Below are positions 1-64,000 of a DNA stretch of 64,000 bases, piece after piece. This stretch comes from Lytechinus pictus (lineage: Eukaryota). The position numbers and the translations under genes are program-made. The notes under the pieces were generated by a model that ran no database searches, was not told the DNA's origin, and saw only the letters and a program-made list of their open reading frames with translations. The stretch spans positions 26,538,001 through 26,602,000 of the forward strand of contig NC_087251.1 in assembly GCF_037042905.1 (NCBI RefSeq), given 5' to 3'. How positions within the stretch are numbered: the stretch's first letter is position 1; every line of letters starts with the position of its first letter.

Positions 1-474
1 TGCTCTCGGTTTTGCCTAAGTGTAACGATAATCTATTATTAGTCATCCAATCGACACATGTAGACAGCTGTTCACTAAGTTTTTCCTCAACAAATTTTGG
101 GTTGGAATTTGAACAAAGTAGTACGCTATCATCTGCATACAATAATAGTTTACAGTCAGCTTTTATACAAATAGACATGTCATTGATATAAGTTGAAAAT
201 AGAATTGGGCCTAAAATACTTCCCTGTGGAACTCCACAGGTTATAGGCATAATTTTGGAACGAATATCGCGAATAGCCACTACTTGATGTCAATTCGACA
301 AGTAGGATTTGAACCATGCTACAGTAGCCTGGTTAAAACCCATTATTTGTAATTTTTCAATAAGATGCCATGATTAACTGTATCAAATGCTTTTTGAAGA
401 TCTAGGAGTACCATCCCAACGAATTGTCCCTTAGAAATATTAGTTCTCAGATAATCAGTCAAGTGAATAAGGCA
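1..474 (-). mobile_element. LINE (CR1/L2-like) reverse transcriptase fragment, degenerate
   Basis: Minus-strand translation gives VLLDLQKAFDTVNHGILL, WFKSYLS, ITCGVPQGSILGPILFSTYIND, LLLYADD and LSLHLGKTE, all typical non-LTR RT motifs. It contains a stop and frameshifts and runs off the window start. Confidence 0.9.
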
Positions 475-660
475 TGATGATGATGAAGATGATGATGGCG
501 ACGACGATGATGATGAAGAAGAAGAGGAAGATGATGATGAAGAAGAAGAAGAAGAAGATGATGATGATGATGACGAAAATGAAGAGGATGCAGGTGGTAT
601 CAATGACGATGGAAGGGATGATAATGATCCATTGAATTGATAACGCTGATGATGATGTTT
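474..660. repeat. (GAT/GAA)n trinucleotide low-complexity tract
   Basis: Directly visible gatgatgat/gaagaagaa runs. Confidence 0.9.
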
Positions 661-735
661 TCAGATCTCTCTTCAAGCGGGCCTAGGCCATTTCTTTCTT
701 TCTTTCTTTCTTTCCTTCCTTCCTTCCTTCCTTCC

Positions 736-2670
736 CATGGCCCTGGGAAGCGGAAGTGTACCCCCAACATTTTTCTTGGGGATGCTGCGTGTGTTATTTT
801 CCATAGGCAGCACCCCCTGGAAATCTGGTAGGTATGATGACAGAAATGTAATGAAAATGAAAGACGTTTTGTAGGACCCCCCCCCCCCCCCCCCCCACAC
901 ACGCACTTCAGAATTTTCCTACACAGTGCTTAAAATAGTGTTTAAATTCACCCTTTTTCAGATTGGAATATCAAATATTTTCAGCTCGCGCTTCGCGCGC
1001 GCATTATTGATTTTTATAATTAAAAAAATGAATTTAGAATGCCAGATTCTTAGTCTAAATCTAAACACGCGCACGCATGTTTGTTCAGATACGCCACTTG
1101 TTTTTTTTTTTTTTATAAATAATTTATTTAAAGGGGTACTAATCTAAATAGAATAAAATTAACAGAGCAAAATGCTGAAAATTATATCAAAATCCGATAA
1201 CAAATAGTGAAGTTATTCATATTTAATGTTTAGCAATATTTTGTGAAAACAGTGATATGCACGTCGTCATGAATTAATAGATGAGTTGATGATGTCCCAT
1301 CCCCACTATCGTTTTTTCTTATTATCACATGGAATCGAAATTGTTTCATTTTTTTTTTCATTCAAGTGTGAATGATATATCTCCCATGTAATGAAATAAG
1401 TTGCAGCAATGAATATCTAATGCACTAAATAAGTTGCCAATTCAATTGTTTTGGTTTTTAAGGGAAAAATTGAATACACCTATTGTCATATAATAAAATT
1501 CAAAAGTACAAGTGGGGATATAACATCATCAGTTTGCTCATTGAATAGGCCTATTCATGAAGACATGCCTAGAACTGTTTCACCGGTATAATGCAAATCT
1601 TTAACATGCAATTACTTTGTTATTCCTTGTCCAACTTTGTTCAAATCTTCATTATTTTGTTCGTCTGATTTTTTCTTTATCTGTTCAAGCCATATTATCT
1701 TCAGCCTGGAATACCCCTTTGAAACGTGCTTAAATTATAAAATTTCAGATCGGAATATCAGAAAATTTCTGCTCGCGCTTCGCGCTCACATTATCAATAT
1801 AGGAAGATACCCAATTACCCATCCTTTTACTGATTTGCAAATCATGAATAGAACGTCCCGTTCTTAGGTCATAAATCTAAAAAAAAAATGATCGCGCTTG
1901 GCGTTTGCATCAAATGTCTGGTTATTTAATAATACAAAATAATAATAATACAAAACATTTATACAGGGCGCTTAATACGGGCGTTTCTAAGCGCGCTGTG
2001 TTCTGAATTTAACTTTACATGGGATAAAAAATTCAATGGGCATAATAACACAAGGTGTGACAAAAATCATTAAGAGATTAGAAAAGGGCTTAGAACATCC
2101 CTTTACTAGGTCTGAAATCTCAATTTTGTTTCAGCTCTCTCTTCGTGCTCGCATCAATTGTATATTTATATACCTATCTTGTTCATGATTAGAAAAGTGC
2201 TTAGAATGTCCTGTGTTTAAGTCTGAAATCTCAATTTTGTTTCCGCTTGCGCTTCACGCTCGCACCAATTATATAGTTATATCGGCATGATTACAAAAAG
2301 TGTTTAGAATGTCCAGTTTTTAAGGCGGAATGTCAAAACTTTCAGCTCGCGCTTCGCGCTCGCGGTAAATGAAATATTTATTACATATGCATCTTGTTCA
2401 GGACCATAAACATTGCTCAAAATGTTTAATTTTCAGGACAAAATACATGAAATTTCCCAACAAAATTAGCTCGCGCTTCGAACTCGCATTATCTAATTAT
2501 ATATTCTTGTTCTTTTAGAAGAATAAAGCTAAGAAGTGACTGCCATATGTGTGTGTGGGGGTGCACTTGCATGTGTGTATATAAAAAAACAATAGAAAAC
2601 TCAATTGTGTCCCCCACCTTTGAGGAGAGATTTCAGCACCCCCACTGAAAAAATCGTTCCCAGGGCCTTG
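736..2670 (+). mobile_element. Non-autonomous TIR element (hAT-like termini) with internal GCTCGCGCTTCGCGCTCGCA subrepeats
   Basis: Inverted ends catggccctgggaa (736-749) and ttcccagggccttg (2657-2670), with many ~80-bp subrepeats inside. No clear TSD. Confidence 0.6.
1128..1722. mobile_element. TTAA-site MITE (Kolobok/piggyBac-like), nested
   Basis: Ends ttaa-aggggtact...gaatacccct-ttga. The parallel copy of the host element near 2855-2870 shows the empty site ttatTTAAaacatgct. Confidence 0.7.
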
Positions 2671-3560
2671 AGGAACCCCCCACTTCAGAACTTTTCTACA
2701 CAGTGCTTGAAATAGTGCTTAAGTTCACCCTTTTTCAGATCGAAATATCAAATATTTTCAGCTCGCACTTCGCGCTCGCATTATTGATTTGATTGTCATA
2801 ATAAGAAATGTATTTAGAATGCCCTATTCTATGTTTATTCAGATACGCAGCTTTTATTTAAAACATGCTTAAATTAGAAAGTTTCAAATAAAAATATCAA
2901 AAATTTTGTACTCGCGCTTTGCGCCTACATTATCAATGTAAGAAGATACCCAATTACCCACCTTTTTCCTGATTTACAATACATGAATAGAGTGTCCCGT
3001 TTTCAGGTCTGAAATCTCAATTTTGTTTCCGCTCGCATCCTGTTCATTATGAAAAAGTGCATAGAATGTCCCGGTTTTAGGTCTAAAATCTCAAATTTGT
3101 TTCCGCTCGGGCTTCGCGCTCGCAACAATTGTATAGTTGTATATTTATCCTGTTCATGATTAGAAAAGAGCTTAGAATGTCCCGTTTTTAAGTTTCAAAA
3201 CTTAAATTTGTTTCCGCTTGCGTTTCGCGCTCTCATCAACTGTATAGTTATATACATATTTTGTTCATGATTGCAAAAATTTCTTAGAATGTCCAGTTTT
3301 TAGGTCGCAATGTCAAAATTTATTCATGGGTTACTGCAAACAGTCCGTATAACAGGTCCCTTTTCGATCAGGCCAGAACGTATATTAAAATATCTGATCG
3401 CGCTCTCAGTAATTATAAACATTACAAACATTGCTAAAAAATTTTAATTTTCAAGACAAAACATGCACCTGAAATTCCCAAAAATTTTAGCTCGCACTTC
3501 GCGCTCGCACGCTCGCACTATATTTAATATCTATGTTCTTTTATAAGAATAAAGCTATGT
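2671..3560 (+). repeat. Second, partial copy of the interior of the 736-2670 element
   Basis: aggaacccc...cacttcagaa...ctacacagtgctt parallels 873-1000. It has the same subrepeat series and the same agaataaagcta end. Confidence 0.7.
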
Positions 3561-4425
3561 AGTCATATATATTTCTATTAAATTTCTACTATTAAAGGAA
3601 ATAATCTAAGTGTAGAAAAAAAATCTGCCTTTCGACGATCAACCTGATGTTGAAACCCAAAGCAGAAACGAATCAAGATAAAAATGATTCTATCGTTGGA
3701 AGAGGTAGTGGGAAGGAAAAGAAGCCGAATGAATGGATGATGATATGGTGATGGTAGTAATGATGCGGTAATGAATCTTGATGCAGGGGCCGATCTAAAT
3801 TTTTAAATCTGTTCTGAAATAACGAATTTTTAGATCATGCAAGCAGAAATCTTTGGTCGGTTGGTGTCTGGTCAAGGCCCCGTTCCATAAAAATTCATAT
3901 TATTGTAAATTTGCCATCCAGTTGTAACCATAACGCTGATCAACAGCCATTCAAAATGAAGGATTCCATGCAAGTTACCATTGCATAACTTTTATGCAAC
4001 GGGGTCCTGTATTATATTATAGGCGTACTTGACATGGAAGCAGAGGTGGGGGCGACACAGTTGGGACAGTCAAAATCATATAGCTATGGCTGAGCAAGTG
4101 TACGTTTTGAGCACTTTCCTGATTATTCCTTTCTAATTTGTAAGCATGAATACCATATGTATCTCACTAAATGAAAATACCTCGTTCGGGGGGGGGGGGG
4201 ATGGGCATGGCGAATATATCGATTTGCTTCCCCACTAATTTTGACAATAGTATTCAATGCAAAAATATGTTTGAAAAAAAGAAAACATCGGAAAGCACTA
4301 TGAAACATAAGCGGCGGAAGGGGAGGGACAAGGGGGACACGTGCCCCCTAATGTCCCCCCCCCCCAATTTTAAGGAGAAGGTGACGGTCCCCCCCCCCCC
4401 GCAAAAAAAAAGAAAAGAAGGAGGA

Positions 4426-4643
<218 letters not shown>

Positions 4644-5295
4644 AAAAAAATTAAAGAAAGGAAAAAAGGAAGAGGAAAAAGATGACAAGTAAACTGAACA
4701 GCTGAAACAAAGAAATATTAAAACCTATATAGAGTAGTAAAAAAAATGGCAGTTGTGAAGTTGTTTAGAAATACTTGACAACCAACAAAAAAGTTTTTTG
4801 CACCTAAATAAGAGAGATTTAGGACAAATTTCTCGATAATAATTAAAACCCTATCAATAAACATCTTGGCGGTGACTCTACTCTCATATGCTTCCCAGGG
4901 CGAACGGGCTTTTGTTAAATATCCTTCTGCGCAATCATGTTACAAAAAATTAACGAATAGTAGTGAAAAGACTGGAAACACAAAAATTATTGAAAGAAAT
5001 AGATTTGAGTCTGAAAATGCGCGCAAATTTCCAAGCTCACTCTCTACGCTAGCTTGCATTTCATATTTTTTCCATTCTAAAACCTCCTAATTTCCCAAAT
5101 TTACAATTTAATTCAATTCGGTTATTGCATTAAAGACATTCGGAAGACTGGCACATACAAAGTTCACAGAATATAGAAAAATACCTTAAAAAAACAAATA
5201 AAAAATTATGAAGAGCACGATTAATTGTCGCAATTCAGGGTGATATACATCGTCAGTGATGAATAAGTTTTTTTCTTTAAATCGTATTGGTCCTG

Positions 5296-5477
5296 GGGGC
5301 CGTTTCATAAATCTGTTTCTAAGTTAAGAGCGACTTTAAGAACGACTGGTGAACATTTCTTACGCGCTAAATAATCACAATGAACATTAATGGTGAATAT
5401 CATTTACCATAAAAAAAGGATCACCAGTCGTTCTTAAAGTCGCTCTTAACTTACGAACAGCTTTTTGAAACACCCGC
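5296..5477. mobile_element. Palindromic MITE (PIF/Harbinger-like), CTG TSD
   Basis: Long inverted arms (taagttaagagcgactttaagaacgactggtga / tcaccagtcgttcttaaagtcgctcttaactta) with ctg on both sides. A half copy lies at about 46780-46873. Confidence 0.75.
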
Positions 5478-5517
5478 CTGGTCCTATCTTTAAACAACAA
5501 AGTGTTCTACTTGGATT

Positions 5518-5520
<3 letters not shown>

Positions 5521-5572
<52 letters not shown>
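5521..5572. repeat. (TA)n microsatellite
   Basis: Directly visible. Confidence 0.97.
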
Positions 5573-5578
<6 letters not shown>

Positions 5579-5770
5579 GGAGAAGAGAGCAAGATAAGAA
5601 GAAAAAGAAATGTGAATAAAATAATGGGAGGGGATAATTGGAAAATGAAAAAAAAATATCGGGTCATTACATAAAAATGAAAATTTCGCTCACACTTCGC
5701 GCTCGCATTTCCTGTTAAGTGAAATAATCTGCTCACTAGGATACCATGGAGCTTTGAATATCAAATTTTA

Positions 5771-7300
5771 AAGTCAATATGCACAAATTATTTTGCTCGA
5801 GATTCGAGTTTCTATTGCATTCTGTTCATGCTTACAAAAAGTGTTAAATAATGAAAACAAATCAGCTAGCGCTACGCGCTGGCATTATTTGACAGGCAAA
5901 TTTAGTGAGATATAAAAAATTGTATTCTCTTCATGTATTACAGAAAACAGTAATTCAAGTGTTACCGTTTCAAGTCAGTATATCACTTATTTTCATCTCG
6001 CATCAATTGTTTAGTAACATATCAACAAGTCAATATGCACAAATTATTTTGCTCGAGATTCGAGTTTCTATTGCATTCTGTTCATGCTTACAAAAAGTGT
6101 TAAATAATGAAAACAAATCAGCTAGCGCTACGCGCTGGCATTATTTGACAGGCAAATTTAGTGAGATATAAAAAATTGTATTCTCTTCATGTATTACAGA
6201 AAACAGTAATTCAAGTGTTACCGTTTCAAGTCAGTATATCACTTATTTTCATCTCGCATCAATTGTTTAGTAACATATCAACAAGTCAATATGCACAAAT
6301 TATTTTGCTCGAGATTCGAGTTTCTATTGCATTCTGTTCATGCTTACAAAAAGTGTTAAATAATGAAAACAAATCAGCTAGCGCTACGCGCTGGCATTAT
6401 TTGACAGGCAAATTTAGTGAGATATAAAAAATTGTATTCTCTTCATGTATTACAGAAAACAGTAATTCAAGTGTTACCGTTTCAAGTCAGTATATCACTT
6501 ATTTTCATCTCGCATCAATTGTTTAGTAACATATCAACAAGTCAATATGCACAAATTATTTTGCTCGAGATTCGAGTTTCTATTGCATTCTGTTCATGCT
6601 TACAAAAAGTGTTAAATAATGAAAACAAATCAGCTAGCGCTACGCGCTGGCATTATTTGACAGGCAAATTTAGTGAGATATAAAAAATTGTATTCTCTTC
6701 ATGTATTACAGAAAACAGTAATTCAAGTGTTACCGTTTCAAGTCAGTATATCACTTATTTTCATCTCGCATCAATTGTTTAGTAACATATCAACAAGTCA
6801 ATATGCACAAATTATTTTGCTCGAGATTCGAGTTTCTATTGCATTCTGTTCATGCTTACAAAAAGTGTTAAATAATGAAAACAAATCAGCTAGCGCTACG
6901 CGCTGGCATTATTTGACAGGCAAATTTAGTGAGATATAAAAAATTGTATTCTCTTCATGTATTACAGAAAACAGTAATTCAAGTGTTACCGTTTCAAGTC
7001 AGTATATCACTTATTTTCATCTCGCATCAATTGTTTAGTAACATATCAACAAGTCAATATGCACACATTATTTTGCTCGAGATTCGAGTTTCTATTGCAT
7101 TCTGTTCATGCTTACAAAAAGTGTTAAATAATGAAAAAAAAATCAGCTAGCGCTACGCGCTGGCATTATTTGACAGGCAAATTTAGTGAGATATAAAAAA
7201 TTGTATTCTCTTCATGTATTACAGAAAACAGTAATTCAAGTGTTACCGTTTCAAGTCAGTATATCACTTATTTTCATCTCGCATCAATTGTTTAGTAACA
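5771..7300 (+). repeat. 256-bp tandem repeat, about 6 near-identical copies
   Basis: Unit start aagtcaatatgcac recurs at 5771, 6027, 6283, 6539, 6795 and 7051. The ORF track shows identical 88-aa ORFs at 256-bp spacing. Confidence 0.97.
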
Positions 7301-8539
7301 ATTGTTTAGTGACCTGTCCATCCTGTTAATCGTTTCGAAAAGTGCTTAGAATCCGAGGTTTTGGGTCAAAATATAATATCACTTTTTTAACTCGCGCTTC
7401 GCGCTCGCATCAGTTGCTTAGATAGATACCCATGCTTCATGGTCACATGCAAGTGTATTAGAATTTTAAGGTTTGGGTCGGACTGACATAAAAAACGTTC
7501 AGCTCGTGCTTTGCTCTTGCATAAAATGTTTAGTTAGATAGCCATTCTGTTCATGATTATCAAAAGTGCTCAGAATGTCCAAATTTTAGGTCAGATTATC
7601 AAAAATTTCCACCTCGCGGTTCGCGTTCGCATCAATCGTTTAGATAGATACCCATCCTGTTCATGGTCATAAAATTGGTTTGATAGAATGTCCAGTTTTG
7701 TGTTGGAATATCAAAAATTTTCAGCTTGCGCCACACTACCCATCCTGCTTGATGACCCAAAGTGCTTAGAATGTCACAATTTTAGGTCAGGTTATCAAAA
7801 ATTTTCAGCTCGGTCTTCGCGCTCGCACAAAAGGTTAATTTTTTTAGATACTATCCTGTTCATCATTCATGTTCATGGTATGGGGGTGCCAGTTTTCGAA
7901 AAGTACACAATGGCACCACAGTCAGGTGGGCCCACGGTGCAAATGCGCCTGCCTTGTTAGATATCTCATCAAGTTTGTAAGAAAAACTAAGATGTACTTA
8001 AAAGTACAGACTTTCGTGCAGACTACCCCATAAACAAAAATATTTAAAAAAACAGCTTTTAGCAGCCGACTGGGAAAATACGGGCGAAAATATATTTTCC
8101 GTCCCCCTATTTTTTTATGCTTCCGCCGCCAATACTATGAAACCATTATATTTGACATTAAAATACTATTATACATAGAAAACTATTAAAAAAAAATTAT
8201 GTTTTGACAAATTTGACATTATATGACCAGCTTGAATGAATACACAATGCTAAACCAATGGTCATTCCACAATACATGTTCAGGGAGGAACAAAACTTTG
8301 TTTCATGTGGCTGGGAGAAAAGTGCCCGAGCAAAGAAAAAACTTCGAAGATGAAAGGGGTACTGAACGCGTTTTTAATGGAGCATTTTTATTGGGTTAAC
8401 ATAAAAGGAGCATACCGGTATATAATGTTTCAAAACGTTGCTGAGCAGGGGCACTTTGTCCGCATTCCCGCGCGGAGCACCTGGCGCCCCCGGATACTGA
8501 CGACGATGATAGTCAATGATGATGATGAAGATAACACTC

Positions 8540-9260
8540 TCGGGGATATTTTGTTCAATGTATTGCCGTTGGTGGGCGTAAGGGCCTTCCGACTGTTGAT
8601 TGATAAAATGCATTCGTTTTCGTGTGCAATTTCCTTTGCCCAGCGGTTGGTGGATTCATGTGTTGACCAGCCCAATGCTTTTTCTTTCTTCTTTCTGAGA
8701 GTGTATGATGTGTGGAGGGAAACAAATATCCATTTATATGTATCCAATGAAGACAGAAACGTAATCTGGTCATTTGCCTGTGTCGGGGTATATTATGTGC
8801 AATCATTTGAATTTATGTAATGCCCTGGAAGTCACATGTTGTTTTTCTTTCTCTCTCACACCCCCTCTCTCTCCCACCAGCCCTCACCCTCTCACTCTGT
8901 CTCCTCTCTCTTTTACTCTCCCCCTTTTTCATTCCTTCTCTTCTATTTTTTTTTATTTCACCTTTGTATGTACCATCTCTCCCTTCTTTTATTTCTACCT
9001 CTCTTTTTTTAACTGCTTTAGTTCCCGTTTTTCTTCTACATACTGTACTTCTTTATAATAATTTCATGCTTGTTTTAATACTTTGATTCGGGGTAATTAT
9101 AGTAATGTATTGTATACGCTATTATGTTAATGTAATCTATGTTATTTATGTATGCCCTGCTTGTTCTGTTACTCAGATATGTCCTGGGCGTTCCTTTCTT
9201 CTATGTTTGTATATATTTTATTCCTTTGTTTGAACGATTTGAATGTTAATAAAGTGATGA
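8540..9260 (+). mobile_element. Possible L1/Tx1-type LINE 3' fragment (Zn-knuckle remnant plus pyrimidine-rich 3' UTR)
   Basis: A frameshifted C-M-M-C-G...E-T-N-I-H-L-Y resembles the CxxC..ET..H knuckle of L1/Tx1 ORF2. A CT-rich tract and an aataaa near 9248 follow. Confidence 0.35.
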
Positions 9261-9779
9261 ATTACTACAGTAGGTAGTGAAGATAAGCGGGACGGCGGCA
9301 TGGTATTTTTATGGGGAAGGGGGCAACCTATTTTTCTCAACTGAATTACAGGGATATAAACTAGTAACAGGCAGAAAATACTTACACTAGTACATTTTTT
9401 TCTTCTGCTCTTCTTTCTCCTCTCCTCTCTTAACTTTCTCTCTTTTTTTGATGCCCTTATATAAGCAGCCTTCGATCCCTGAATGATGATGATGATGATG
9501 ACGATATGGTGACGACGTACGATGATGAGTGATGTTGTTGATGATAGTGATGACGATAATGATGATCGAGGATGATGTTGTTGATGATGATGGTGGTGAT
9601 GGTGCTAATGTTGTAGTTGTTGTTAATGCCGGGTGTTTAATGATTATGATGACAAAGATGATGGATCATATCAATGATTTGAATGCCAGGATTTGAAGGT
9701 TGCAGGGCCTCTTTGTAAATCAGTTCTATAACTGAAAGGGCTACCCTGCGTAAATAAAACTAAAATAAATAAATAAATA

Positions 9780-9943
9780 AAGGTCGAGGTCATAGAGATA
9801 TAGATTATTTTGAGCCAAACTTGCGATATCCGTAACCTGCGCCAGGGTATTTCCGTTTCTTAATGGTACCGGTACCCGGATGTAACTGGCCATTGCATTA
9901 GAGCAAATTTAGATCGCAGTTTGCTGTAGATACGGTAACAAAA
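9780..9943 (+). promoter_or_regulatory. Putative core promoter and 5' UTR of calcineurin B
   Basis: Locally CpG-rich segment just before the ATG/donor. It contains an ETS-like ccggatgt (9876-9883), a YY1-like gccatt (9889-9894) and the palindrome ggtaccggtacc. Confidence 0.5.
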
Positions 9944-9946
9944 ATG
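9944..9946 (+). CDS. PPP3R1: Calcineurin subunit B, coding exon 1 (ATG only)
   Basis: aaaaATG|gtgagt gives a good initiation context plus a canonical donor. Exon 2 begins at Gly2 and needs an upstream ATG. The known PPP3R1 first coding exon also contributes only the ATG. Confidence 0.8.
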
Positions 9947-11796
9947 GTGAGTGTTTGTTGCACATTCTGTATTTTTTGTGAAATATATTTAAATTTTATG
10001 TGTAATTCTTGTTTCAGAGTGGATTTTGAAAATTTTATTTAAAACATCGTCGTATTCATTAAGTAATTGCATAAGTAATTGACTGGCCCTCCCATAATTT
10101 TGCTGCAGGACAACTCCCAGTGCAGTCCCATACGTTCACGATCGTGTGAAGCCCGTCTCGGGCTACACTACGATTGGTTGCAACTGGATATTTGAAAGAA
10201 ATAGTGATAGGATGTTTTATACAATATCTAAAAAGTATATTCATTCTTATTAATGGATATCCTGAATTTCTGAATGAGTAATCATATAGAGAATGCTTAG
10301 TCAGTGTACAAGTCGCAGACCAAAATTTTCTTTCTCTGTCTTGTCTTGAGTTGACTTGTCTTGCGTCGCATTTTTTGTAAAAATAAAATTTTCTCTGGCT
10401 CTGCTCTCGTCAGTCTCACTATGACAGAAGCTAGGCTTAACTTAAGTGTAAGTTAGCATATCAACTACTTGATGGGACTTGGAGCTGTAGGTAGTCATGA
10501 CAAATATGCACCTGAAATATAAAAATTAACAAAAAAAAATCACTTCTTTTTCCATTCATAATTAATTAGAAATCACAAGCTGTGCTTTCTGAGTTGTTTT
10601 GTTCAAGTTCATAAAATGTATTGATGCTTTTTTTTGTTGGAAATAAATGTACTTCATTCAATAGCCAGAGTCTAGTGAAATAGAGCAACTGCTCCGGTGT
10701 GCTGCCATGGGCCAGTCTGCAGCAGGTTCAGAAAACTCAGCATTGTACATCATGTACCACTGAACTCGGCAACACACTCTGTACATACTCACCACACATT
10801 CACTAGCTCACTATTACACAACATAATCATCCGATGACTTGGACAGTGAAATTTTCTCATCTAAATGACCATATCTCAAGTAAAAAACGTCACACTCGCC
10901 ATTTCTTAACATCGCAGTTAAGAAATAAGGGGTCTAAAAACTGGATCTTTCATGGTCTGCCCAATGTTCGCGGATTTTAGAAACATGTCCTCATGTAAAA
11001 ATGGCACTTTTATCAGCTGATGCAATTTTTCCCTGGAAGTCATATTATGGTTAAAAAAATAATAAAAAACATGACAAGTTACGACAGTAATGCCGCAAAC
11101 CTGCAGTCCCTAGGTGTGGCCGTTGAAAGTGCGCGCGCAATTTTTACATGCTTTTGTAATGGAACTTAGCAGCATTCGCACACCATTTAGAGGCAAATCT
11201 CAGCTGCCTCACAGAGCTCGCGGGATCGCATAGGAAATGTACGTCGGGCTGAACACTGGCGCACTGCGATTGTCATCCGTCAAACTTTCTTGATGACAAA
11301 GGGAAGTATGATCAGTCCTTTTCAAATGATATGTATGGATTTTTTAGTTTGTGCAAAATAGTTACAGGGTGGAAAACACTTAAAGGGCCGCATACTGGCG
11401 CAGTTACTCTATATGTTCCTAATTAATTTCAAAGAAGTATGATGTGAATTAAGGGAATATCTGGTCAATTTAAGGTATTTCTAGTCACTTTTCCCCAAAC
11501 AGTTTAAACGTTTACCAAAATTTGTAAACATTTTGAGTGTTAATGGTCATTTTAACGTCGGTTAACCGTTATGACTCGGGTTTAGTAATAATGGTTACTC
11601 AAGTAGCTTTGCCAACAGAAATAGATGGGCTTAGAGATGAATCTCAGTGATGTCACGGTCACACTGATCATGCTGATTGATAGGGTCTGACAAGAAGGAT
11701 CATCTTTGTTAACTAGGATTGTTTCATGTAACTTCTGAAGGTTTCCATGGCTAAGAAGAAGGATGTAGTGGGTTTCACAATAGGCCTACCTTCTGT

Positions 11797-11945
11797 GGGC
11801 AATTTTTGGTCCTAAAAAGGACCACCTAAATTCAAAATTTTGACAGGTGTGTTCTTGATTCTTCTGAGGACGACAAGAACAAACTTGTTGAAAAGTAGAG
11901 TTTGGGCGGTCCTTTTCAGGACAAACAATTACCCACGAAAGATAC
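11797..11945. repeat. Degenerate palindrome with a hammerhead-like motif (possible Penelope-like remnant)
   Basis: Arms ggtcctaaaaaggaccacc...gtgtgttcttg and caagaacaaacttg...ggcggtccttttcaggac. A related half copy lies at 12620-12727. Confidence 0.55.
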
Positions 11946-12422
11946 AAGGATTGTTTCATTTGTAATGATTTCTCCACACAAGAAATCCATGAAAGTTCAT
12001 TCACCTGCCAAGTGCTAAGACTATTGGAATGGTATCAGGTTCCATGATATTAACAAGTCCTTTGGGATGTTTGGAAGACTGCAAGTCATAAAATATACAC
12101 CGGAGTAGAGGGTAGTCTAATTGATGACATAGAATGTACTTGTAGCACTCAATTCCTGTAATTGCAATCCAAGCCCTGCAGAGCCAGGGTGAATTGAGAA
12201 AAAAATTGTCCTCATAAACAGGGATAATCTCAATTTTTAATCATTTGATTTATTTATTTTCTACTTAAGTGTGCTTTTGTTTTTATGCTTTGTAACATAT
12301 ATTTTAGAAAAAAGTATGATTTCTTATTGGACAACTTTTATGTACATTGTAGATGTAGTCTTTTCAAGACTAGAGATTTAGGATAATCAAAAATACAATT
12401 TTCTTTTGGACATGGGCTATAG

Positions 12423-13837
12423 CAAGGCTCCACATTAACTTTTTTTGGTGGTGGCCCGTTCGGGCCACCAAAACCATCAAATAATTATTTTTGGTGGCCC
12501 GATATTAAAGTTTGGTGGCCCGAAAAATATAAAGAAAAACATTAAAAATGAATAAAACAAACTTCTGAAATATTAATTCTGCAGCCACTACCACTAAGTT
12601 CCTTTCACTTTATATGTAGTAGGTTTCACGGTACACCATGTATCTTTCTTGGGCATATGTTGGTCCTGAAAAGGACCACCCAATCTCGACGTTTCGACAA
12701 GTGTGTTCTTGTCGTCCTCCTGAGGAGGAAGAAGCCATTACATATATTTTCAACAGCTGTGGCAACAGTCTATTCTGACTGGAATATAATTAAAAGCCAA
12801 GCATATAATTTTCACTTACCTTTTGGGAATGGCACATTTCTATTTTTATATCCTTTAGTTTGTATTATTTTATTTTCAGTAGAAACATATTTTTTAATCA
12901 GGCATATTCAATGGGAAGGGGTATAAATGGTTTAACCACCGTCAAAAAAAAATGAAAGAAAAAAAAAGAAAACGGAAAAAACTATATTGGAAAAAAAGTG
13001 TGAGAAAAGTCCTTCCCTATATTTGCCAAAATGTTGGAAAAAAAATCACATTTCATATCAATGAAATGCCTTCCCAAAGTATTTACTTTCTCAACAGTGG
13101 TTTAAGAAGTCATTTATAAACAAGAAAGAAAGAAACTGTTTGTTTAAGGCTAGAAAATACACAGCTTCGAAAGAAACCAAGTATCAACATACATACAAAT
13201 GCACACGTGGGACTGTGATGTACTTGCCTATGTGTTTTTATGTGTATTAATTCATGTGGAAATCGGTCTTTTTGAGTCAAAAGAGAGGTCATAATTCCTC
13301 TTCTTAATACTTGCAAATAATCAGGGTACACCAGATTTTCGTAATATGGACTGTAGAATTTCATTTCATTGGTGTAAAAGGTGACTTTGACTTAGATTTT
13401 CAAAGTTCTGTGGAAGATTTCTCAGCAGCAACATTTTTTATCGCAGCTCCCTGAGTCTGAATAGGCTGAGCTAGATCTAGAGCACAGCTGTACTGTATGC
13501 AGTGCAGTGGCTTCATGCAAAGCTCACGCCAGCCGGCCGGCGCGGCTGGCTGGATAATAGCTACTGTATGCTATAGCTGTAGGCCTAATATGCAAACTGT
13601 GTGTGTGTGTGTATTTGTGTGTAGATCAACAAAAAAGGCGCATGACGAACTGGCTTGCAATTTGAGCTGTAGAAAGTTGATAAATGCGTGCAAAATTGGG
13701 AGAAAAATTGCGCTACTTTGAAAATTATTGGTTGCCCGATTCGGGCCACCAAAACTTAACATTTTATCAATAATGGTTGCCCGAGGTGAATTTTTGGTGG
13801 CCCCGGGCCACCGGGCCACCGCTAATGTCGAGCCTTG
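12423..13837 (+). mobile_element. Non-autonomous hAT-like element
   Basis: TIRs caaggctccacatta / taatgtcgagccttg, subterminal ggtggcccg/cgggccacc repeats at both ends, and an imperfect TSD (gctatag / cctatag). Confidence 0.8.
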
Positions 13838-13917
13838 CCTATAGTCATATAATGAACTTTCTTTTGTGTTAATATATTTGTAATTAGATCCAATTTGTTG
13901 TGTGTCCTGTTAGTGCT

Positions 13918-15012
13918 TTAAAGGCCAAGTCGACCCTAGAAAAATGTAGATTTGAATCAATAGAGAAAAATCAAACAAGCATAATGCTGAAAAATTCATC
14001 GGAATCGGATGTAAAAAAAAGAAAGTTATGACATTTTTAAAGTTTTGCTTATTTTTTACAAACAGTTATATGCACAAATCAGTGCCATGCAAATGAGAGA
14101 GTAGATGATGTCCATTACTCGCTATTTTGTTTTTTATTGTTTGAATTATGTAATATTTCAATTTTTTCCAATTTGACATTAAGGATCATTAAATGTTATA
14201 ACAATGGTAATGCCAAGTGTTCAGGAAGAAATAAAACTTTGTTTCACAGGACAATGAGGAGAAATTAGAATATTTCATATAATGAAATACATAAGAAATA
14301 GTGAGTGATGTCATCCGTCCCCTCATTTGCATACCGACCAGGATGTGCATATAACTGTTTCGTGAAATTAAGGGAAACTTAAAAACATCATAATTTTCTT
14401 ATTTTACATTTTGATAACATTTTCAGTGTTATGCTTGTTGGAGTTTCTCTTTTTGTCTCGCCCACCAGAGGTGAAGGCGAGACTTAGGGATACAAATGTC
14501 GTCCGACTTCCGTCCGTCACAAACCTAATGACACATAACTCCACAACCGTAAGTCGCTTTTCAACCAAACTTGAATGGTAGATGGACTTGGGGGACCTGC
14601 ATGTTATGCTGCAGTCGGAGGTCACATGATAAGGTCAAAGGTCATTTTTAGGTCAACGTTAAAGTTTACATGCAAGACTCTCTTATGACACCTAACTCCG
14701 CAACCGTTAGTCACTTTTCAACCAAACTTGGACGGTAGATGGACTTGGGGGACCTGCATGTGATGCTGCAGTCTGAGGTCACATGGTTGGGTCAAAGGTC
14801 ATTTTCAGGTCAACATTAAAATTTACATGCAAGGCTCTTATGACAAGTGTTATTCCATCCCAGTCATTTCACAATAAAGTTTCGATACAATTCTGTTGCG
14901 TGCCCTCGCATATCACAATATTTCTGGTTATTTTCATAAGTGGGCGAGACACAAAATTGCTTTTGACTTGTTATTCAAATCACCTTTTTGTTAGGGTGGA
15001 CTTGTCCTTTAA
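13918..15012. mobile_element. TTAA-site MITE (Kolobok/piggyBac-like) with a nested insertion
   Basis: TTAA-aggccaagtcgacccta ... tagggtggacttgtcct-TTAA. Same family as the copies at 22282 and 40268. Confidence 0.85.
14451..14972 (+). mobile_element. Helentron-associated (DINE-1/HINE-like) non-autonomous element
   Basis: 5' ttttgtctcgcc with a nearby inverted ggcgagac, a gtcc microsatellite, an ~156-bp internal tandem repeat and a 3' ggcgagacacaaaa. It sits in a T-run of the host MITE. Confidence 0.6.
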
Positions 15013-15854
15013 ATAAGGTGTATGTGCAACTGCAATTATTTTCTTAATAGTCCTTTTTAAATAGGTCCTTTATTAAAGTAAACATCACAAGTTTCATCAA
15101 ATCAGCTGATCACGTTGCTTGAGGTAGAAAGTGATTGAACAGTTATGCATTATTTACATGATGTATTTTGTTTTTATTGATTCTAACCTTGAAATTTCCA
15201 TATGTGATCCCCTAGTTCAAAACCCACATTACACTCTACATGTAAGTTGCAATTGTGTGCTTCAACAAAAATATGAAAGAGTATTCAATTCACAATTTTT
15301 TTTCAAAGCTTGTGAAGGTTGGTTGAATGTAAAATAATTAGTGTGTTTGATATATACATTTTCATTTTGTCTGTCAATGAATTCAACTTTTATTATGAAG
15401 AATGAGATTTACTCAGATGTAATCAAACTGTATTAAAAAACTTGTTCAAAGTATATTTAATACTATTATTTGTTTAATTGTGATTTTTGAGCTGGTCAGT
15501 CACATTTGAAATACACTTTGAAACTTTGAAAATAAAAAATAAGGTTATTTCATTGCCTGGCTGGCAGAAGGTTGTATGAACTTTTCTTGCACAGAGGGCA
15601 TATCTTGTGGCTTGAGGGAACATGAAACTTCAAATTCAAATGCAAGTTTTCTTTGTCCTTTGATGCTCTTCCTGATTTTTTAAACATTAAATCAAGTTGT
15701 TACCTAGTTAATAGTGCTGTTTTAAAGTATCAAAAATAGTAATAAAAAAATGGTATTTCATTGTGATTTTCAAGCTGGTTTGTCGCATATGAAATGCCCA
15801 CAAAAAAGTTACCTCCGAAATACAACAAAGTATTCATTTTATTTTCTTTTTCAG

Positions 15855-15894
15855 GGTAACGATGTCACACTACCTATGGAGATGTGCTCCAACT
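15855..15894 (+). CDS. PPP3R1: Calcineurin subunit B, exon 2 (GNDVTLPMEMCSN + first base of F)
   Basis: ttttcag|GGT...AAC T|gtaagt, 40 nt. Matches the vertebrate N-terminus GNEASYPLEMCSHF. Confidence 0.93.
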
Positions 15895-16416
15895 GTAAGT
15901 AATTCAAAGTCTATTTTTCATTTTAAGGAAATTAATTGAATTTATTGAAAATTCAGAAATTTAAAGTTCATGCATTGCTTCATTGGACCCCTAATGACAC
16001 AACACCTCTGGTGATTTTGATATTTAGTAAAGCACATGGCTTCCTGCAAGTAATCTATTGGTTTTAGATAATATTTCATAGTTACAACAACAATATTAAC
16101 TGGAATTAGCACCTTTCCAGAGGATACAAAGCGCAACTATTATTTTCATTACTATAGCTTTAGTTCAAACTCCTGTTTCCAGTACTTTAATTGGGCCAGG
16201 TAGTACAATGTAGGTACACATTCACCTAAACCTAGGTTGAGTGCAGCACAATGTAGCCTATGATGCATTCTTACAGCTAGAGACCTTTTTATGGTGGTTG
16301 CTACTTCACCAATCACAATCTTATTCCTCCAAAAATACGTAATCGCATGATTTGCATCACACTTATCTCTCAAGCTTCATGTAGCAAAACATCTGGCACC
16401 TGACCTGACTTGGCAC

Positions 16417-16640
16417 CAGGGGCAGATCCAGGATTATACAAAGGGGGGGGGGGGGGGGCTCATTTTCCCGATGACAAATTTGACAAGCATTACAAAAAAA
16501 AAAAGGTCTTCACTTTCAAAGGAGGGGGGGCACATTTATTTTTTAACTTCATTTTTACATTACAAATTTTAATTATGCCACTCAAAAGGTGGGGGAGGCA
16601 CAACAGACTGGTTGTGCCCCCCCCCCCCGATCCGCCAGTG
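16417..16640. mobile_element. hAT-like MITE with a perfect 8-bp TSD
   Basis: cttggcac (16409-16416), caggggcagatcc...gatccgccagtg, cttggcac (16641-16648). Confidence 0.9.
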
Positions 16641-19306
16641 CTTGGCACCTAATCTTACACAAAATTATACACAAACCAAAGCAAGTTTTCGGGCTCAAAT
16701 CCTATCAAAGAATACATCAGTGTTCTAATGATTTTGACTCTATATTGGACGAATTGAAAATATAGATGCTCAAATTTAATTGAAACATATATTCCTGTAA
16801 AGTCATATTGAATTATTTTTATGCTATCAGAAATACACATTCATACATGATAGAATAGTAATTAATTGAGCCTGGCCTCCAATGATGACATTCTAGATCT
16901 GCCCCTACTTCAATTATTATCAGTATTGCTAACTCTGTCTTTAATTAAAAATGTGATTGTTGTTCTGAAGCAATGATTCGCTTTTGAAATATCTGTATTA
17001 ATCTGAATCTGAATAAAATAAATGCTGGTATATGAATATGGTGGTAGATGAGAATTCATTGCCAAATTCCTGACACTTTGATTTATTATGTGTCTTTCAA
17101 AACGGCATGAATTTAGAGGTCTTTCTGGATGTGTTGAGCGAATAAAGGGGAAGTTCACCGTGGCGTTGAAGAGAATCCTTTGAGTGAATTTGTTGCATTA
17201 CATGTACATGTATGTGTCAGCAGCTTCCCCATGTGATGTGTTATTTCTTTATTTATATAATGCATTTTTTTATCTTCACAAACTATTTGAAAATTGAAAT
17301 TAGTTAAATATACATTTCATTACATAGGTAGTTGCTTATAAATGTGTCATTACAGAATATAAACTTCAAATATACATGCATAACTATGTTATTCTTTGAT
17401 AGATTTTCGTCAAAACTTAATCTCAGGAAAAAAAAGGATTAATGTGTTTTGTTTTTAAATCATTGAAAGCCCTTGAATTGATAGGCAAGTTTTCAAATCA
17501 TCTTCAAGAAAAGTGAATAGATGAACTACAGTTTTGCTTTTTGGAATATATATTTTTGAACATGTATTAATTTTATTCTATGCTTGTTCAGTAATATGGA
17601 GGTTTAGCAAACTCTCAGATCAACTGCCACATGAGATGTAGATATAGATCTCTCTTAATATTCATGTTGAGTGTAGTGAATTTTCAGAATATATGTAAAG
17701 ATTACTATGTATATATAAAAACACAAATTTGAAAAAAAAAATAAATCAATTGGAAATTGCTAGTGATATCTTTACAGTGATTGTTATGAAAAAAGAGAGA
17801 ATATTTTGCTTTGAGGAAATACATGGAAAGACCATTCTTCAAAGAATGTACATGAACATGTACTTGTATTGTTGCTTCTGTATGTAGGAGCATAGATTAT
17901 CATAATCAGTGTCCCATAATGTTGTCTTTATCTGGGGATTTCATGTATGACAGGCATATGAGCGGAGGTGATCCAATTAACGTTGAAACAAGTGTAATAA
18001 CTGGCTGAGTGGCTTGTTTGCCTCCCTTATTGCACTATAAACATTGACTTACCAGCTTGCTACCTGTGTGCAGTCCTGATCATCAGAAATCTAGTCTACA
18101 TCAGGCATGTTTTTCAAAAGCAATCCTTTTTTTCGGATTTGGCGAGCTATCTTGGTTTCATCTCAAGACTACGTACATCACATTTATGTACAATCTTTGA
18201 TCAACTTATTAAAAATTTATTTATTGTTGGGAAAAATGATGTACATGTAATTTGGAAAATTCTTAAACAAGTTTGCAGTTACGGATGAAGATATATATAT
18301 ATATATATATATATACTAATTGTCTTGGGACAAATCTGGAGGGTACATACATAGTGCATCATTTAAGTGGATAAATGGAAATACCCCAAAAATACTTATC
18401 TTCATCAATAAATTTCATCAAACTTTTATTTATGGAAGAAAAGGGAAAGAACCAACATTCTAAAAGTTCAGACATGTGATATAATGTACATGTATGCTTC
18501 TTTACATGTATGTATGTAAAGTTGCTGTATGAATCTTTGTGTGAAGTGCTCTTTTGATTCCTAAGTTGCTTTACTATACTCTCTGTTTACGCTGTATTAT
18601 TGTTCATGTGAATGACACTGATGCAGGGCCCAGTTTTGCATCAGCAACAGCATCCCATCTTTGGCAGGACATAAACGATTAGCATAGCTCTTTTAGCACC
18701 ATTATTCACACTTGGTGGCGGTGTTCACTGAAGCTTGTCTAATTATAACTCAAGATCTGGAAGCCCCTTACCACCTGAATATTTGATAAGTTCAGTATAC
18801 TCCAAAGAAAGCCATCACTCATGTCGCAACATATTCCTTCACACCCACCTAATAAAAAAAAACTTGACAGTACGAAAGAAAAAGTTTTTGTACTTTTCTT
18901 GAAAGGAAATAAATGCAAATCATTTGGTATTTTCAAAATAATGAGAACTTTCACAGGGGTTATCACAGGGACAATGAAAGCAAATTACAAGATCTAATAA
19001 CGTTAGGCCAGATGAACATAGGCCCTACATGTATATTGGCAAGATGGTGAAACATGCGTTTAATAGACTGTGCAGAAATCGATTTTGTTGAGTGTATTTT
19101 ACCATTGAGCAGCTTTCAATTTTGAGAAATACTATTATTCTTTGCTCTAGAGTGAAAAAGTTTCCAACAGACCCAGTCCAAGCTAGATAACCAAAGCTTT
19201 CTGGACTGTATCCAGTATGTCTTCATCACTGTCTCGTCACCACTCCTCTCTTTCCTCCTTCTTCATTGGGTGCTTTTACACATCTCTGATAAAAAAAAGA
19301 TACCAG

Positions 19307-19443
19307 GGGAGCATTTCATGAAACAAATAACCGATGATTTTCACTTATGATTGTTATAAGCTACTGCAAAGTCTTGCATCTGATTGGCTGAGAGCAAATT
19401 ATTGATTGAAAATCACTGCCTAAACTTTTCATAAAACACTCCC
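19307..19443. mobile_element. Small Harbinger-like MITE, CAG TSD
   Basis: cag-gggagcatttcatgaaa ... tttcataaaacactccc-cag. Confidence 0.6.
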
Positions 19444-22281
19444 CAGTGATATTTGACTAAAAGTTTAATAGCCTACATGTGATATGCATGTCATGGCTGG
19501 GCTGACAAAACCTCAAAATCTTGAAATTCAAAAATTTGGTTACAACTCTAAAATCCAGCTTTTTCTGAGCTGTCATCAAAATATTCAAATTTTGAGATAC
19601 AAGGTTTTATCAGATCAGCCATGATGAAAATTTATAAATTTTGAGGACAGCTTAGAAACTTAGGCTGTATTTAAAAAATATAGCAATGGGACAGTCTCAT
19701 AGTGCCTGAAAACAGTCTTCTGATACCTGTGAAGAACTCTTTAGAGGCAAATGAACGTTGCTACCCATGTTACAACTCTAAAATCTAGCTTATTCTAAGC
19801 TGTCATCAAAATATTTATATTTGAGATTTTTATCAGTCTAGCCATGATGTGACTCTCAATATGTAAAACATGTACCAATGATGAATGATGACTACTCTGA
19901 AAATGGCATTTTAAAGTAATAACTACTAGTACTAGTATCCAAGCAAAGAATCTAAGTATGCATTAATCTCTCCTGATAAATGTAACTCCTTGGCTTCCTG
20001 GCTTAAAAAAAACCCTTTGTATTTCCAGATTGGTTTTAATCAACCTGTATTTTGCCAGTGTGAAAGCAAAGTGCTTTAATATGAAATCTCTGAATTATGA
20101 GAACTTTTATCTCGGGTTGAATCAAATTAATTGATATTTGCAATGTGAAAGTAAATTGGAAAAATATATGTAGGGGATCTCATCAAAGACAAGGGCTTAC
20201 AAATGAAACATATTTCCTTGATGGAATTTGAAAAACTGCCAGAACTATACATGTATGTCCAGTTCTAGCAGGTGTAATTTCACAACATAAATGAATTTCT
20301 TAATATAAGTATATGTAGTTCTCTGATGGGCGATGTGTGAGAGCACCTAATATTTTCTAATTTTTTTCTTTTCCTGTCTCTTTTCCTGCCCCCTTTCCCC
20401 CTCTTGCTATGGTGATCAAAGTGCTGCAAACTAGTACTAATTTTTAGTCTTTTATTACTGAAAATAAAAAGAATACTGATGGTTTATGGCAAAATACTGA
20501 TTTATAAAGTGTCATTTAAATGTGTTGAGCTACATGTATGGTATTTCTTTGAAAATACTGATTTCCTCACCAAAATAATGATTTTCAGCTTCAAAAATAC
20601 TGAAATGTACTAGTTCAGGTTTGCAGCTCTGATGATGTCGGACTCTGAAGTCTGAACACATATTCTTGCAGTGTGCTTATAGCCTTATACATGTATGTGA
20701 CTGTCAAAGTTGATATTACAGGCATTCCCTTAAGATAGGCTTTATACAGATGGTAGACCAATAATCAACAGTTCACTGACATTAAAGCTAGCCTAGTTAA
20801 GGATAAGAATTGAAAAAAGAAAGAAATTACTTGTATCTAGAGCAGCGGTTTGAACACTTAAGGTCTTCTTTGGTGTCCAGTATAGATTAGATTGTTTTTT
20901 TTTTGTAACAATCATTTATAAATATTAATTGAAGGGCTTTGCTCTGCCCCTGACTGTTGATTATAATAATTTATCAGTGTTCAGGGAGATACCTCTTACA
21001 TTCACATTTCTGTGAACTATATATAAAATCACTTATTCACTTAATTTCTCAGTAATATCACATGTATTTCTATAACATGATAGATATATACAAGTTTCCT
21101 CAACTGACATAAAATAAAGAAAAAACAACAAAGAAAGAAAAAAGAAAAAAAAATGCCATGAAGTACTAGTACTTTCAAATTTTATACAAAGCTCTCCCTG
21201 ATGCTGATTTATTAAGAACAGCAAGAAAAAAATTAATAAGAAAAATATAACCACAGAATGCTTTGATATAATGCATCTGGAATGGCCACCAAGACTATGT
21301 GTGACCTTGTATGCATGCAGTACGTAGTTACTTGTGATGATTTTGAAATGCTTCAGAAAGACGTTTGATCTAGTCTGCTTATGAATTCCAAGTTCAGTCA
21401 TCATAATTTGTCAATTAAACAAGATAATTGGTTGTGGGAGAAGGATAATAACTTTTGTATTCTTATAAAAGAAGGGCATTGCATGCATGGATGAAGCATC
21501 AAGGCTAAAGCATAATTGTTTTCATTCTGCAGTTAGCAGCAGAAAGGTACCTTGATATAATTATGTACAATGTTCACAATGATTGCTAAATTTGCCCCTA
21601 TGCACCTGATAATACTTGGAGACATTGCATGTTATGAATAGGAAATCTAGTTCTGGTTTCTGGTTGGGATTTTGTGAATTCTGAAAGAAATTTTCTCAAA
21701 AGTCAATACCGTTTCACATAGTATGCCTTTTGTGCTTACAATCAAAATCCAAACAAAATCACATTTTGATGAAAAAAAAACTAATTTGAAACAGTGAAGT
21801 GATATATTTATGTACTTCAATATGAAATTCTTTGGTTAAATGATATTGTGCTGAATTGGAAATCTTGTATGGTCATGTTCATATTTTTAATCACTTTTTA
21901 AGAAAAAAAAATCTGCTTTTTATTCATGATACACCCTTTACATATTTCCTGAATATGTCAGTCTACCATCTGAGAGTATTTGTGCTGATACATGTATGTG
22001 TAACACATCTGTCAGCTGCAGGGGGGGGGGGGGGGGGCTACATATGCAGTTCCTGTGAAGAAATATGCATGTGAAGGAAATTTCTGAAAAATGCTCACAC
22101 ATATTTTGTGATACACCCTACCCTTATGATTTCTTCAAAATGTCAGTCTGTCTCTCACAAACTGTCCAACGCAAAACCTGCATATTAACAAGTGGAGAGA
22201 AATGTTGATCATATACTCCATTCGTATTCAGATATAAGAATAAATTCTTGATTTTATTATACACCCTATACTTATGATTTC

Positions 22282-22892
22282 TTAAAGGTCAAGTCCACCC
22301 CAGAAAATTTTTGATTAGAATAAACAGAGAAAAATTAAACTAGCATAATGCTGAAAATTTCATCAAAATCGGATGGAAAATGAGAAAGTTATGGCATTAT
22401 AAAGTTTCGCTTATTTTTCACAAAACAGTGATATGCACAACTCAGTGATATGCAAATGAGAGAGTTGATGATGTCACTCACTCACTATTTCTTTTGTTTT
22501 TTATTGTTTGAATTATACAATATTTCATTTTTTTACGGATATGGCAATTATGACCATCTTGTTTGAACCACAAAATGTTAAAACAATCAAATCCCAAATG
22601 TTAAGGGAGGAATGAAACTTTGCTCACATGACATTGAGGAGAAAATTCAAATATTTCATATTTCATATAATCGAATACAAAAGAAATAGTGAGTGGGTGA
22701 TGTCATTGGTCCCCTCATTTGCATACTGACCAGGATGTGCATATAACTTTTTGGTGAAAGTTAGCAAAACTTGAAGATGTCATAACTTTCGTATTTCAGA
22801 TCCGATTTTGATGAAATTTTCAGTGTTATTCTTGTTTGATTTTTCTTTTTCTATTCAAATCATCTTTTTGTTGGAGTGGACTTGTCCTTTAA
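22282..22892. mobile_element. TTAA-site MITE, full length
   Basis: TTAA-aggtcaagtccacccc ... ggagtggacttgtcct-TTAA, with long imperfect internal inverted repeats. Confidence 0.9.
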
Positions 22893-23563
22893 AAATGTCA
22901 GTCTGACTCTCACAAACTCAGCTGTCGGCTCAATGCATCTTTCAGATGTAGAGGGGGGAAATGTTGTGCATATAATGCTTGCCCCCGTTTGCTTGGGATT
23001 CACTCTCCACAGAGGTTGCGGTGATTTTCTTTGGAACGCTTAATAGAAGAAGCACCCAGCTTGTATTCCAACCACCTGTTAATGTACACTTTTAGCTAAC
23101 TCTGCCAGTTATTTTAGCTACCGTAAAATATTTGTCTTTACCTACACCTAGGTCTACAGATATTTTATAGATTAGCATAGATTAGAATGACAAATTCTTG
23201 ACATATTGACCAAAGGGATTAGACTATGAAGGGGCAATGTGTCTTCATGAATCAAAATGAAAAAGAAAAATGTTAGATTATTGCAGTTTTCTTTATGTGG
23301 GAAACCTACATTTGAATTTTGAAGGAAAAAAATGCAATCAGACCTTTTAAAAATGTATACAAGGAAGAATAGCTTTATGTACATGTATTTTCTATGGGAC
23401 TATAAGGAAAATATGCCTAAAATACTTAGATTTGTCCTTATATTTAACAATTTTTCTAATAATTTTCTATTTAATTTAGTTTTATGAATTAATTCAATGT
23501 ATTATGGTGGTTAATGAAGGAAACCATAATGTAAATACATTTGTATGCAAAATTTATGTAACT

Positions 23564-23966
23564 TTAAAGAGAAATGCCAGTAGTTGCAGTAAACACTGAT
23601 TTCATGAGAAAGTCTGTAAAACCAGGCTTAATTGTCAGTATATCATCGAGGATCTAGATCTGGTACAGTTACATAAACTGAACTTTGTGAAATCTTGAAA
23701 TTCTACGCTGAAAAATGTTCACACTGAAGATCACGAACACAGATAAGCGCACATGGGACAGTGTGTTATTATTGCTTTGAATGTCGGCCCGACGCTTGAC
23801 CTGAATCCTGTGCTTATTTGCTAATTTCTCAGCAATTACACAATTTCTTCCAGAATCCTTTGGCACATATTTTTTATTTATACAAACAGACACTTTGGTG
23901 GTCATTTCATTGGATTCTGTACGAACTCATTTTGATATCGTTACCACAACTGGCATTTACCTTTAA
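23564..23966. mobile_element. TTAA-site MITE, second family
   Basis: TTAA-agagaaatgccagt ... actggcatttacct-TTAA. Confidence 0.8.
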
Positions 23967-25544
23967 CAATATATCAAAATGCCTTAAGTATTTTTTGTTC
24001 ATAGCTCTCTATTCAGAAATTATAGCTCAATAATTTGGTGTAATGTAAAATGAAATACATAATCATTATCAAATTCACAAAATATTTTTAAACATATGTT
24101 TCTACAAATATGCATGTTGAGACTAAGAATGATTATTAGAGCCCCTCCCCCATCAATTAAATGTGTAAGAAATGGTGGTATTAATGGAAAAATGATTAAA
24201 CGCTGAAAGATTGGAAAGAAATGGAAGGGGTGCTAAGCAAGAGAGCTTAGAGAAGGAGGGAGGGGGGAAGGGGAGGACAATGACACAAATAAGGGGATGA
24301 AGAAACAAACCTATACCTGTCACCCTACATGTATGTCTATAACGAATCAAGAGAGAGAAAAAAAAAGAGAAACATGACTTTTCCAGGCTGTCTGGCTGTA
24401 GATGCTGTCATGTAGCATTGTAGATATCTTGTGTGCATGGACTGATTGTGTGTCATTTAACCGCTTGACTTTGACTGTGATGATGAATCAATACTCGCCT
24501 CATGAGGTAATTGTCATTTCAGGCTTCCAATCTCCCCTCCCCCCCCCCCCAGTCTATTGAACTAGTTTGCAGGCAGAAACCTCTCATTTATCAAAACCTG
24601 CTACGGTAATTTGAATAGTACAGTGAAAAAGATCATTGACATGTTAATACTGAAGCTTTTCCGAATCAGAAAGCTCAATGGACATCTCAATGGACATCTC
24701 AAGTAGACATGTTTGCTGTAGGCGTCTCTAAAGACCCAGGAAGAGAATGAAAGAATGAATTAGGGTCTGTGTTGGTAGACTACATCAGTCATTCTTCAAG
24801 TCAGTGTGTGTATCGAAAGCCCACTTGAGAAAAATCATGAATTTTTGTCCTGCCTGCATTCACACAGTGTAAATGTAAATTATAAATCTATTGTTTAAAG
24901 GGAATGATCAATTTGTTGTCCCTGGGGATTAATTGACTTGCTATAATGAGACCTTCTGAAGCTAATAACCTTCATGTGCAGTGGATATGTGTGCATTGAT
25001 AATTTATTCAGTCTACAAGTGGATTTGTAATTTTATACGGGTGATCCAAATTATAGGGTGGCACAGTTTTCTGCTTTGACGATCCCCATCACAGAGCATT
25101 AAAATTATTTAACATCAAGTCCATTGTAATGTAAAGTTGAGGTGAAAAAAAAAAGAGACAAAAATCAAAGAGGCATAACAGTGAACATTTCCTATGAATT
25201 AGATTTAAAATAAAAAAGGTTTTGATATCACTTATTTTCACAAAACAGTCAGATGTATACTTGGGTACTAGTAGCATGAAAATGAAAGAGCGATGATGTT
25301 AAACGCTATATTCTTCATGTTATGACTTGGAATTATGATTTTGAACTACAATAATGTAAAATTTGGTTTCGTCCCTCATGGATCAAGTAAGGTGATCAAA
25401 GTACAAGAGCGTTTTAAAAGACATTTGCATTTATCTCTCATGCAGAAATGTGTATCTTTTTCATGCATGTTTACGATTGTACAAATTCGTGCAATTCTAA
25501 AATGTTTTCCAAACCCAATTATCAAAATACCTACATTTTAAATT

Positions 25545-25787
25545 ATAAAATACTGATGAAATCATGTAATAACATCAGAAAAGGGAAAGTGGGGACACTG
25601 CATCATCAGCCCACTTAATGAATATTCATGACAATGTTCTTATAACTTTTCACATAAATATTGCTAAACTTTAAAAATCGATAACTTTTTTATTAATCAG
25701 ATTTTGATGAAGTTTTCAGCATTTAACTGTTTGAATTTTAATCTATTTTTGAGTTATAATTATTTTCAGCCCAGAGCACCCCTTTAA
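25545..25787. mobile_element. Partial (right end) TTAA-site MITE
   Basis: Matches the right half of the 1128 and 31295 elements and ends cagcccagagcacccctTTAA. Confidence 0.6.
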
Positions 25788-25891
25788 TTTTACCCCAGAA
25801 AAGATATAATAAATGTAACATGTACTTGTATTCATGTAATCTATGATGAAGTATTACATTCATTGTGCCCTGTTCATATTTTCTTTGACAG

Positions 25892-26068
25892 TTGATGCGG
25901 ATGAGATCCGTAGGCTTGGGAAGCGGTTTAAGAAGCTTGATCTTGATAACTCTGGTTCTCTGAGTGTGGATGAGTTTATGTCATTACCGGAGCTGCAGCA
26001 GAATCCACTGGTTCAAAGGGTTATTGATATATTTGACGAGGACGGAAACGGAGAGGTAGATTTCAAAG
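25892..26068 (+). CDS. PPP3R1: Calcineurin subunit B, exon 3 (EF-hands 1-2)
   Basis: acag|TT GAT...AAA G|gtaagt, 177 nt. Encodes [58 protein letters not shown]. Confidence 0.98.
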
Positions 26069-27149
26069 GTAAGTTGAAAATGAATGTGTATGGGGATGAA
26101 AAGTAAAAGTGTATAGGTTCTTGTCTTGGGCTTTGCTTCTATTTGTTTAATTTATTAATTTATCATTATTATTATCATTATTTGGGTTTTTTTCTTGGGG
26201 GGGGGTTGGAATTAATGTCCTCATTTCAAACAGAGAGGTAGGGTAAATTTTCAATGTTTCAAAGTTGGGCAGTTTTACTTATGCTATATTCATTTTTTAA
26301 ATGATGTTTTAGGGGGATCTTTGTCTTTTCAATGGCCATTTAACACAAAAATGCAGTCATTTTTTAATTGAGATTCTGCCGGTAAAAGGTCAAAATGTCG
26401 CATGTCTTGGATTGTGCATGATAAAGTAGGGGCATCTTTTTCCGATGGACGCACATATTTCTTTCTTTGTATTTGATCTTTTACTTTATTTCTTACTCCA
26501 TTTATCTTTTTTTTTCTATTTTATTTCATTTATTTTAACTCTATATTTTCCATCTATATCTACCTCGATCAAAATATATTTCTTTGTCTTTTCCTAATAT
26601 CTTTCTCGATCTTTCTCTCTACTCTAACCTACACCCTCTCTACCCTTTCTTTCCCTCTCTCTCTCATTTATACTCTCTCTCTAATACATATCTGTCCCAT
26701 AAGCTACTCTACATGTACATCAAAACCCTACAGTAAAGAGCATCATTCCCCCACTCATCCCTCTCCATAATGCCCATGCAAAGGACCTTTTTTGCACGAG
26801 AAGAATGCAGAAATGAATTTTTCATGTTGTCCATCCACCCTCATCATTTCTCACCTCTGATGCATGCTGGAGGAGGCACATCAGACGGTCCTCAGTGTGA
26901 GGGGGAATAAAGAGGTAGTTTCCTCCTCCACGTAATCTATACTTCATCGTTGATGCTAGGTATCCCCACCTGCGTGATTTTCAACTCCCAGTTATTCATC
27001 CCGTCATTGTGGCAGTCATAAGTGCAGTTTGAAATGGTTCAATATTTTAAGCTTGCATGGTCTGGCTACATGGAAAGCTTGTATAATTACCTAGAATAGC
27101 AAAGGGAACTGTAGAATTAAAATCCAATTTATTATCACTGTTTCCTTAT

Positions 27150-27440
27150 TGTTATCATCATTATCAGTCATCAGAGTCATCAGCATCGTCATCATCACGA
27201 CCATCGTTTATCATCATCAGAGTCATCAGCATCGTCATCATCACGACCATCGTTTATCGTCATCATCATAAAAAATAAATCATCATCGTCATCATTATCA
27301 GAATCATCATCACCTCCCCCCTAATTATACACTACGTCATAAACAAAATTGTTATCGACATAATTATTATTACCATCATCATCATCGTCGTCGTCGTCGT
27401 CATCATCATTATCATCATTTTTGTCATAGTCATTTTCATT
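27150..27440. repeat. (CAT/CGT)n low-complexity tract with an ~50-bp tandem duplication
   Basis: tcatcagagtcatcagcatcgtcatcatcacgaccatcgtttatc occurs twice. Confidence 0.85.
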
Positions 27441-30400
27441 CATTCATTCGTACAAATTACTCTGTAAAGTGAAGTGTGAGCAATCACACTATTAAAAAGC
27501 TATGTAGGAACTGCATAGTTCCTGATATTTCTGACAAGTATGTAAACATTCAATGTTACCGTGCACTGCATTATGATGTGTTGCCATGACTACTAGCTTA
27601 ATGGCCGCTGTAATACTGATGTTGTCGACGGGCACGTTTTATGGGTTTACTTGATTGTAAAAACTTTGGGTGTCATATTTTCATACCTTGATATAAATGA
27701 GATTTAATAGATACCAAGAGGGGAATTTTCCCATGTCAGTTCATCCCAATTTTTTAATTTTACCAGAAAATTTGTTCATATCATAATCCGAGAATGGAAA
27801 AGAAATAAAAATGGTGCAAAGAGCCCGCGGTTATTGTGGTATTGCATGTTGCTATATGTTGTTTGAGCAAAAATGGGTGAGGCCCCTAAACTTTTCAATG
27901 GCCATCGTGCGTTTTACCAATTTTACCAATTTTCATGAAACTGGAGCCAGAAAGGAATCCATAGCATGGAATAAAATGAATGAATTTTTTTTGGATACAT
28001 ACAAACAGAACAATGATTTTGTGAATATTTGGCCATCACATTAATTGAGAATGAAACCATTAAAATTAGGTATAAAACAGAAAAATCAGAAATATTTCTT
28101 CTGATTAGCTAATCAGGACAAAGGTGAACTTCCACCCTATTCTGTAATCCAATGCCAGAGTGCAACCCACAGGCTTATATCCTCTGAATATCGCAATGTG
28201 CAAAACTCACAAATCAAGAAAGTCTAGTCATTTATGCTTGAAAAAGTTTGATTTCCTTTGATATATATAACAATATTCTCTCAATTCATGAGAAAGGTCA
28301 ATGCTTTATTCATTCATTATTTCCTATACTATAGGTTAAATAAGTATTCCTTTACCTTGAAATAATATTTGTGTTTTTGTACCGAGAAGGGAAAAGACAA
28401 TTTTTTCTTTAAAACTGTTGCCTCATAAACCTGAACACGTTCAAAGAATTCAATAATGGGAATTGAAGAATGCAGGTGTCAATCAATATGTTAATAGATA
28501 AACCCCATCCTCTTTATGTTTTTTTCAACATTAAATCATCAAAATATATCTTCTAATGGGCTATGATGAAATACATATCATACACCAGATACACTATACA
28601 CTACATGTAGTCTTTGAAGAACAAAACGAGAGCAAGTGCATGTTGCTTTAATACGATATTGTACATGCCTGCAGTAGCTGTACAGTACACTTTTCTTTGA
28701 AATGCAGTTCCTTTTGATCATAGCCCAGTTCATCTCTCTTTCTCCCTGACCTTTTCATTCTTACATCAAATGAAATCAGTGAGCCAGATTAGAAAGGGGT
28801 TTTACGTGGTGTGTTCAGACAAATTATCAACCCAGATACACAAACATGAATTATGATTCCATTCACTTTTGTGATTTGGAATACAATCTGAAAAAAAGAG
28901 CAAATTGATTCTATTTTCTTGGTATTGTTACTGTGAATATTGTTGACCTTACAGTGGAATATGGGTTAACTTTGATACATGTGTCTTTTTCCACGGAAGC
29001 CTCCCACTGTGTGATGTCTCTGAAATCATCTTTAGAATGTTGGTTGTGTTAAAGTTATTCTGGCAACCACTTGTTGAATCTGTAGCAAAACCCATCTTCT
29101 TTCCTGGTTCATCGTGTGTTCTGATGATCGTAGAAAATATTTGCAGGAGCTCAATCTTGTTTGCCGCTTGAACACAACTATAGTCTACAATCCAATTCTT
29201 TAACAAATTGGCTTGGATTTCCTAGAAGAAACCAACCACTGTGCTATATGAAGTCTCGCATCTCACAAGCTATGTTATCATGATTGCTGACTTCATGACT
29301 TGTGTGTTGGATTTAAATAATTTAGGAGGGTTTTTTCTGGAAATTTGTCCACCATTTCTATTGAATAAATCTAGAGTGTGTATGTTTTATTCACATTATT
29401 TGTTTGTTAATGAGGACTTTCATTTTCCTTCATGGGGACTTTAATTTTCCTTCAAAATGTAACATTTCCAGTATTTGTTGATGCATGAAAACATTGAAGA
29501 TGAAATTGATCAAAGTTTATATCAAAGAATTACATTTGATATGATTGATATTTAGATTATGAATGGTATTTGATTAAAGGGAGTGGTGTTTCCTAATGCT
29601 GTTTGTAAGGTACATGTATGCACAGTTTTATGATCAACTTGTGATCTGTTCTTGTGCTATATGAAATTCCACCTTCACCATCTATGGATAAAGTGCAAAT
29701 TAATTTTCTGCAGCCCTAATTAAAAATGTTGAAAAAAATGTTCTATCGAGATCCTTGATAACAAGAATAGAATCTTTTCATATTACACTTTTGAGACGGG
29801 GGGGGGGGGGGGGGGGGGGGGGGTAACATAAATGGATACACAATACTATTTAGAATTAATTGTGACTTTCACTTTCGGTAGATGACTTTACAGTAATGCT
29901 TAAATGAACAATTTTTGTCTTCCATGTTGCGGGTGTGGGAACATCTCATGCTTAATCAGTATAAATAGAAAAATAATTTCAAATGGACATTAATTTGTCC
30001 ATATAAAAATGCTCATATAATAGATTGTTGTTTTAATGATAGGCACATGAAGAAATATGAAGAAATTGTGAAGTGCCTCTTTATGGTGGAAAGGACATGT
30101 ATATATGCCTAATCACTATGATCACTGAGGGAAAGAAAAACAAAAGATGTGAAGAGAAAAAAAGATTTTGTACACTGTAGGAAAAAAATAAGTATAGAAG
30201 TTCAAGTGCATCACAAGATATTGTCTTGAAGATCTTGCATGACAGATTGGTAGTTTGGCTAAAGACAGTAAGTCCAGAAAGAATACATTCTCCTAGATTC
30301 AGGAGTTGTGACTTCACATTTCATGCAAGCATTGGCATACAAATTTGGTTATGATCTTATTCTAAATTGTGATGCAAAATCCTATATTTTTTTTACGTAC

Positions 30401-30463
30401 AGGTTCATAAAAGTAATTTTTTTTTCTCTCTCTCTCTTTTTTTTTTTTTTTTACATCACTCAG

Positions 30464-30523
30464 AATTCATCCAGGGTGTATCACAATTCAGTGTGAAAGG
30501 AGACAAAGAATCAAAACTTAGAT
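30464..30523 (+). CDS. PPP3R1: Calcineurin subunit B, exon 4
   Basis: Polypyrimidine tract, then cag|AA TTC...AGA T|gtaagt, 60 nt. Encodes EFIQGVSQFSVKGDKESKLR. Confidence 0.97.
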
Positions 30524-30654
30524 GTAAGTATTCATTCATTTAGCATAAATTTGAAATACTCCAAGACAATGGCCATTTTGCACTCAAGGCAATGCATATG
30601 ATTTTATGATATATTTCAATACTTCTTGCCAGAGATGAAATGTTACTTCCAAAG

Positions 30655-31102
30655 GGACAGATGAGCTAATGCCGTGGCATGGCGTCTGTCGTCCGTACAC
30701 AATTTCGAAATGCTTCTTCTTTGTAATTTCAAGTCCCATTTCAATTCTGTTTGCTTTATATGATAGTACAAGGTGGGGGATTCAAAACTTCTAAACAGAA
30801 TTTTGAAACTCATTAAGTATGCTTTATATTAAGCATATTTTTACAAAAAATGCTTATTTGTTAACTGATTTTGATTTTGTTTTGTTCCATCTTAGAGCTA
30901 CATGAGAAATTTTTATGCTAATTTATACAAAATTTATTCATAGATCACAAAAAATGCTTCTTTGTCATTTCTTCATCAATTTCAATTATGTTTCCTTAAT
31001 TTATGTCACCTATATAATTCACTATCTGGGCTTAAATTAAAAATTGTGTTAAATTTTGTTGCAAGATGCCGGATGAGCTCCACATCATTGATGTGCTAGT
31101 TT
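30655..31102 (+). mobile_element. HINE/DINE-like element remnant
   Basis: gatgagcta followed by a gcgtctgtcgtccgt microsatellite. The 3' end has gatgagctc plus the hairpin cacatc-att-gatgtg and ctagtt. Confidence 0.5.
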
Positions 31103-31294
31103 GTTTATGCAAATAATGAATAATGTCTCCAAATAGTATTATAGAATCTTCTTAGCTTCTTGATTTATTCTCAACAGATGTCATTGTTATTGTTAATGTC
31201 TTTAATAGATAACTGTTTTTTATTCTAAGTTCTTTATTACATGTATGCAATTATTTGAAGAAAAAAATTTCATCATATACTGTAACAGTTGCAA

Positions 31295-32774
31295 TTAAAT
31301 GGTAACTCCTTGCTAAAAATAATATGGTTTGAACAGATGAAGAAAATCAAACAAAACACTGACAATTTGGCCAAAATCAGACAAGGAATATTAAACAAAG
31401 TTATGACATTTTGAAGATTTGCACTTTTTTGGTGAAATTGCATGACTTCATGAATAAAGACCAAAGTGATGATGTCATATCCTCACTTATACTTGTTCTT
31501 TTGTGTTTTATTATATAAAATTATGTTTATTCAAATTTTTTCCTCCAAGAATGTAAATCATTGGATTGGCAACTAATGCAATCAATTAGATATTCATTAC
31601 TACAACTTATCTGTTATAAGGGAGGCATATCATACACACATGTGTGAAAATATGGAATGATTATGATTTAATGATATTTAGGGAATATTGGATGGCCTTG
31701 AGTGGGATTCGAAGAAATATTGTACGAGCTGAAGAACAATGTTGGATGAGTCGGAGATGAATCCAATATTGTTCTTCAGCGAGTAACAATATTTTTACGC
31801 ATCCCACGAAAATTGGTCATCCAATATTATTATTATTTAGATACCCCACAAATCTAAACATAAAGTAATGAAGCAATAAGCAATTTTAGTAACCATCATT
31901 TATGGCAATCCTGTAAATCATAAGCATGGCGCCTGAGTATTGTCATAAAAAAAAAGAAATCTCTGTAATAAAGTAAAGATGCGCTAGCGGATAGTGCAAG
32001 CGCATTTGAATTCAATAAATTGACGCTCCTTTACCACACCTCCTGGCAACTAATACGCAATGCAATTTCATTGTGACGTAACAATAGCTTAATGCGCACA
32101 ATCATTTATTAACCAATGATAAGCTTGTGGGCGGGGCAAAATATTCATTTTGTCCAATATTTTCAATATTGGATGGTTTTCATAGGCATGCACGTTAAAA
32201 ATCATTTTTAATATTTTGTCTCTTTGAAACAACCTCGCAAGACGTCAAAAAATATCTGCGCCTCTAAAACCCTACATCTAAATAATTATAAATAATAATG
32301 ATAACAGCTGGATTCATATAGCATTTTTTTGCCTGATAAAAACAAAGTGCTGCTATTATTACCCCGGTTTTAGCTGCACTGCCTATATAGGCGCTCAAGC
32401 ATTCAAGGAATTTCTTCATACCCATTCACCTCACCTGGGTTGAGCGCAGCACAATGTGGGTATATTTCTTGCTGAAGGAAAACATGCCATGGCTGAGAAT
32501 TGAACCCATGAAAGACGAGAGTCATAACCACTAGACCACGATGACCCCATTTTATAACATTAAAGAAAGGAAAGTGGGAACATGACATCATCAGTCCACC
32601 TAACGAATATTCATGACAATATGCATATAACTATTTACACAAATATTGCTTAAATTTAAATTCAATAACTCTGTTATTTGTTATCAGATTTTGATGAAAT
32701 GTTAAACATTTTGATTGGTGAATTCTACTCTTTATTTTGACATTAATTATTTTCAGCCTGGAGTAGCCCGTTAA
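31295..32774. mobile_element. TTAA-site MITE interrupted by nested insertions
   Basis: TTAA-atggtaactcc ... ggagtagcccg-TTAA. The body matches the 1128-1722 family on both sides of an insert at about 31676-32548. Confidence 0.7.
32290..32548 (-). mobile_element. tRNA-derived SINE
   Basis: The minus strand starts ggggtcatcgTGGTCTAGTGG (A box) ... GGTTCAATTC (B box), continues ...ccacattgtgctgcgctcaacccaggtgaggtgaatgggta and ends in a (TTA)n tail. A small related fragment lies at about 16215-16256. Confidence 0.8.
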
Positions 32775-33106
32775 ATCTTTGGACTGTGAAATTATTCCCC
32801 CCCTGCTAAAATCCTCCTAAAGCTTTTTTTTCTTTGGAGTGATCATTCTGTTTAGAATCATTCTGCAGCATGTGCAACTAAAATTTTCATGAAATTCAAG
32901 TGCTATCAATGACAGAATAACTGCTTTCAGACGGAGGGTTTTATGTCATGGATCTGATTTTATAACTTCTGTGTCAGTGCCTGGCTTTGTGAAATTACGT
33001 AGTGTCATTTTGCAACCTTTATGCGCAACATAAAGGTAGCCCCCAAAATAAAAAGAACAGGCTAAAAAATCACCCATAATTTGACCTTTTTATGTTTGAT
33101 ATTCAG

Positions 33107-33291
33107 TCTTCTTCAGGATCTATGACGTGGACCACGATGGTTACATCTCAAACGGTGAACTGTTCCAGGTCTTAAAGATGATGGTAGGGTCCAACCTCAA
33201 GGACACTCAGCTGCAGCAGATCGTAGACAAGACCATCACCAATGCTGACTTGGATGGTGATGGCAAAATATCCTATGAGGAATTCTGCACT
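33107..33291 (+). CDS. PPP3R1: Calcineurin subunit B, exon 5 (EF-hands 3-4)
   Basis: ttcag|TC TTC...TGC ACT|gtaagt, 185 nt. Encodes [61 protein letters not shown]. Confidence 0.97.
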
Positions 33292-34172
33292 GTAAGTTTT
33301 TCTTTTTTAAATGAAAGTTTGTACTTGATAATGTGCATATGTAGGGTATTGTGCCTATAGAGAGCACAGCTGAGGTCCTTAATTTTGATATTTTTGATCT
33401 CAAAGCCACTTTTTTATAGGCACATTCGTATATTACATTACGGATGGGAGAAGGGGGGGGGGGGTGGTAGGGCAAAAACATTTCCAAGTCCAATGAAATA
33501 GGCATTGAGGCCAGTCAGTATGCTTTCTAAGGTCTTGGGTACCTTGAAGTAATTTAAGCTCCAATTGTCAGTTGCAGCCAAAATTACCGAGCATTCACAG
33601 TGATTTTTGGTTGCCCCTTTCCCATTTCGAGATTAATCGTATTTAGTTTTGCACAGCTTACTGAAAGTGAGGAATTCAATGAAATGGCATCCTTATTGAT
33701 GAGCATTTTGGTAGTTCACTCACTTTTCTTGGAAAGTGAAGAATACAAGTCAGACTTACAAATAATCCCATGGTTCCATAACACAGCAATTGATGTTTTT
33801 GAGCTTACAAGTCAGCTGTCATTAAGGGGGGGGGGGGGGGTCTTATAGTTTAGTTTGCTTCGGGTCTTGACTACACAATTTTGTTTCCTAGGTAATATCT
33901 GTGTCCTTTCAAGACTGTTTGTCCAACTTACCTCATCAAAAAAACAAATTTTTAAAGCTATACACATACCCATCCCTTGTATAAAAACAAAAAAAATTGT
34001 TTAACTATTTTGAAATAAATAAAAGCTTATCAGTAAACTGAAACCATTCCTTACTGTTTTTGCAAGTACAGGTGAATTTGATGCCTAACGGGTCTGAAAT
34101 ACTTTTCTTGCATATATATTTTGAAAACGCCTACAATATTTTATTTTCCTCTCTCTCTCTATCTCCCTACAG

Positions 34173-34220
34173 GTTGTTGCAAATACAGACATCCATCAGA
34201 AAGTTGTCGTTGATGTATAG
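34173..34220 (+). CDS. PPP3R1: Calcineurin subunit B, exon 6 coding part (VVANTDIHQKVVVDV*)
   Basis: ctacag|GTT...GTA TAG. Spliced CDS is 3+40+177+60+185+48 = 513 nt = 170 aa plus stop, with consistent phases. Confidence 0.95.
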   Translation, partial: VVANTDIHQKVVVDV

Positions 34221-37200
34221 CCCCACCAGCCACTTGTAAATCTCCCAGCTCCACGCTGCAGTGTACTCTGTAATCTCTCTTTGCTCTCTCTCTCTTCTTT
34301 CACTTCTCTACTTTTCACTTCTCTTCTTTTTTCTATAATTTCCCTCACTTTCCAACTTGATCTATCTACCTATCTTCTTCATCTGTCTACTTATGTTTCA
34401 TTTATTTTCAATGCAATGTTTTTGTTTATTTAGCATTTAAAATATTGAATATTAAAAAAAGGAATAAAAAAAGAAGATATATCTGCTGCCATCATGATGA
34501 TTTTTTCAGCCAATTATTAATTCTTCCCTCCCAAATTTCCTTGTCCTTTTTATTTCATGAAGCTTGAAACATTAAACACGCTCATAGGCTTTATACCCAT
34601 GTATTATGATATTTTTAACTGAGAGGAATTAAGATAAAAACATAATTTACAAGATATCTAGCCATGCTGAAGAAATGAGAAGGACCAGTCAACTACAAAT
34701 CTTCTCTAAGAATATGCAGACTACATCAGCCTTGGTAAAGAGCATTACATACTGATGAGGTCTATTCTACCACACTCTTGGACTGAGAATATCTAATCAA
34801 CTACAGTCCTTGCCTATTAAAGGTCTAGTCTACTGCAATGAGATCTTAGAATGAGAAGGTGGAGTCTGCTGTTCTTGGGATATGAGATCTAGTCTCCTGC
34901 TTTCCACATCAGGAAATATTTTGTTCCTTCAGTCCTGGACTAAAAGGGACAGAGTCTGCATTTAGTCTTGAACTAAAATAACTAGGATATCCCCTGAAAG
35001 AGTAATTACAGTCTGTTGTCCAGTGTTGCATTTATGGGGAAGGTAACACATAATAATCTTGTTGATAGTGAGTGGGCATATATTTTAGGTCCTTTGCATT
35101 ACCAAGAGGCATTTCACTAATTCTTCATAGTGTGCTTATATTACTATTAAAACGATTCCAAGAGGATTGAGACAGCAGTCTAGATTGGTTCATGCAATTT
35201 AAATTCCAAGAATCATTCATGCAATTTAAAGTTCACAACTCTTTTGTGAAGGTCCAAGACTTCTTTGATTTTTTTCTTCCCTTATTAAAGTCAAAACTTA
35301 ATGCATGACTATATATCTGTGATGGTAATGCATGCTCTGATCTGAAATGATTTTTTTTTCTTCATCTGCTGACATTAAGGGGAAGAAAATCCAACACATT
35401 TATTCACCCAAAGTAGCCGTTTATCACCCCCAAAATGAATGAAATGAAAACTTTTTACTAACTTCTACACATTTGATAATGTACAACTGCTGCATCAGTC
35501 AGCCCAATGGAGGGATGATCCCACCCTCCCCTATGAACCATTTTCATATTTTCTTAGCTCATCACAATTTAGTTAACCTTTGAACTTTGACCTTTACTTA
35601 GCTTTCATGATGGCAAGCATGCAACAAAGAGTTTGAAAGGATTCCTTTCACAAATTGTACATAATAATTTTTTTAGTTAATTTTCTTTTGTAGGTAAATG
35701 GTAAGAGTTGTCGAGGTGTGGATATGTGTTTCTTTATTAGCGTAGGGGTGAGGAGTGTGGTTTGTTTTCTTTGGATATCATACGGGTAGATCGAAAAAAT
35801 TTATCTGTATCACATCGCAAAATTGCTTCGTTGTTGGTGATTGTTGTCAATCTTAGTTCCTGTGAACCGTGGATTAATTTCTTTGCATTGTAATCTTTAA
35901 GTGTTCTCATTATAACCTGGAAAAGAAAGAAAAAATTATTGAGTTTTCAAGAAAAAAAAATGAAATTAATGTGAAATTTGAAATAGGCAATAGACATCGA
36001 CTGTTGATTCACTGAGCGTTTGTTGTTATTTTCATTATTTCTGGATGCAATATTTCAAGATGTAATAGTCGTTTTGTACAGGCAAGATAGTGGACTCTGT
36101 TTCTTACTTTTTTTAAACTCTGGATTGTTTTGCATTGAGTGTGAGAGCAATTGTAATTGTTTCAATCACTTCTTTTTTCTGTATTGCTGTTGAAGTGCAG
36201 TCGCTATTCTGCACTGTACACTTTATTTCTCCACCCTCCCTCAACACCTTACCACACACAATGAAACCCTCAAACATGTGGAACTATTCAAGTGTCGGAC
36301 TCTTTGTCAGCAAATTCCGAATTGTGTTTAATTTACATCATTTTGTATAGACACAGTAATCTCTATAACTGTTCTGTCGAATGAAAAACAATTGTATCAA
36401 TTAATTTGAGACAATTTTTTCAGCATATTGATGTAATGGCACTATTGCACATAAGTGTGAAGTTACTTATTGATATTCAAGAAAACTTATTTTTACCTTT
36501 GATATGCAAATCATCCCAGTTGAGCCATTATCATCTTATCATACCTTGTCTGTAAAAATGTCCTGGTATAAACCCAGTGTGAAATAGATCGACAGGATTT
36601 TCTTTCAAGTTTGATATTTCTTTCTAATAAATTAGTTTCTTTCCCATGATGAATTGTGAATTTTATTGTTGAAATGATGGTGCCTTTGGAATGGTAGTTC
36701 TGTCATTCCATTCGGACAGTGTACCACTCCTCTGTAAAGTGAATGTACCAGCCCCCTTTTCTTGATTGGGGAATACCCTTCAAGATAGGGAATTCCCCTT
36801 CCTCGTAGGGGAATACCCTTTCTGATTAAGATTCTCCTTAACCATGCCAGTGCTGAAGATAGGAGTGCTATGTAGGAAGTTCAATAGTGGCATTGCATTC
36901 TTGGGAAGGCAGAGTAGGCCACAGACATGCTTCAAACATCTCATGAAATATATAGAGTATATTTAAAGGTATTGCATCTTTCTGAAGTCTGCCGACAAGA
37001 CTGTGTTCATGTCTTAGCACAAACATAAAATTTCATCAAGGCACTTGCCTGATTGGTGCATGTGTTCAGAAATTTGAATGTCTTGAACTATAATGGGTGT
37101 TGCAAGTTCAGTGTTAACTTTCTGGTGTTGGTATTGGACTGATCTTTACATCAGCAGAACGCCAAATTTGAAATGAACCTTGCTCTGAGACGAATCTCAC

Positions 37201-40200
37201 TAGGGGTTGAGCTATTAATGATTTGGATAATTTATTGTGAACTCATGTTAGTTTTGAAGTTCTAGAGAAGGAAATCTGATATGTGCATCTAACACCACCA
37301 TCAACACCGAACTTGAAATTACCAAATGTGTTTTCAAAGGCACACTACCTTTCAAGAGAGGAGCTCTAATTAAGAAATCTATTTCCTTATATCAAATTTG
37401 TAAAAGAATATGATCAAGATATAAGTTTAGATTCAAAGATTACTTGTATCTACATATTTCTTTGTTCTGAGTGATTTTGATTGTGGTCAAGAGTATTTCC
37501 CTATGAATATTGCTTCCATTTTGTTGGAGGGGAAATTTCATATAAAGATCATCAAGTTGTGTAGGTTATTGGCATTTGAAAGGCATATATTTTGTCAGTA
37601 TCTTATTACTTTTCAATTAACGCAAAAAAAAATCTTTATTAAGTATTACAAACATCTTCTTGCCAGTAAATTGAAATTGTGTACATTAGTACATGCTTGG
37701 CTTAATCAATATATTTTCTATCAGAATCTTTTGTTTAAAATGTGAAGGAATTCGTTTGCAGAACTAGTTTGTAATACGTTTAAAATAAAAATTTGTATGT
37801 GGTAGATATCAATATTACGTTGTCTTTGGAGTATTTCAACAGCTTCAAACAATTATACAACAACTTTCAAATATAGAAGAAAAAAAAAATTTAACAATTT
37901 TCTTGTCTAAGAATTATACAAAGCATTTAAAGGTTTTCCTGATATATTCAATATCAAATACATTTTCTGATATAAAATGTATCTAAATCAACAGAATTGC
38001 TGCTACATGTATTTGCATGCATTGCATATAAGGTGAATTATGATGTACCCAAACATTATACAATTATAACACATGTAAATATCTAATTCTCTCTCACTTT
38101 CTCATTCTGTCTCTATGAAGAGTATATTCATACTATGCGTGTAATATTATCAACATCATTTGTATGGTATCTTAGAATTTATTGAAATGGGAAGCTTGTA
38201 TTGTGTGTGTATCATACTTAGCACTCTATGTAGTTTTATAGATATCAATTTAACAAATCATGAGAAATTATGATTTTATTTCTTTTGTAAGATGTAGATT
38301 TGATATTTGAACAGTGATCATTGTGAAGCTGTGTAATGTTTGTGATGGTTATTTCAAAGGCATATAATCAACTGGCACAATTCTAGCAATATTTGGGCTT
38401 TGTGTCCAAAGGTTTTTCTCGTACTGTAGTTTGAGAATTTGCAGACTTTGGGGAATTTTGTTCAGTGTTGATTATATTATCTGTTATGAATAATTAAAAC
38501 ATAGGTTAAATGACAAGTTTCTAGTAGGAATGGAGAACTGATTATGAGATATCCCTTTAAAACTGGATACATATGATTGCAAAATTAAAATTTCAAATAC
38601 ACTTGCACACAAGAAGAAAATAATTTAATTCCTTTTAATTGCATTATGAAATCACACAAAGACACAATTATAACCAGCAGATGAAAGAAATGGATATGGA
38701 TTTACAATGAGAGATGGTCAAACAGAATGACATCATCTTATTGAAAATCATTTGATAGTGATTAAATATTTGATTACCATATATTTGGAATCTTCAATGT
38801 GAATCACAATATGGAAGTTGACATTTTGGACAGTATTTCTGACATTAACAGCTTTCTTCTTTCATAAAGGTGAGTTTGATTGCAACCGAGCAATATCAAA
38901 TGACACTACGGTAGAACTCAGAAACGATTGATTCTTAATAACTGAAATATGCCAGTTGAATTATGCAGATACCATTAGGAACATTCTCAATTTATAAGAT
39001 GATAAAGGATAGGTAAAATTGTGATGTTTCTTTTTAAAATGAAATCATTTAAAGTATATAAACCAATGTAGATATGTATGATGCATGTAGTGGGGTTTTT
39101 GTTGTATATCCTCTCATTGAGAGTCAAAGTGTAGAATGTTCAGATGAAATTTTATTTACTTGTGAAATTTCTGATGGGCAGGCTCCCATATACGTGCGTG
39201 TGTGGATTTAAATTGTTTCCATATTATTTTCCCCTTGGTTTTTTTTTGTTTTTTGCTGTGGCTTTTTACTTTTTTTCTATTCTGAATTGAAGTTTGACAT
39301 ATATTACTTTGACATTTGTAGATACATTTTCAATTTGAGTCTATACTTGTAATCATTTGAATAATTAAATGTTTAACTGATACCCATTTGAAAGAGTTTA
39401 AACTAAATTCCTGACTTTGAAAAATCATTGTTTCTATGCATCATTAATGTTATAAGGCTAATGTATTCTCAAGTAAGTCATGTAACATTCCGTGATATGT
39501 TGGAACATACTTCAAAATTTCTCAGTTAGTATCGCTTTGAATCTACCATGTTATCCAACATCACCTCCCTCTTTCCAAAAAATGAAAAAAGTTTCTTACA
39601 TGTCGTTATCTATTAAAATAAAAGTTTGGTTGATTAAATATTTAGTTGTGGTATATTTAAAAAAAAAATCAACATTTTGAAGTTTACTTGTTGAGAGAAG
39701 TGAATGTTCATAGTTTTTACTGCAATGCATTAAAAAAAGACTCAACCTCTAGCAAATTACATTTTTCTTGTAAATCCTTGTTAAACACCATCTTTAATAA
39801 GACTTCATGAATATGAAGTTGCAATTCAAGTGCACACAATCTCACTCTACGAACTTTGGATTTCATTATGACACCTTAAATTTGCTTGCGGTGTTTTTTT
39901 TAATAGTAAACTTTGAATATTATGCTGCAACTTGCATTGACATGCACATAAACCTCGCTATATGGAGGTCGAAGAATTCACTGAATTCCATGCCAAATCA
40001 ATGTTTATTTTCTTATCAGTGGCCACAAGGAAAACTTTGTTAATCGTTGCATACATGTATTCACTAAATTGTCAAGCCACTGTGAAGATGAGATATTATA
40101 GCATTTATCTAATATTTCAAATACACTTTCTGATTTGCAGCCTTGTGTTTTAGTCCCATTGTGACATGGGGACAAGTTGATTTTGCAGTAAAAACCACAT

Positions 40201-42380
40201 TATTATGAATTTTCAAATCTGTTCACTATATTGGCGCTTTTAGTCCTCAACTGATATATATGCTACATTAAAGGGCAAGTCTACCCCCCCCCCCCCCCGC
40301 AAAAAAGTGGATTGGAATAAAAAGAGATCATCTAAAAAGCATGATGCTGCAAATTTAATTGAAATCCGATATAGAATTAGAAAGTCATTGCATTTCAAAG
40401 TGTTGCTAATTTTACAAACATGGTTATGTGATGTCATCCACTCACTATATTTCTTTGTATTTTGATTATATGAAAAATATAATAAATTTTTGCAGCTTTG
40501 ATGACAAAGGGGAAGCACCTTTATGAATCAAAATAGGTTGCCAAAATTGTAATCCTACATTTTGATGGAAAAATCAAACTTGTTTCACATTATAATGAGG
40601 ACAAAAATTAAGATATTTCATATGATAAAGAATGAAAGAAATAGTGAGTGGGTGATATAATTGGTTTTCTCATTTGCATATACAGCCCAGGATGTGCATA
40701 TAACTGTTGTGTGAAATTAAGGGAAAGTAACTTTATAATGTCATAATTTTGTATTTTACATCCGATTGTTATGAAATTTATGCTAGTTTATTTTTCTCCT
40801 TCTATTCCAGTTGAATTTTTGCGTGGATGGAATTGCCCTTTAATAAATGAGTTATAGCAGTGAACATACCAGCTTGGGAGCATGAAGCGGACTAGGGTTT
40901 AGATTGGTGTTCCATGATTATATACAAATTAATACATGACTTTTCTTTTGACATAAATTCTACTCTCACATGCAAAAATATATTTGAAAGGTCTATGAGA
41001 TAAAGATATTAGTTATTACGATTGAGGCTGAATTAAGTCAGTTGATTTTTAATGTGTAGTTTTACATACATAGCACAGATTTTAATGGTGTTTAAGATTA
41101 AAAAGTATAAATCATGAATGGAAGTTGTAGTCTATGCGATAAAATGTTTAAAATATGTATACACTGTAGCATTTAGTTCTAAAGTATGTTTGCACAATTT
41201 ACATCTTCTTGTATATTTTGATCTCGTTTTCAAATGATTTATATGTTCCTTTTTTTATTTTCATGTTTGTTTTTGTGTACATTTTGTGTATTCATTACTA
41301 TTCATGTTTGAAACAGACAATTCCATGTGGGAAATACATGTATGCTTTTCTCATTAAAAATAATAATAACAGTGGTATTAAGAGCTGGTATGAGATAAAA
41401 AGATAAACAATGAATTGAGGTAAAACTGCTTCACAGAAGACAGAGAGCACCGGCGTGTATATATTATTTATGTATGTACTCTCCTCAGCTGCAAATGAAA
41501 TCCCTGTTTACCCAATCAAATAGAATAGCAAATGTAACCCAACTTTCATTGATATGCCATCAATAATCTTGTTTGTTTGGTAGGCCTATATCATGAATTT
41601 ACTTACTACAGCTGCTGCTACCCAAAATGATTTTTGTAGCAATAAAAATGAAAACGCTTCAAGATGTGTATACCTCTTCCTTCAAAATGTCAGTTAGATA
41701 TGATAAGTCAATGAGGGAGAATAGATGATTTCAATAAACATTCACATAAATATTTTAAGTCGGAGGGAGAAGAGGCATACCTTTCCTTGTAAGTACAGAC
41801 CATTTGGCTCCTATGGGGTCTGGACTTATTAGACTTGGCTTGTGGCTATAACAACAATGAAAATACATCACTGCAAGTGAAATTCGAAACATCAGAATAG
41901 TCTGTGCTTGCAGACTTCATTCAGATGAAAGTGTAAAAGAAAATGACCGCATGGATCTCCATTATTCATGTTGTATATGTGACACAAAAAGTTCCCCCAA
42001 AGCTTAAGTTAATGATAAACAAATGATTTTGACAGTTAAAGACATATGTAGAAATTTCGGAATTTTTACCCTTGTGAACAAATAATCAAATTTCTTAAAA
42101 CCTCCAGTTTTACAAGAATTTTGGGTAGCAGCAGTTCAATTATATTGGAGTGATTTAGAATTTATGTAAAAGACCATCTGATGCTTGGATGTATAATTTT
42201 TGTTATATTAATTTGAAATGTACCAGCTTGAAGTCTGATATGTCACTACTGCTGTAGATATATCAGTTAATCCAGCAGAGCATAACAATGTTTCCTCTTT
42301 CTTTTTAATATTATTTATATCATACAAAAAGGTTATGTTTCTCTTGTTCAAATAAATACTTCCTAATTTGGAAAGGTCCA
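34221..42380 (+). other. Putative long 3' UTR of calcineurin B with several candidate poly(A) signals
   Basis: AU-rich, TE-poor stretch after the stop. AATAAA at 42351-42356 is followed by a GT/T-rich tract. Other AATAAA sites lie near 37785, 39617, 41641 and 41733. Confidence 0.4.
40268..40843. mobile_element. TTAA-site MITE (older, diverged copy) in the putative 3' UTR
   Basis: TTAA-agggcaagtctacc ... gatggaattgccct-TTAA. The body is similar to 22282-22892. Confidence 0.8.
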
Positions 42381-43116
42381 GTGTGAAGTATTTTGTTTTG
42401 TTGGAAATCTGTTTAGAGATCTTTAAACGAAATGATCACTGTGTTGTCCAAAACACTGACAGGGGGCCCTTCTTGTAAACAGTTACAATAGATTCATATC
42501 AAACTCCCACTACGATTGATCTAATCTATTGTAACTCAGCGCTAGTTGACATTGTGTGTGTGTTCACCATCCACTACACTGCCTAGTCTGCCTTTTAAAA
42601 GTGGCCTATTAAAAAACGTCGCAAAGAAATATACGGCAAGTTTCTCTACCACCTGGACCTTGGTCGACAGCATATCAGCCTGCCAAGCCGCGCCAGCCAG
42701 AACAGCATAATCACATGCATGCAGTGCGTGCCGAAGAGATTAATTTTATATGTTGAACTTTTTCCATGATAAGGCATTGCGAATTTCGGCCTGTCCGCTG
42801 CAACCGATAGCTGGCGCCCCGTATTGTGAATCCACCGAACTTGCAATCAGTCACATTACTCTGATTTGAGGCCCTGGAAAAATATTGAGCTCAATTAGGA
42901 AAGGTGGTGCGAGCATATTGAAAGAGAAAGAGAGATACAATGTGAACTGTCGTGGGAAAATGATGAAGGGGTGAAGATGGAGGGAGGGTGTCATATTGAA
43001 CAATTGGAACAACTTGCTCCACAATTTCTGAAAAAGATACAATGCTAACCTGGGCCCCATCTTATCAAGGATTGAAATTGGTATTACAAAGAACTGAGAT
43101 TGATCATTTCAATCTG

Positions 43117-44210
43117 GGGCCATATTCTGAAAATTGTCTTAAGAGAAATATAAGAGTTACATCTTTTCTTGTCACTTTCACTAAGCGTTTATGACGTCAA
43201 AGTTACAATGATGCGTAAATTAAAAAACGGCGCATATATCTCTGTGTGCAAGATAACATATCGAGATAAGAGGTATTCTGAAAATTCTCTTATCTTTGCA
43301 TTCTGTTAACTTCCTTGCAAAATACAAGAAAATGTACAAGAGGTAGGGGGCTATTGTAACTTAATGTTGAATGCGATATTTCAAGGTCAACAAAAATAAT
43401 TTCTTGCTGCATCTCGCAAGAACGTCATGTTTTACAAACGGAGACATTCCAAAGACGTTATAAATAATGACGGATTGGTAGACTTTTCAGCAATTGAAAA
43501 TTGGCATTCCTGATGTTGAATCTTTTCAACAATGCGCTTAAGGGCAATTCCATAGGTTGGTGGACATGAGCTCAATGTGTCTTTGTACATATAACCCATC
43601 TGAACCGTAACGTAACCACTTTATCTGCACCCCTAGTAAAAACCATGTGTTCTTTATTTTTTTTAATTATATACAAATTTGTCTCCCTAATATACTTCTT
43701 TGAAATTGATATAATCAACTTTCATAAAAGCCTTGTATGAGGACACTTTTCACTTATGTCCACTTTTCATTTTATGCATGTCCAAATCATGTAACATGAG
43801 TAACCGACACATTTCAAAGATTTGCTAGGAGCATAATGAAATTTCCCAAGTTTTGTTTTTATACAAAAGATAGTCAGACTGCATACTATGTTGTGATAAA
43901 GAGATGTTTAGTTCCTATCAATAATAATGGAGTTACAGCTCCAAGTATGAATCAAGGTGTCTCCAAATGTAACGTGGGTAACCGTGGAATAGCCCTTAAT
44001 AATTTTTTAGAAGGGACGCTTCTATTGGTTTACCGAAACAAAAAGTTTAATGATTGGTTGATGATAAAATATTAGGCGTGTCAGAGATGAAATAGTGGAC
44101 GTCCTTACAGAGATAAGACAATTTTCAGAATACCAATTTAATAGAATTCTAGCAAGCTGTTATCTTCCTGAGTTACAAGAAAAGTCAAGACAGTTTTCAG
44201 AATACCACCC
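43117..44210. mobile_element. Harbinger-like MITE (CTG TSD) with a nested TTAA element
   Basis: ctg-gggccatattctgaaaattgtctt ... aagacagttttcagaataccaccc-ctg. Confidence 0.7.
43538..43999. mobile_element. Nested TTAA-site MITE
   Basis: TTAA-gggcaattccataggtt ... aaccgtggaatagccc-TTAA. Confidence 0.75.
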
Positions 44211-44469
44211 CTGAACTACAGAAAGCCAGCAGTGCCATCATTATTTGTGTGCTTGTTTCCCTTGGTTAACCAGAAAGATAATGAATGATAACAAGAAAGA
44301 TCACCAGAATGGACGAGACAAGTAATTTAGTAGACGGTGCATAATTCAAAAAGGCATACACAGATTCTCAATAATGGTATCACTCATCAGGGGTAGATCC
44401 CGCTTTTGCCAATAGAGCAGTTCGTAGTCACCTCATGGGCAAGTTTGCACAATTTGGTCAGCAATTCAC

Positions 44470-44900
44470 GAAGGAGACGTGTATCTAGCTCATCATTTAA
44501 TGCGAGCGCAAAGCACAAGCTAAAAATTTTGATATTCTGACCTAAAAACAGAAAATTTTAAGCAAGTTTTATTAAAAATGAGTAGCATGCAGCACCAGAC
44601 AAAATGTTTTGATATATGAGAAAGGAAACATCTGATCTAAAAACTGGTCATTCTAAGCATTTTATGTATTCTTGATCAGGATGGATATCTAACTAAACAT
44701 TTCGAGACATGGAAAAGGGACATTTTTAAGGATACTTTGTAAGAAGTCATTGACAGGATCTGTATGTCACTAATCAAATCATGCAAGAGTGCAACCTAAG
44801 CAGATTTTTTTTCATATTCAGGCCTGAAAATGGGACATTAATTTTAAGCACTTATTTGTATCCATGAACAGAATGTGTATTTTGTTCAACAATTTTGACG
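44470..44900 (-). repeat. Diverged reverse-oriented array of the GCTCGCGCTTCGCGCTCGCA-family subrepeats
   Basis: tgcgagcgcaaagcacaagctaaaaattttgatattctgacctaaaa is the reverse complement of the subrepeat seen at 0.9-3.5 kb and 7.3-7.9 kb. Confidence 0.55.
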
Positions 44901-47472
44901 TTTTGGGCAGGTAGAGTTCTCTCATCTGCTCCTGCTCTACAACTCCACTTGCTGATTCAAGCCAGCCTTCTCTCATCTCACACTCAAGCTAGCCTTCTAC
45001 TCAACCCTCCAATCTTGCCTACCAATTAAGTCTTTCTACTCTTTCTGATTTACAGTCCTTTTAGGACTACACTCTTTTCCGAAAGATATACTCCACTTTC
45101 TAGCCTTCACTTCTTTCTCTATCCTCTTTCTCTTCGTCCTTTTCCAGGACTTTACACATGGTGTACCATAAACCATTTCCTCGATTGTTCATACCACCTT
45201 CAAACATAATCTGAAACTTTTCACCTTTTTATCAATAATTCAACCATTCATTTATCGATATCAGTACAACAAATAGTGTTAAGATTCCTGTTTCTTTTAC
45301 ATTAAAACAAACATTTGTAGCTTTACATTGATGAATACAATGGAAATCAACTTACCAGTAATGATGATTGCTGAAGTGCTCAGTCATTATCAGGAGTTTC
45401 TTCTGCTTTTAACTCAGTCTCAGATGAAATTCTGCATCACAACTCACATCCATCAAGTGCAATGGCACTTTCTCACTATAAACTTTTGTACAAACTAAAA
45501 TTTTCAAGGATTTGGGGAATGTTTCATAAGATTTGTCAGTGATTTTCACTTTATACAGTTTTGTGCCGGGGCTCAGCCAATAACAATGCATGGAACTGCA
45601 ATAGCTTATATTTATCTGTCAGTGAATGGACCAACATAGAGATGGACAATTAATGCGAGCATTCCTTTGATGCAATGATAGTCACTGTCACCTGATTATG
45701 TGCATCTTAATGAGACCATTCAGGTGATTTACAATAGTGACTACCAAGGTGTATCTGAAAAGTAGTATAGAAATTTTTTCTTTCATTGTAAAAAGGGGAT
45801 AGACCGAGCATGGACCTATAAAGAGATGGACATTCATCGCTTAGATAATGTATTCACTAACAGGTGACTATAATTGTCATCTGAATAACATTCTCTTCAT
45901 ACTAGTCTTCTTTGGTCCTATGATCGTCACTGTGAGAAGGGACTGAAGCAGTTCGTGACTGGACATTTATATTTCACAAATTATATGCGCAATAGATAAC
46001 AAATCACTTAAATCATGGAAAATCTATGTGCAGTTCTTGTTTACCTTTGGTAATCTTAGTTCCATGTGTTTTATTTGGGGAAATGTCTGCATATTTTACT
46101 ATAGAGGCAATATTGTGATTGTTTACCATTTAAAATTTAATTTTCCCAAGTTTCTCCATAATATTCCAGAAATGTGTGGTACATAACATGTATAGATCTT
46201 GTATCTCTCAATGTTATTGACTGAGGTCCTTATGTGTGAGCGGTAGTTAGCAGATCGAATAATATCATATTTTATATCATAAAAATCCTCTGCTTCTCAA
46301 GTTTTCTGCTCCAAATATGAAGCATGTTGACTGAAAGGCACATGCTGAAACAGGGTATCAGCCAACAAAAATCAAGACCGGGAAACTGTTCCGTCTTTGG
46401 GTGATCAGATATGCCTTGGTAGTTATGGTAATTGCTATTGTTACAACACCTGTATGTTCTCATTAAGATGCGCATAACCAGGCGACGGTGACGATTATTG
46501 GACCAAAGACATGCTTGCGTTAATTGTCCATCTCTTCATAGGTCCATGGACAGAGAGAGAGAGGGCTGGGAGGGGAGGGGGGGGGGGGGGGGTAAGAGAA
46601 AGATAGAGATAAGGAGAGAATGGGGTGCATATATTATAAAAAATAATAGTAAATGGACCTTACACAAGGACACTTTTTTTGTATAGGGCTATATTTTGCA
46701 ACTTCTATTCAATTCTATAAAAAAACCCACACTTTTAATTGAAACCCTTTCATGTGGTAAATGGTATATGCACCAAAATGTTCATTGGCGATGGTTTAGC
46801 GCGTAAGAAAGGTTCATCAGTCGTTCTTAAAGTCGCTCTTAACTTACGAACAGCTTTATGAAACAGCCCCCAGGCCTAGAATTATCAAAATTTCAATCCC
46901 TGGGCCCTTTTTCAACTTAGGACTGTTTTTTTTACAGGTTGGGGATGAATCACTCTCTGTGCATATACAACTATTTTTCCGGACCTTACAAGAAAAACAA
47001 TTTATAACATCAACCTCGATGAAGTGAATTTCAACAGGATAGGTTAAAATGAATACCTGAAGGTGCTTTCATAAAAGTAGAGTATTGATCAGTGGTCAAT
47101 GTTGGTTGATTGAGTGACTGTCTTGATCTTTGACCAATTTGGTCTATAACAACATTATGGCGTATACATGTATACCTTGGGTATTTTACTGAGGTAATTA
47201 TGAGAACACTCAACAGTTACTCTGCCATCACTGACTGTTGTGACTGACACTCTACTGTTGTTCTAGAGTGAGAGGACCTACACACTCCATATATTCACAT
47301 TGGACTATATCATAAGTCTATATCACTAAATACACAAGTCTATATCACTCAATACACAATATAAAGAACATGATGGATCCATCTGGAATATGAATATTCA
47401 TATAGCTTTTTTTTTTATTAACATCAGATTAGTCACCTCAAAACTGCTTTGAATTGCAATTATGTAACATCA

Positions 47473-47514
<42 letters not shown>

Positions 47515-49743
47515 TTTTATGTAAGTAATATAAAAATGAAATAGGCAATAATTTTTTCAACTATTAATCTAGGTAAACATCAAAAGATTTGAATCAAAAG
47601 TTTGAATACCAAGAATACACATTACAAAGTATATAAAAATTCAAATACATCAATTTGTAGAAATTCAATGGAGTGGGTGATAAGGAATGAATGAAATTAT
47701 TACCCTGTATTTGAAGCCTATATGAAGCTTTGATCAATCCAATAGACAATATTCTTTCAATTGCTTCAAATTTGCTTTTTAAGGTTAATGCATCATTAAA
47801 TAATCTATTTAGAAAAAAAATAAGTGAAATAAGTGTGACCACCTCCCCCCAAAAATACTGCATTAGATTCTTTTTTATAATTTCATTAAAAACATGGCAA
47901 ATTTAAAGATTTGAAAAGATTTTATGATTTTTTTTGTTATTTTACAAACCTTATGAGCAAAACAAGAGATATGGATGATATCATAATTGGCTTTATTGGT
48001 TTAGCATTTCAAACTCATGAACAATATGAAAGGAAGAGTTACTGTAATAAAGAGTAAATCTCTTTCTTAACAACACATAATACTCGATGTTCAGTTTTTT
48101 ATTTATGACCTTTTTTTGGTGGGGATTAAGGAATACAGTACATTATCTATATGCATGCAAACCTTATGATATAGTGACCATCCATTACAAACACAAACAG
48201 TGACCTTTATAGACAGGTGAGACAAGTTCTTAAATACAATTAGTGGGCATTGGTTTTTGTGGTCACTATAGGCAGGCAGCCCCTTACATAGGTTTGATTG
48301 AATATAAAAACCTGTTTAATATAGAGGTATCCCAGTACTTACAGCACTGGTCATTCATGGGTTTAAATCTTTAATATACACAATATAATTTTTTTTCTCG
48401 TCATTAATATGAATCTCTTTTTGTGCTTTAACAGATGACTACCCATTTAAAAAAAATTATTAAGGAAATAATTGCAGTTGCACATACACCTTATTTCATA
48501 AATAACATAAATAGTTTTATTCATCTGAATAACATAAATAGTTTTATTCATCTCATATCTCACTCTGAAATTTTTTCTTAGAAATTATACATTTCTGTTT
48601 CCTAAACACAGATATATAAAAATTATGTGATAAAAATATATCAAAACAAACAAAAGACCTCTCTATAATTATAAATCAGCTACACAATGAGATCTGACAC
48701 ATATTCATATACTACAATAGAAATGGTCAGGAACATACCCTGTATTTTGTATCATAATTGCCACTAAAATAATCACAATAATACTGAAATTCAAAGATAT
48801 AATTCAACAAAAAGAACAAATTATTCTTAATTGTTACAAATTAATTCAACAAACAGCCTATCAAACTGGAGGATTGTGGGTAAAGTCATGATCACAATAA
48901 ATGTTATTCATAATCTATAATGCTTTCTACAGATGCACATGGCTAGATTTTGGTCATTTAAATTATTTTCTTCAGAATTGCAAGAGCATGCTCATGACAT
49001 AATTCTCCATTTCCTCCAGATGCACTACTCCAAACAAATATGCCTTTCTGGAAAAAAAACTCCAAACCCCCCCAAAAAAAATATTTGACAACGGTCTGTA
49101 GTATACCGAGATGTGACTCATGTCACCTTGCACAAGGAAAAAATAATTATTTCTATACTGGTAGAGGGGGCTACTTTTGTTACATATCAAAACCACATTT
49201 TATGTGGAACCGAGATCAATTAATGGTGCTCTTTGACAGATTGTTGGGGTGATTTTTTTTATTGGTGAATCATTCAACCCTTGTGATGTGATGCTGCAGA
49301 AATCTTGTTTTGCAGAGTGTAGTGTGTAATGAAAGGGCAGTAGTACTTTCATTTAATTCAGCAAAATAAATAATGAAAGTTGAATTATGAACTTACTGAG
49401 AACTGAAAGGAAACATGAAATTGTGTCTTGCTTGCTAATCAAGACTCTGAAAACACAATCAATGATGGCCATCATCTAATCACCAAGACTTTTGGGCTGC
49501 TTGGTAGTTACATTTTGAACACAACCAATAAGTGAAAGATCCTAGGCATTAAGGCAGCAAATAACTACACACTGAGTGAAGCTGAAGGAGGGGAGCAGCC
49601 ATGCCAAGCGTATCCTGGGAACCACTTTCACAAACCCCATCAATTTTATTCCCATTCAATTTTTCTGAACTAACCATCCTTTTCATCCCCCAAAGTTCAG
49701 AAAATATCATTGAAGACAGAGAAGGATAAGAAAATTAATACGA

Positions 49744-51030
49744 CATACACAAAACTTGATAAATTGTGTTCATTTTGTCATAAGAGTTGTGGGAGAAAAG
49801 TTATTCAACATGTTCAAATATTCCACAAGGATGTAAAGGATGTCTACCAAGTATTTGTCCAACAAGCAGCAACCCAAGAAAGAAGTGGGGCACTAACAAA
49901 ATGAAGATTAAAGACCAAAGATTGAAGACTGAAGTTAGGAAACCAAAGACATTTAGAAGGCTAATATTCATAGCCAAGGCATGCCTCCCTCTCACAGGAA
50001 GAAGGGAGTCGGGGCCCATCTCCGTGATTTTTGGCAGAAGATGGTTTAACCTGCAAAGAAAAACAGGGACCAGAGGTCAAAGACAGGAGGTAGACCCCAA
50101 ACCAAATAAAAGGCTAGGATGGCTTCCAACTGACCACTCCTATGACTCACATTTGTCAGTTAATCAGTTCGTTCTTAAAGGTCTATGACAGGTAAAAAGT
50201 AATCTCATCTTATCAATCATAAATTTATTGAAAGTGAAGGGAGTGCTAGTGGTGGAGGGGTGGTATAAGGAGTCTAGATGGGCACGTTTCAATTTTTAAA
50301 GTTACTTTGTACGCTATGTGGAGAATATTTGACAAGAATAGATTTAAGAATAGATTCTGTGTTGAACACTGATTTAATAGCAGAGCAAACAGATATTTCA
50401 GCTCAAGAAGACACAGGGGAAGTCAACCACACAAATTTTTGTTTGGGGTGCTATGCACAGTTGATAAAAAATAAAAATAAAACGGAAACATTGTGGCAAC
50501 CCACAGCGAATTGGGTAGGACATGAAAGAAACAAGAAATGTAGTGTTGTGAAAAAGCAACAAGGTTGCTCAAGGGAGAAAAACCTCAAAAGAAAAGTCAA
50601 GGATGGCTTCTTACTGACCATTCACTTGGCTCAACCCTTGAAAGTTAATTACAGTTTGTTCTCAAAGGATTGGATGAAATACAGACAAAAAATGCATTTG
50701 CTTTGAGTGAGGAGATGTCTCATTTGTCTTGTTTTGTCACTCTGCTATGTTATGTGTTATGCGCTATACAAAAACTGACCATTATTATTATTAATAGCCT
50801 GAAAAAGGACGCCCCTTAAAACAAAAGACTACTACATGTACCTGTATACATCTGAAATAGAACCTTATATGACAATTACACCAGGGACTCCAGAAACTAT
50901 GGTACCTGTAAATCATATTCAATTTTATCTGATGTCAATGCAGAGAAGTACGTATGCATGATATGCCAAAATCACACAATGTGAGACAAACGTGGAAGAC
51001 CCTGTGGTAGCAAGCGATGGCTATTGAAAT
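49744..51030 (+). pseudogene. Decayed gene with two RAG1-N-terminal (CND)/Chapaev-like Zn modules and a RING remnant
   Basis: ORF 50278-50706 has LKLLCTLCG...DLIAEQTDISAQEDTGEVNHTNFCLGCY...WVGH...C...LKRK. This parallels RAG1 LRHLCRICG...[28 protein letters not shown]...WHPH...C...LKRK (by eye, recalled sequence). A second copy LDKLCSFC lies near 49756, and YVCMICQN at about 50949-50972. Confidence 0.55.
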
Positions 51031-51569
51031 CACTTTGCATGGCTATGATTCAGTTTATATGAGTGTATTCAGCCTACTCTATGAATAATGCATTTCAGCG
51101 AAGTACAATATCAATGACTTATAATGATTTGGATTATGTTCCATTTATCGTACAAATTATTTTATTAAGTCCTTTTCTTTACACCAAAGCATATGTGGTT
51201 CCAACATTTCAGTAAGAGTGGGAGCAACCAGCCAATATTTGTTGACACATTGAGACAATACACATGAGAGATGGCTGGCTTGATTCCAACAATATATCTT
51301 TGGAGAAATTGCTGATGATAGGGTATGGGCAGCATTGAGACATCTGGTTATAAATCACGAACAATTTATTTCTTTAGTTTAGGATAGAAAATTTGGAATA
51401 TTAAAATCAGGAGTTTCAAATATGTTATTGGCTTCAGGATGGTATGGAACGATAAAATCCTGACCAACTAAGAAGTTTTTTTACATTTCACAACTGGTTC
51501 TAATACCTCACCATGTGATATAAGGAAAACAAGCACAACTTTGAACCACTCGTACTACCCTCAACAAAA

Positions 51570-52013
51570 ATGCCTCAGAGACGATCTTTCACTGCAGCAT
51601 TCAAACTCTCTGTCTGCCAGTATGCAGAAGAGTTTGGAAACAGGGTAGCAGGGCAACATCACGGTGTGGACGAGTCTGTCATCAGACGATGGAGATCAAA
51701 CAGCGACACTCTGAAGGCGATGCTGAGAACAAAGAAGGCAATGAGAGGGAAGGCAGCTAGATGGCCGGCACCGAAAAAGAAGGTTATCGCCTGGGTTAGA
51801 GAAAAGCGTAGTGAGGGCCACGCTCTATCAACTGTGGAGCTTTGCATCAAAGGGAGGCGCATAGCTGAGGCTGATGGGATTGATGACTTGACTGGGTCTA
51901 AGATGTGGGCTCATCGATTCATGGCCCACCACAACCTCTCAATGCGGCGACGAACCCACATCTCCCAAAGACACCCCGACGATTTCGACAGCAAAATAAT
52001 GAACTTCCAGTGA
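51570..52013 (+). CDS. Truncated pogo transposase N-terminus (Brinker-like HTH + CENP-B-type HTH), 147 aa, unit 1
   Basis: MPQRRSFTAAFKL..YAEEFGNR..GVDESVIRRWR and WVREKRSEG..S..WAHRFM..HNLSMRRRT. Expression is unknown. Confidence 0.5.
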   Translation: MPQRRSFTAAFKLSVCQYAEEFGNRVAGQHHGVDESVIRRWRSNSDTLKAMLRTKKAMRGKAARWPAPKKKVIAWVREKRSEGHALSTVELCIKGRRIAEADGIDDLTGSKMWAHRFMAHHNLSMRRRTHISQRHPDDFDSKIMNFQ

Positions 52014-52901
52014 TTTGTTATTAATAGACGGCGGCTCCATGACTACCCACTTTTCATTTATCGTACAAATTATTTTATTTAGTCCTTTTCTTTACACCAA
52101 AGCATGTGGTTCCGAGATTTCAGTAAGAGTGGGAGCAACCAGCCAATATTTGTTGACACATTGAGACAATACACATGAGAGATGGCCGGCACCGGAGGAG
52201 AAGGTTATCGCCTGGGTAAGAGAGAAGCGTAGTGAGGGCCACTCTCTATCAACTGTGGAGCTTTGCATCAAAGGGAGGCGCATAGCTGAGGCTGACGGGA
52301 TTGATGACTTGACTGGGTCTAAGATGTGGGCTCATCGATTCATGGCCCACCACAACCTCTCAATGCGGCAACAAACCCACATCTCCCAAAGACACCCCGA
52401 CAATTTCAACAGCAAAATAATGAACTTCCAGTGATTTGTTATTAATAGACGGCGGCTCCATGACTACCCACTTTTCATTTATCGTACAAATTATTTTATT
52501 TAGTCCTTTTCTTTACAACAAAGCATGTGGTTCCGAGATTTCAGTAAGAGTGGGAGCAACCAGCCAATATTTGTTGACACATTGAGACAATACACATGAG
52601 AGATGGCTGGCTTGATTCCAACAATATATCTTTGGAGAAATTGCTGATGATAGGGTATGGGCAGCATTGAGACATCTGGTTATAAATCACGAACAATTTA
52701 TTTCTTTAGTTTAGGGTAGAAAATTTGGAATGTTAATATCAAGAGTTTCAAATATGATATTGGCTCCAGGATGGTATGGAACGATAAAATCCTGACCAAC
52801 TTAGAAGTTTTTTTACATTTCACAACTGGTTCTAATACCTCACCATGTGATATAAGGAAAACAAGCACAGCTTTGAACCACTCATACTACCCTCGACAAA
52901 A

Positions 52902-55900
52902 ATGCCTCAGAGACGATCTTTCACTGCAGCATTCAAACTCTCTGTCTGCCAGTATGCAGAAGAGTTTGGGAACAGGGCAGCAGGGCAACATCACGGTGTG
53001 GACGAGTCTGTCATCAGACGATGGAGATCAAACAGCGACACTCTGAAGGCAATGCTGAGAACAAAGAAGGCAATGAGAGGGAAGGCAGCTAGATGGCCGG
53101 CACCGGAGGAGAAGGTTATCGCCTGGGTAAGAGAGAAGCGTAGTGAGGGCCACGCTCTATCAACTGTGGAGCTTTGCATCAAAGGGAGGCGCATAGCTGA
53201 GGCTGACGGGATTGAGACTTGACTGGGTCTAAGATGTGGGCTCATCGATTCATGGCCCACCACAACCTCTCAATGCGGCGACGAACCCACATCTCCCAAA
53301 GACACCCCGACGATTTCGACAGCAAAATAATGAACTTCCAGTGATTTGTTATTAATAGACGGCGGCTCCATGACTACCCACTTTTCATTTATCGTACAAA
53401 TTATTTTATTTAGTCCTTTTCTTTACAACAAAGCATGTGGTTCCGAGATTTCAGTAAGAGTGGGAGCAACCAGCCAATATTTGTTGACACATTGAGACAA
53501 TACACATGAGAGATGGCTGGCTTGATTCCAACAATATATCTTTGGAGAAATTGCTGATGATAGGGTATGGGCAGCATTGAGACATCTGGTTATAAATCAC
53601 GAACAATTTATTTCTTTAGTTTAGGGTAGAAAATTTGGAATGTTAATATCAAGAGTTTCAAATATGATATTGGCTCCAGGATGGTATGGAACGATAAAAT
53701 CCTGACCAACTTAGAAGTTTTTTTACATTTCACAACTGGTTCTAATACCTCACCATGTGATATAAGGAAAACAAGCACAGCTTTGAACCACTCATACTAC
53801 CCTCGACAAAAATGCCTCAGAGACGATCTTTCACTGCAGCATTCAAACTCTCTGTCTGCCAGTATGCAGAAGAGTTTGGGAACAGGGCAGCAGGGCAACA
53901 TCACGGTGTGGACGAGTCTGTCATCAGACGATGGAGATCAAACAGCGACACTCTGAAGGCAATGCTGAGAACAAAGAAGGCAATGAGAGGGAAGGCAGCT
54001 AGATGGCCGGCACCGGAGGAGAAGGTTATCGCCTGGGTAAGAGAGAAGCGTAGTGAGGGCCACGCTCTATCAACTGTGGAGCTTTGCATCAAAGGGAGGC
54101 GCATAGCTGAGGCTGACGGGATTGAGACTTGACTGGGTCTAAGATGTGGGCTCATCGATTCATGGCCCACCACAACCTCTCAATGCGGCGACGAACCCAC
54201 ATCTCCCAAAGACACCCCGACGATTTCGACAGCAAAATAATGAACTTCCAGTGATTTGTTATTAATAGACGGCGGCTCCATGACTACCCACTTTTCATTT
54301 ATCGTACAAATTATTTTATTTAGTCCTTTTCTTTACAACAAAGCATGTGGTTCCGAGATTTCAGTAAGAGTGGGAGCAACCAGCCAATATTTGTTGACAC
54401 ATTGAGACAATACACATGAGAGATGGCTGGCTTGATTCCAACAATATCTTTGGAGAAATTGCTGATGATAGGGTATGGGCAGCATTGAGACATCTGGTTA
54501 TAAATCACGAACAATTTATTTCTTTAGTTTAGGGTAGAAAATTTGGAATGTTAATATCAAGAGTTTCAAATATGATATTGGCTCCAGGATGGTATGGAAC
54601 GATAAAATCCTGACCAACTTAGAAGTTTTTTTACATTTCACAACTGGTTCTAATACCTCACCATGTGATATAAGGAAAACAAGCACAGCTTTGAACCACT
54701 CATACTACCCTCGACAAAAATGCCTCAGAGACGATCTTTCACTGCAGCATTCAAACTCTCTGTCTGCCAGTATGCAGAAGAGTTTGGGAACAGGGCAGCA
54801 GGGCAACATCACGGTGTGGACGAGTCTGTCATCAGACGATGGAGATCAAACAGCGACACTCTGAAGGCAATGCTGAGAACAAAGAAGGCAATGAGAGGGA
54901 AGGCAGCTAGATGGCCGGCACCGGAGGAGAAGGTTATCGCCTGGGTAAGAGAGAAGCGTAGTGAGGGCCACGCTCTATCAACTGTGGAGCTTTGCATCAA
55001 AGGGAGGCGCATAGCTGAGGCTGACGGGATTGAGACTTGACTGGGTCTAAGATGTGGGCTCATCGATTCATGGCCCACCACAACCTCTCAATGCGGCGAC
55101 GAACCCACATCTCCCAAAGACACCCCGACGATTTCGACAGCAAAATAATGAACTTCCAGTGATTTGTTATTAATAGACGACGGCTCCATGACTACCCACT
55201 TTTCATTTATCGTACAAATTATTTTATTTAGTCCTTTTCTTTACAACAAAGCATGTGGTTCCGAGATTTCAGTAAGAGTGGGAGCAACCAGCCAATATTT
55301 GTTGACACATTGAGACAATACACATGAGAGATGGCTGGCTTGATTCCAACAATATCTTTGGAGAAATTGCTGATGATAGGGTATGGGCAGCATTGAGACA
55401 TCTGGTTATAAATCACGAACAATTTATTTCTTTAGTTTAGGGTAGAAAATTTGGAATGTTAATATCAAGAGTTTCAAATATGATATTGGCTCCAGGATGG
55501 TATGGAACGATAAAATCCTGACCAACTTAGAAGTTTTTTTACATTTCACAACTGGTTCTAATACCTCACCATGTGATATAAGGAAAACAAGCACAGCTTT
55601 GAACCACTCATACTACCCTCGACAAAAATGCCTCAGAGACGATCTTTCACTGCAGCATTCAAACTCTCTGTCTGCCAGTATGCAGAAGAGTTTGGGAACA
55701 GGGCAGCAGGGCAACATCACGGTGTGGACGAGTCTGTCATCAGACGATGGAGATCAAACAGCGACACTCTGAAGGCAATGCTGAGAACAAAGAAGGCAAT
55801 GAGAGGGAAGGCAGCTAGATGGCCGGCACCGGAGGAGAAGGTTATCGCCTGGGTAAGAGAGAAGCGTAGTGAGGGCCACGCTCTATCAACTGTGGAGCTT

Positions 55901-55948
55901 TGCATCAAAGGGAGGCGCATAGCTGAGGCTGACGGGATTGAGACTTGA
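52902..55948 (+). pseudogene. Four frameshifted 106-aa copies of the transposase N-terminus (52902, 53812, 54720, 55628)
   Basis: A shared 1-bp deletion (gattgagact vs gattgatgact) truncates the second HTH. Confidence 0.8.
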
Positions 55949-56535
55949 CTGGGTCTAAGATGTGGGCTCATCGATTCATGGCCCACCACAACCTCTCAAT
56001 GCGGCGACGAACCCACATCTCCCAAAGACACCCCGACGATTTCGACAGCAAAATAATGAACTTCCAGTGATTTGTTATTAATAGACGGCGGCTCCATGAC
56101 TACCCACTTTTCATTTATCGTACAAATTATTTTATTTAGTCCTTTTCTTTACAACAAAGCATGTGGTTCCGAGATTTCAGTAAGAGTGGGAGCAACCAGC
56201 CAATATTTGTTGACACATTGAGACAATACACATGAGAGATGGCTGGCTTGATTCCAACAATATCTTTGGAGAAATTGCTGATGATAGGGTATGGGCAGCA
56301 TTGAGACATCTGGTTATAAATCACGAACAATTTATTTCTTTAGTTTAGGGTAGAAAATTTGGAATGTTAATATCAAGAGTTTCAAATATGATATTGGCTC
56401 CAGGATGGTATGGAACGATAAAATCCTGACCAACTTAGAAGTTTTTTTACATTTCACAACTGGTTCTAATACCTCACCATGTGATATAAGGAAAACAAGC
56501 ACAGCTTTGAACCACTCATACTACCCTCGACAAAA

Positions 56536-56979
56536 ATGCCTCAGAGACGATCTTTCACTGCAGCATTCAAACTCTCTGTCTGCCAGTATGCAGAAGAGTT
56601 TGGGAACAGGGCAGCAGGGCAACATCACGGTGTGGACGAGTCTGTCATCAGACGATGGAGATCAAACAGCGACACTCTGAAGGCAATGCTGAGAACAAAG
56701 AAGGCAATGAGAGGGAAGGCAGCTAGATGGCCGGCACCGGAGGAGAAGGTTATCGCCTGGGTAAGAGAGAAGCGTAGTGAGGGCCACGCTCTATCAACTG
56801 TGGAGCTTTGCATCAAAGGGAGGCGCATAGCTGAGGCTGATGGGATTGATGACTTGACTGGGTCTAAGATGTGGGCTCATCGATTCATGGCCCACCACAA
56901 CCTCTCAATGCGGCGACGAACCCACATCTCCCAAAGACACCCCGACGATTTCGACAGCAAAATAATGAACTTCCAGTGA
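56536..56979 (+). CDS. Truncated pogo DNA-binding-only ORF, 147 aa, unit 7
   Basis: Open from ATG to the shared TGA after KIMNFQ. Confidence 0.5.
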   Translation: MPQRRSFTAAFKLSVCQYAEEFGNRAAGQHHGVDESVIRRWRSNSDTLKAMLRTKKAMRGKAARWPAPEEKVIAWVREKRSEGHALSTVELCIKGRRIAEADGIDDLTGSKMWAHRFMAHHNLSMRRRTHISQRHPDDFDSKIMNFQ

Positions 56980-57444
56980 TTTGTTATTAATAGACGGCGG
57001 CTCCATGACTACCCACTTTCCATTTATTGTACGAATTATTTTATTTAGTCCTTTTCTTTACAACAAAGCATGTGGTTCCGAGATTTCAGTAAGAGTGGGA
57101 GCAACCAGCCAATATTTGTTGACACATTGAGACAATACACATGAGAGATGGCTGGCTTGATTCCAACAATATCTTTGGAGAAATTGCTGATGATAGGGTA
57201 TGGGCAGCATTGAGACATCTGGTTATAAATCACGAACAATTTATTTCTTTAGTTTAGGGTAGAAAATTTGGAATGTTAATATCAAGAGTTTCAAATATGA
57301 TATTGGCTCCAGGATGGTATGGAACGATAAAATCCTGACCAACTTAGAAGTTTTTTTACATTTCACAACTGGTTCTAATACCTCACCATGTGATATAAGG
57401 AAAACAAGCACAGCTTTGAACCACTCATACTACCCTCGACAAAA

Positions 57445-57888
57445 ATGCCTCAGAGACGATCTTTCACTGCAGCATTCAAACTCTCTGTCTGCCAGTATGC
57501 AGAAGAGTTTGGGAACAGGGCAGCAGGGCAACATCACGGTGTGGACGAGTCTGTCATCAGACGATGGAGATCAAACAGCGACACTCTGAAGGCGATGCTG
57601 AGAACAAAGAAGGCAATGAGAGGGAAGGCAGCTAGATGGCCGGCACTGGAGGAGAAGGTTATCGCCTGGGTTAGAGAGAAGCGTAGTGAGGGCCATGCTC
57701 TATCAACTGTGGAGCTTTGCATCAAAGGGAGGCGCATAGCTGAGGCTGATGGGATTGATGACTTGACTGGGTCTAAGATGTGGGCTCATCGATTCATGGC
57801 CCACCACAACCTCTCAATGCGGCGACGAACCCACATCTCCCAAAGACACCCCGACGATTTCGACAGCAAAATAATGAACTTCCAGTGA
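57445..57888 (+). CDS. Truncated pogo DNA-binding-only ORF, 147 aa, unit 8
   Basis: Open from ATG to the shared TGA. It carries the WPALEE variant. Confidence 0.5.
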   Translation: MPQRRSFTAAFKLSVCQYAEEFGNRAAGQHHGVDESVIRRWRSNSDTLKAMLRTKKAMRGKAARWPALEEKVIAWVREKRSEGHALSTVELCIKGRRIAEADGIDDLTGSKMWAHRFMAHHNLSMRRRTHISQRHPDDFDSKIMNFQ

Positions 57889-58353
57889 TTTGTTATTAAT
57901 AGACGGCGGCTCCATGACTACCCACTTTCCATTTATTGTACGAATTATTTTATTTAGTCCTTTTCTTTACACCAAAGCATGTGGTTCCGAGATTTCAGTA
58001 AGAGTGGGAGCAACCAGCCAATATTTGTTGACACATTGAGACAATACACATGAGAGATGGCTGGCTTGATTCCAACAATATCTTTGGAGAAATTGCTGAT
58101 GATAGGGTATGGGCAGCATTGAGACATCTGGTTATAAATCACGAACAATTAATTTCTTTAGTTTAGGGTAGAAAATTTGGAATGTTAATATCAAGAGTTT
58201 CAAATATGATATTGGCTCCAGGATGGTATGGAACGATAAAATCCTGACCAACTTAGAAGTTTTTTTACATTTCACAACTGGTTCTAATACCTCACCATGT
58301 GATATAAGGAAAACAAGCACAGCTTTGAACCACTCATACTACCCTCGACAAAA

Positions 58354-58797
58354 ATGCCTCAGAGACGATCTTTCACTGCAGCATTCAAACTCTCTGTCTG
58401 CCAGTATGCAGAAGAGTTTGGGAACAGGGAAGCAGGGCAACATCACGGTGTGGACGAGTCTGTCATCAGACGATGGAGATCAAACAGCGACACTCTGAAG
58501 GCGATGCTGAGAACAAAGAAGGCAATGAGAGGGAAGGCAGCTAGATGGCCGGCACTGGAGGAGAAGGTTATCGCCTGGGTTAGAGAGAAGCGTAGTGAGG
58601 GCCATGCTCTATCAACTGTGGAGCTTTGCATCAAAGGGAGGCGCATAGCTGAGGCTGATGGGATTGATGACTTGACTGGGTCTAAGATGTGGGCTCATCG
58701 ATTCATGGCCCACCACAACCTCTCAATGCGGCGACGAACCCACATCTCCCAAAGACACCCCGACGATTTCGACAGCAAAATAATGAACTTCCAGTGA
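58354..58797 (+). CDS. Truncated pogo DNA-binding-only ORF, 147 aa, unit 9
   Basis: Open from ATG to the shared TGA. Confidence 0.5.
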   Translation: MPQRRSFTAAFKLSVCQYAEEFGNREAGQHHGVDESVIRRWRSNSDTLKAMLRTKKAMRGKAARWPALEEKVIAWVREKRSEGHALSTVELCIKGRRIAEADGIDDLTGSKMWAHRFMAHHNLSMRRRTHISQRHPDDFDSKIMNFQ

Positions 58798-59262
58798 TTT
58801 GTTATTAATAGACGGCGGCTCCATGACTACCCACTTTCCATTTATTGTACGAATTATTTTATTTAGTCCTTTTCTTTACACCAAAGCATGTGGTTCCGAG
58901 ATTTCAGTAAGAGTGGGAGCAACCAGCCAATATTTGTTGACACATTGAGACAATACACATGAGAGATGGCTGGCTTGATTCCAACAATATCTTTGGAGAA
59001 ATTGCTGATGATAGGGTATGGGCAGCATTGAGACATCTGGTTATAAATCACGAACAATTAATTTCTTTAGTTTAGGGTAGAAAATTTGGAATGTTAATAT
59101 CAAGAGTTTCAAATATGATATTGGCTCCAGGATGGTATGGAACGATAAAATCCTGACCAACTTAGAAGTTTTTTTACATTTCACAACTGGTTCTAATACC
59201 TCACCATGTGATATAAGGAAAACAAGCACAGCTTTGAACCACTCATACTACCCTCGACAAAA

Positions 59263-60525
59263 ATGCCTCAGAGACGATCTTTCACTGCAGCATTCAAACT
59301 CTCTGTCTGCCAGTATGCAGAAGAGTTTGGGAACAGGGAAGCAGGGCAACATCACGGTGTGGACGAGTCTGTCATCAGACGATGGAGATCAAACAGCGAC
59401 ACTCTGAAGGCGATGCTGAGAACAAAGAAGGCAATGAGAGGGAAGGCAGCTAGATGGCCGGCACTGGAGGAGAAGGTTATCGCCTGGGTTAGAGAGAAGC
59501 GTAGTGAGGGCCACGCTCTATCAACTGTGGAGCTTTGCATCAAAGGGAGGCGCATAGCTGAGACTGATGGGATTGATGACTTGACTGGGTCTAAGATGTG
59601 GGCTCATCGATTCATGGCCCACCACAACCTCTCAATGCGGCGACGAACCCACATCTCCCAAAGTCACCCCAACGATTTCGACAGCAAAATAATGAACTTC
59701 CAGCGATTTGTTATTAATAGACGGCTGCCCCATGACTACCCACTCAGCTGCATCGGGAAAGCCAATCAGACGCCCCTCACATTTGATCTTCCAAGGTGGT
59801 CCACTATTGCCAGCAAGGGAGAGAAGTAGGTCAACATCATCAGCACTGGGCACGAGAAAGACCGATTTATGGTGATGCTGGCATGTACAGCTGACGGCGG
59901 CAAACCCCCTCCGTATATTGTCTTTAAGTGGAAGACTCTTCCGAAAGAGAAGTTTCCAGCGGGAATCGTGAAGGCCCAGGTGAAAGGTTTGTTTGATCAG
60001 GACATCATCGAGGACTGGGTGAGGACGGTCTGGGCGAGAGGCGGTGGCATCACAAAGAGAAACAGCATGCTCATTCTCGATGCCTTTCGGTGTCACAAGA
60101 CAGAAGAGACAAAGGCCCTTCTTGCCGCAAAGAACACCGATCTTGTTATCATACTGGGTGGTATGACATCTATGCTCCAGCCCCTCGACATCAGCATCAA
60201 CAAGCCATTCAAGGATGCTCTTCATCAGCGATGGTCTGCTTGGATGAAAGAGGGGGAGAAATTCTTCATCCAGTCCGGTCAACAGAGAAAGGCGGATCTA
60301 CAGACGGTGTGCAGATGGGTCTTGGAGGCATGGAACAGCATCTACACAGATATCATTCGACGCTCATTCCTGAAATGCTGCATTTCAAATAGCCTCGATG
60401 GGACAGAGGATGATGCCATCTGGGAAGAGGAAGAGCGAGTCGATGAGGATGATGACTCCGACTCAGATGAGCTGCGCGCCGTGTTTGAAGACTCGTCTGA
60501 CGGGGAAGACTTCTTTGGCTTCTAA
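59263..60525 (+). pseudogene. Full-length pogo-family (POGK/Passer-like) transposase with one in-frame stop
   Basis: ORFs 59263-59829 and 59869-60525 are in the same frame, separated by TAG at 59827-59829. Motifs include TGHEK, VMLACTADG, LILDAFRCH and LQPLDISINKPFK (D-x35-D), plus an acidic tail. The first catalytic Asp position reads Asn (ANQTP). Confidence 0.92.
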
Positions 60526-60589
60526 GCTAGAGATACACATAATCAAAACGGCCCTTTGCAGGGCCACAAATATTCCAGAAAGAAATAGT

Positions 60590-61070
60590 GATTTGTCTCC
60601 ATCACCATCCTCTTCTCTTTTCATCCCCTCCTAAATCTTTTTTTTTCAATTTCTTCCATTTGCCTTTTCTTCATTTCTCTCTTTGTTAATCCTCCTCTTA
60701 AAATCTATCTTTAATTTCCCTCTTTTTACTTCTTCATTTTTTCTCTTCTATTTTTCCATACCTTTTTATAACTCTATTTTCTCATGCAAGTAAGAAAAAA
60801 AAATTATTTATCTCCACCTCCTATCTCTTTTCATCTCATTCTCGTTCTTATCTTTCTTCTCTTTATCATTTCTCCATGTTACCTTTTTTTATTTTTTTAT
60901 TTTTTTTTTTAAATTTTAATTCTACTCTGTTTTAATCTCCAATTTCTTCCATTTGCCTTTTTTTCATTACTCTCTTTGTCATTCATCATCTTAAAATCAA
61001 TCTTCAATTTCCCTCTTTATTTCTTCAGACTCTTTTAAAATTCTATTTTCTTTTCTATATTCACTTTATT
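60590..61070. repeat. CT-rich low-complexity tract with an ~80-bp direct duplication
   Basis: caatttcttccatttgcctttt...tttccctcttt occurs at about 60647 and 60940. Confidence 0.7.
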
Positions 61071-62191
61071 CCCACCCAAAGCTCCCAATAAAAAATACTA
61101 GCATTTTCCCCCCTATTTGCTGCCACACACGTACCGGGGTGTTTCAAAGCAGACGACAAGAAAAATACCTGAACAAAATATTGCAAATTTCTTGTATCTT
61201 GAACCTTCCCTTATCTAAGATTCATGTCAAGACATTGAATGCTAGACAGAATTCTGAAAGCGATAGTGGGACTGTGAAAAAGAAAATGAAAATCTTAAAA
61301 GAATGAATGGATAAAGGCAGGAGGAGATTTTAAAAAAAGATATACACATATTATTTTAGTGATTGATAATAAATCATACAAAGAAAGCAAGAAAATAAAA
61401 AAGGATCACAGACAATCAGTTAAATCTTTGAAAATTTGGGGTAACTCCCAAGTAGCTAATCAAGCTCTTGTCGTCAGGATATGTGGTGTGGCATCCTGAT
61501 GAAAATAGCCATTGGGCTAATTCTTTTCAGCTAATGGCATCAGATCAGGTTTGCTGTTTATCAATATTATTACGATACATGTAGGTTTACATTCTGTTTG
61601 GAGTGTGATCAGGGACCAAACAACAAGTCTCTGTTCAAGAAATTGGATGTGACTAAAAGATAAAACAAGTTTGAACTTTCAGAATCATGATACTTTTACA
61701 TATACGACATACAGCTCATGAAGAGTACACAAAACAATGTAATGAAATATGATATTGAATTTGAAGGAGCAAAGACAGGCAAAATGGCCACATATCAAGG
61801 CATTGATTTTCTTACAAAGACCAAACTTTCAATTTGTTCAAAGGATGACAAAGTGTCACTTTAAAATATCCTCTTTCAGTATAATTAGCGTTTCATTTGC
61901 AATTCATGTACTTAGCAGAACTGTGGTAGCTGGAATATGAACACATTACTTTCTAAGAAGTCTCCCTCTGGAAGATGTACACAGCTGAGTTTTGTGAAAA
62001 AATTGATAACCTGTTTGACTATTTGAATTCTAGATCATCTAGGGCTAGCCAAGACCATTATCCATAAAATGCTTTGTTTCACAAACCCAAAGTACGAACA
62101 CTGTTTGCTGTTGTGTGTACTGGATATAGTCACTTTGAAATATCCTCCTCTTTAAAGTGAGATTTAGTAGAAGAATTTGAACACATTTCCA

Positions 62192-62920
62192 TCTCATCAC
62201 TGCGGCGAATCAGTGAATTTAATAGAGAAGACGTTTGATTAATTTTGACTTCTAAAAGGAATTTAAAATATGATGAAGCATCCTAAGGTCTTAGATGAAC
62301 GATATTTGCTGCAAGGCTACAAAAGAGTAACAAGCAACTCATCACCAAAACTCAGAAGAGATGCTCCCTCAGAAAATGATAACAATTAACACAAAATGAC
62401 ATAGCTGTGGCACTCTCTCTATTCGCCAGAGGAAAGTAGCCATCAACAAATTTGCAGACAGTAGCAAGCAAAAAGTACGGTTGAGAAGAAAGAATAAGGG
62501 AAAAAAAACAAGCTGGAGGACCTGCTGACTAAGCTAGCTGCATTGCCAGGTCTCATCCCTTCAGCGAATCAGTGAACAGCAGCAGTGAACTTAATAGAGA
62601 AGACGTTTAATTCATTTTGGCTTCTAAAAGGAATTGAAAACATGACGAAGCATCCTAAGGTCTTTATATTTGCTGCAAGGCTACAAAAGAGCAACTAGCA
62701 ACTCACCAAAACTCAGTTGGAAGAGATTCTCCCTCAGAAAATGATTATAATGAACACAAAATAACATAGCTGTGGCACTCTCATTATTTGCCAGAGGAAA
62801 GAAGCCATCAACAAATTTGCCGACAGTAGCAAGCAAAAAGTACGGTTGACAAGAAAGAATGAGAAGGAAAAAAAAACAAGCTGGAGGACCTGCTGACTAA
62901 GCTAGCTGCATTGCCAGGTG
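62192..62920 (+). repeat. Tandem duplication of ~360 bp (two diverged copies)
   Basis: tctcatc...gcgaatcagtgaa...gctagctgcattgccaggt at 62192-62551 and 62551-62920. Confidence 0.9.
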
Positions 62921-64000
62921 ATGAAACATTGTCTGTGGGAGATGCAGTCTCAGGAAATGTCCCATGGCACTCTGATGGTCTTTCAACACCATCTCTGCCA
63001 TTTGGGGAGAAAAAGAAGATGGCGCATCTTTGGACACTAAGCAAAAGATATGAGGAGGCGGAATACCAATCGTGGGCAGAAATGAAAGGGGTGCTGTAGC
63101 ACTATCAGGAGAGGATTGCTTCATTACAGGAAGAAAAGTCATCAGAACATAACATTATATTCTTATCAGAATCAAAAGGTTCAAATATTTCACAGGCTTC
63201 AGGATGGCATGGAATGGTTAAATCATTTCTTGAGGCGATTTCAGCAAGCATAGTCTATAGTGATTACCAAGAAGCTGACACAGGCGATAAACAAAATTGA
63301 ATATCACAAGATGACAAGTATAACAGGCCTATTATGGGATATGTGCCACCAATGCTTTGGGGTGAATTTTTTTAAGGAAAAGAAGGATACTGAATCAGAT
63401 GTCATGAATTACACGTTCAGAAATGGGACATTTGTCTCTAATAAACTTAAAAGACACAACATGATGCTTTGAAGAGTACTATTTGAAGGAAAATGATACT
63501 AAAAGAGGTCATGTGATGCAGAATTGGACGTGGAGGAGATAAAGGCGGAAGAGTAAGGCAGAGGAGAAAGAGGTAAAAACAGAGGAAATGGAGACCGGCT
63601 GATTACTCATGATACATGTAATAAAGAAAGTAATATGATTATTTTAAAGAAGATGGCTCAGATGGTGGAAAGGGGGATACAGGAACAAGAGGAAACTCTT
63701 GGGAGAATGAATGGATAAAGGCAGGTGATAGAAGCAGCATATGAAGAGCCAGAGGAGATGTAAATATGTGATAATAAATTATGCAAAGAAAGAAAATCAA
63801 AGTGGATGATAGTGAAGCAGGTAAATTTTGGAAAATTTGGGATACCTCCCCCCCCCCCGTCGCAAATCAGGCTCAAGTTACGCAGTGTGGCATCCCAATG
63901 GAACATCCATTGGGATACTCTTTTTCAGCTAATGGTATCAGAGCAGGTCTACTGGAGAGGATCATAAAAGATTGCTTATCAAATATTATAACAATTGGGT

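Follow-up and report, generated by a model that had tools for sequence, protein, structure and literature searches.

The stretch described here can with considerable confidence be regarded as the dead remains of cut-and-paste DNA transposons of the Chapaev type (CMC) from a sea urchin. It lies in a window of 64,000 nucleotides (the whole stretch of DNA that was analysed, to which all positions refer) and contains one complete but frameshifted copy of the RAG1-N/Chapa zinc domain (NZD; module 2), which Chapaev shares with the antibody-gene recombinase RAG1, a truncated second copy (module 1) and two copies of the linker that follows the domain, interleaved with fragments of other repeats (Table 1). 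The assignment to the Chapaev type rests on approximately 170 residues because the window holds neither a Chapaev core nor the ends of such an element.

Table 1. Features of the relic and its immediate surroundings, with positions in the window
Feature	Positions	Strand	Evidence
Module 1, truncated and frameshifted 5' part of an NZD/Chapa domain	49735..49888	+	Frameshift-aware score, generic profile
Fragment of a foreign exon from an unrelated family of multi-copy repeats	49966..50087	+	Genome matches, scores against L071 and L074
Second copy of the post-NZD linker (GRP...DHS...LKGL)	50088..50192	+	DNA match to 50574-50691
Foreign repeat fragment, continuation	50179..50217	+	32/39 nt identical to L040, E 3e-5
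Module 2, NZD/Chapa domain and basic stretch, complete but frameshifted	50274..50600	+	Profile, BLASTP, Atlas
Linker, matching that between NZD and RING in P0004	50601..50735	+	Continuous alignment to P0004
High-copy repeat, 3' tail with terminal (ATT)n	50748..50794	+	Genome matches, tail alignments, read pile-up with loose ends
Unassigned DNA with C-M-I-C and K-R-G-R-P	50795..51138	+	RING scores at background

In module 2, all eight ligands of the NZD, as defined in bioRxiv 10.64898/2026.01.24.700457, can be recognised, arranged as H, CxxC, CxxC, H, CxxC (His 50283, the cysteine pairs 50308/50317 and 50440/50449, the W-x-x-H histidine 50521, and Cys 50539 and 50547), two of them being readable only across one-base shifts. 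A preliminary description of this DNA had reported a 142-aa ORF (50278-50706) with a zinc pattern. The ORF is present, and the first two CxxC pairs, the W-x-x-H histidine and Cys 50539 are found in it as described; the motif H-x3-L-x2-L-C-x2-C can indeed be read at both 50283 and 49744, each time across one one-base shift. The LKRK stretch had been counted as part of the same pattern and has to be removed from it. Only ORF residues ~4-90 follow the ancestral frame; from ~50547 onwards the homology continues in another frame, and the last 50 residues of the ORF, LKRK included, are therefore off-frame.

On a profile built from 20 NZD sequences, none of them from the window, the ORF scores 49 bits, the best of 1000 shuffled versions reaching 9.3, and module 2 attains 139.6 on the generic NZD profile versus a background maximum of 47.1 in 618 tiles. 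Searches of the ESM Atlas returned RAG1_imp_bd clusters at 0.94, the family being assigned to about one third of their members, with zf-AD at 0.82 on rank 23, and a profile of five relatives without window sequence retrieved the structure of the RAG1 NZD (21WB) at E 1.8e-9 and the ZAD structure 7PO9 at 0.044; including the window ORF brought 21WB to 8.4e-14. By sequence, the domain is thus a RAG1-N/Chapa zinc domain rather than zf-AD, in line with the original proposal, although the direct Pfam comparison of the ORF alone remains below threshold (only RAG1_imp_bd, E 0.071, and no zf-AD match at E 10). Against the PDB at E 10, the ORF alone yielded two unrelated chains and no RAG1. Two of 1.84 billion representative proteins passed E 0.001 with the ORF as query, namely P0002, an NZD-RING protein, and P0001 (E 3e-9), a repetitive protein of 5144 aa without the cysteines, which we rejected as spurious. 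The corresponding search of the genome gave four non-self matches among six candidates.

The fold searches, directed at the interdigitated two-zinc fold of the NZD, spoke weakly for an unrelated, single-zinc zf-AD/ZAD domain. A zinc-free model of the ORF, of low confidence (pLDDT 54.8), retrieved weak ZAD matches only, which were the top matches (7PO9, E 1.7; 1PZW, Z 5.0, rmsd 2.9 over 61 residues), and 21WB was listed in neither search. However, the ZAD matches are not significant, and the NZD preprint (10.64898/2026.01.24.700457) reports both a local likeness between ZFa and ZAD and poor models in the zinc-free state. Module 2 also has the ligands of a second zinc site, and the profile of the relatives and the Atlas values given above both favour the NZD over ZAD, so that a zf-AD domain is hardly credible.

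When module 2 was scored against 20 NZDs, P0002 (152) and P0004 (144) ranked first and the other 18 reached at most 90 (L037 90, host-like domains 60-87, P-type domains 44-70, the RAG1L-like locus L052 48). P0004 is a transposase from Diadema with the order NZD-RING-C2H2-DUF1280-DDE, both zinc copies of the relic match its type best, and BLASTP aligns it to module 2 with 32% over 87 aa (pairwise E 1e-11). Its RING is like that of RAG1 (1RMD, E 4.6e-6; among the best 60 of 102 matches, none has the core as its best stretch), and its core is identified by DUF1280 (Pfam) and by the motifs C(2)C, LH and H(4)H, which are also present in L037 and have been named for Chapaev (PMC4079192). In a tree of 24 rows, vertebrate RAG1 not being among them, module 2 joins P0002 and P0004, but weakly, with support of 82/15 and on a very long branch. 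Module 2 and the adjoining linker form one continuous alignment to P0004 (score 182 over the module; linker alone 57); the linker carries one in-frame stop and reaches up to the RING boundary of P0004, whose first RING cysteine corresponds to ~50732. Among named homologues, those of Lytechinus and Diadema are closest.

The NZD is also carried by RAG1-like (RAG1L/TransibSU) transposases, and the relic could be a remnant of the N-terminus of one of these; PMC9885083 describes many RAG1L pseudogenes in sea urchins. A RAG1L-like locus, so labelled from its motifs, occurs in this genome as well (L052), yet module 2 scores just the 48 given above against its partial NZD, and the match of the linker to the NZD-to-RING linker of P0004 was counted against a RAG1L origin, to which we give very little credence. 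Echinoid RAG1L is without the RING-containing ZDD according to PMC9885083, a point in favour of the Chapaev type, and by eye none of the window ORFs that were viewed resembled RAG1L or RAG2L. L052 itself (G000:C4) consists of an NZD exon (1462-1764) followed by a further exon (2600-3157), the latter presumably resembling the start of the RAG1L core; no Pfam match was obtained for the locus.

The genome searched is an 812-Mb assembly of 368 contigs. It yielded no close relative of the modules at the DNA level, and the parent family itself was thus not encountered. A genome search with P0004 gave no match near the window, but as 47 of 112 candidates were scored and module 2 itself was missed, it was not counted. 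Among the NZD-bearing sequences collected, the context is of the Chapaev type in L037, P0004 and P0006 and, by likeness, in P0002 and L050; it is of the P type in L064, P0009 and L040 and, by likeness, in L063 and L060; and no transposase accompanies the domain in the tandem genes of L039/L048 or in the double-NZD proteins P0005, P0007 and P0008. A young Chapaev-type family is present in this genome (L036, L037, L038 and L047; G000:C6, C7 and C15), with multi-exon genes encoding NZD-RING-C2H2 and a DDE core. Three copies are 99% identical over 6.7-7.5 kb, seven pieces match P0004 at 31-56%, the 5' end is CAC in three of three cases, and in two copies more than 8.4 kb separate the 3' end from the start. 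A second Chapaev-type family is located at C18/C10 (L050 and L057).

Module 1 keeps four of the eight ligands (His 49744, Cys 49767, Cys 49776 and one further Cys) together with remnants reading D-V-Y-P/I-C and P-R-K-K-W, and has lost the final ligands. Its frameshift-aware score against P0004, the best of 20 queries, is 63, a value reached by none of 1424 background tiles, and on the generic profile it scores 48.6, which is marginal against the maximum of 47.1 in 618 tiles. A likeness between the two zinc modules was seen neither in the DNA, where 82 of 300 shuffles score as high, nor above background in the protein (83 of 528 tiles). What is duplicated at the DNA level is the linker: 50086-50198 and 50574-50691 align with a score of 84 that none of 300 shuffles and none of 292 genomic tiles reach, with 76.5% over 81 nt between 50104-50181 and 50588-50668. 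The duplicated module of the preliminary description hence stands as far as a second, truncated zinc copy exists, and falls as far as a duplication of the zinc modules themselves was meant. The upstream linker copy sits within the foreign exon, flanked by 14-nt imperfect repeats. This exon belongs to a multi-copy family (16 matches among 18 genome candidates; scores of 122 against L071 and 117 against L074) whose likeness is to the Myb/SANT-like ORF found in Harbinger elements, a label that Pfam, with no relevant family, did not confirm. A common origin with an NZD-bearing P element, considered because of the DNA shared with L040, was rejected, this DNA being part of the multi-copy repeat exon.

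A single transposase or host gene with two tandem NZDs, later broken by insertions, might leave two modules such as these, 539 nt apart on the same strand, both closest to P0004 and each followed by a linker copy, and intact double-NZD proteins exist in other organisms (P0005, P0007 and P0008). However, the modules share no frame, the foreign exon splits module 1 from the first linker piece, the zinc modules are unlike each other in DNA and in protein, each of the four Chapaev-type relatives that could be read through the RING (L037, P0002, P0004 and P0006) has one NZD, and in the tree module 2 stands apart from the double-NZD proteins. We regard such a gene as quite improbable. The DNA between and after the modules consists of other repeats or is unassigned. 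A single gene with both modules, as envisaged earlier, does not emerge; a foreign repeat exon lies between them. Interleaved pieces of related copies are the simplest reading. The three double-NZD proteins are intact, 785-1044 aa in length, with two well-conserved NZDs and low-complexity sequence each and no transposase domain listed. Three tandem single-frame genes were observed in this genome at L048:1405-2490 and L039:1085-2923 and 4706-6433 (G000:C17, ~10.328-10.337 Mb). With 362-613 codons, an N-terminal NZD, a low-complexity middle and no transposase, they are candidate domesticated NZD genes; one has a close counterpart in Lytechinus variegatus (P0003), named 'mucin-5AC-like'.

Just after the linker follows a repeat tail of 47 nt, which has 535 candidates in the genome, is covered by 38 of 40 scored matches and is probably a retroposon tail. 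The DNA behind it returned only itself in the genome search. The RING-like start that had been read at 50943-50985 did not hold up, as all four RING queries score 24-28 there, with background medians of 26-29 (98 tiles each), and no RING was found in 50690-51140 (four of four queries at background), elsewhere in the window or in the next 6 kb. On the NZD profile, 50795-51138 scores 37.0, between the 95th (35.2) and 99th (39.7) background percentiles, and the C-M-I-C...K-R-G-R-P residues are weakly closer to the C-terminal end of an NZD than to a RING, at most a weak echo. A third NZD module at 50850-51017 was suggested by a 484-nt spacing and by the motif C-x2-C-x9-GRP, of which there is none in 1-49000; it is unproven, its DNA giving 21/36 against null maxima of 21-25, with 228 of 300 shuffles as high, and its protein scores being weak (13/284 and 51/284 tiles as high). 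Also rejected were a P-type HTH at 51015-51100, which is at background level (27 vs a 95th percentile of 26.7), and a PHD finger at 50870-50970, for which three frames gave no Pfam match.

Segments of the P0004 core were not clearly above background anywhere in the window (top scores 44-46 vs 95th percentiles of 39-41) or in the next 6 kb. The exception is a 31-residue core match at 60527-60619 (56 vs a maximum of 40 in 26 tiles), which is one of 33 trials and is without the conserved motif expected next. Chapaev elements have terminal inverted repeats of the form 5'-CAC...GTG-3' and target duplications of 3-4 bp. Flanking CAC...GTG pairs numbered one at the relic and four in a control region, and none stands out. 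The C-terminal partner that had been supposed at the locus is not seen, with no core, partner or terminal repeat found in the window. The related supposition that the parent kind had a non-RAG1 core is borne out by the closest intact relatives, which carry a Chapaev core.

Downstream, on the same strand, lies a P-type remnant at 61364-62055 (Pfam TNP-like_GBD, E 7.6e-5), and NZD-P fusions occur in this genome (L064/L068). The relic might on these grounds be the head of an NZD-bearing P-element-type transposase whose core, this remnant (from 61430), was split off by the pogo-type array in between. Against this, module 2 scores 44-70 with five P-type NZDs and 144-152 with the Chapaev-type pair that fits best, the remnant is a member of a different family (L078, 70% DNA identity) whose visible frame of 950 aa has an acidic/basic stretch but no NZD and does not align to 49600-51600, and the putative P-type HTH near 51015 does not rise above background. 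This origin is very unlikely. Two decayed P-type copies, ~70% alike, are in fact present, at 61364-62055 and at 63769-64421 (running on into L067); two intact-looking relatives at G000:C4 and C21 have frames of 959 aa, with a long Glu/Lys-rich stretch before the HTH. A homolog search with the remnant found nothing. More broadly, it is unlikely that the relic derives from a transposase with two tandem NZDs or with a non-Chapaev core and represents one case, in sea urchins, of the NZD passing freely from one transposase superfamily to another; this wider idea is better backed outside the window, by L064/L068. Chapaev-type debris is the reading retained here.

The surroundings of the zinc-domain relic are transposon debris, with a pogo-type array and P-type remnants. 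The array, at 51139-60525, consists of about ten head-to-tail units of ~909 nt, 96-99% alike, with Pfam matches to HTH_Tnp_Tc5, BrkDBD and DDE_1. Each unit holds the 5' part of a transposase, only the last reaching the DDE domain, with one stop between, and also contains a stretch resembling 63164-63224. A local duplication of 340 nt (62211-62551 and 62583-62919, 88%) precedes a decayed coding-like stretch (62881-63400), which is reminiscent of the C-terminus of KDZ/Zisupton-type transposases, a label without Pfam support. Elsewhere in the window, an inverted repeat at 45615-46558, with arms of ~120-150 nt (76-79%) spaced 650-710 nt apart, is probably a non-autonomous element, a 256-nt unit is repeated six times in tandem at 5771-7300 (99% alike), and the RING+C2H2 segment of P0004 scores 56 at 21001-22800 (95th percentile 42) in the window scan.

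Short-read contigs of run X2, which may be the assembly's own source sample, span the stretch with 0 differences and 0 gaps. A contig of run X5, from another study, shows 13 substitutions and 9 gap letters, with an additional one-base deletion at 50362, inside ORF 50278-50706. The frameshifts are genomic and not due to misassembly, the relic is dead, and its earlier description as a fossil was correct. RNA reads (two runs, ~6% of the reads) have a depth of 0-4 outside the repeat tail, and the first mates are all on the + strand. First mates on + indicate RNA of the opposite strand in most stranded libraries, and sense expression is therefore without support.

Two or three related copies, or one locally rearranged copy, may have been cut up at this locus by insertions and deletions, to which RING, core and ends would also have been lost, and nothing at the locus is predicted to make a working protein. 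In the living parent, judging from the families involved, the core would excise and reinsert the element between CAC...GTG ends, the NZD would serve as a two-zinc regulatory scaffold and the RING as a ubiquitin-ligase/dimer module, as in RAG1.

A side result concerns the NZD on a P-element transposase. At G000:C2 (~3.323-3.329 Mb; L064:1-1803, minus strand, and L068), an open frame of 630 codons leads from an eight-ligand NZD into a P-element transposase (Pfam TNP-like_RNaseH_N, 4.4e-23; PDB 6P5A, 2.9e-13; 21WB, 0.1), and the later exons presumably carry P-type motifs. Apparently, this is a complete multi-exon transposase of the P-element/THAP9 type with NZD/Chapa in place of THAP. Similar heads were observed in L063, L060, the decayed L040 and the protein P0009; a profile of four heads from the L064 group alone retrieves 21WB at 1.2e-9, and P0009, a protein of a separate data set, combines the two Pfam domains in a single chain. 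For residues 1-330 of L064, a homolog search found nothing and the Atlas gave no match above 0.78; the single-sequence fold model of the head is poor (pLDDT 48.7), and no ends of the element were found in 8.2 kb. We are highly confident that the fusion is real. THAP normally binds DNA at the head of P-type transposases. An NZD in this position would show the domain moving between superfamilies, and would suggest, and make testable, a binding of transposon DNA by the NZD, the function of which is undefined for RAG1. For the question of whether the RAG1 N-terminus can be swapped as a module, L064/L068 is more informative than the relic. We lean towards regarding the fusion as unreported: no report appears among the full-text literature matches listed, Repbase being outside the search, and among these matches the term 'Chapa domain' occurs only in PMC4411706 and the NZD preprint. 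Published statements place Chapa in no other transposable element, and the 2026 NZD preprint names Chapaev as the only lineage consistently retaining the NZD.

Among known systems, the relic is closest to the RING-bearing subgroups of Chapaev (CMC) with type I Chapa, with which module 2 shares the order H + CxxC + CxxC + H-x5-CxxC, one N-terminal and three C-terminal ZFb ligands, the basic stretch and the linker; the closest proteins, P0002 and P0004, are NZD-RING-C2H2, and P0004 also has the core. Unlike Chapaev, the relic consists of broken heads only, without RING, core or ends, and foreign DNA alternates with its second, partial head and linker copy. Compared with the RAG1 NZD (21WB), the order of the eight ligands is the same, but the relatives lack the vertebrate insertion, motif 1 has T for R and motif 2 N-H for H-P, and the ORF alone, unlike the profiles of its relatives, does not match the RAG1 NZD significantly. 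RAG1-N-like proteins with the same motifs have been described from sea urchin and lancelet (Kapitonov and Jurka 2005; PMC1131882); module 2 still shows their three motifs, H-x3-L-x3-C-R-x-C-G, D-x3-I-h-P-x2-F-C-x2-C and W-x-p-h-x(3-6)-C-x2-C, in recognisable form, and the RAG1-N-terminal-like N-RAG-TP from Aplysia is described in PMC8355894; these proteins include the RING, at the boundary of which the relic stops. Chapa followed by RING is described for two Chapaev subgroups (Kapitonov and Koonin 2015; PMC4411706), and NZD and RING on a non-RAG core are described there and in bioRxiv 10.64898/2026.01.24.700457. As the non-RAG partner of the relatives is this already described Chapaev core, the modular origin of RAG1, on which the relic had been thought to bear, is not illuminated by it. 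With RAG1-N-like sea urchin sequences known since 2005 and Chapa with RING since 2015, the relic itself matters little: it is an ordinary, dead example of a known transposon type.

What the first reader, a model, noticed from the sequence alone, without database searches (positions are those of the whole stretch)
51139..60525. Tandem amplification of a pogo transposase 5' end into an array of DNA-binding-only ORFs ahead of the full-length copy
Seen: ten head-to-tail units, each made of ~430 bp of upstream flank plus the first ~480 bp of a pogo transposase; only the last unit continues into the DDE domain. All nine upstream units have TGA where the terminal copy has CGA (59704-59706). That stop sits about 40 nt before the junction and just after the second HTH. 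Four units therefore encode a clean 147-aa Brinker-like HTH + CENP-B-type HTH protein, and four encode a 106-aa frameshifted form. Known: pogo DNA-binding domains have repeatedly been domesticated (CENP-B, POGK, JRK, TIGD), and truncated DBD-only transposases such as the P-element KP protein can repress transposition. Inference: this could be a dosage-amplified repressor, a nascent domesticated gene, a small-RNA source, or simply a neutral TE-derived satellite at an early stage.
Basis: partly seen in the sequence, partly recalled or inferred. Interest (0 to 1): 0.8.

Follow-up and report, generated by a model that had tools for sequence, protein, structure and literature searches.

The report
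Tandem repeat from a dead transposon
A broken piece of a jumping gene has been copied ten times head to tail in this animal genome; its DNA-binding half looks as decayed as the rest and the few RNA reads appear to run backwards across it, so it is most likely an ordinary repeat rather than a new repressor gene.

Summary
The array is real: ten units, 51139-59744, nine with TGA and one with CGA. Its junction also appears in contigs of two other studies. The 'full-length' last copy is dead: TAG at 59827-29 and first catalytic Asp changed to Asn. It is a fragment without terminal repeats of a Passer (pogo, DD35D) family that has an intact copy on C13 and many young non-autonomous copies. The DNA-binding half has lost conserved residues as often (7 of 68) as the dead catalytic half (15 of 144), and six of these losses predate the amplification. 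The TGA is a CpG change carried along with the junction, and the frame would end at 170 aa without it. About 36 raw RNA reads over the unit all lie on one strand, most likely antisense read-through from a minus-strand calmodulin-lysine methyltransferase-like gene just beyond the window. Best reading (0.75): a neutral transposon-derived tandem repeat expanded by unequal crossing-over. Rivals: antisense piRNA source against the family (0.13); repressor or domesticated protein (0.06). The scan had not noted this on other DNA.

The parts
51139..52051 (+). Unit 1 (913 bp), most diverged; 147-aa BrkDBD + HTH_Tnp_Tc5 ORF at 51570-52013
   Evidence: 23-29 substitutions against the other full units
52052..52472 (+). 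Unit 2 (421 bp); ~490-bp internal deletion between 7-bp direct repeats removes the ATG and the first HTH
52473..56108 (+). Units 3-6 (910, 910, 908, 908 bp), 0-1 substitutions apart; 1-nt deletion gives 106-aa ORFs at 52902, 53812, 54720, 55628
56109..58835 (+). Units 7-9 (909 bp each); 147-aa ORFs at 56536-56979, 57445-57888, 58354-58797; mosaics of neighbouring haplotypes
58836..59744 (+). Unit 10; keeps CGA at 59704-06 and runs on into the catalytic half
58836..59222 (.). 387-bp non-Passer part of the unit (shown for unit 10), with a 61-bp match to decayed repeat DNA at 63164-63224
59263..60525 (+). Dead Passer transposase pseudogene: TAG at 59827-29, first catalytic Asp changed to Asn at 59764-66, one-codon deletion; D274 and D310 kept
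60526..61277 (+). Passer 3' non-coding remnant; similarity to the intact element ends near 61270, before the right terminal repeat
61746..62064 (+). Decayed P-element/THAP9-like transposase pieces (Pfam TNP-like_GBD) in the 3' flank
   Evidence: (E 5e-5 and 1.4e-5; one of the two over the cut-off)
58836..63999 (-). Low one-strand RNA coverage over unit, catalytic half and flank, inferred to be 3' UTR or read-through of the minus-strand gene beyond the window

Best explanation
A neutral, transposon-derived tandem repeat. An internal fragment of a Passer (pogo) element, lacking both terminal repeats and the 2-kb 5' region, sat among older transposon debris and decayed. One tandem duplication of about 910 bp then copied 387 bp of flank plus the first 522 bp of the fragment. 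The left copy gained a CpG stop (CGA to TGA) 38 nt before the junction. Unequal crossing-over multiplied the junction-bearing unit, carrying the stop and later a frameshift with it. The DNA-binding-only ORFs are a by-product of where the breakpoint fell. The locus is crossed at low level by antisense read-through from the neighbouring gene. Shown: structure, family, lesions, junction in other samples, one-strand reads. Inferred: order of events, unequal crossing-over, absolute strand, neutrality.
For: Intact relative on C13 with TA target site, short terminal repeats and a 421-aa DD35D ORF; the window matches only element positions 2035-4577 of 4927 and holds no terminal repeat at up to 9 mismatches of 33. 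Departures at conserved sites among 122 homologues: 7 of 68 (DNA-binding half; U8, U9, U10), 8 (U7), 9 (U1), against 15 of 144 in the dead catalytic half; the C13 copy has 3 of 68 and 1 of 144; whole fragment versus C13 22/212 vs 4/212, P=0.0004. R29Q, P52L, E67A, F107L, R120H, L135H are in all five copies aligned (U1, U7, U8, U9, U10), so they predate amplification. Without the TGA the frame stops at 170 aa in the junction; the unit ORF has 6 CGA codons. Neighbouring units are most alike, U3, U4 and U6 have no substitutions between them, and 17 of 78 informative site pairs fail the four-gamete test. The frameshift allele has depth 69.5 of 69.5 in X1 and 22.4 of 34.3 in X2. RNA depth over the unit, summed over all copies, is 3.5 and 2.8 against 1.1 and 0.8 in single-copy flank, all one strand. 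No close short homologue among 19 candidates (one hit, 54%). Another cluster of dead transposase pieces lies on C2 (8 of 25 PF21788 matches within 18 kb).
Against: Changes private to the window against C13 and C11 are biased to synonymous (16 of 33 in the DNA-binding half, pN/pS 0.30, P=0.005 against a neutral simulation). The dead catalytic half shows the same bias (31 of 61, 0.28), so I read it as selection on the earlier active lineage, but the true parent copy is not in hand. For the DNA-binding half alone, 7/68 versus C13's 3/68 is not significant (P=0.32) and lies near the 95th percentile of homologues (10.8%). Within the array 7 of 20 changes are synonymous (pN/pS 0.52, P=0.12): weak power either way. 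Four ORFs remain open. RNA evidence is thin: 53 and 42 reads, one study, unknown tissue, about 6% of each run read. The array persists across samples from at least two other studies.
Confidence: 0.75

Rival explanations
1. An antisense small-RNA source of the 'piRNA cluster downstream of a gene' kind. Read-through from the minus-strand host gene crosses the dead transposase and its ten-fold amplified 5' half in antisense, and is cut into piRNAs or siRNAs that silence the intact C13 element. The amplification would raise the dose.
For: All depth over 58836-61084 is on one strand in both raw RNA runs, the same strand as in the flank towards the host gene. That gene is on the minus strand (exon matches human calmodulin-lysine N-methyltransferase 4PWY, E=0.004). 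452 of 497 26-nt windows of the unit's transposon part are within 3 mismatches of the C13 element, 16 of 497 are perfect. The family was recently mobile: 27 of 41 listed matches are 502-bp left-end copies 99% identical to C13. The mechanism is described in mammals (PMC11615739, passages).
Against: No small-RNA data were available. If these animals carry about ten copies, per-copy RNA depth is below that of the flank. [quoted passage not shown] 387 of 909 bp of the unit is not Passer. The family made many near-identical copies, apparently while the array existed (dating not shown).
Confidence: 0.13
2. A dosage-amplified KP-like repressor or nascent domesticated protein: the 147-aa two-HTH product binds Passer ends and blocks the transposase, or has a host role.
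For: Four open ORFs with both DNA-binding domains over Pfam cut-off and a match to the CENP-B DNA-binding domain 1HLV (E=4e-5). Truncated repressors exist (207-aa KP; PMC7776569, passages). A TATA-like word lies about 50 nt before each ATG (seen; untested).
Against: Near-invariant family residues are lost (F107 99%, R120 99%, L135 93%, R29 86% of homologues). 5 of 9 upstream units cannot make the protein. No read in the inferred sense direction among about 36, or about 18 pairs (upper 95% bound on sense share 8-15%). The native 5' region is gone. No close short homologue found.
Confidence: 0.06
3. The array arose by rolling-circle copying or capture by another mobile element rather than by duplication plus unequal crossing-over.
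For: Rolling-circle origin is proposed for Bari1 clusters (PMC9659126, passage).
Against: The unit flank matched only this locus among the 40 of 543 candidates scored. Units differ in a graded, mosaic way (0 to 29 substitutions), which a single burst would not give.
Confidence: 0.04
4. Mis-assembly inflated a single or double copy.
For: U3, U4 and U6 have no substitutions between them; no long reads were seen.
Against: The junction is in contigs of X1 and X2, and T outweighs C at 59704 by 80.5 to 12.4 and 27 to 3 (contig depth is not a copy number, and the run type is not on record). Units carry distinct nested variants.
Confidence: 0.02

Closest known systems
Passer family of pogo DNA transposons (PMC7386202, PMC9976928; passages read)
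   Same: [quoted passage not shown] The intact relative on C13 has DD35D, short terminal repeats and TA target sites; the window is 92% identical to it over the ORF.
   Different: The window copy has no terminal repeats, no 5' region, a stop and a lost catalytic Asp: a remnant, not an element. The C13 element is about 4.9 kb, longer than the 1.6-4.0 kb given in PMC9976928 but inside the 1.2-5.2 kb given for pogo in PMC7386202.
Transposon-derived tandem repeats and satellites (PMC12628747, PMC9659126; passages read), e.g. hobo and Bari1 arrays
   Same: A head-to-tail array made from a central segment of a DNA transposon, with signs of unequal exchange.
   Different: Only ten units at one locus between two genes; the unit is part flank, part coding fragment, not a whole element; no sign of double insertion.
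P-element KP repressor (PMC7776569, passages) and the tandem P-homologous genes of Drosophila guanche (Miller 1992; title seen only in reference lists, paper not held; loss of terminal repeats and repressor-like product recalled)
   Same: Truncated transposase keeping the DNA-binding part; in D. guanche also arranged in tandem.
   Different: KP keeps its ends and promoter and binds DNA. Here there is no sense RNA in the reads seen, no sign of conservation, and half the units are broken.
piRNA clusters downstream of genes, piC-DoG (PMC11615739, passages)
   Same: Transposon fragments lying antisense in the read-through zone of a host gene.
   Different: Described in mammals; here no piRNAs were seen or testable, and the transcript level is low.
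POGK and POGZ (Passer-derived host genes; PMC7386202, passages)
   Same: Same parent family, loss of terminal repeats.
   Different: Those are conserved, fused to host domains and under strong purifying selection (Ka/Ks about 0.06-0.07); this locus is decayed.

Membership tests
Passer (pogo) transposase lineage | BrkDBD + HTH_Tnp_Tc5 double DNA-binding motif | tested here: met
   both over cut-off in the 147-aa and 188-aa ORFs
Passer (pogo) transposase lineage | DD35D catalytic triad | tested here: met
   C13 relative: D168, D274, D310, spacing 35. The window copy keeps D274 and D310 and has N at 168.
Passer (pogo) transposase lineage | Placement in the Passer clade by a tree with reference sequences | not tested
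   no named reference set was aligned; assignment rests on domains, spacing and ends
Passer element (mobile copy) | Short terminal inverted repeats and TA target-site duplication | tested here: not met
   present at C13 and C11, absent from the window and the next 10 kb at up to 9 mismatches
Passer element (mobile copy) | Intact 400-500-aa transposase | tested here: not met
   TAG at 59827-29, D168N
Domesticated pogo gene | Loss of terminal repeats | tested here: met
Domesticated pogo gene | Purifying selection since insertion | tested here: inconclusive
   equal loss of conserved residues in both halves argues against; pN/pS 0.30 against C13/C11 is confounded and equal in the dead half; within-array test weak
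Domesticated pogo gene | Sense transcription | tested here: not met
   no read in the inferred sense direction among about 36 over the unit, two runs of one study, tissue unknown
Domesticated pogo gene | Conserved orthologue in related species | not testable with these tools
   no related genomes held; protein search gave one 54% hit among 19 candidates
KP-like repressor | Binds element ends and lowers transposition | not testable with these tools
   needs gel-shift and transposition assays
Transposon-derived tandem repeat | Head-to-tail units made from part of a transposon | tested here: met
Transposon-derived tandem repeat | Homogenisation by unequal exchange | tested here: met
   neighbour similarity gradient, 17 of 78 site pairs incompatible; gene conversion not separable
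piC-DoG piRNA cluster | Antisense transposon sequence in read-through of a host gene | tested here: inconclusive
   one-strand reads in the direction expected from the neighbour; no read links the gene's exons to the array; library orientation assumed
piC-DoG piRNA cluster | Production of piRNAs | not testable with these tools
   no small-RNA run among the 23 listed was labelled as such

The most novel reading that the evidence does not exclude
The array is a young, dosage-amplified antisense trap. Read-through from the calmodulin-lysine methyltransferase-like gene turns ten copies of the transposase 5' half into piRNA precursor aimed at a Passer family that still has an intact copy. That would be a piRNA cluster downstream of a gene caught at birth in an invertebrate deuterostome, growing by tandem amplification rather than by new insertions.
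Probability: 0.13. Interest if true: 0.6.

Novelty: new member of a known kind. Interest (0 to 1): 0.2.

Why it matters
As it most likely stands, it is a tidy small example of a transposon coding fragment turning into a tandem repeat, with a readable history, and a caution that a shared stop before a junction needs no selection. It would matter more if small-RNA data showed it to be an antisense piRNA source: copy number could then be related to Passer activity across individuals, a direct test of how piRNA clusters start and grow outside mammals and flies.

Tried and rejected
Terminal repeats near the array: none by inverted-repeat search of 44000-64000 (25 longest of 322 pairs shown) or by fuzzy search with the C13 end. 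Array inside an intron of a host gene: not supported. The calcineurin B-like exons found end at 33291 (its last exon was not located), and the minus-strand gene appears to stop about 2.4 kb beyond the window; that last exon and one other gave no PDB match to the methyltransferase, so they rest on recalled likeness. Retrocopy origin of the fragment: considered because it starts 40 bp before the ATG and ends at an A-rich stretch, but I saw no clear poly(A) or target-site duplication; left open. Unit flank as P-element coding remnant: no Pfam match for the upstream frames and no tblastn match upstream with an intact P-like protein. Tandem Repeats Finder missed the 909-bp period because it is capped at 500. 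The bacterial promoter scan is irrelevant to a eukaryote. No RNA holder on record was listed by the index. Structure prediction was not run, since it would not show the effect of point changes. Literature: no paper held all of sea urchin + pogo + tandem array + transposase, none held all five guanche terms, and Miller 1992 is not held; supplements of the Passer papers were not opened and may list this family. Earlier-findings look-ups by words and by sequence were empty. A protein search of the genome with the catalytic half and a fetch of the next 10 kb beyond L028 did not complete, so further family copies and the host gene's upstream exons are unexamined.
Full report
OBSERVATION. The array is there. 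Cutting at the junction gives ten units from 51139 to 59744 of 913, 421, 910, 910, 908, 908, 909, 909, 909 and 909 bp. Nine have TGA and the last has CGA at 59704-06. U1, U7, U8 and U9 encode 147 aa, and U3-U6 encode 106 aa after a 1-nt deletion. U2 has lost about 490 bp, including the ATG, between 7-bp direct repeats. Pfam gives BrkDBD at aa 4-49, HTH_Tnp_Tc5 at aa 65-126 and DDE_1 downstream.

WHAT IT DERIVES FROM. The window lies on contig C7 of an 812-Mb genome. Earlier scan notes call the organism a sea urchin (not checked by me). A DNA search found relatives on C13 (92%), C11 (89%) and C16 (86%). The C13 copy is a complete element of about 4.9 kb with short terminal inverted repeats, TA at both ends and an intact 421-aa ORF. 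Its triad is D168, D274, D310 with 35 residues between the last two. BrkDBD + HTH_Tnp_Tc5, DD35D, short ends and TA sites define the Passer family of pogo (PMC7386202 and PMC9976928, passages). The family was recently mobile: a search with the element's left 2 kb listed 41 matches (40 of 524 candidates scored), of which 27 are 502-bp left ends 99% identical to C13 and 11 are 676-bp left ends at 90-92%. The window matches only element positions 2035-4577, from 40 bp before the ATG to about 61270, and has no terminal repeat. So 387 bp of each unit is not Passer, and the native 5' region is gone. The 3' flank holds decayed P-element-like transposase pieces.

IS THE DNA-BINDING PART KEPT BY SELECTION? 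I aligned the window proteins with 120 database homologues of the C13 protein (the best 120 of 877 listed) and two other intact copies from this genome. At columns where at least 60% of the 122 rows agree, the window has a rare residue at 7 of 68 sites in the DNA-binding half (U8, U9, U10; 8 in U7, 9 in U1) and at 15 of 144 in the catalytic half. C13 has 3 of 68 and 1 of 144, and homologue medians are 2.9% and 2.1%. The two halves do not differ (P=1.0), and the whole fragment differs from C13 (P=0.0004), but the DNA-binding half alone does not reach significance against C13 (P=0.32). Six lesions (R29Q, P52L, E67A, F107L, R120H, L135H) are in all five copies aligned, so the template was damaged before it was amplified. 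Against this reading, changes private to the window relative to C13 and C11 are biased to synonymous (16 of 33, pN/pS 0.30, P=0.005). The certainly dead catalytic half shows the same bias (31 of 61, 0.28), which points to selection on the active lineage before insertion. Within the array there are 7 synonymous and 13 non-synonymous changes (P=0.12), plus the frameshift and the deletion. A search with the 147-aa protein found one hit at 54% among 19 candidates; that search is insensitive and covers only 80-258 aa.

THE SHARED STOP. It lies 38 nt before the junction, so any unit that carries the junction is likely to carry it, as with two other changes nearby (59726, 59729). It is a CpG transition at one of six CGA codons in the unit ORF, and without it the frame would end at 170 aa inside the next unit's flank. 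It needs no selective explanation.

HOW THE ARRAY GREW (inferred). The junction joins the ORF to the flank with about 1 bp of microhomology. U1 and U10 differ at 29 sites; U3, U4 and U6 at none; neighbours are most alike; U7 and U10 are mosaics; 17 of 78 informative site pairs fail the four-gamete test. This fits one older duplication followed by repeated unequal exchange, a standard route for transposon-derived repeats (PMC9659126, PMC12628747, passages).

OTHER SAMPLES AND RNA. I laid 4 of the 23 listed runs on 58836-63999, so that all units collapse on U10 (94% likeness). Contigs of X1 and X2 (two studies, run type not on record) carry the junction, T at 59704 (80.5 of 92.9; 27 of 30) and the frameshift (69.5 of 69.5; 22.4 of 34.3). 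They differ from the window at many flank sites, so the junction is not an assembly artefact. Raw rRNA-depleted RNA runs X21 and X22 (one study, about 6% of each read) gave 53 and 42 reads. About 20 and 16 lie over the unit, at summed depth 3.5 and 2.8, against 0.9 over the catalytic half and 1.1 and 0.8 over the flank. Some are array-specific (flank allele at 59060 in 2 of 2 and 4 of 4 reads; T at 59704 in 2 of 2 in X22; the frameshift in 0 of 2 in each). All depth from 58836 to 61084 has the first mate on +. A little opposite-strand depth appears only in X21 at 61085-61430, where loose ends show reads from the intact type of element. In most stranded libraries this pattern means minus-strand RNA. 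That agrees with the neighbour: exon-like frames beyond the window are on the minus strand, one matches human calmodulin-lysine N-methyltransferase (4PWY, E=0.004), and a probable last exon stops about 2.4 kb beyond the window end (recalled likeness, no PDB match). No read ties that gene to the array, so the strand is inferred, not shown.

RIVALS. An antisense small-RNA source is the live alternative: 452 of 497 26-nt windows are within 3 mismatches of the C13 sequence, the target family is young, and read-through piRNA clusters are known in mammals (PMC11615739, passages). But no small RNA could be examined, the level is low, and that paper finds antisense transposon content common downstream of genes of all classes. 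A KP-like repressor (PMC7776569, passages) or a tandem domesticated gene as in D. guanche (title seen in PMC8616336; details recalled) is unlikely for the reasons above.

VERDICT. A real but ordinary transposon-derived tandem repeat, a new member of a known kind. Searches found no paper on it and no earlier scan note. Interest 0.2. The antisense-trap reading has probability about 0.13 and would deserve about 0.6.

Noticed in passing
window 15855-15894, 25892-26068, 30464-30523, 33117-33291 (+): Exons of a calcineurin B (PPP3R1)-like gene, named from recalled sequence likeness; last exon not located.
   Followed up: partly
L028 ~9110-9167, 6144-6207, 4882-5010, 2358-2588 (-): Exons of a calmodulin-lysine N-methyltransferase-like gene ending just beyond the window; one exon matches PDB 4PWY.
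   Followed up: partly
L023 2286-7204 (G000:C13): Intact 4.9-kb Passer element with a 421-aa DD35D ORF; at least 27 near-identical 502-bp left-end copies across the genome suggest recent activity.
   Followed up: partly
L042 (C18), L043 (C3), L051/L052 (C14), L040 (C3): Further Passer subfamilies at about 56-59% protein identity, two with intact ORFs; L040 encodes a 186-aa internally deleted form joining both HTH domains to the acidic tail.
   Followed up: no
G000:C2:50359222-50377026: Eight matches to the P-element-like GTP-binding domain with stops, 1.3-3.8 kb apart: probably another tandem array of dead transposase pieces.
   Followed up: no
window 61280-64000 and L028 1-~1200: Decayed P-element/THAP9-like transposase remnant with its own older direct duplications (348 bp at 88%, 717 bp at 68%); X1 lacks one 365-bp copy.
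   Followed up: partly
window 44432-44541 (-): Exon-like open frame with splice signals and a protein-like 36-aa translation; gene unknown.
   Followed up: no
window 5771-7300: Six copies of a 256-bp unit, 99% alike: another young tandem array.
   Followed up: no
window 45615-46558: Inverted repeat with 117-nt arms, 79% complementary, perhaps a small non-autonomous transposon.
   Followed up: no
window ~59207-59213 and the same place in each full unit: TATA-like word in the non-Passer flank about 50 nt before the ATG; no sense reads seen.
   Followed up: partly
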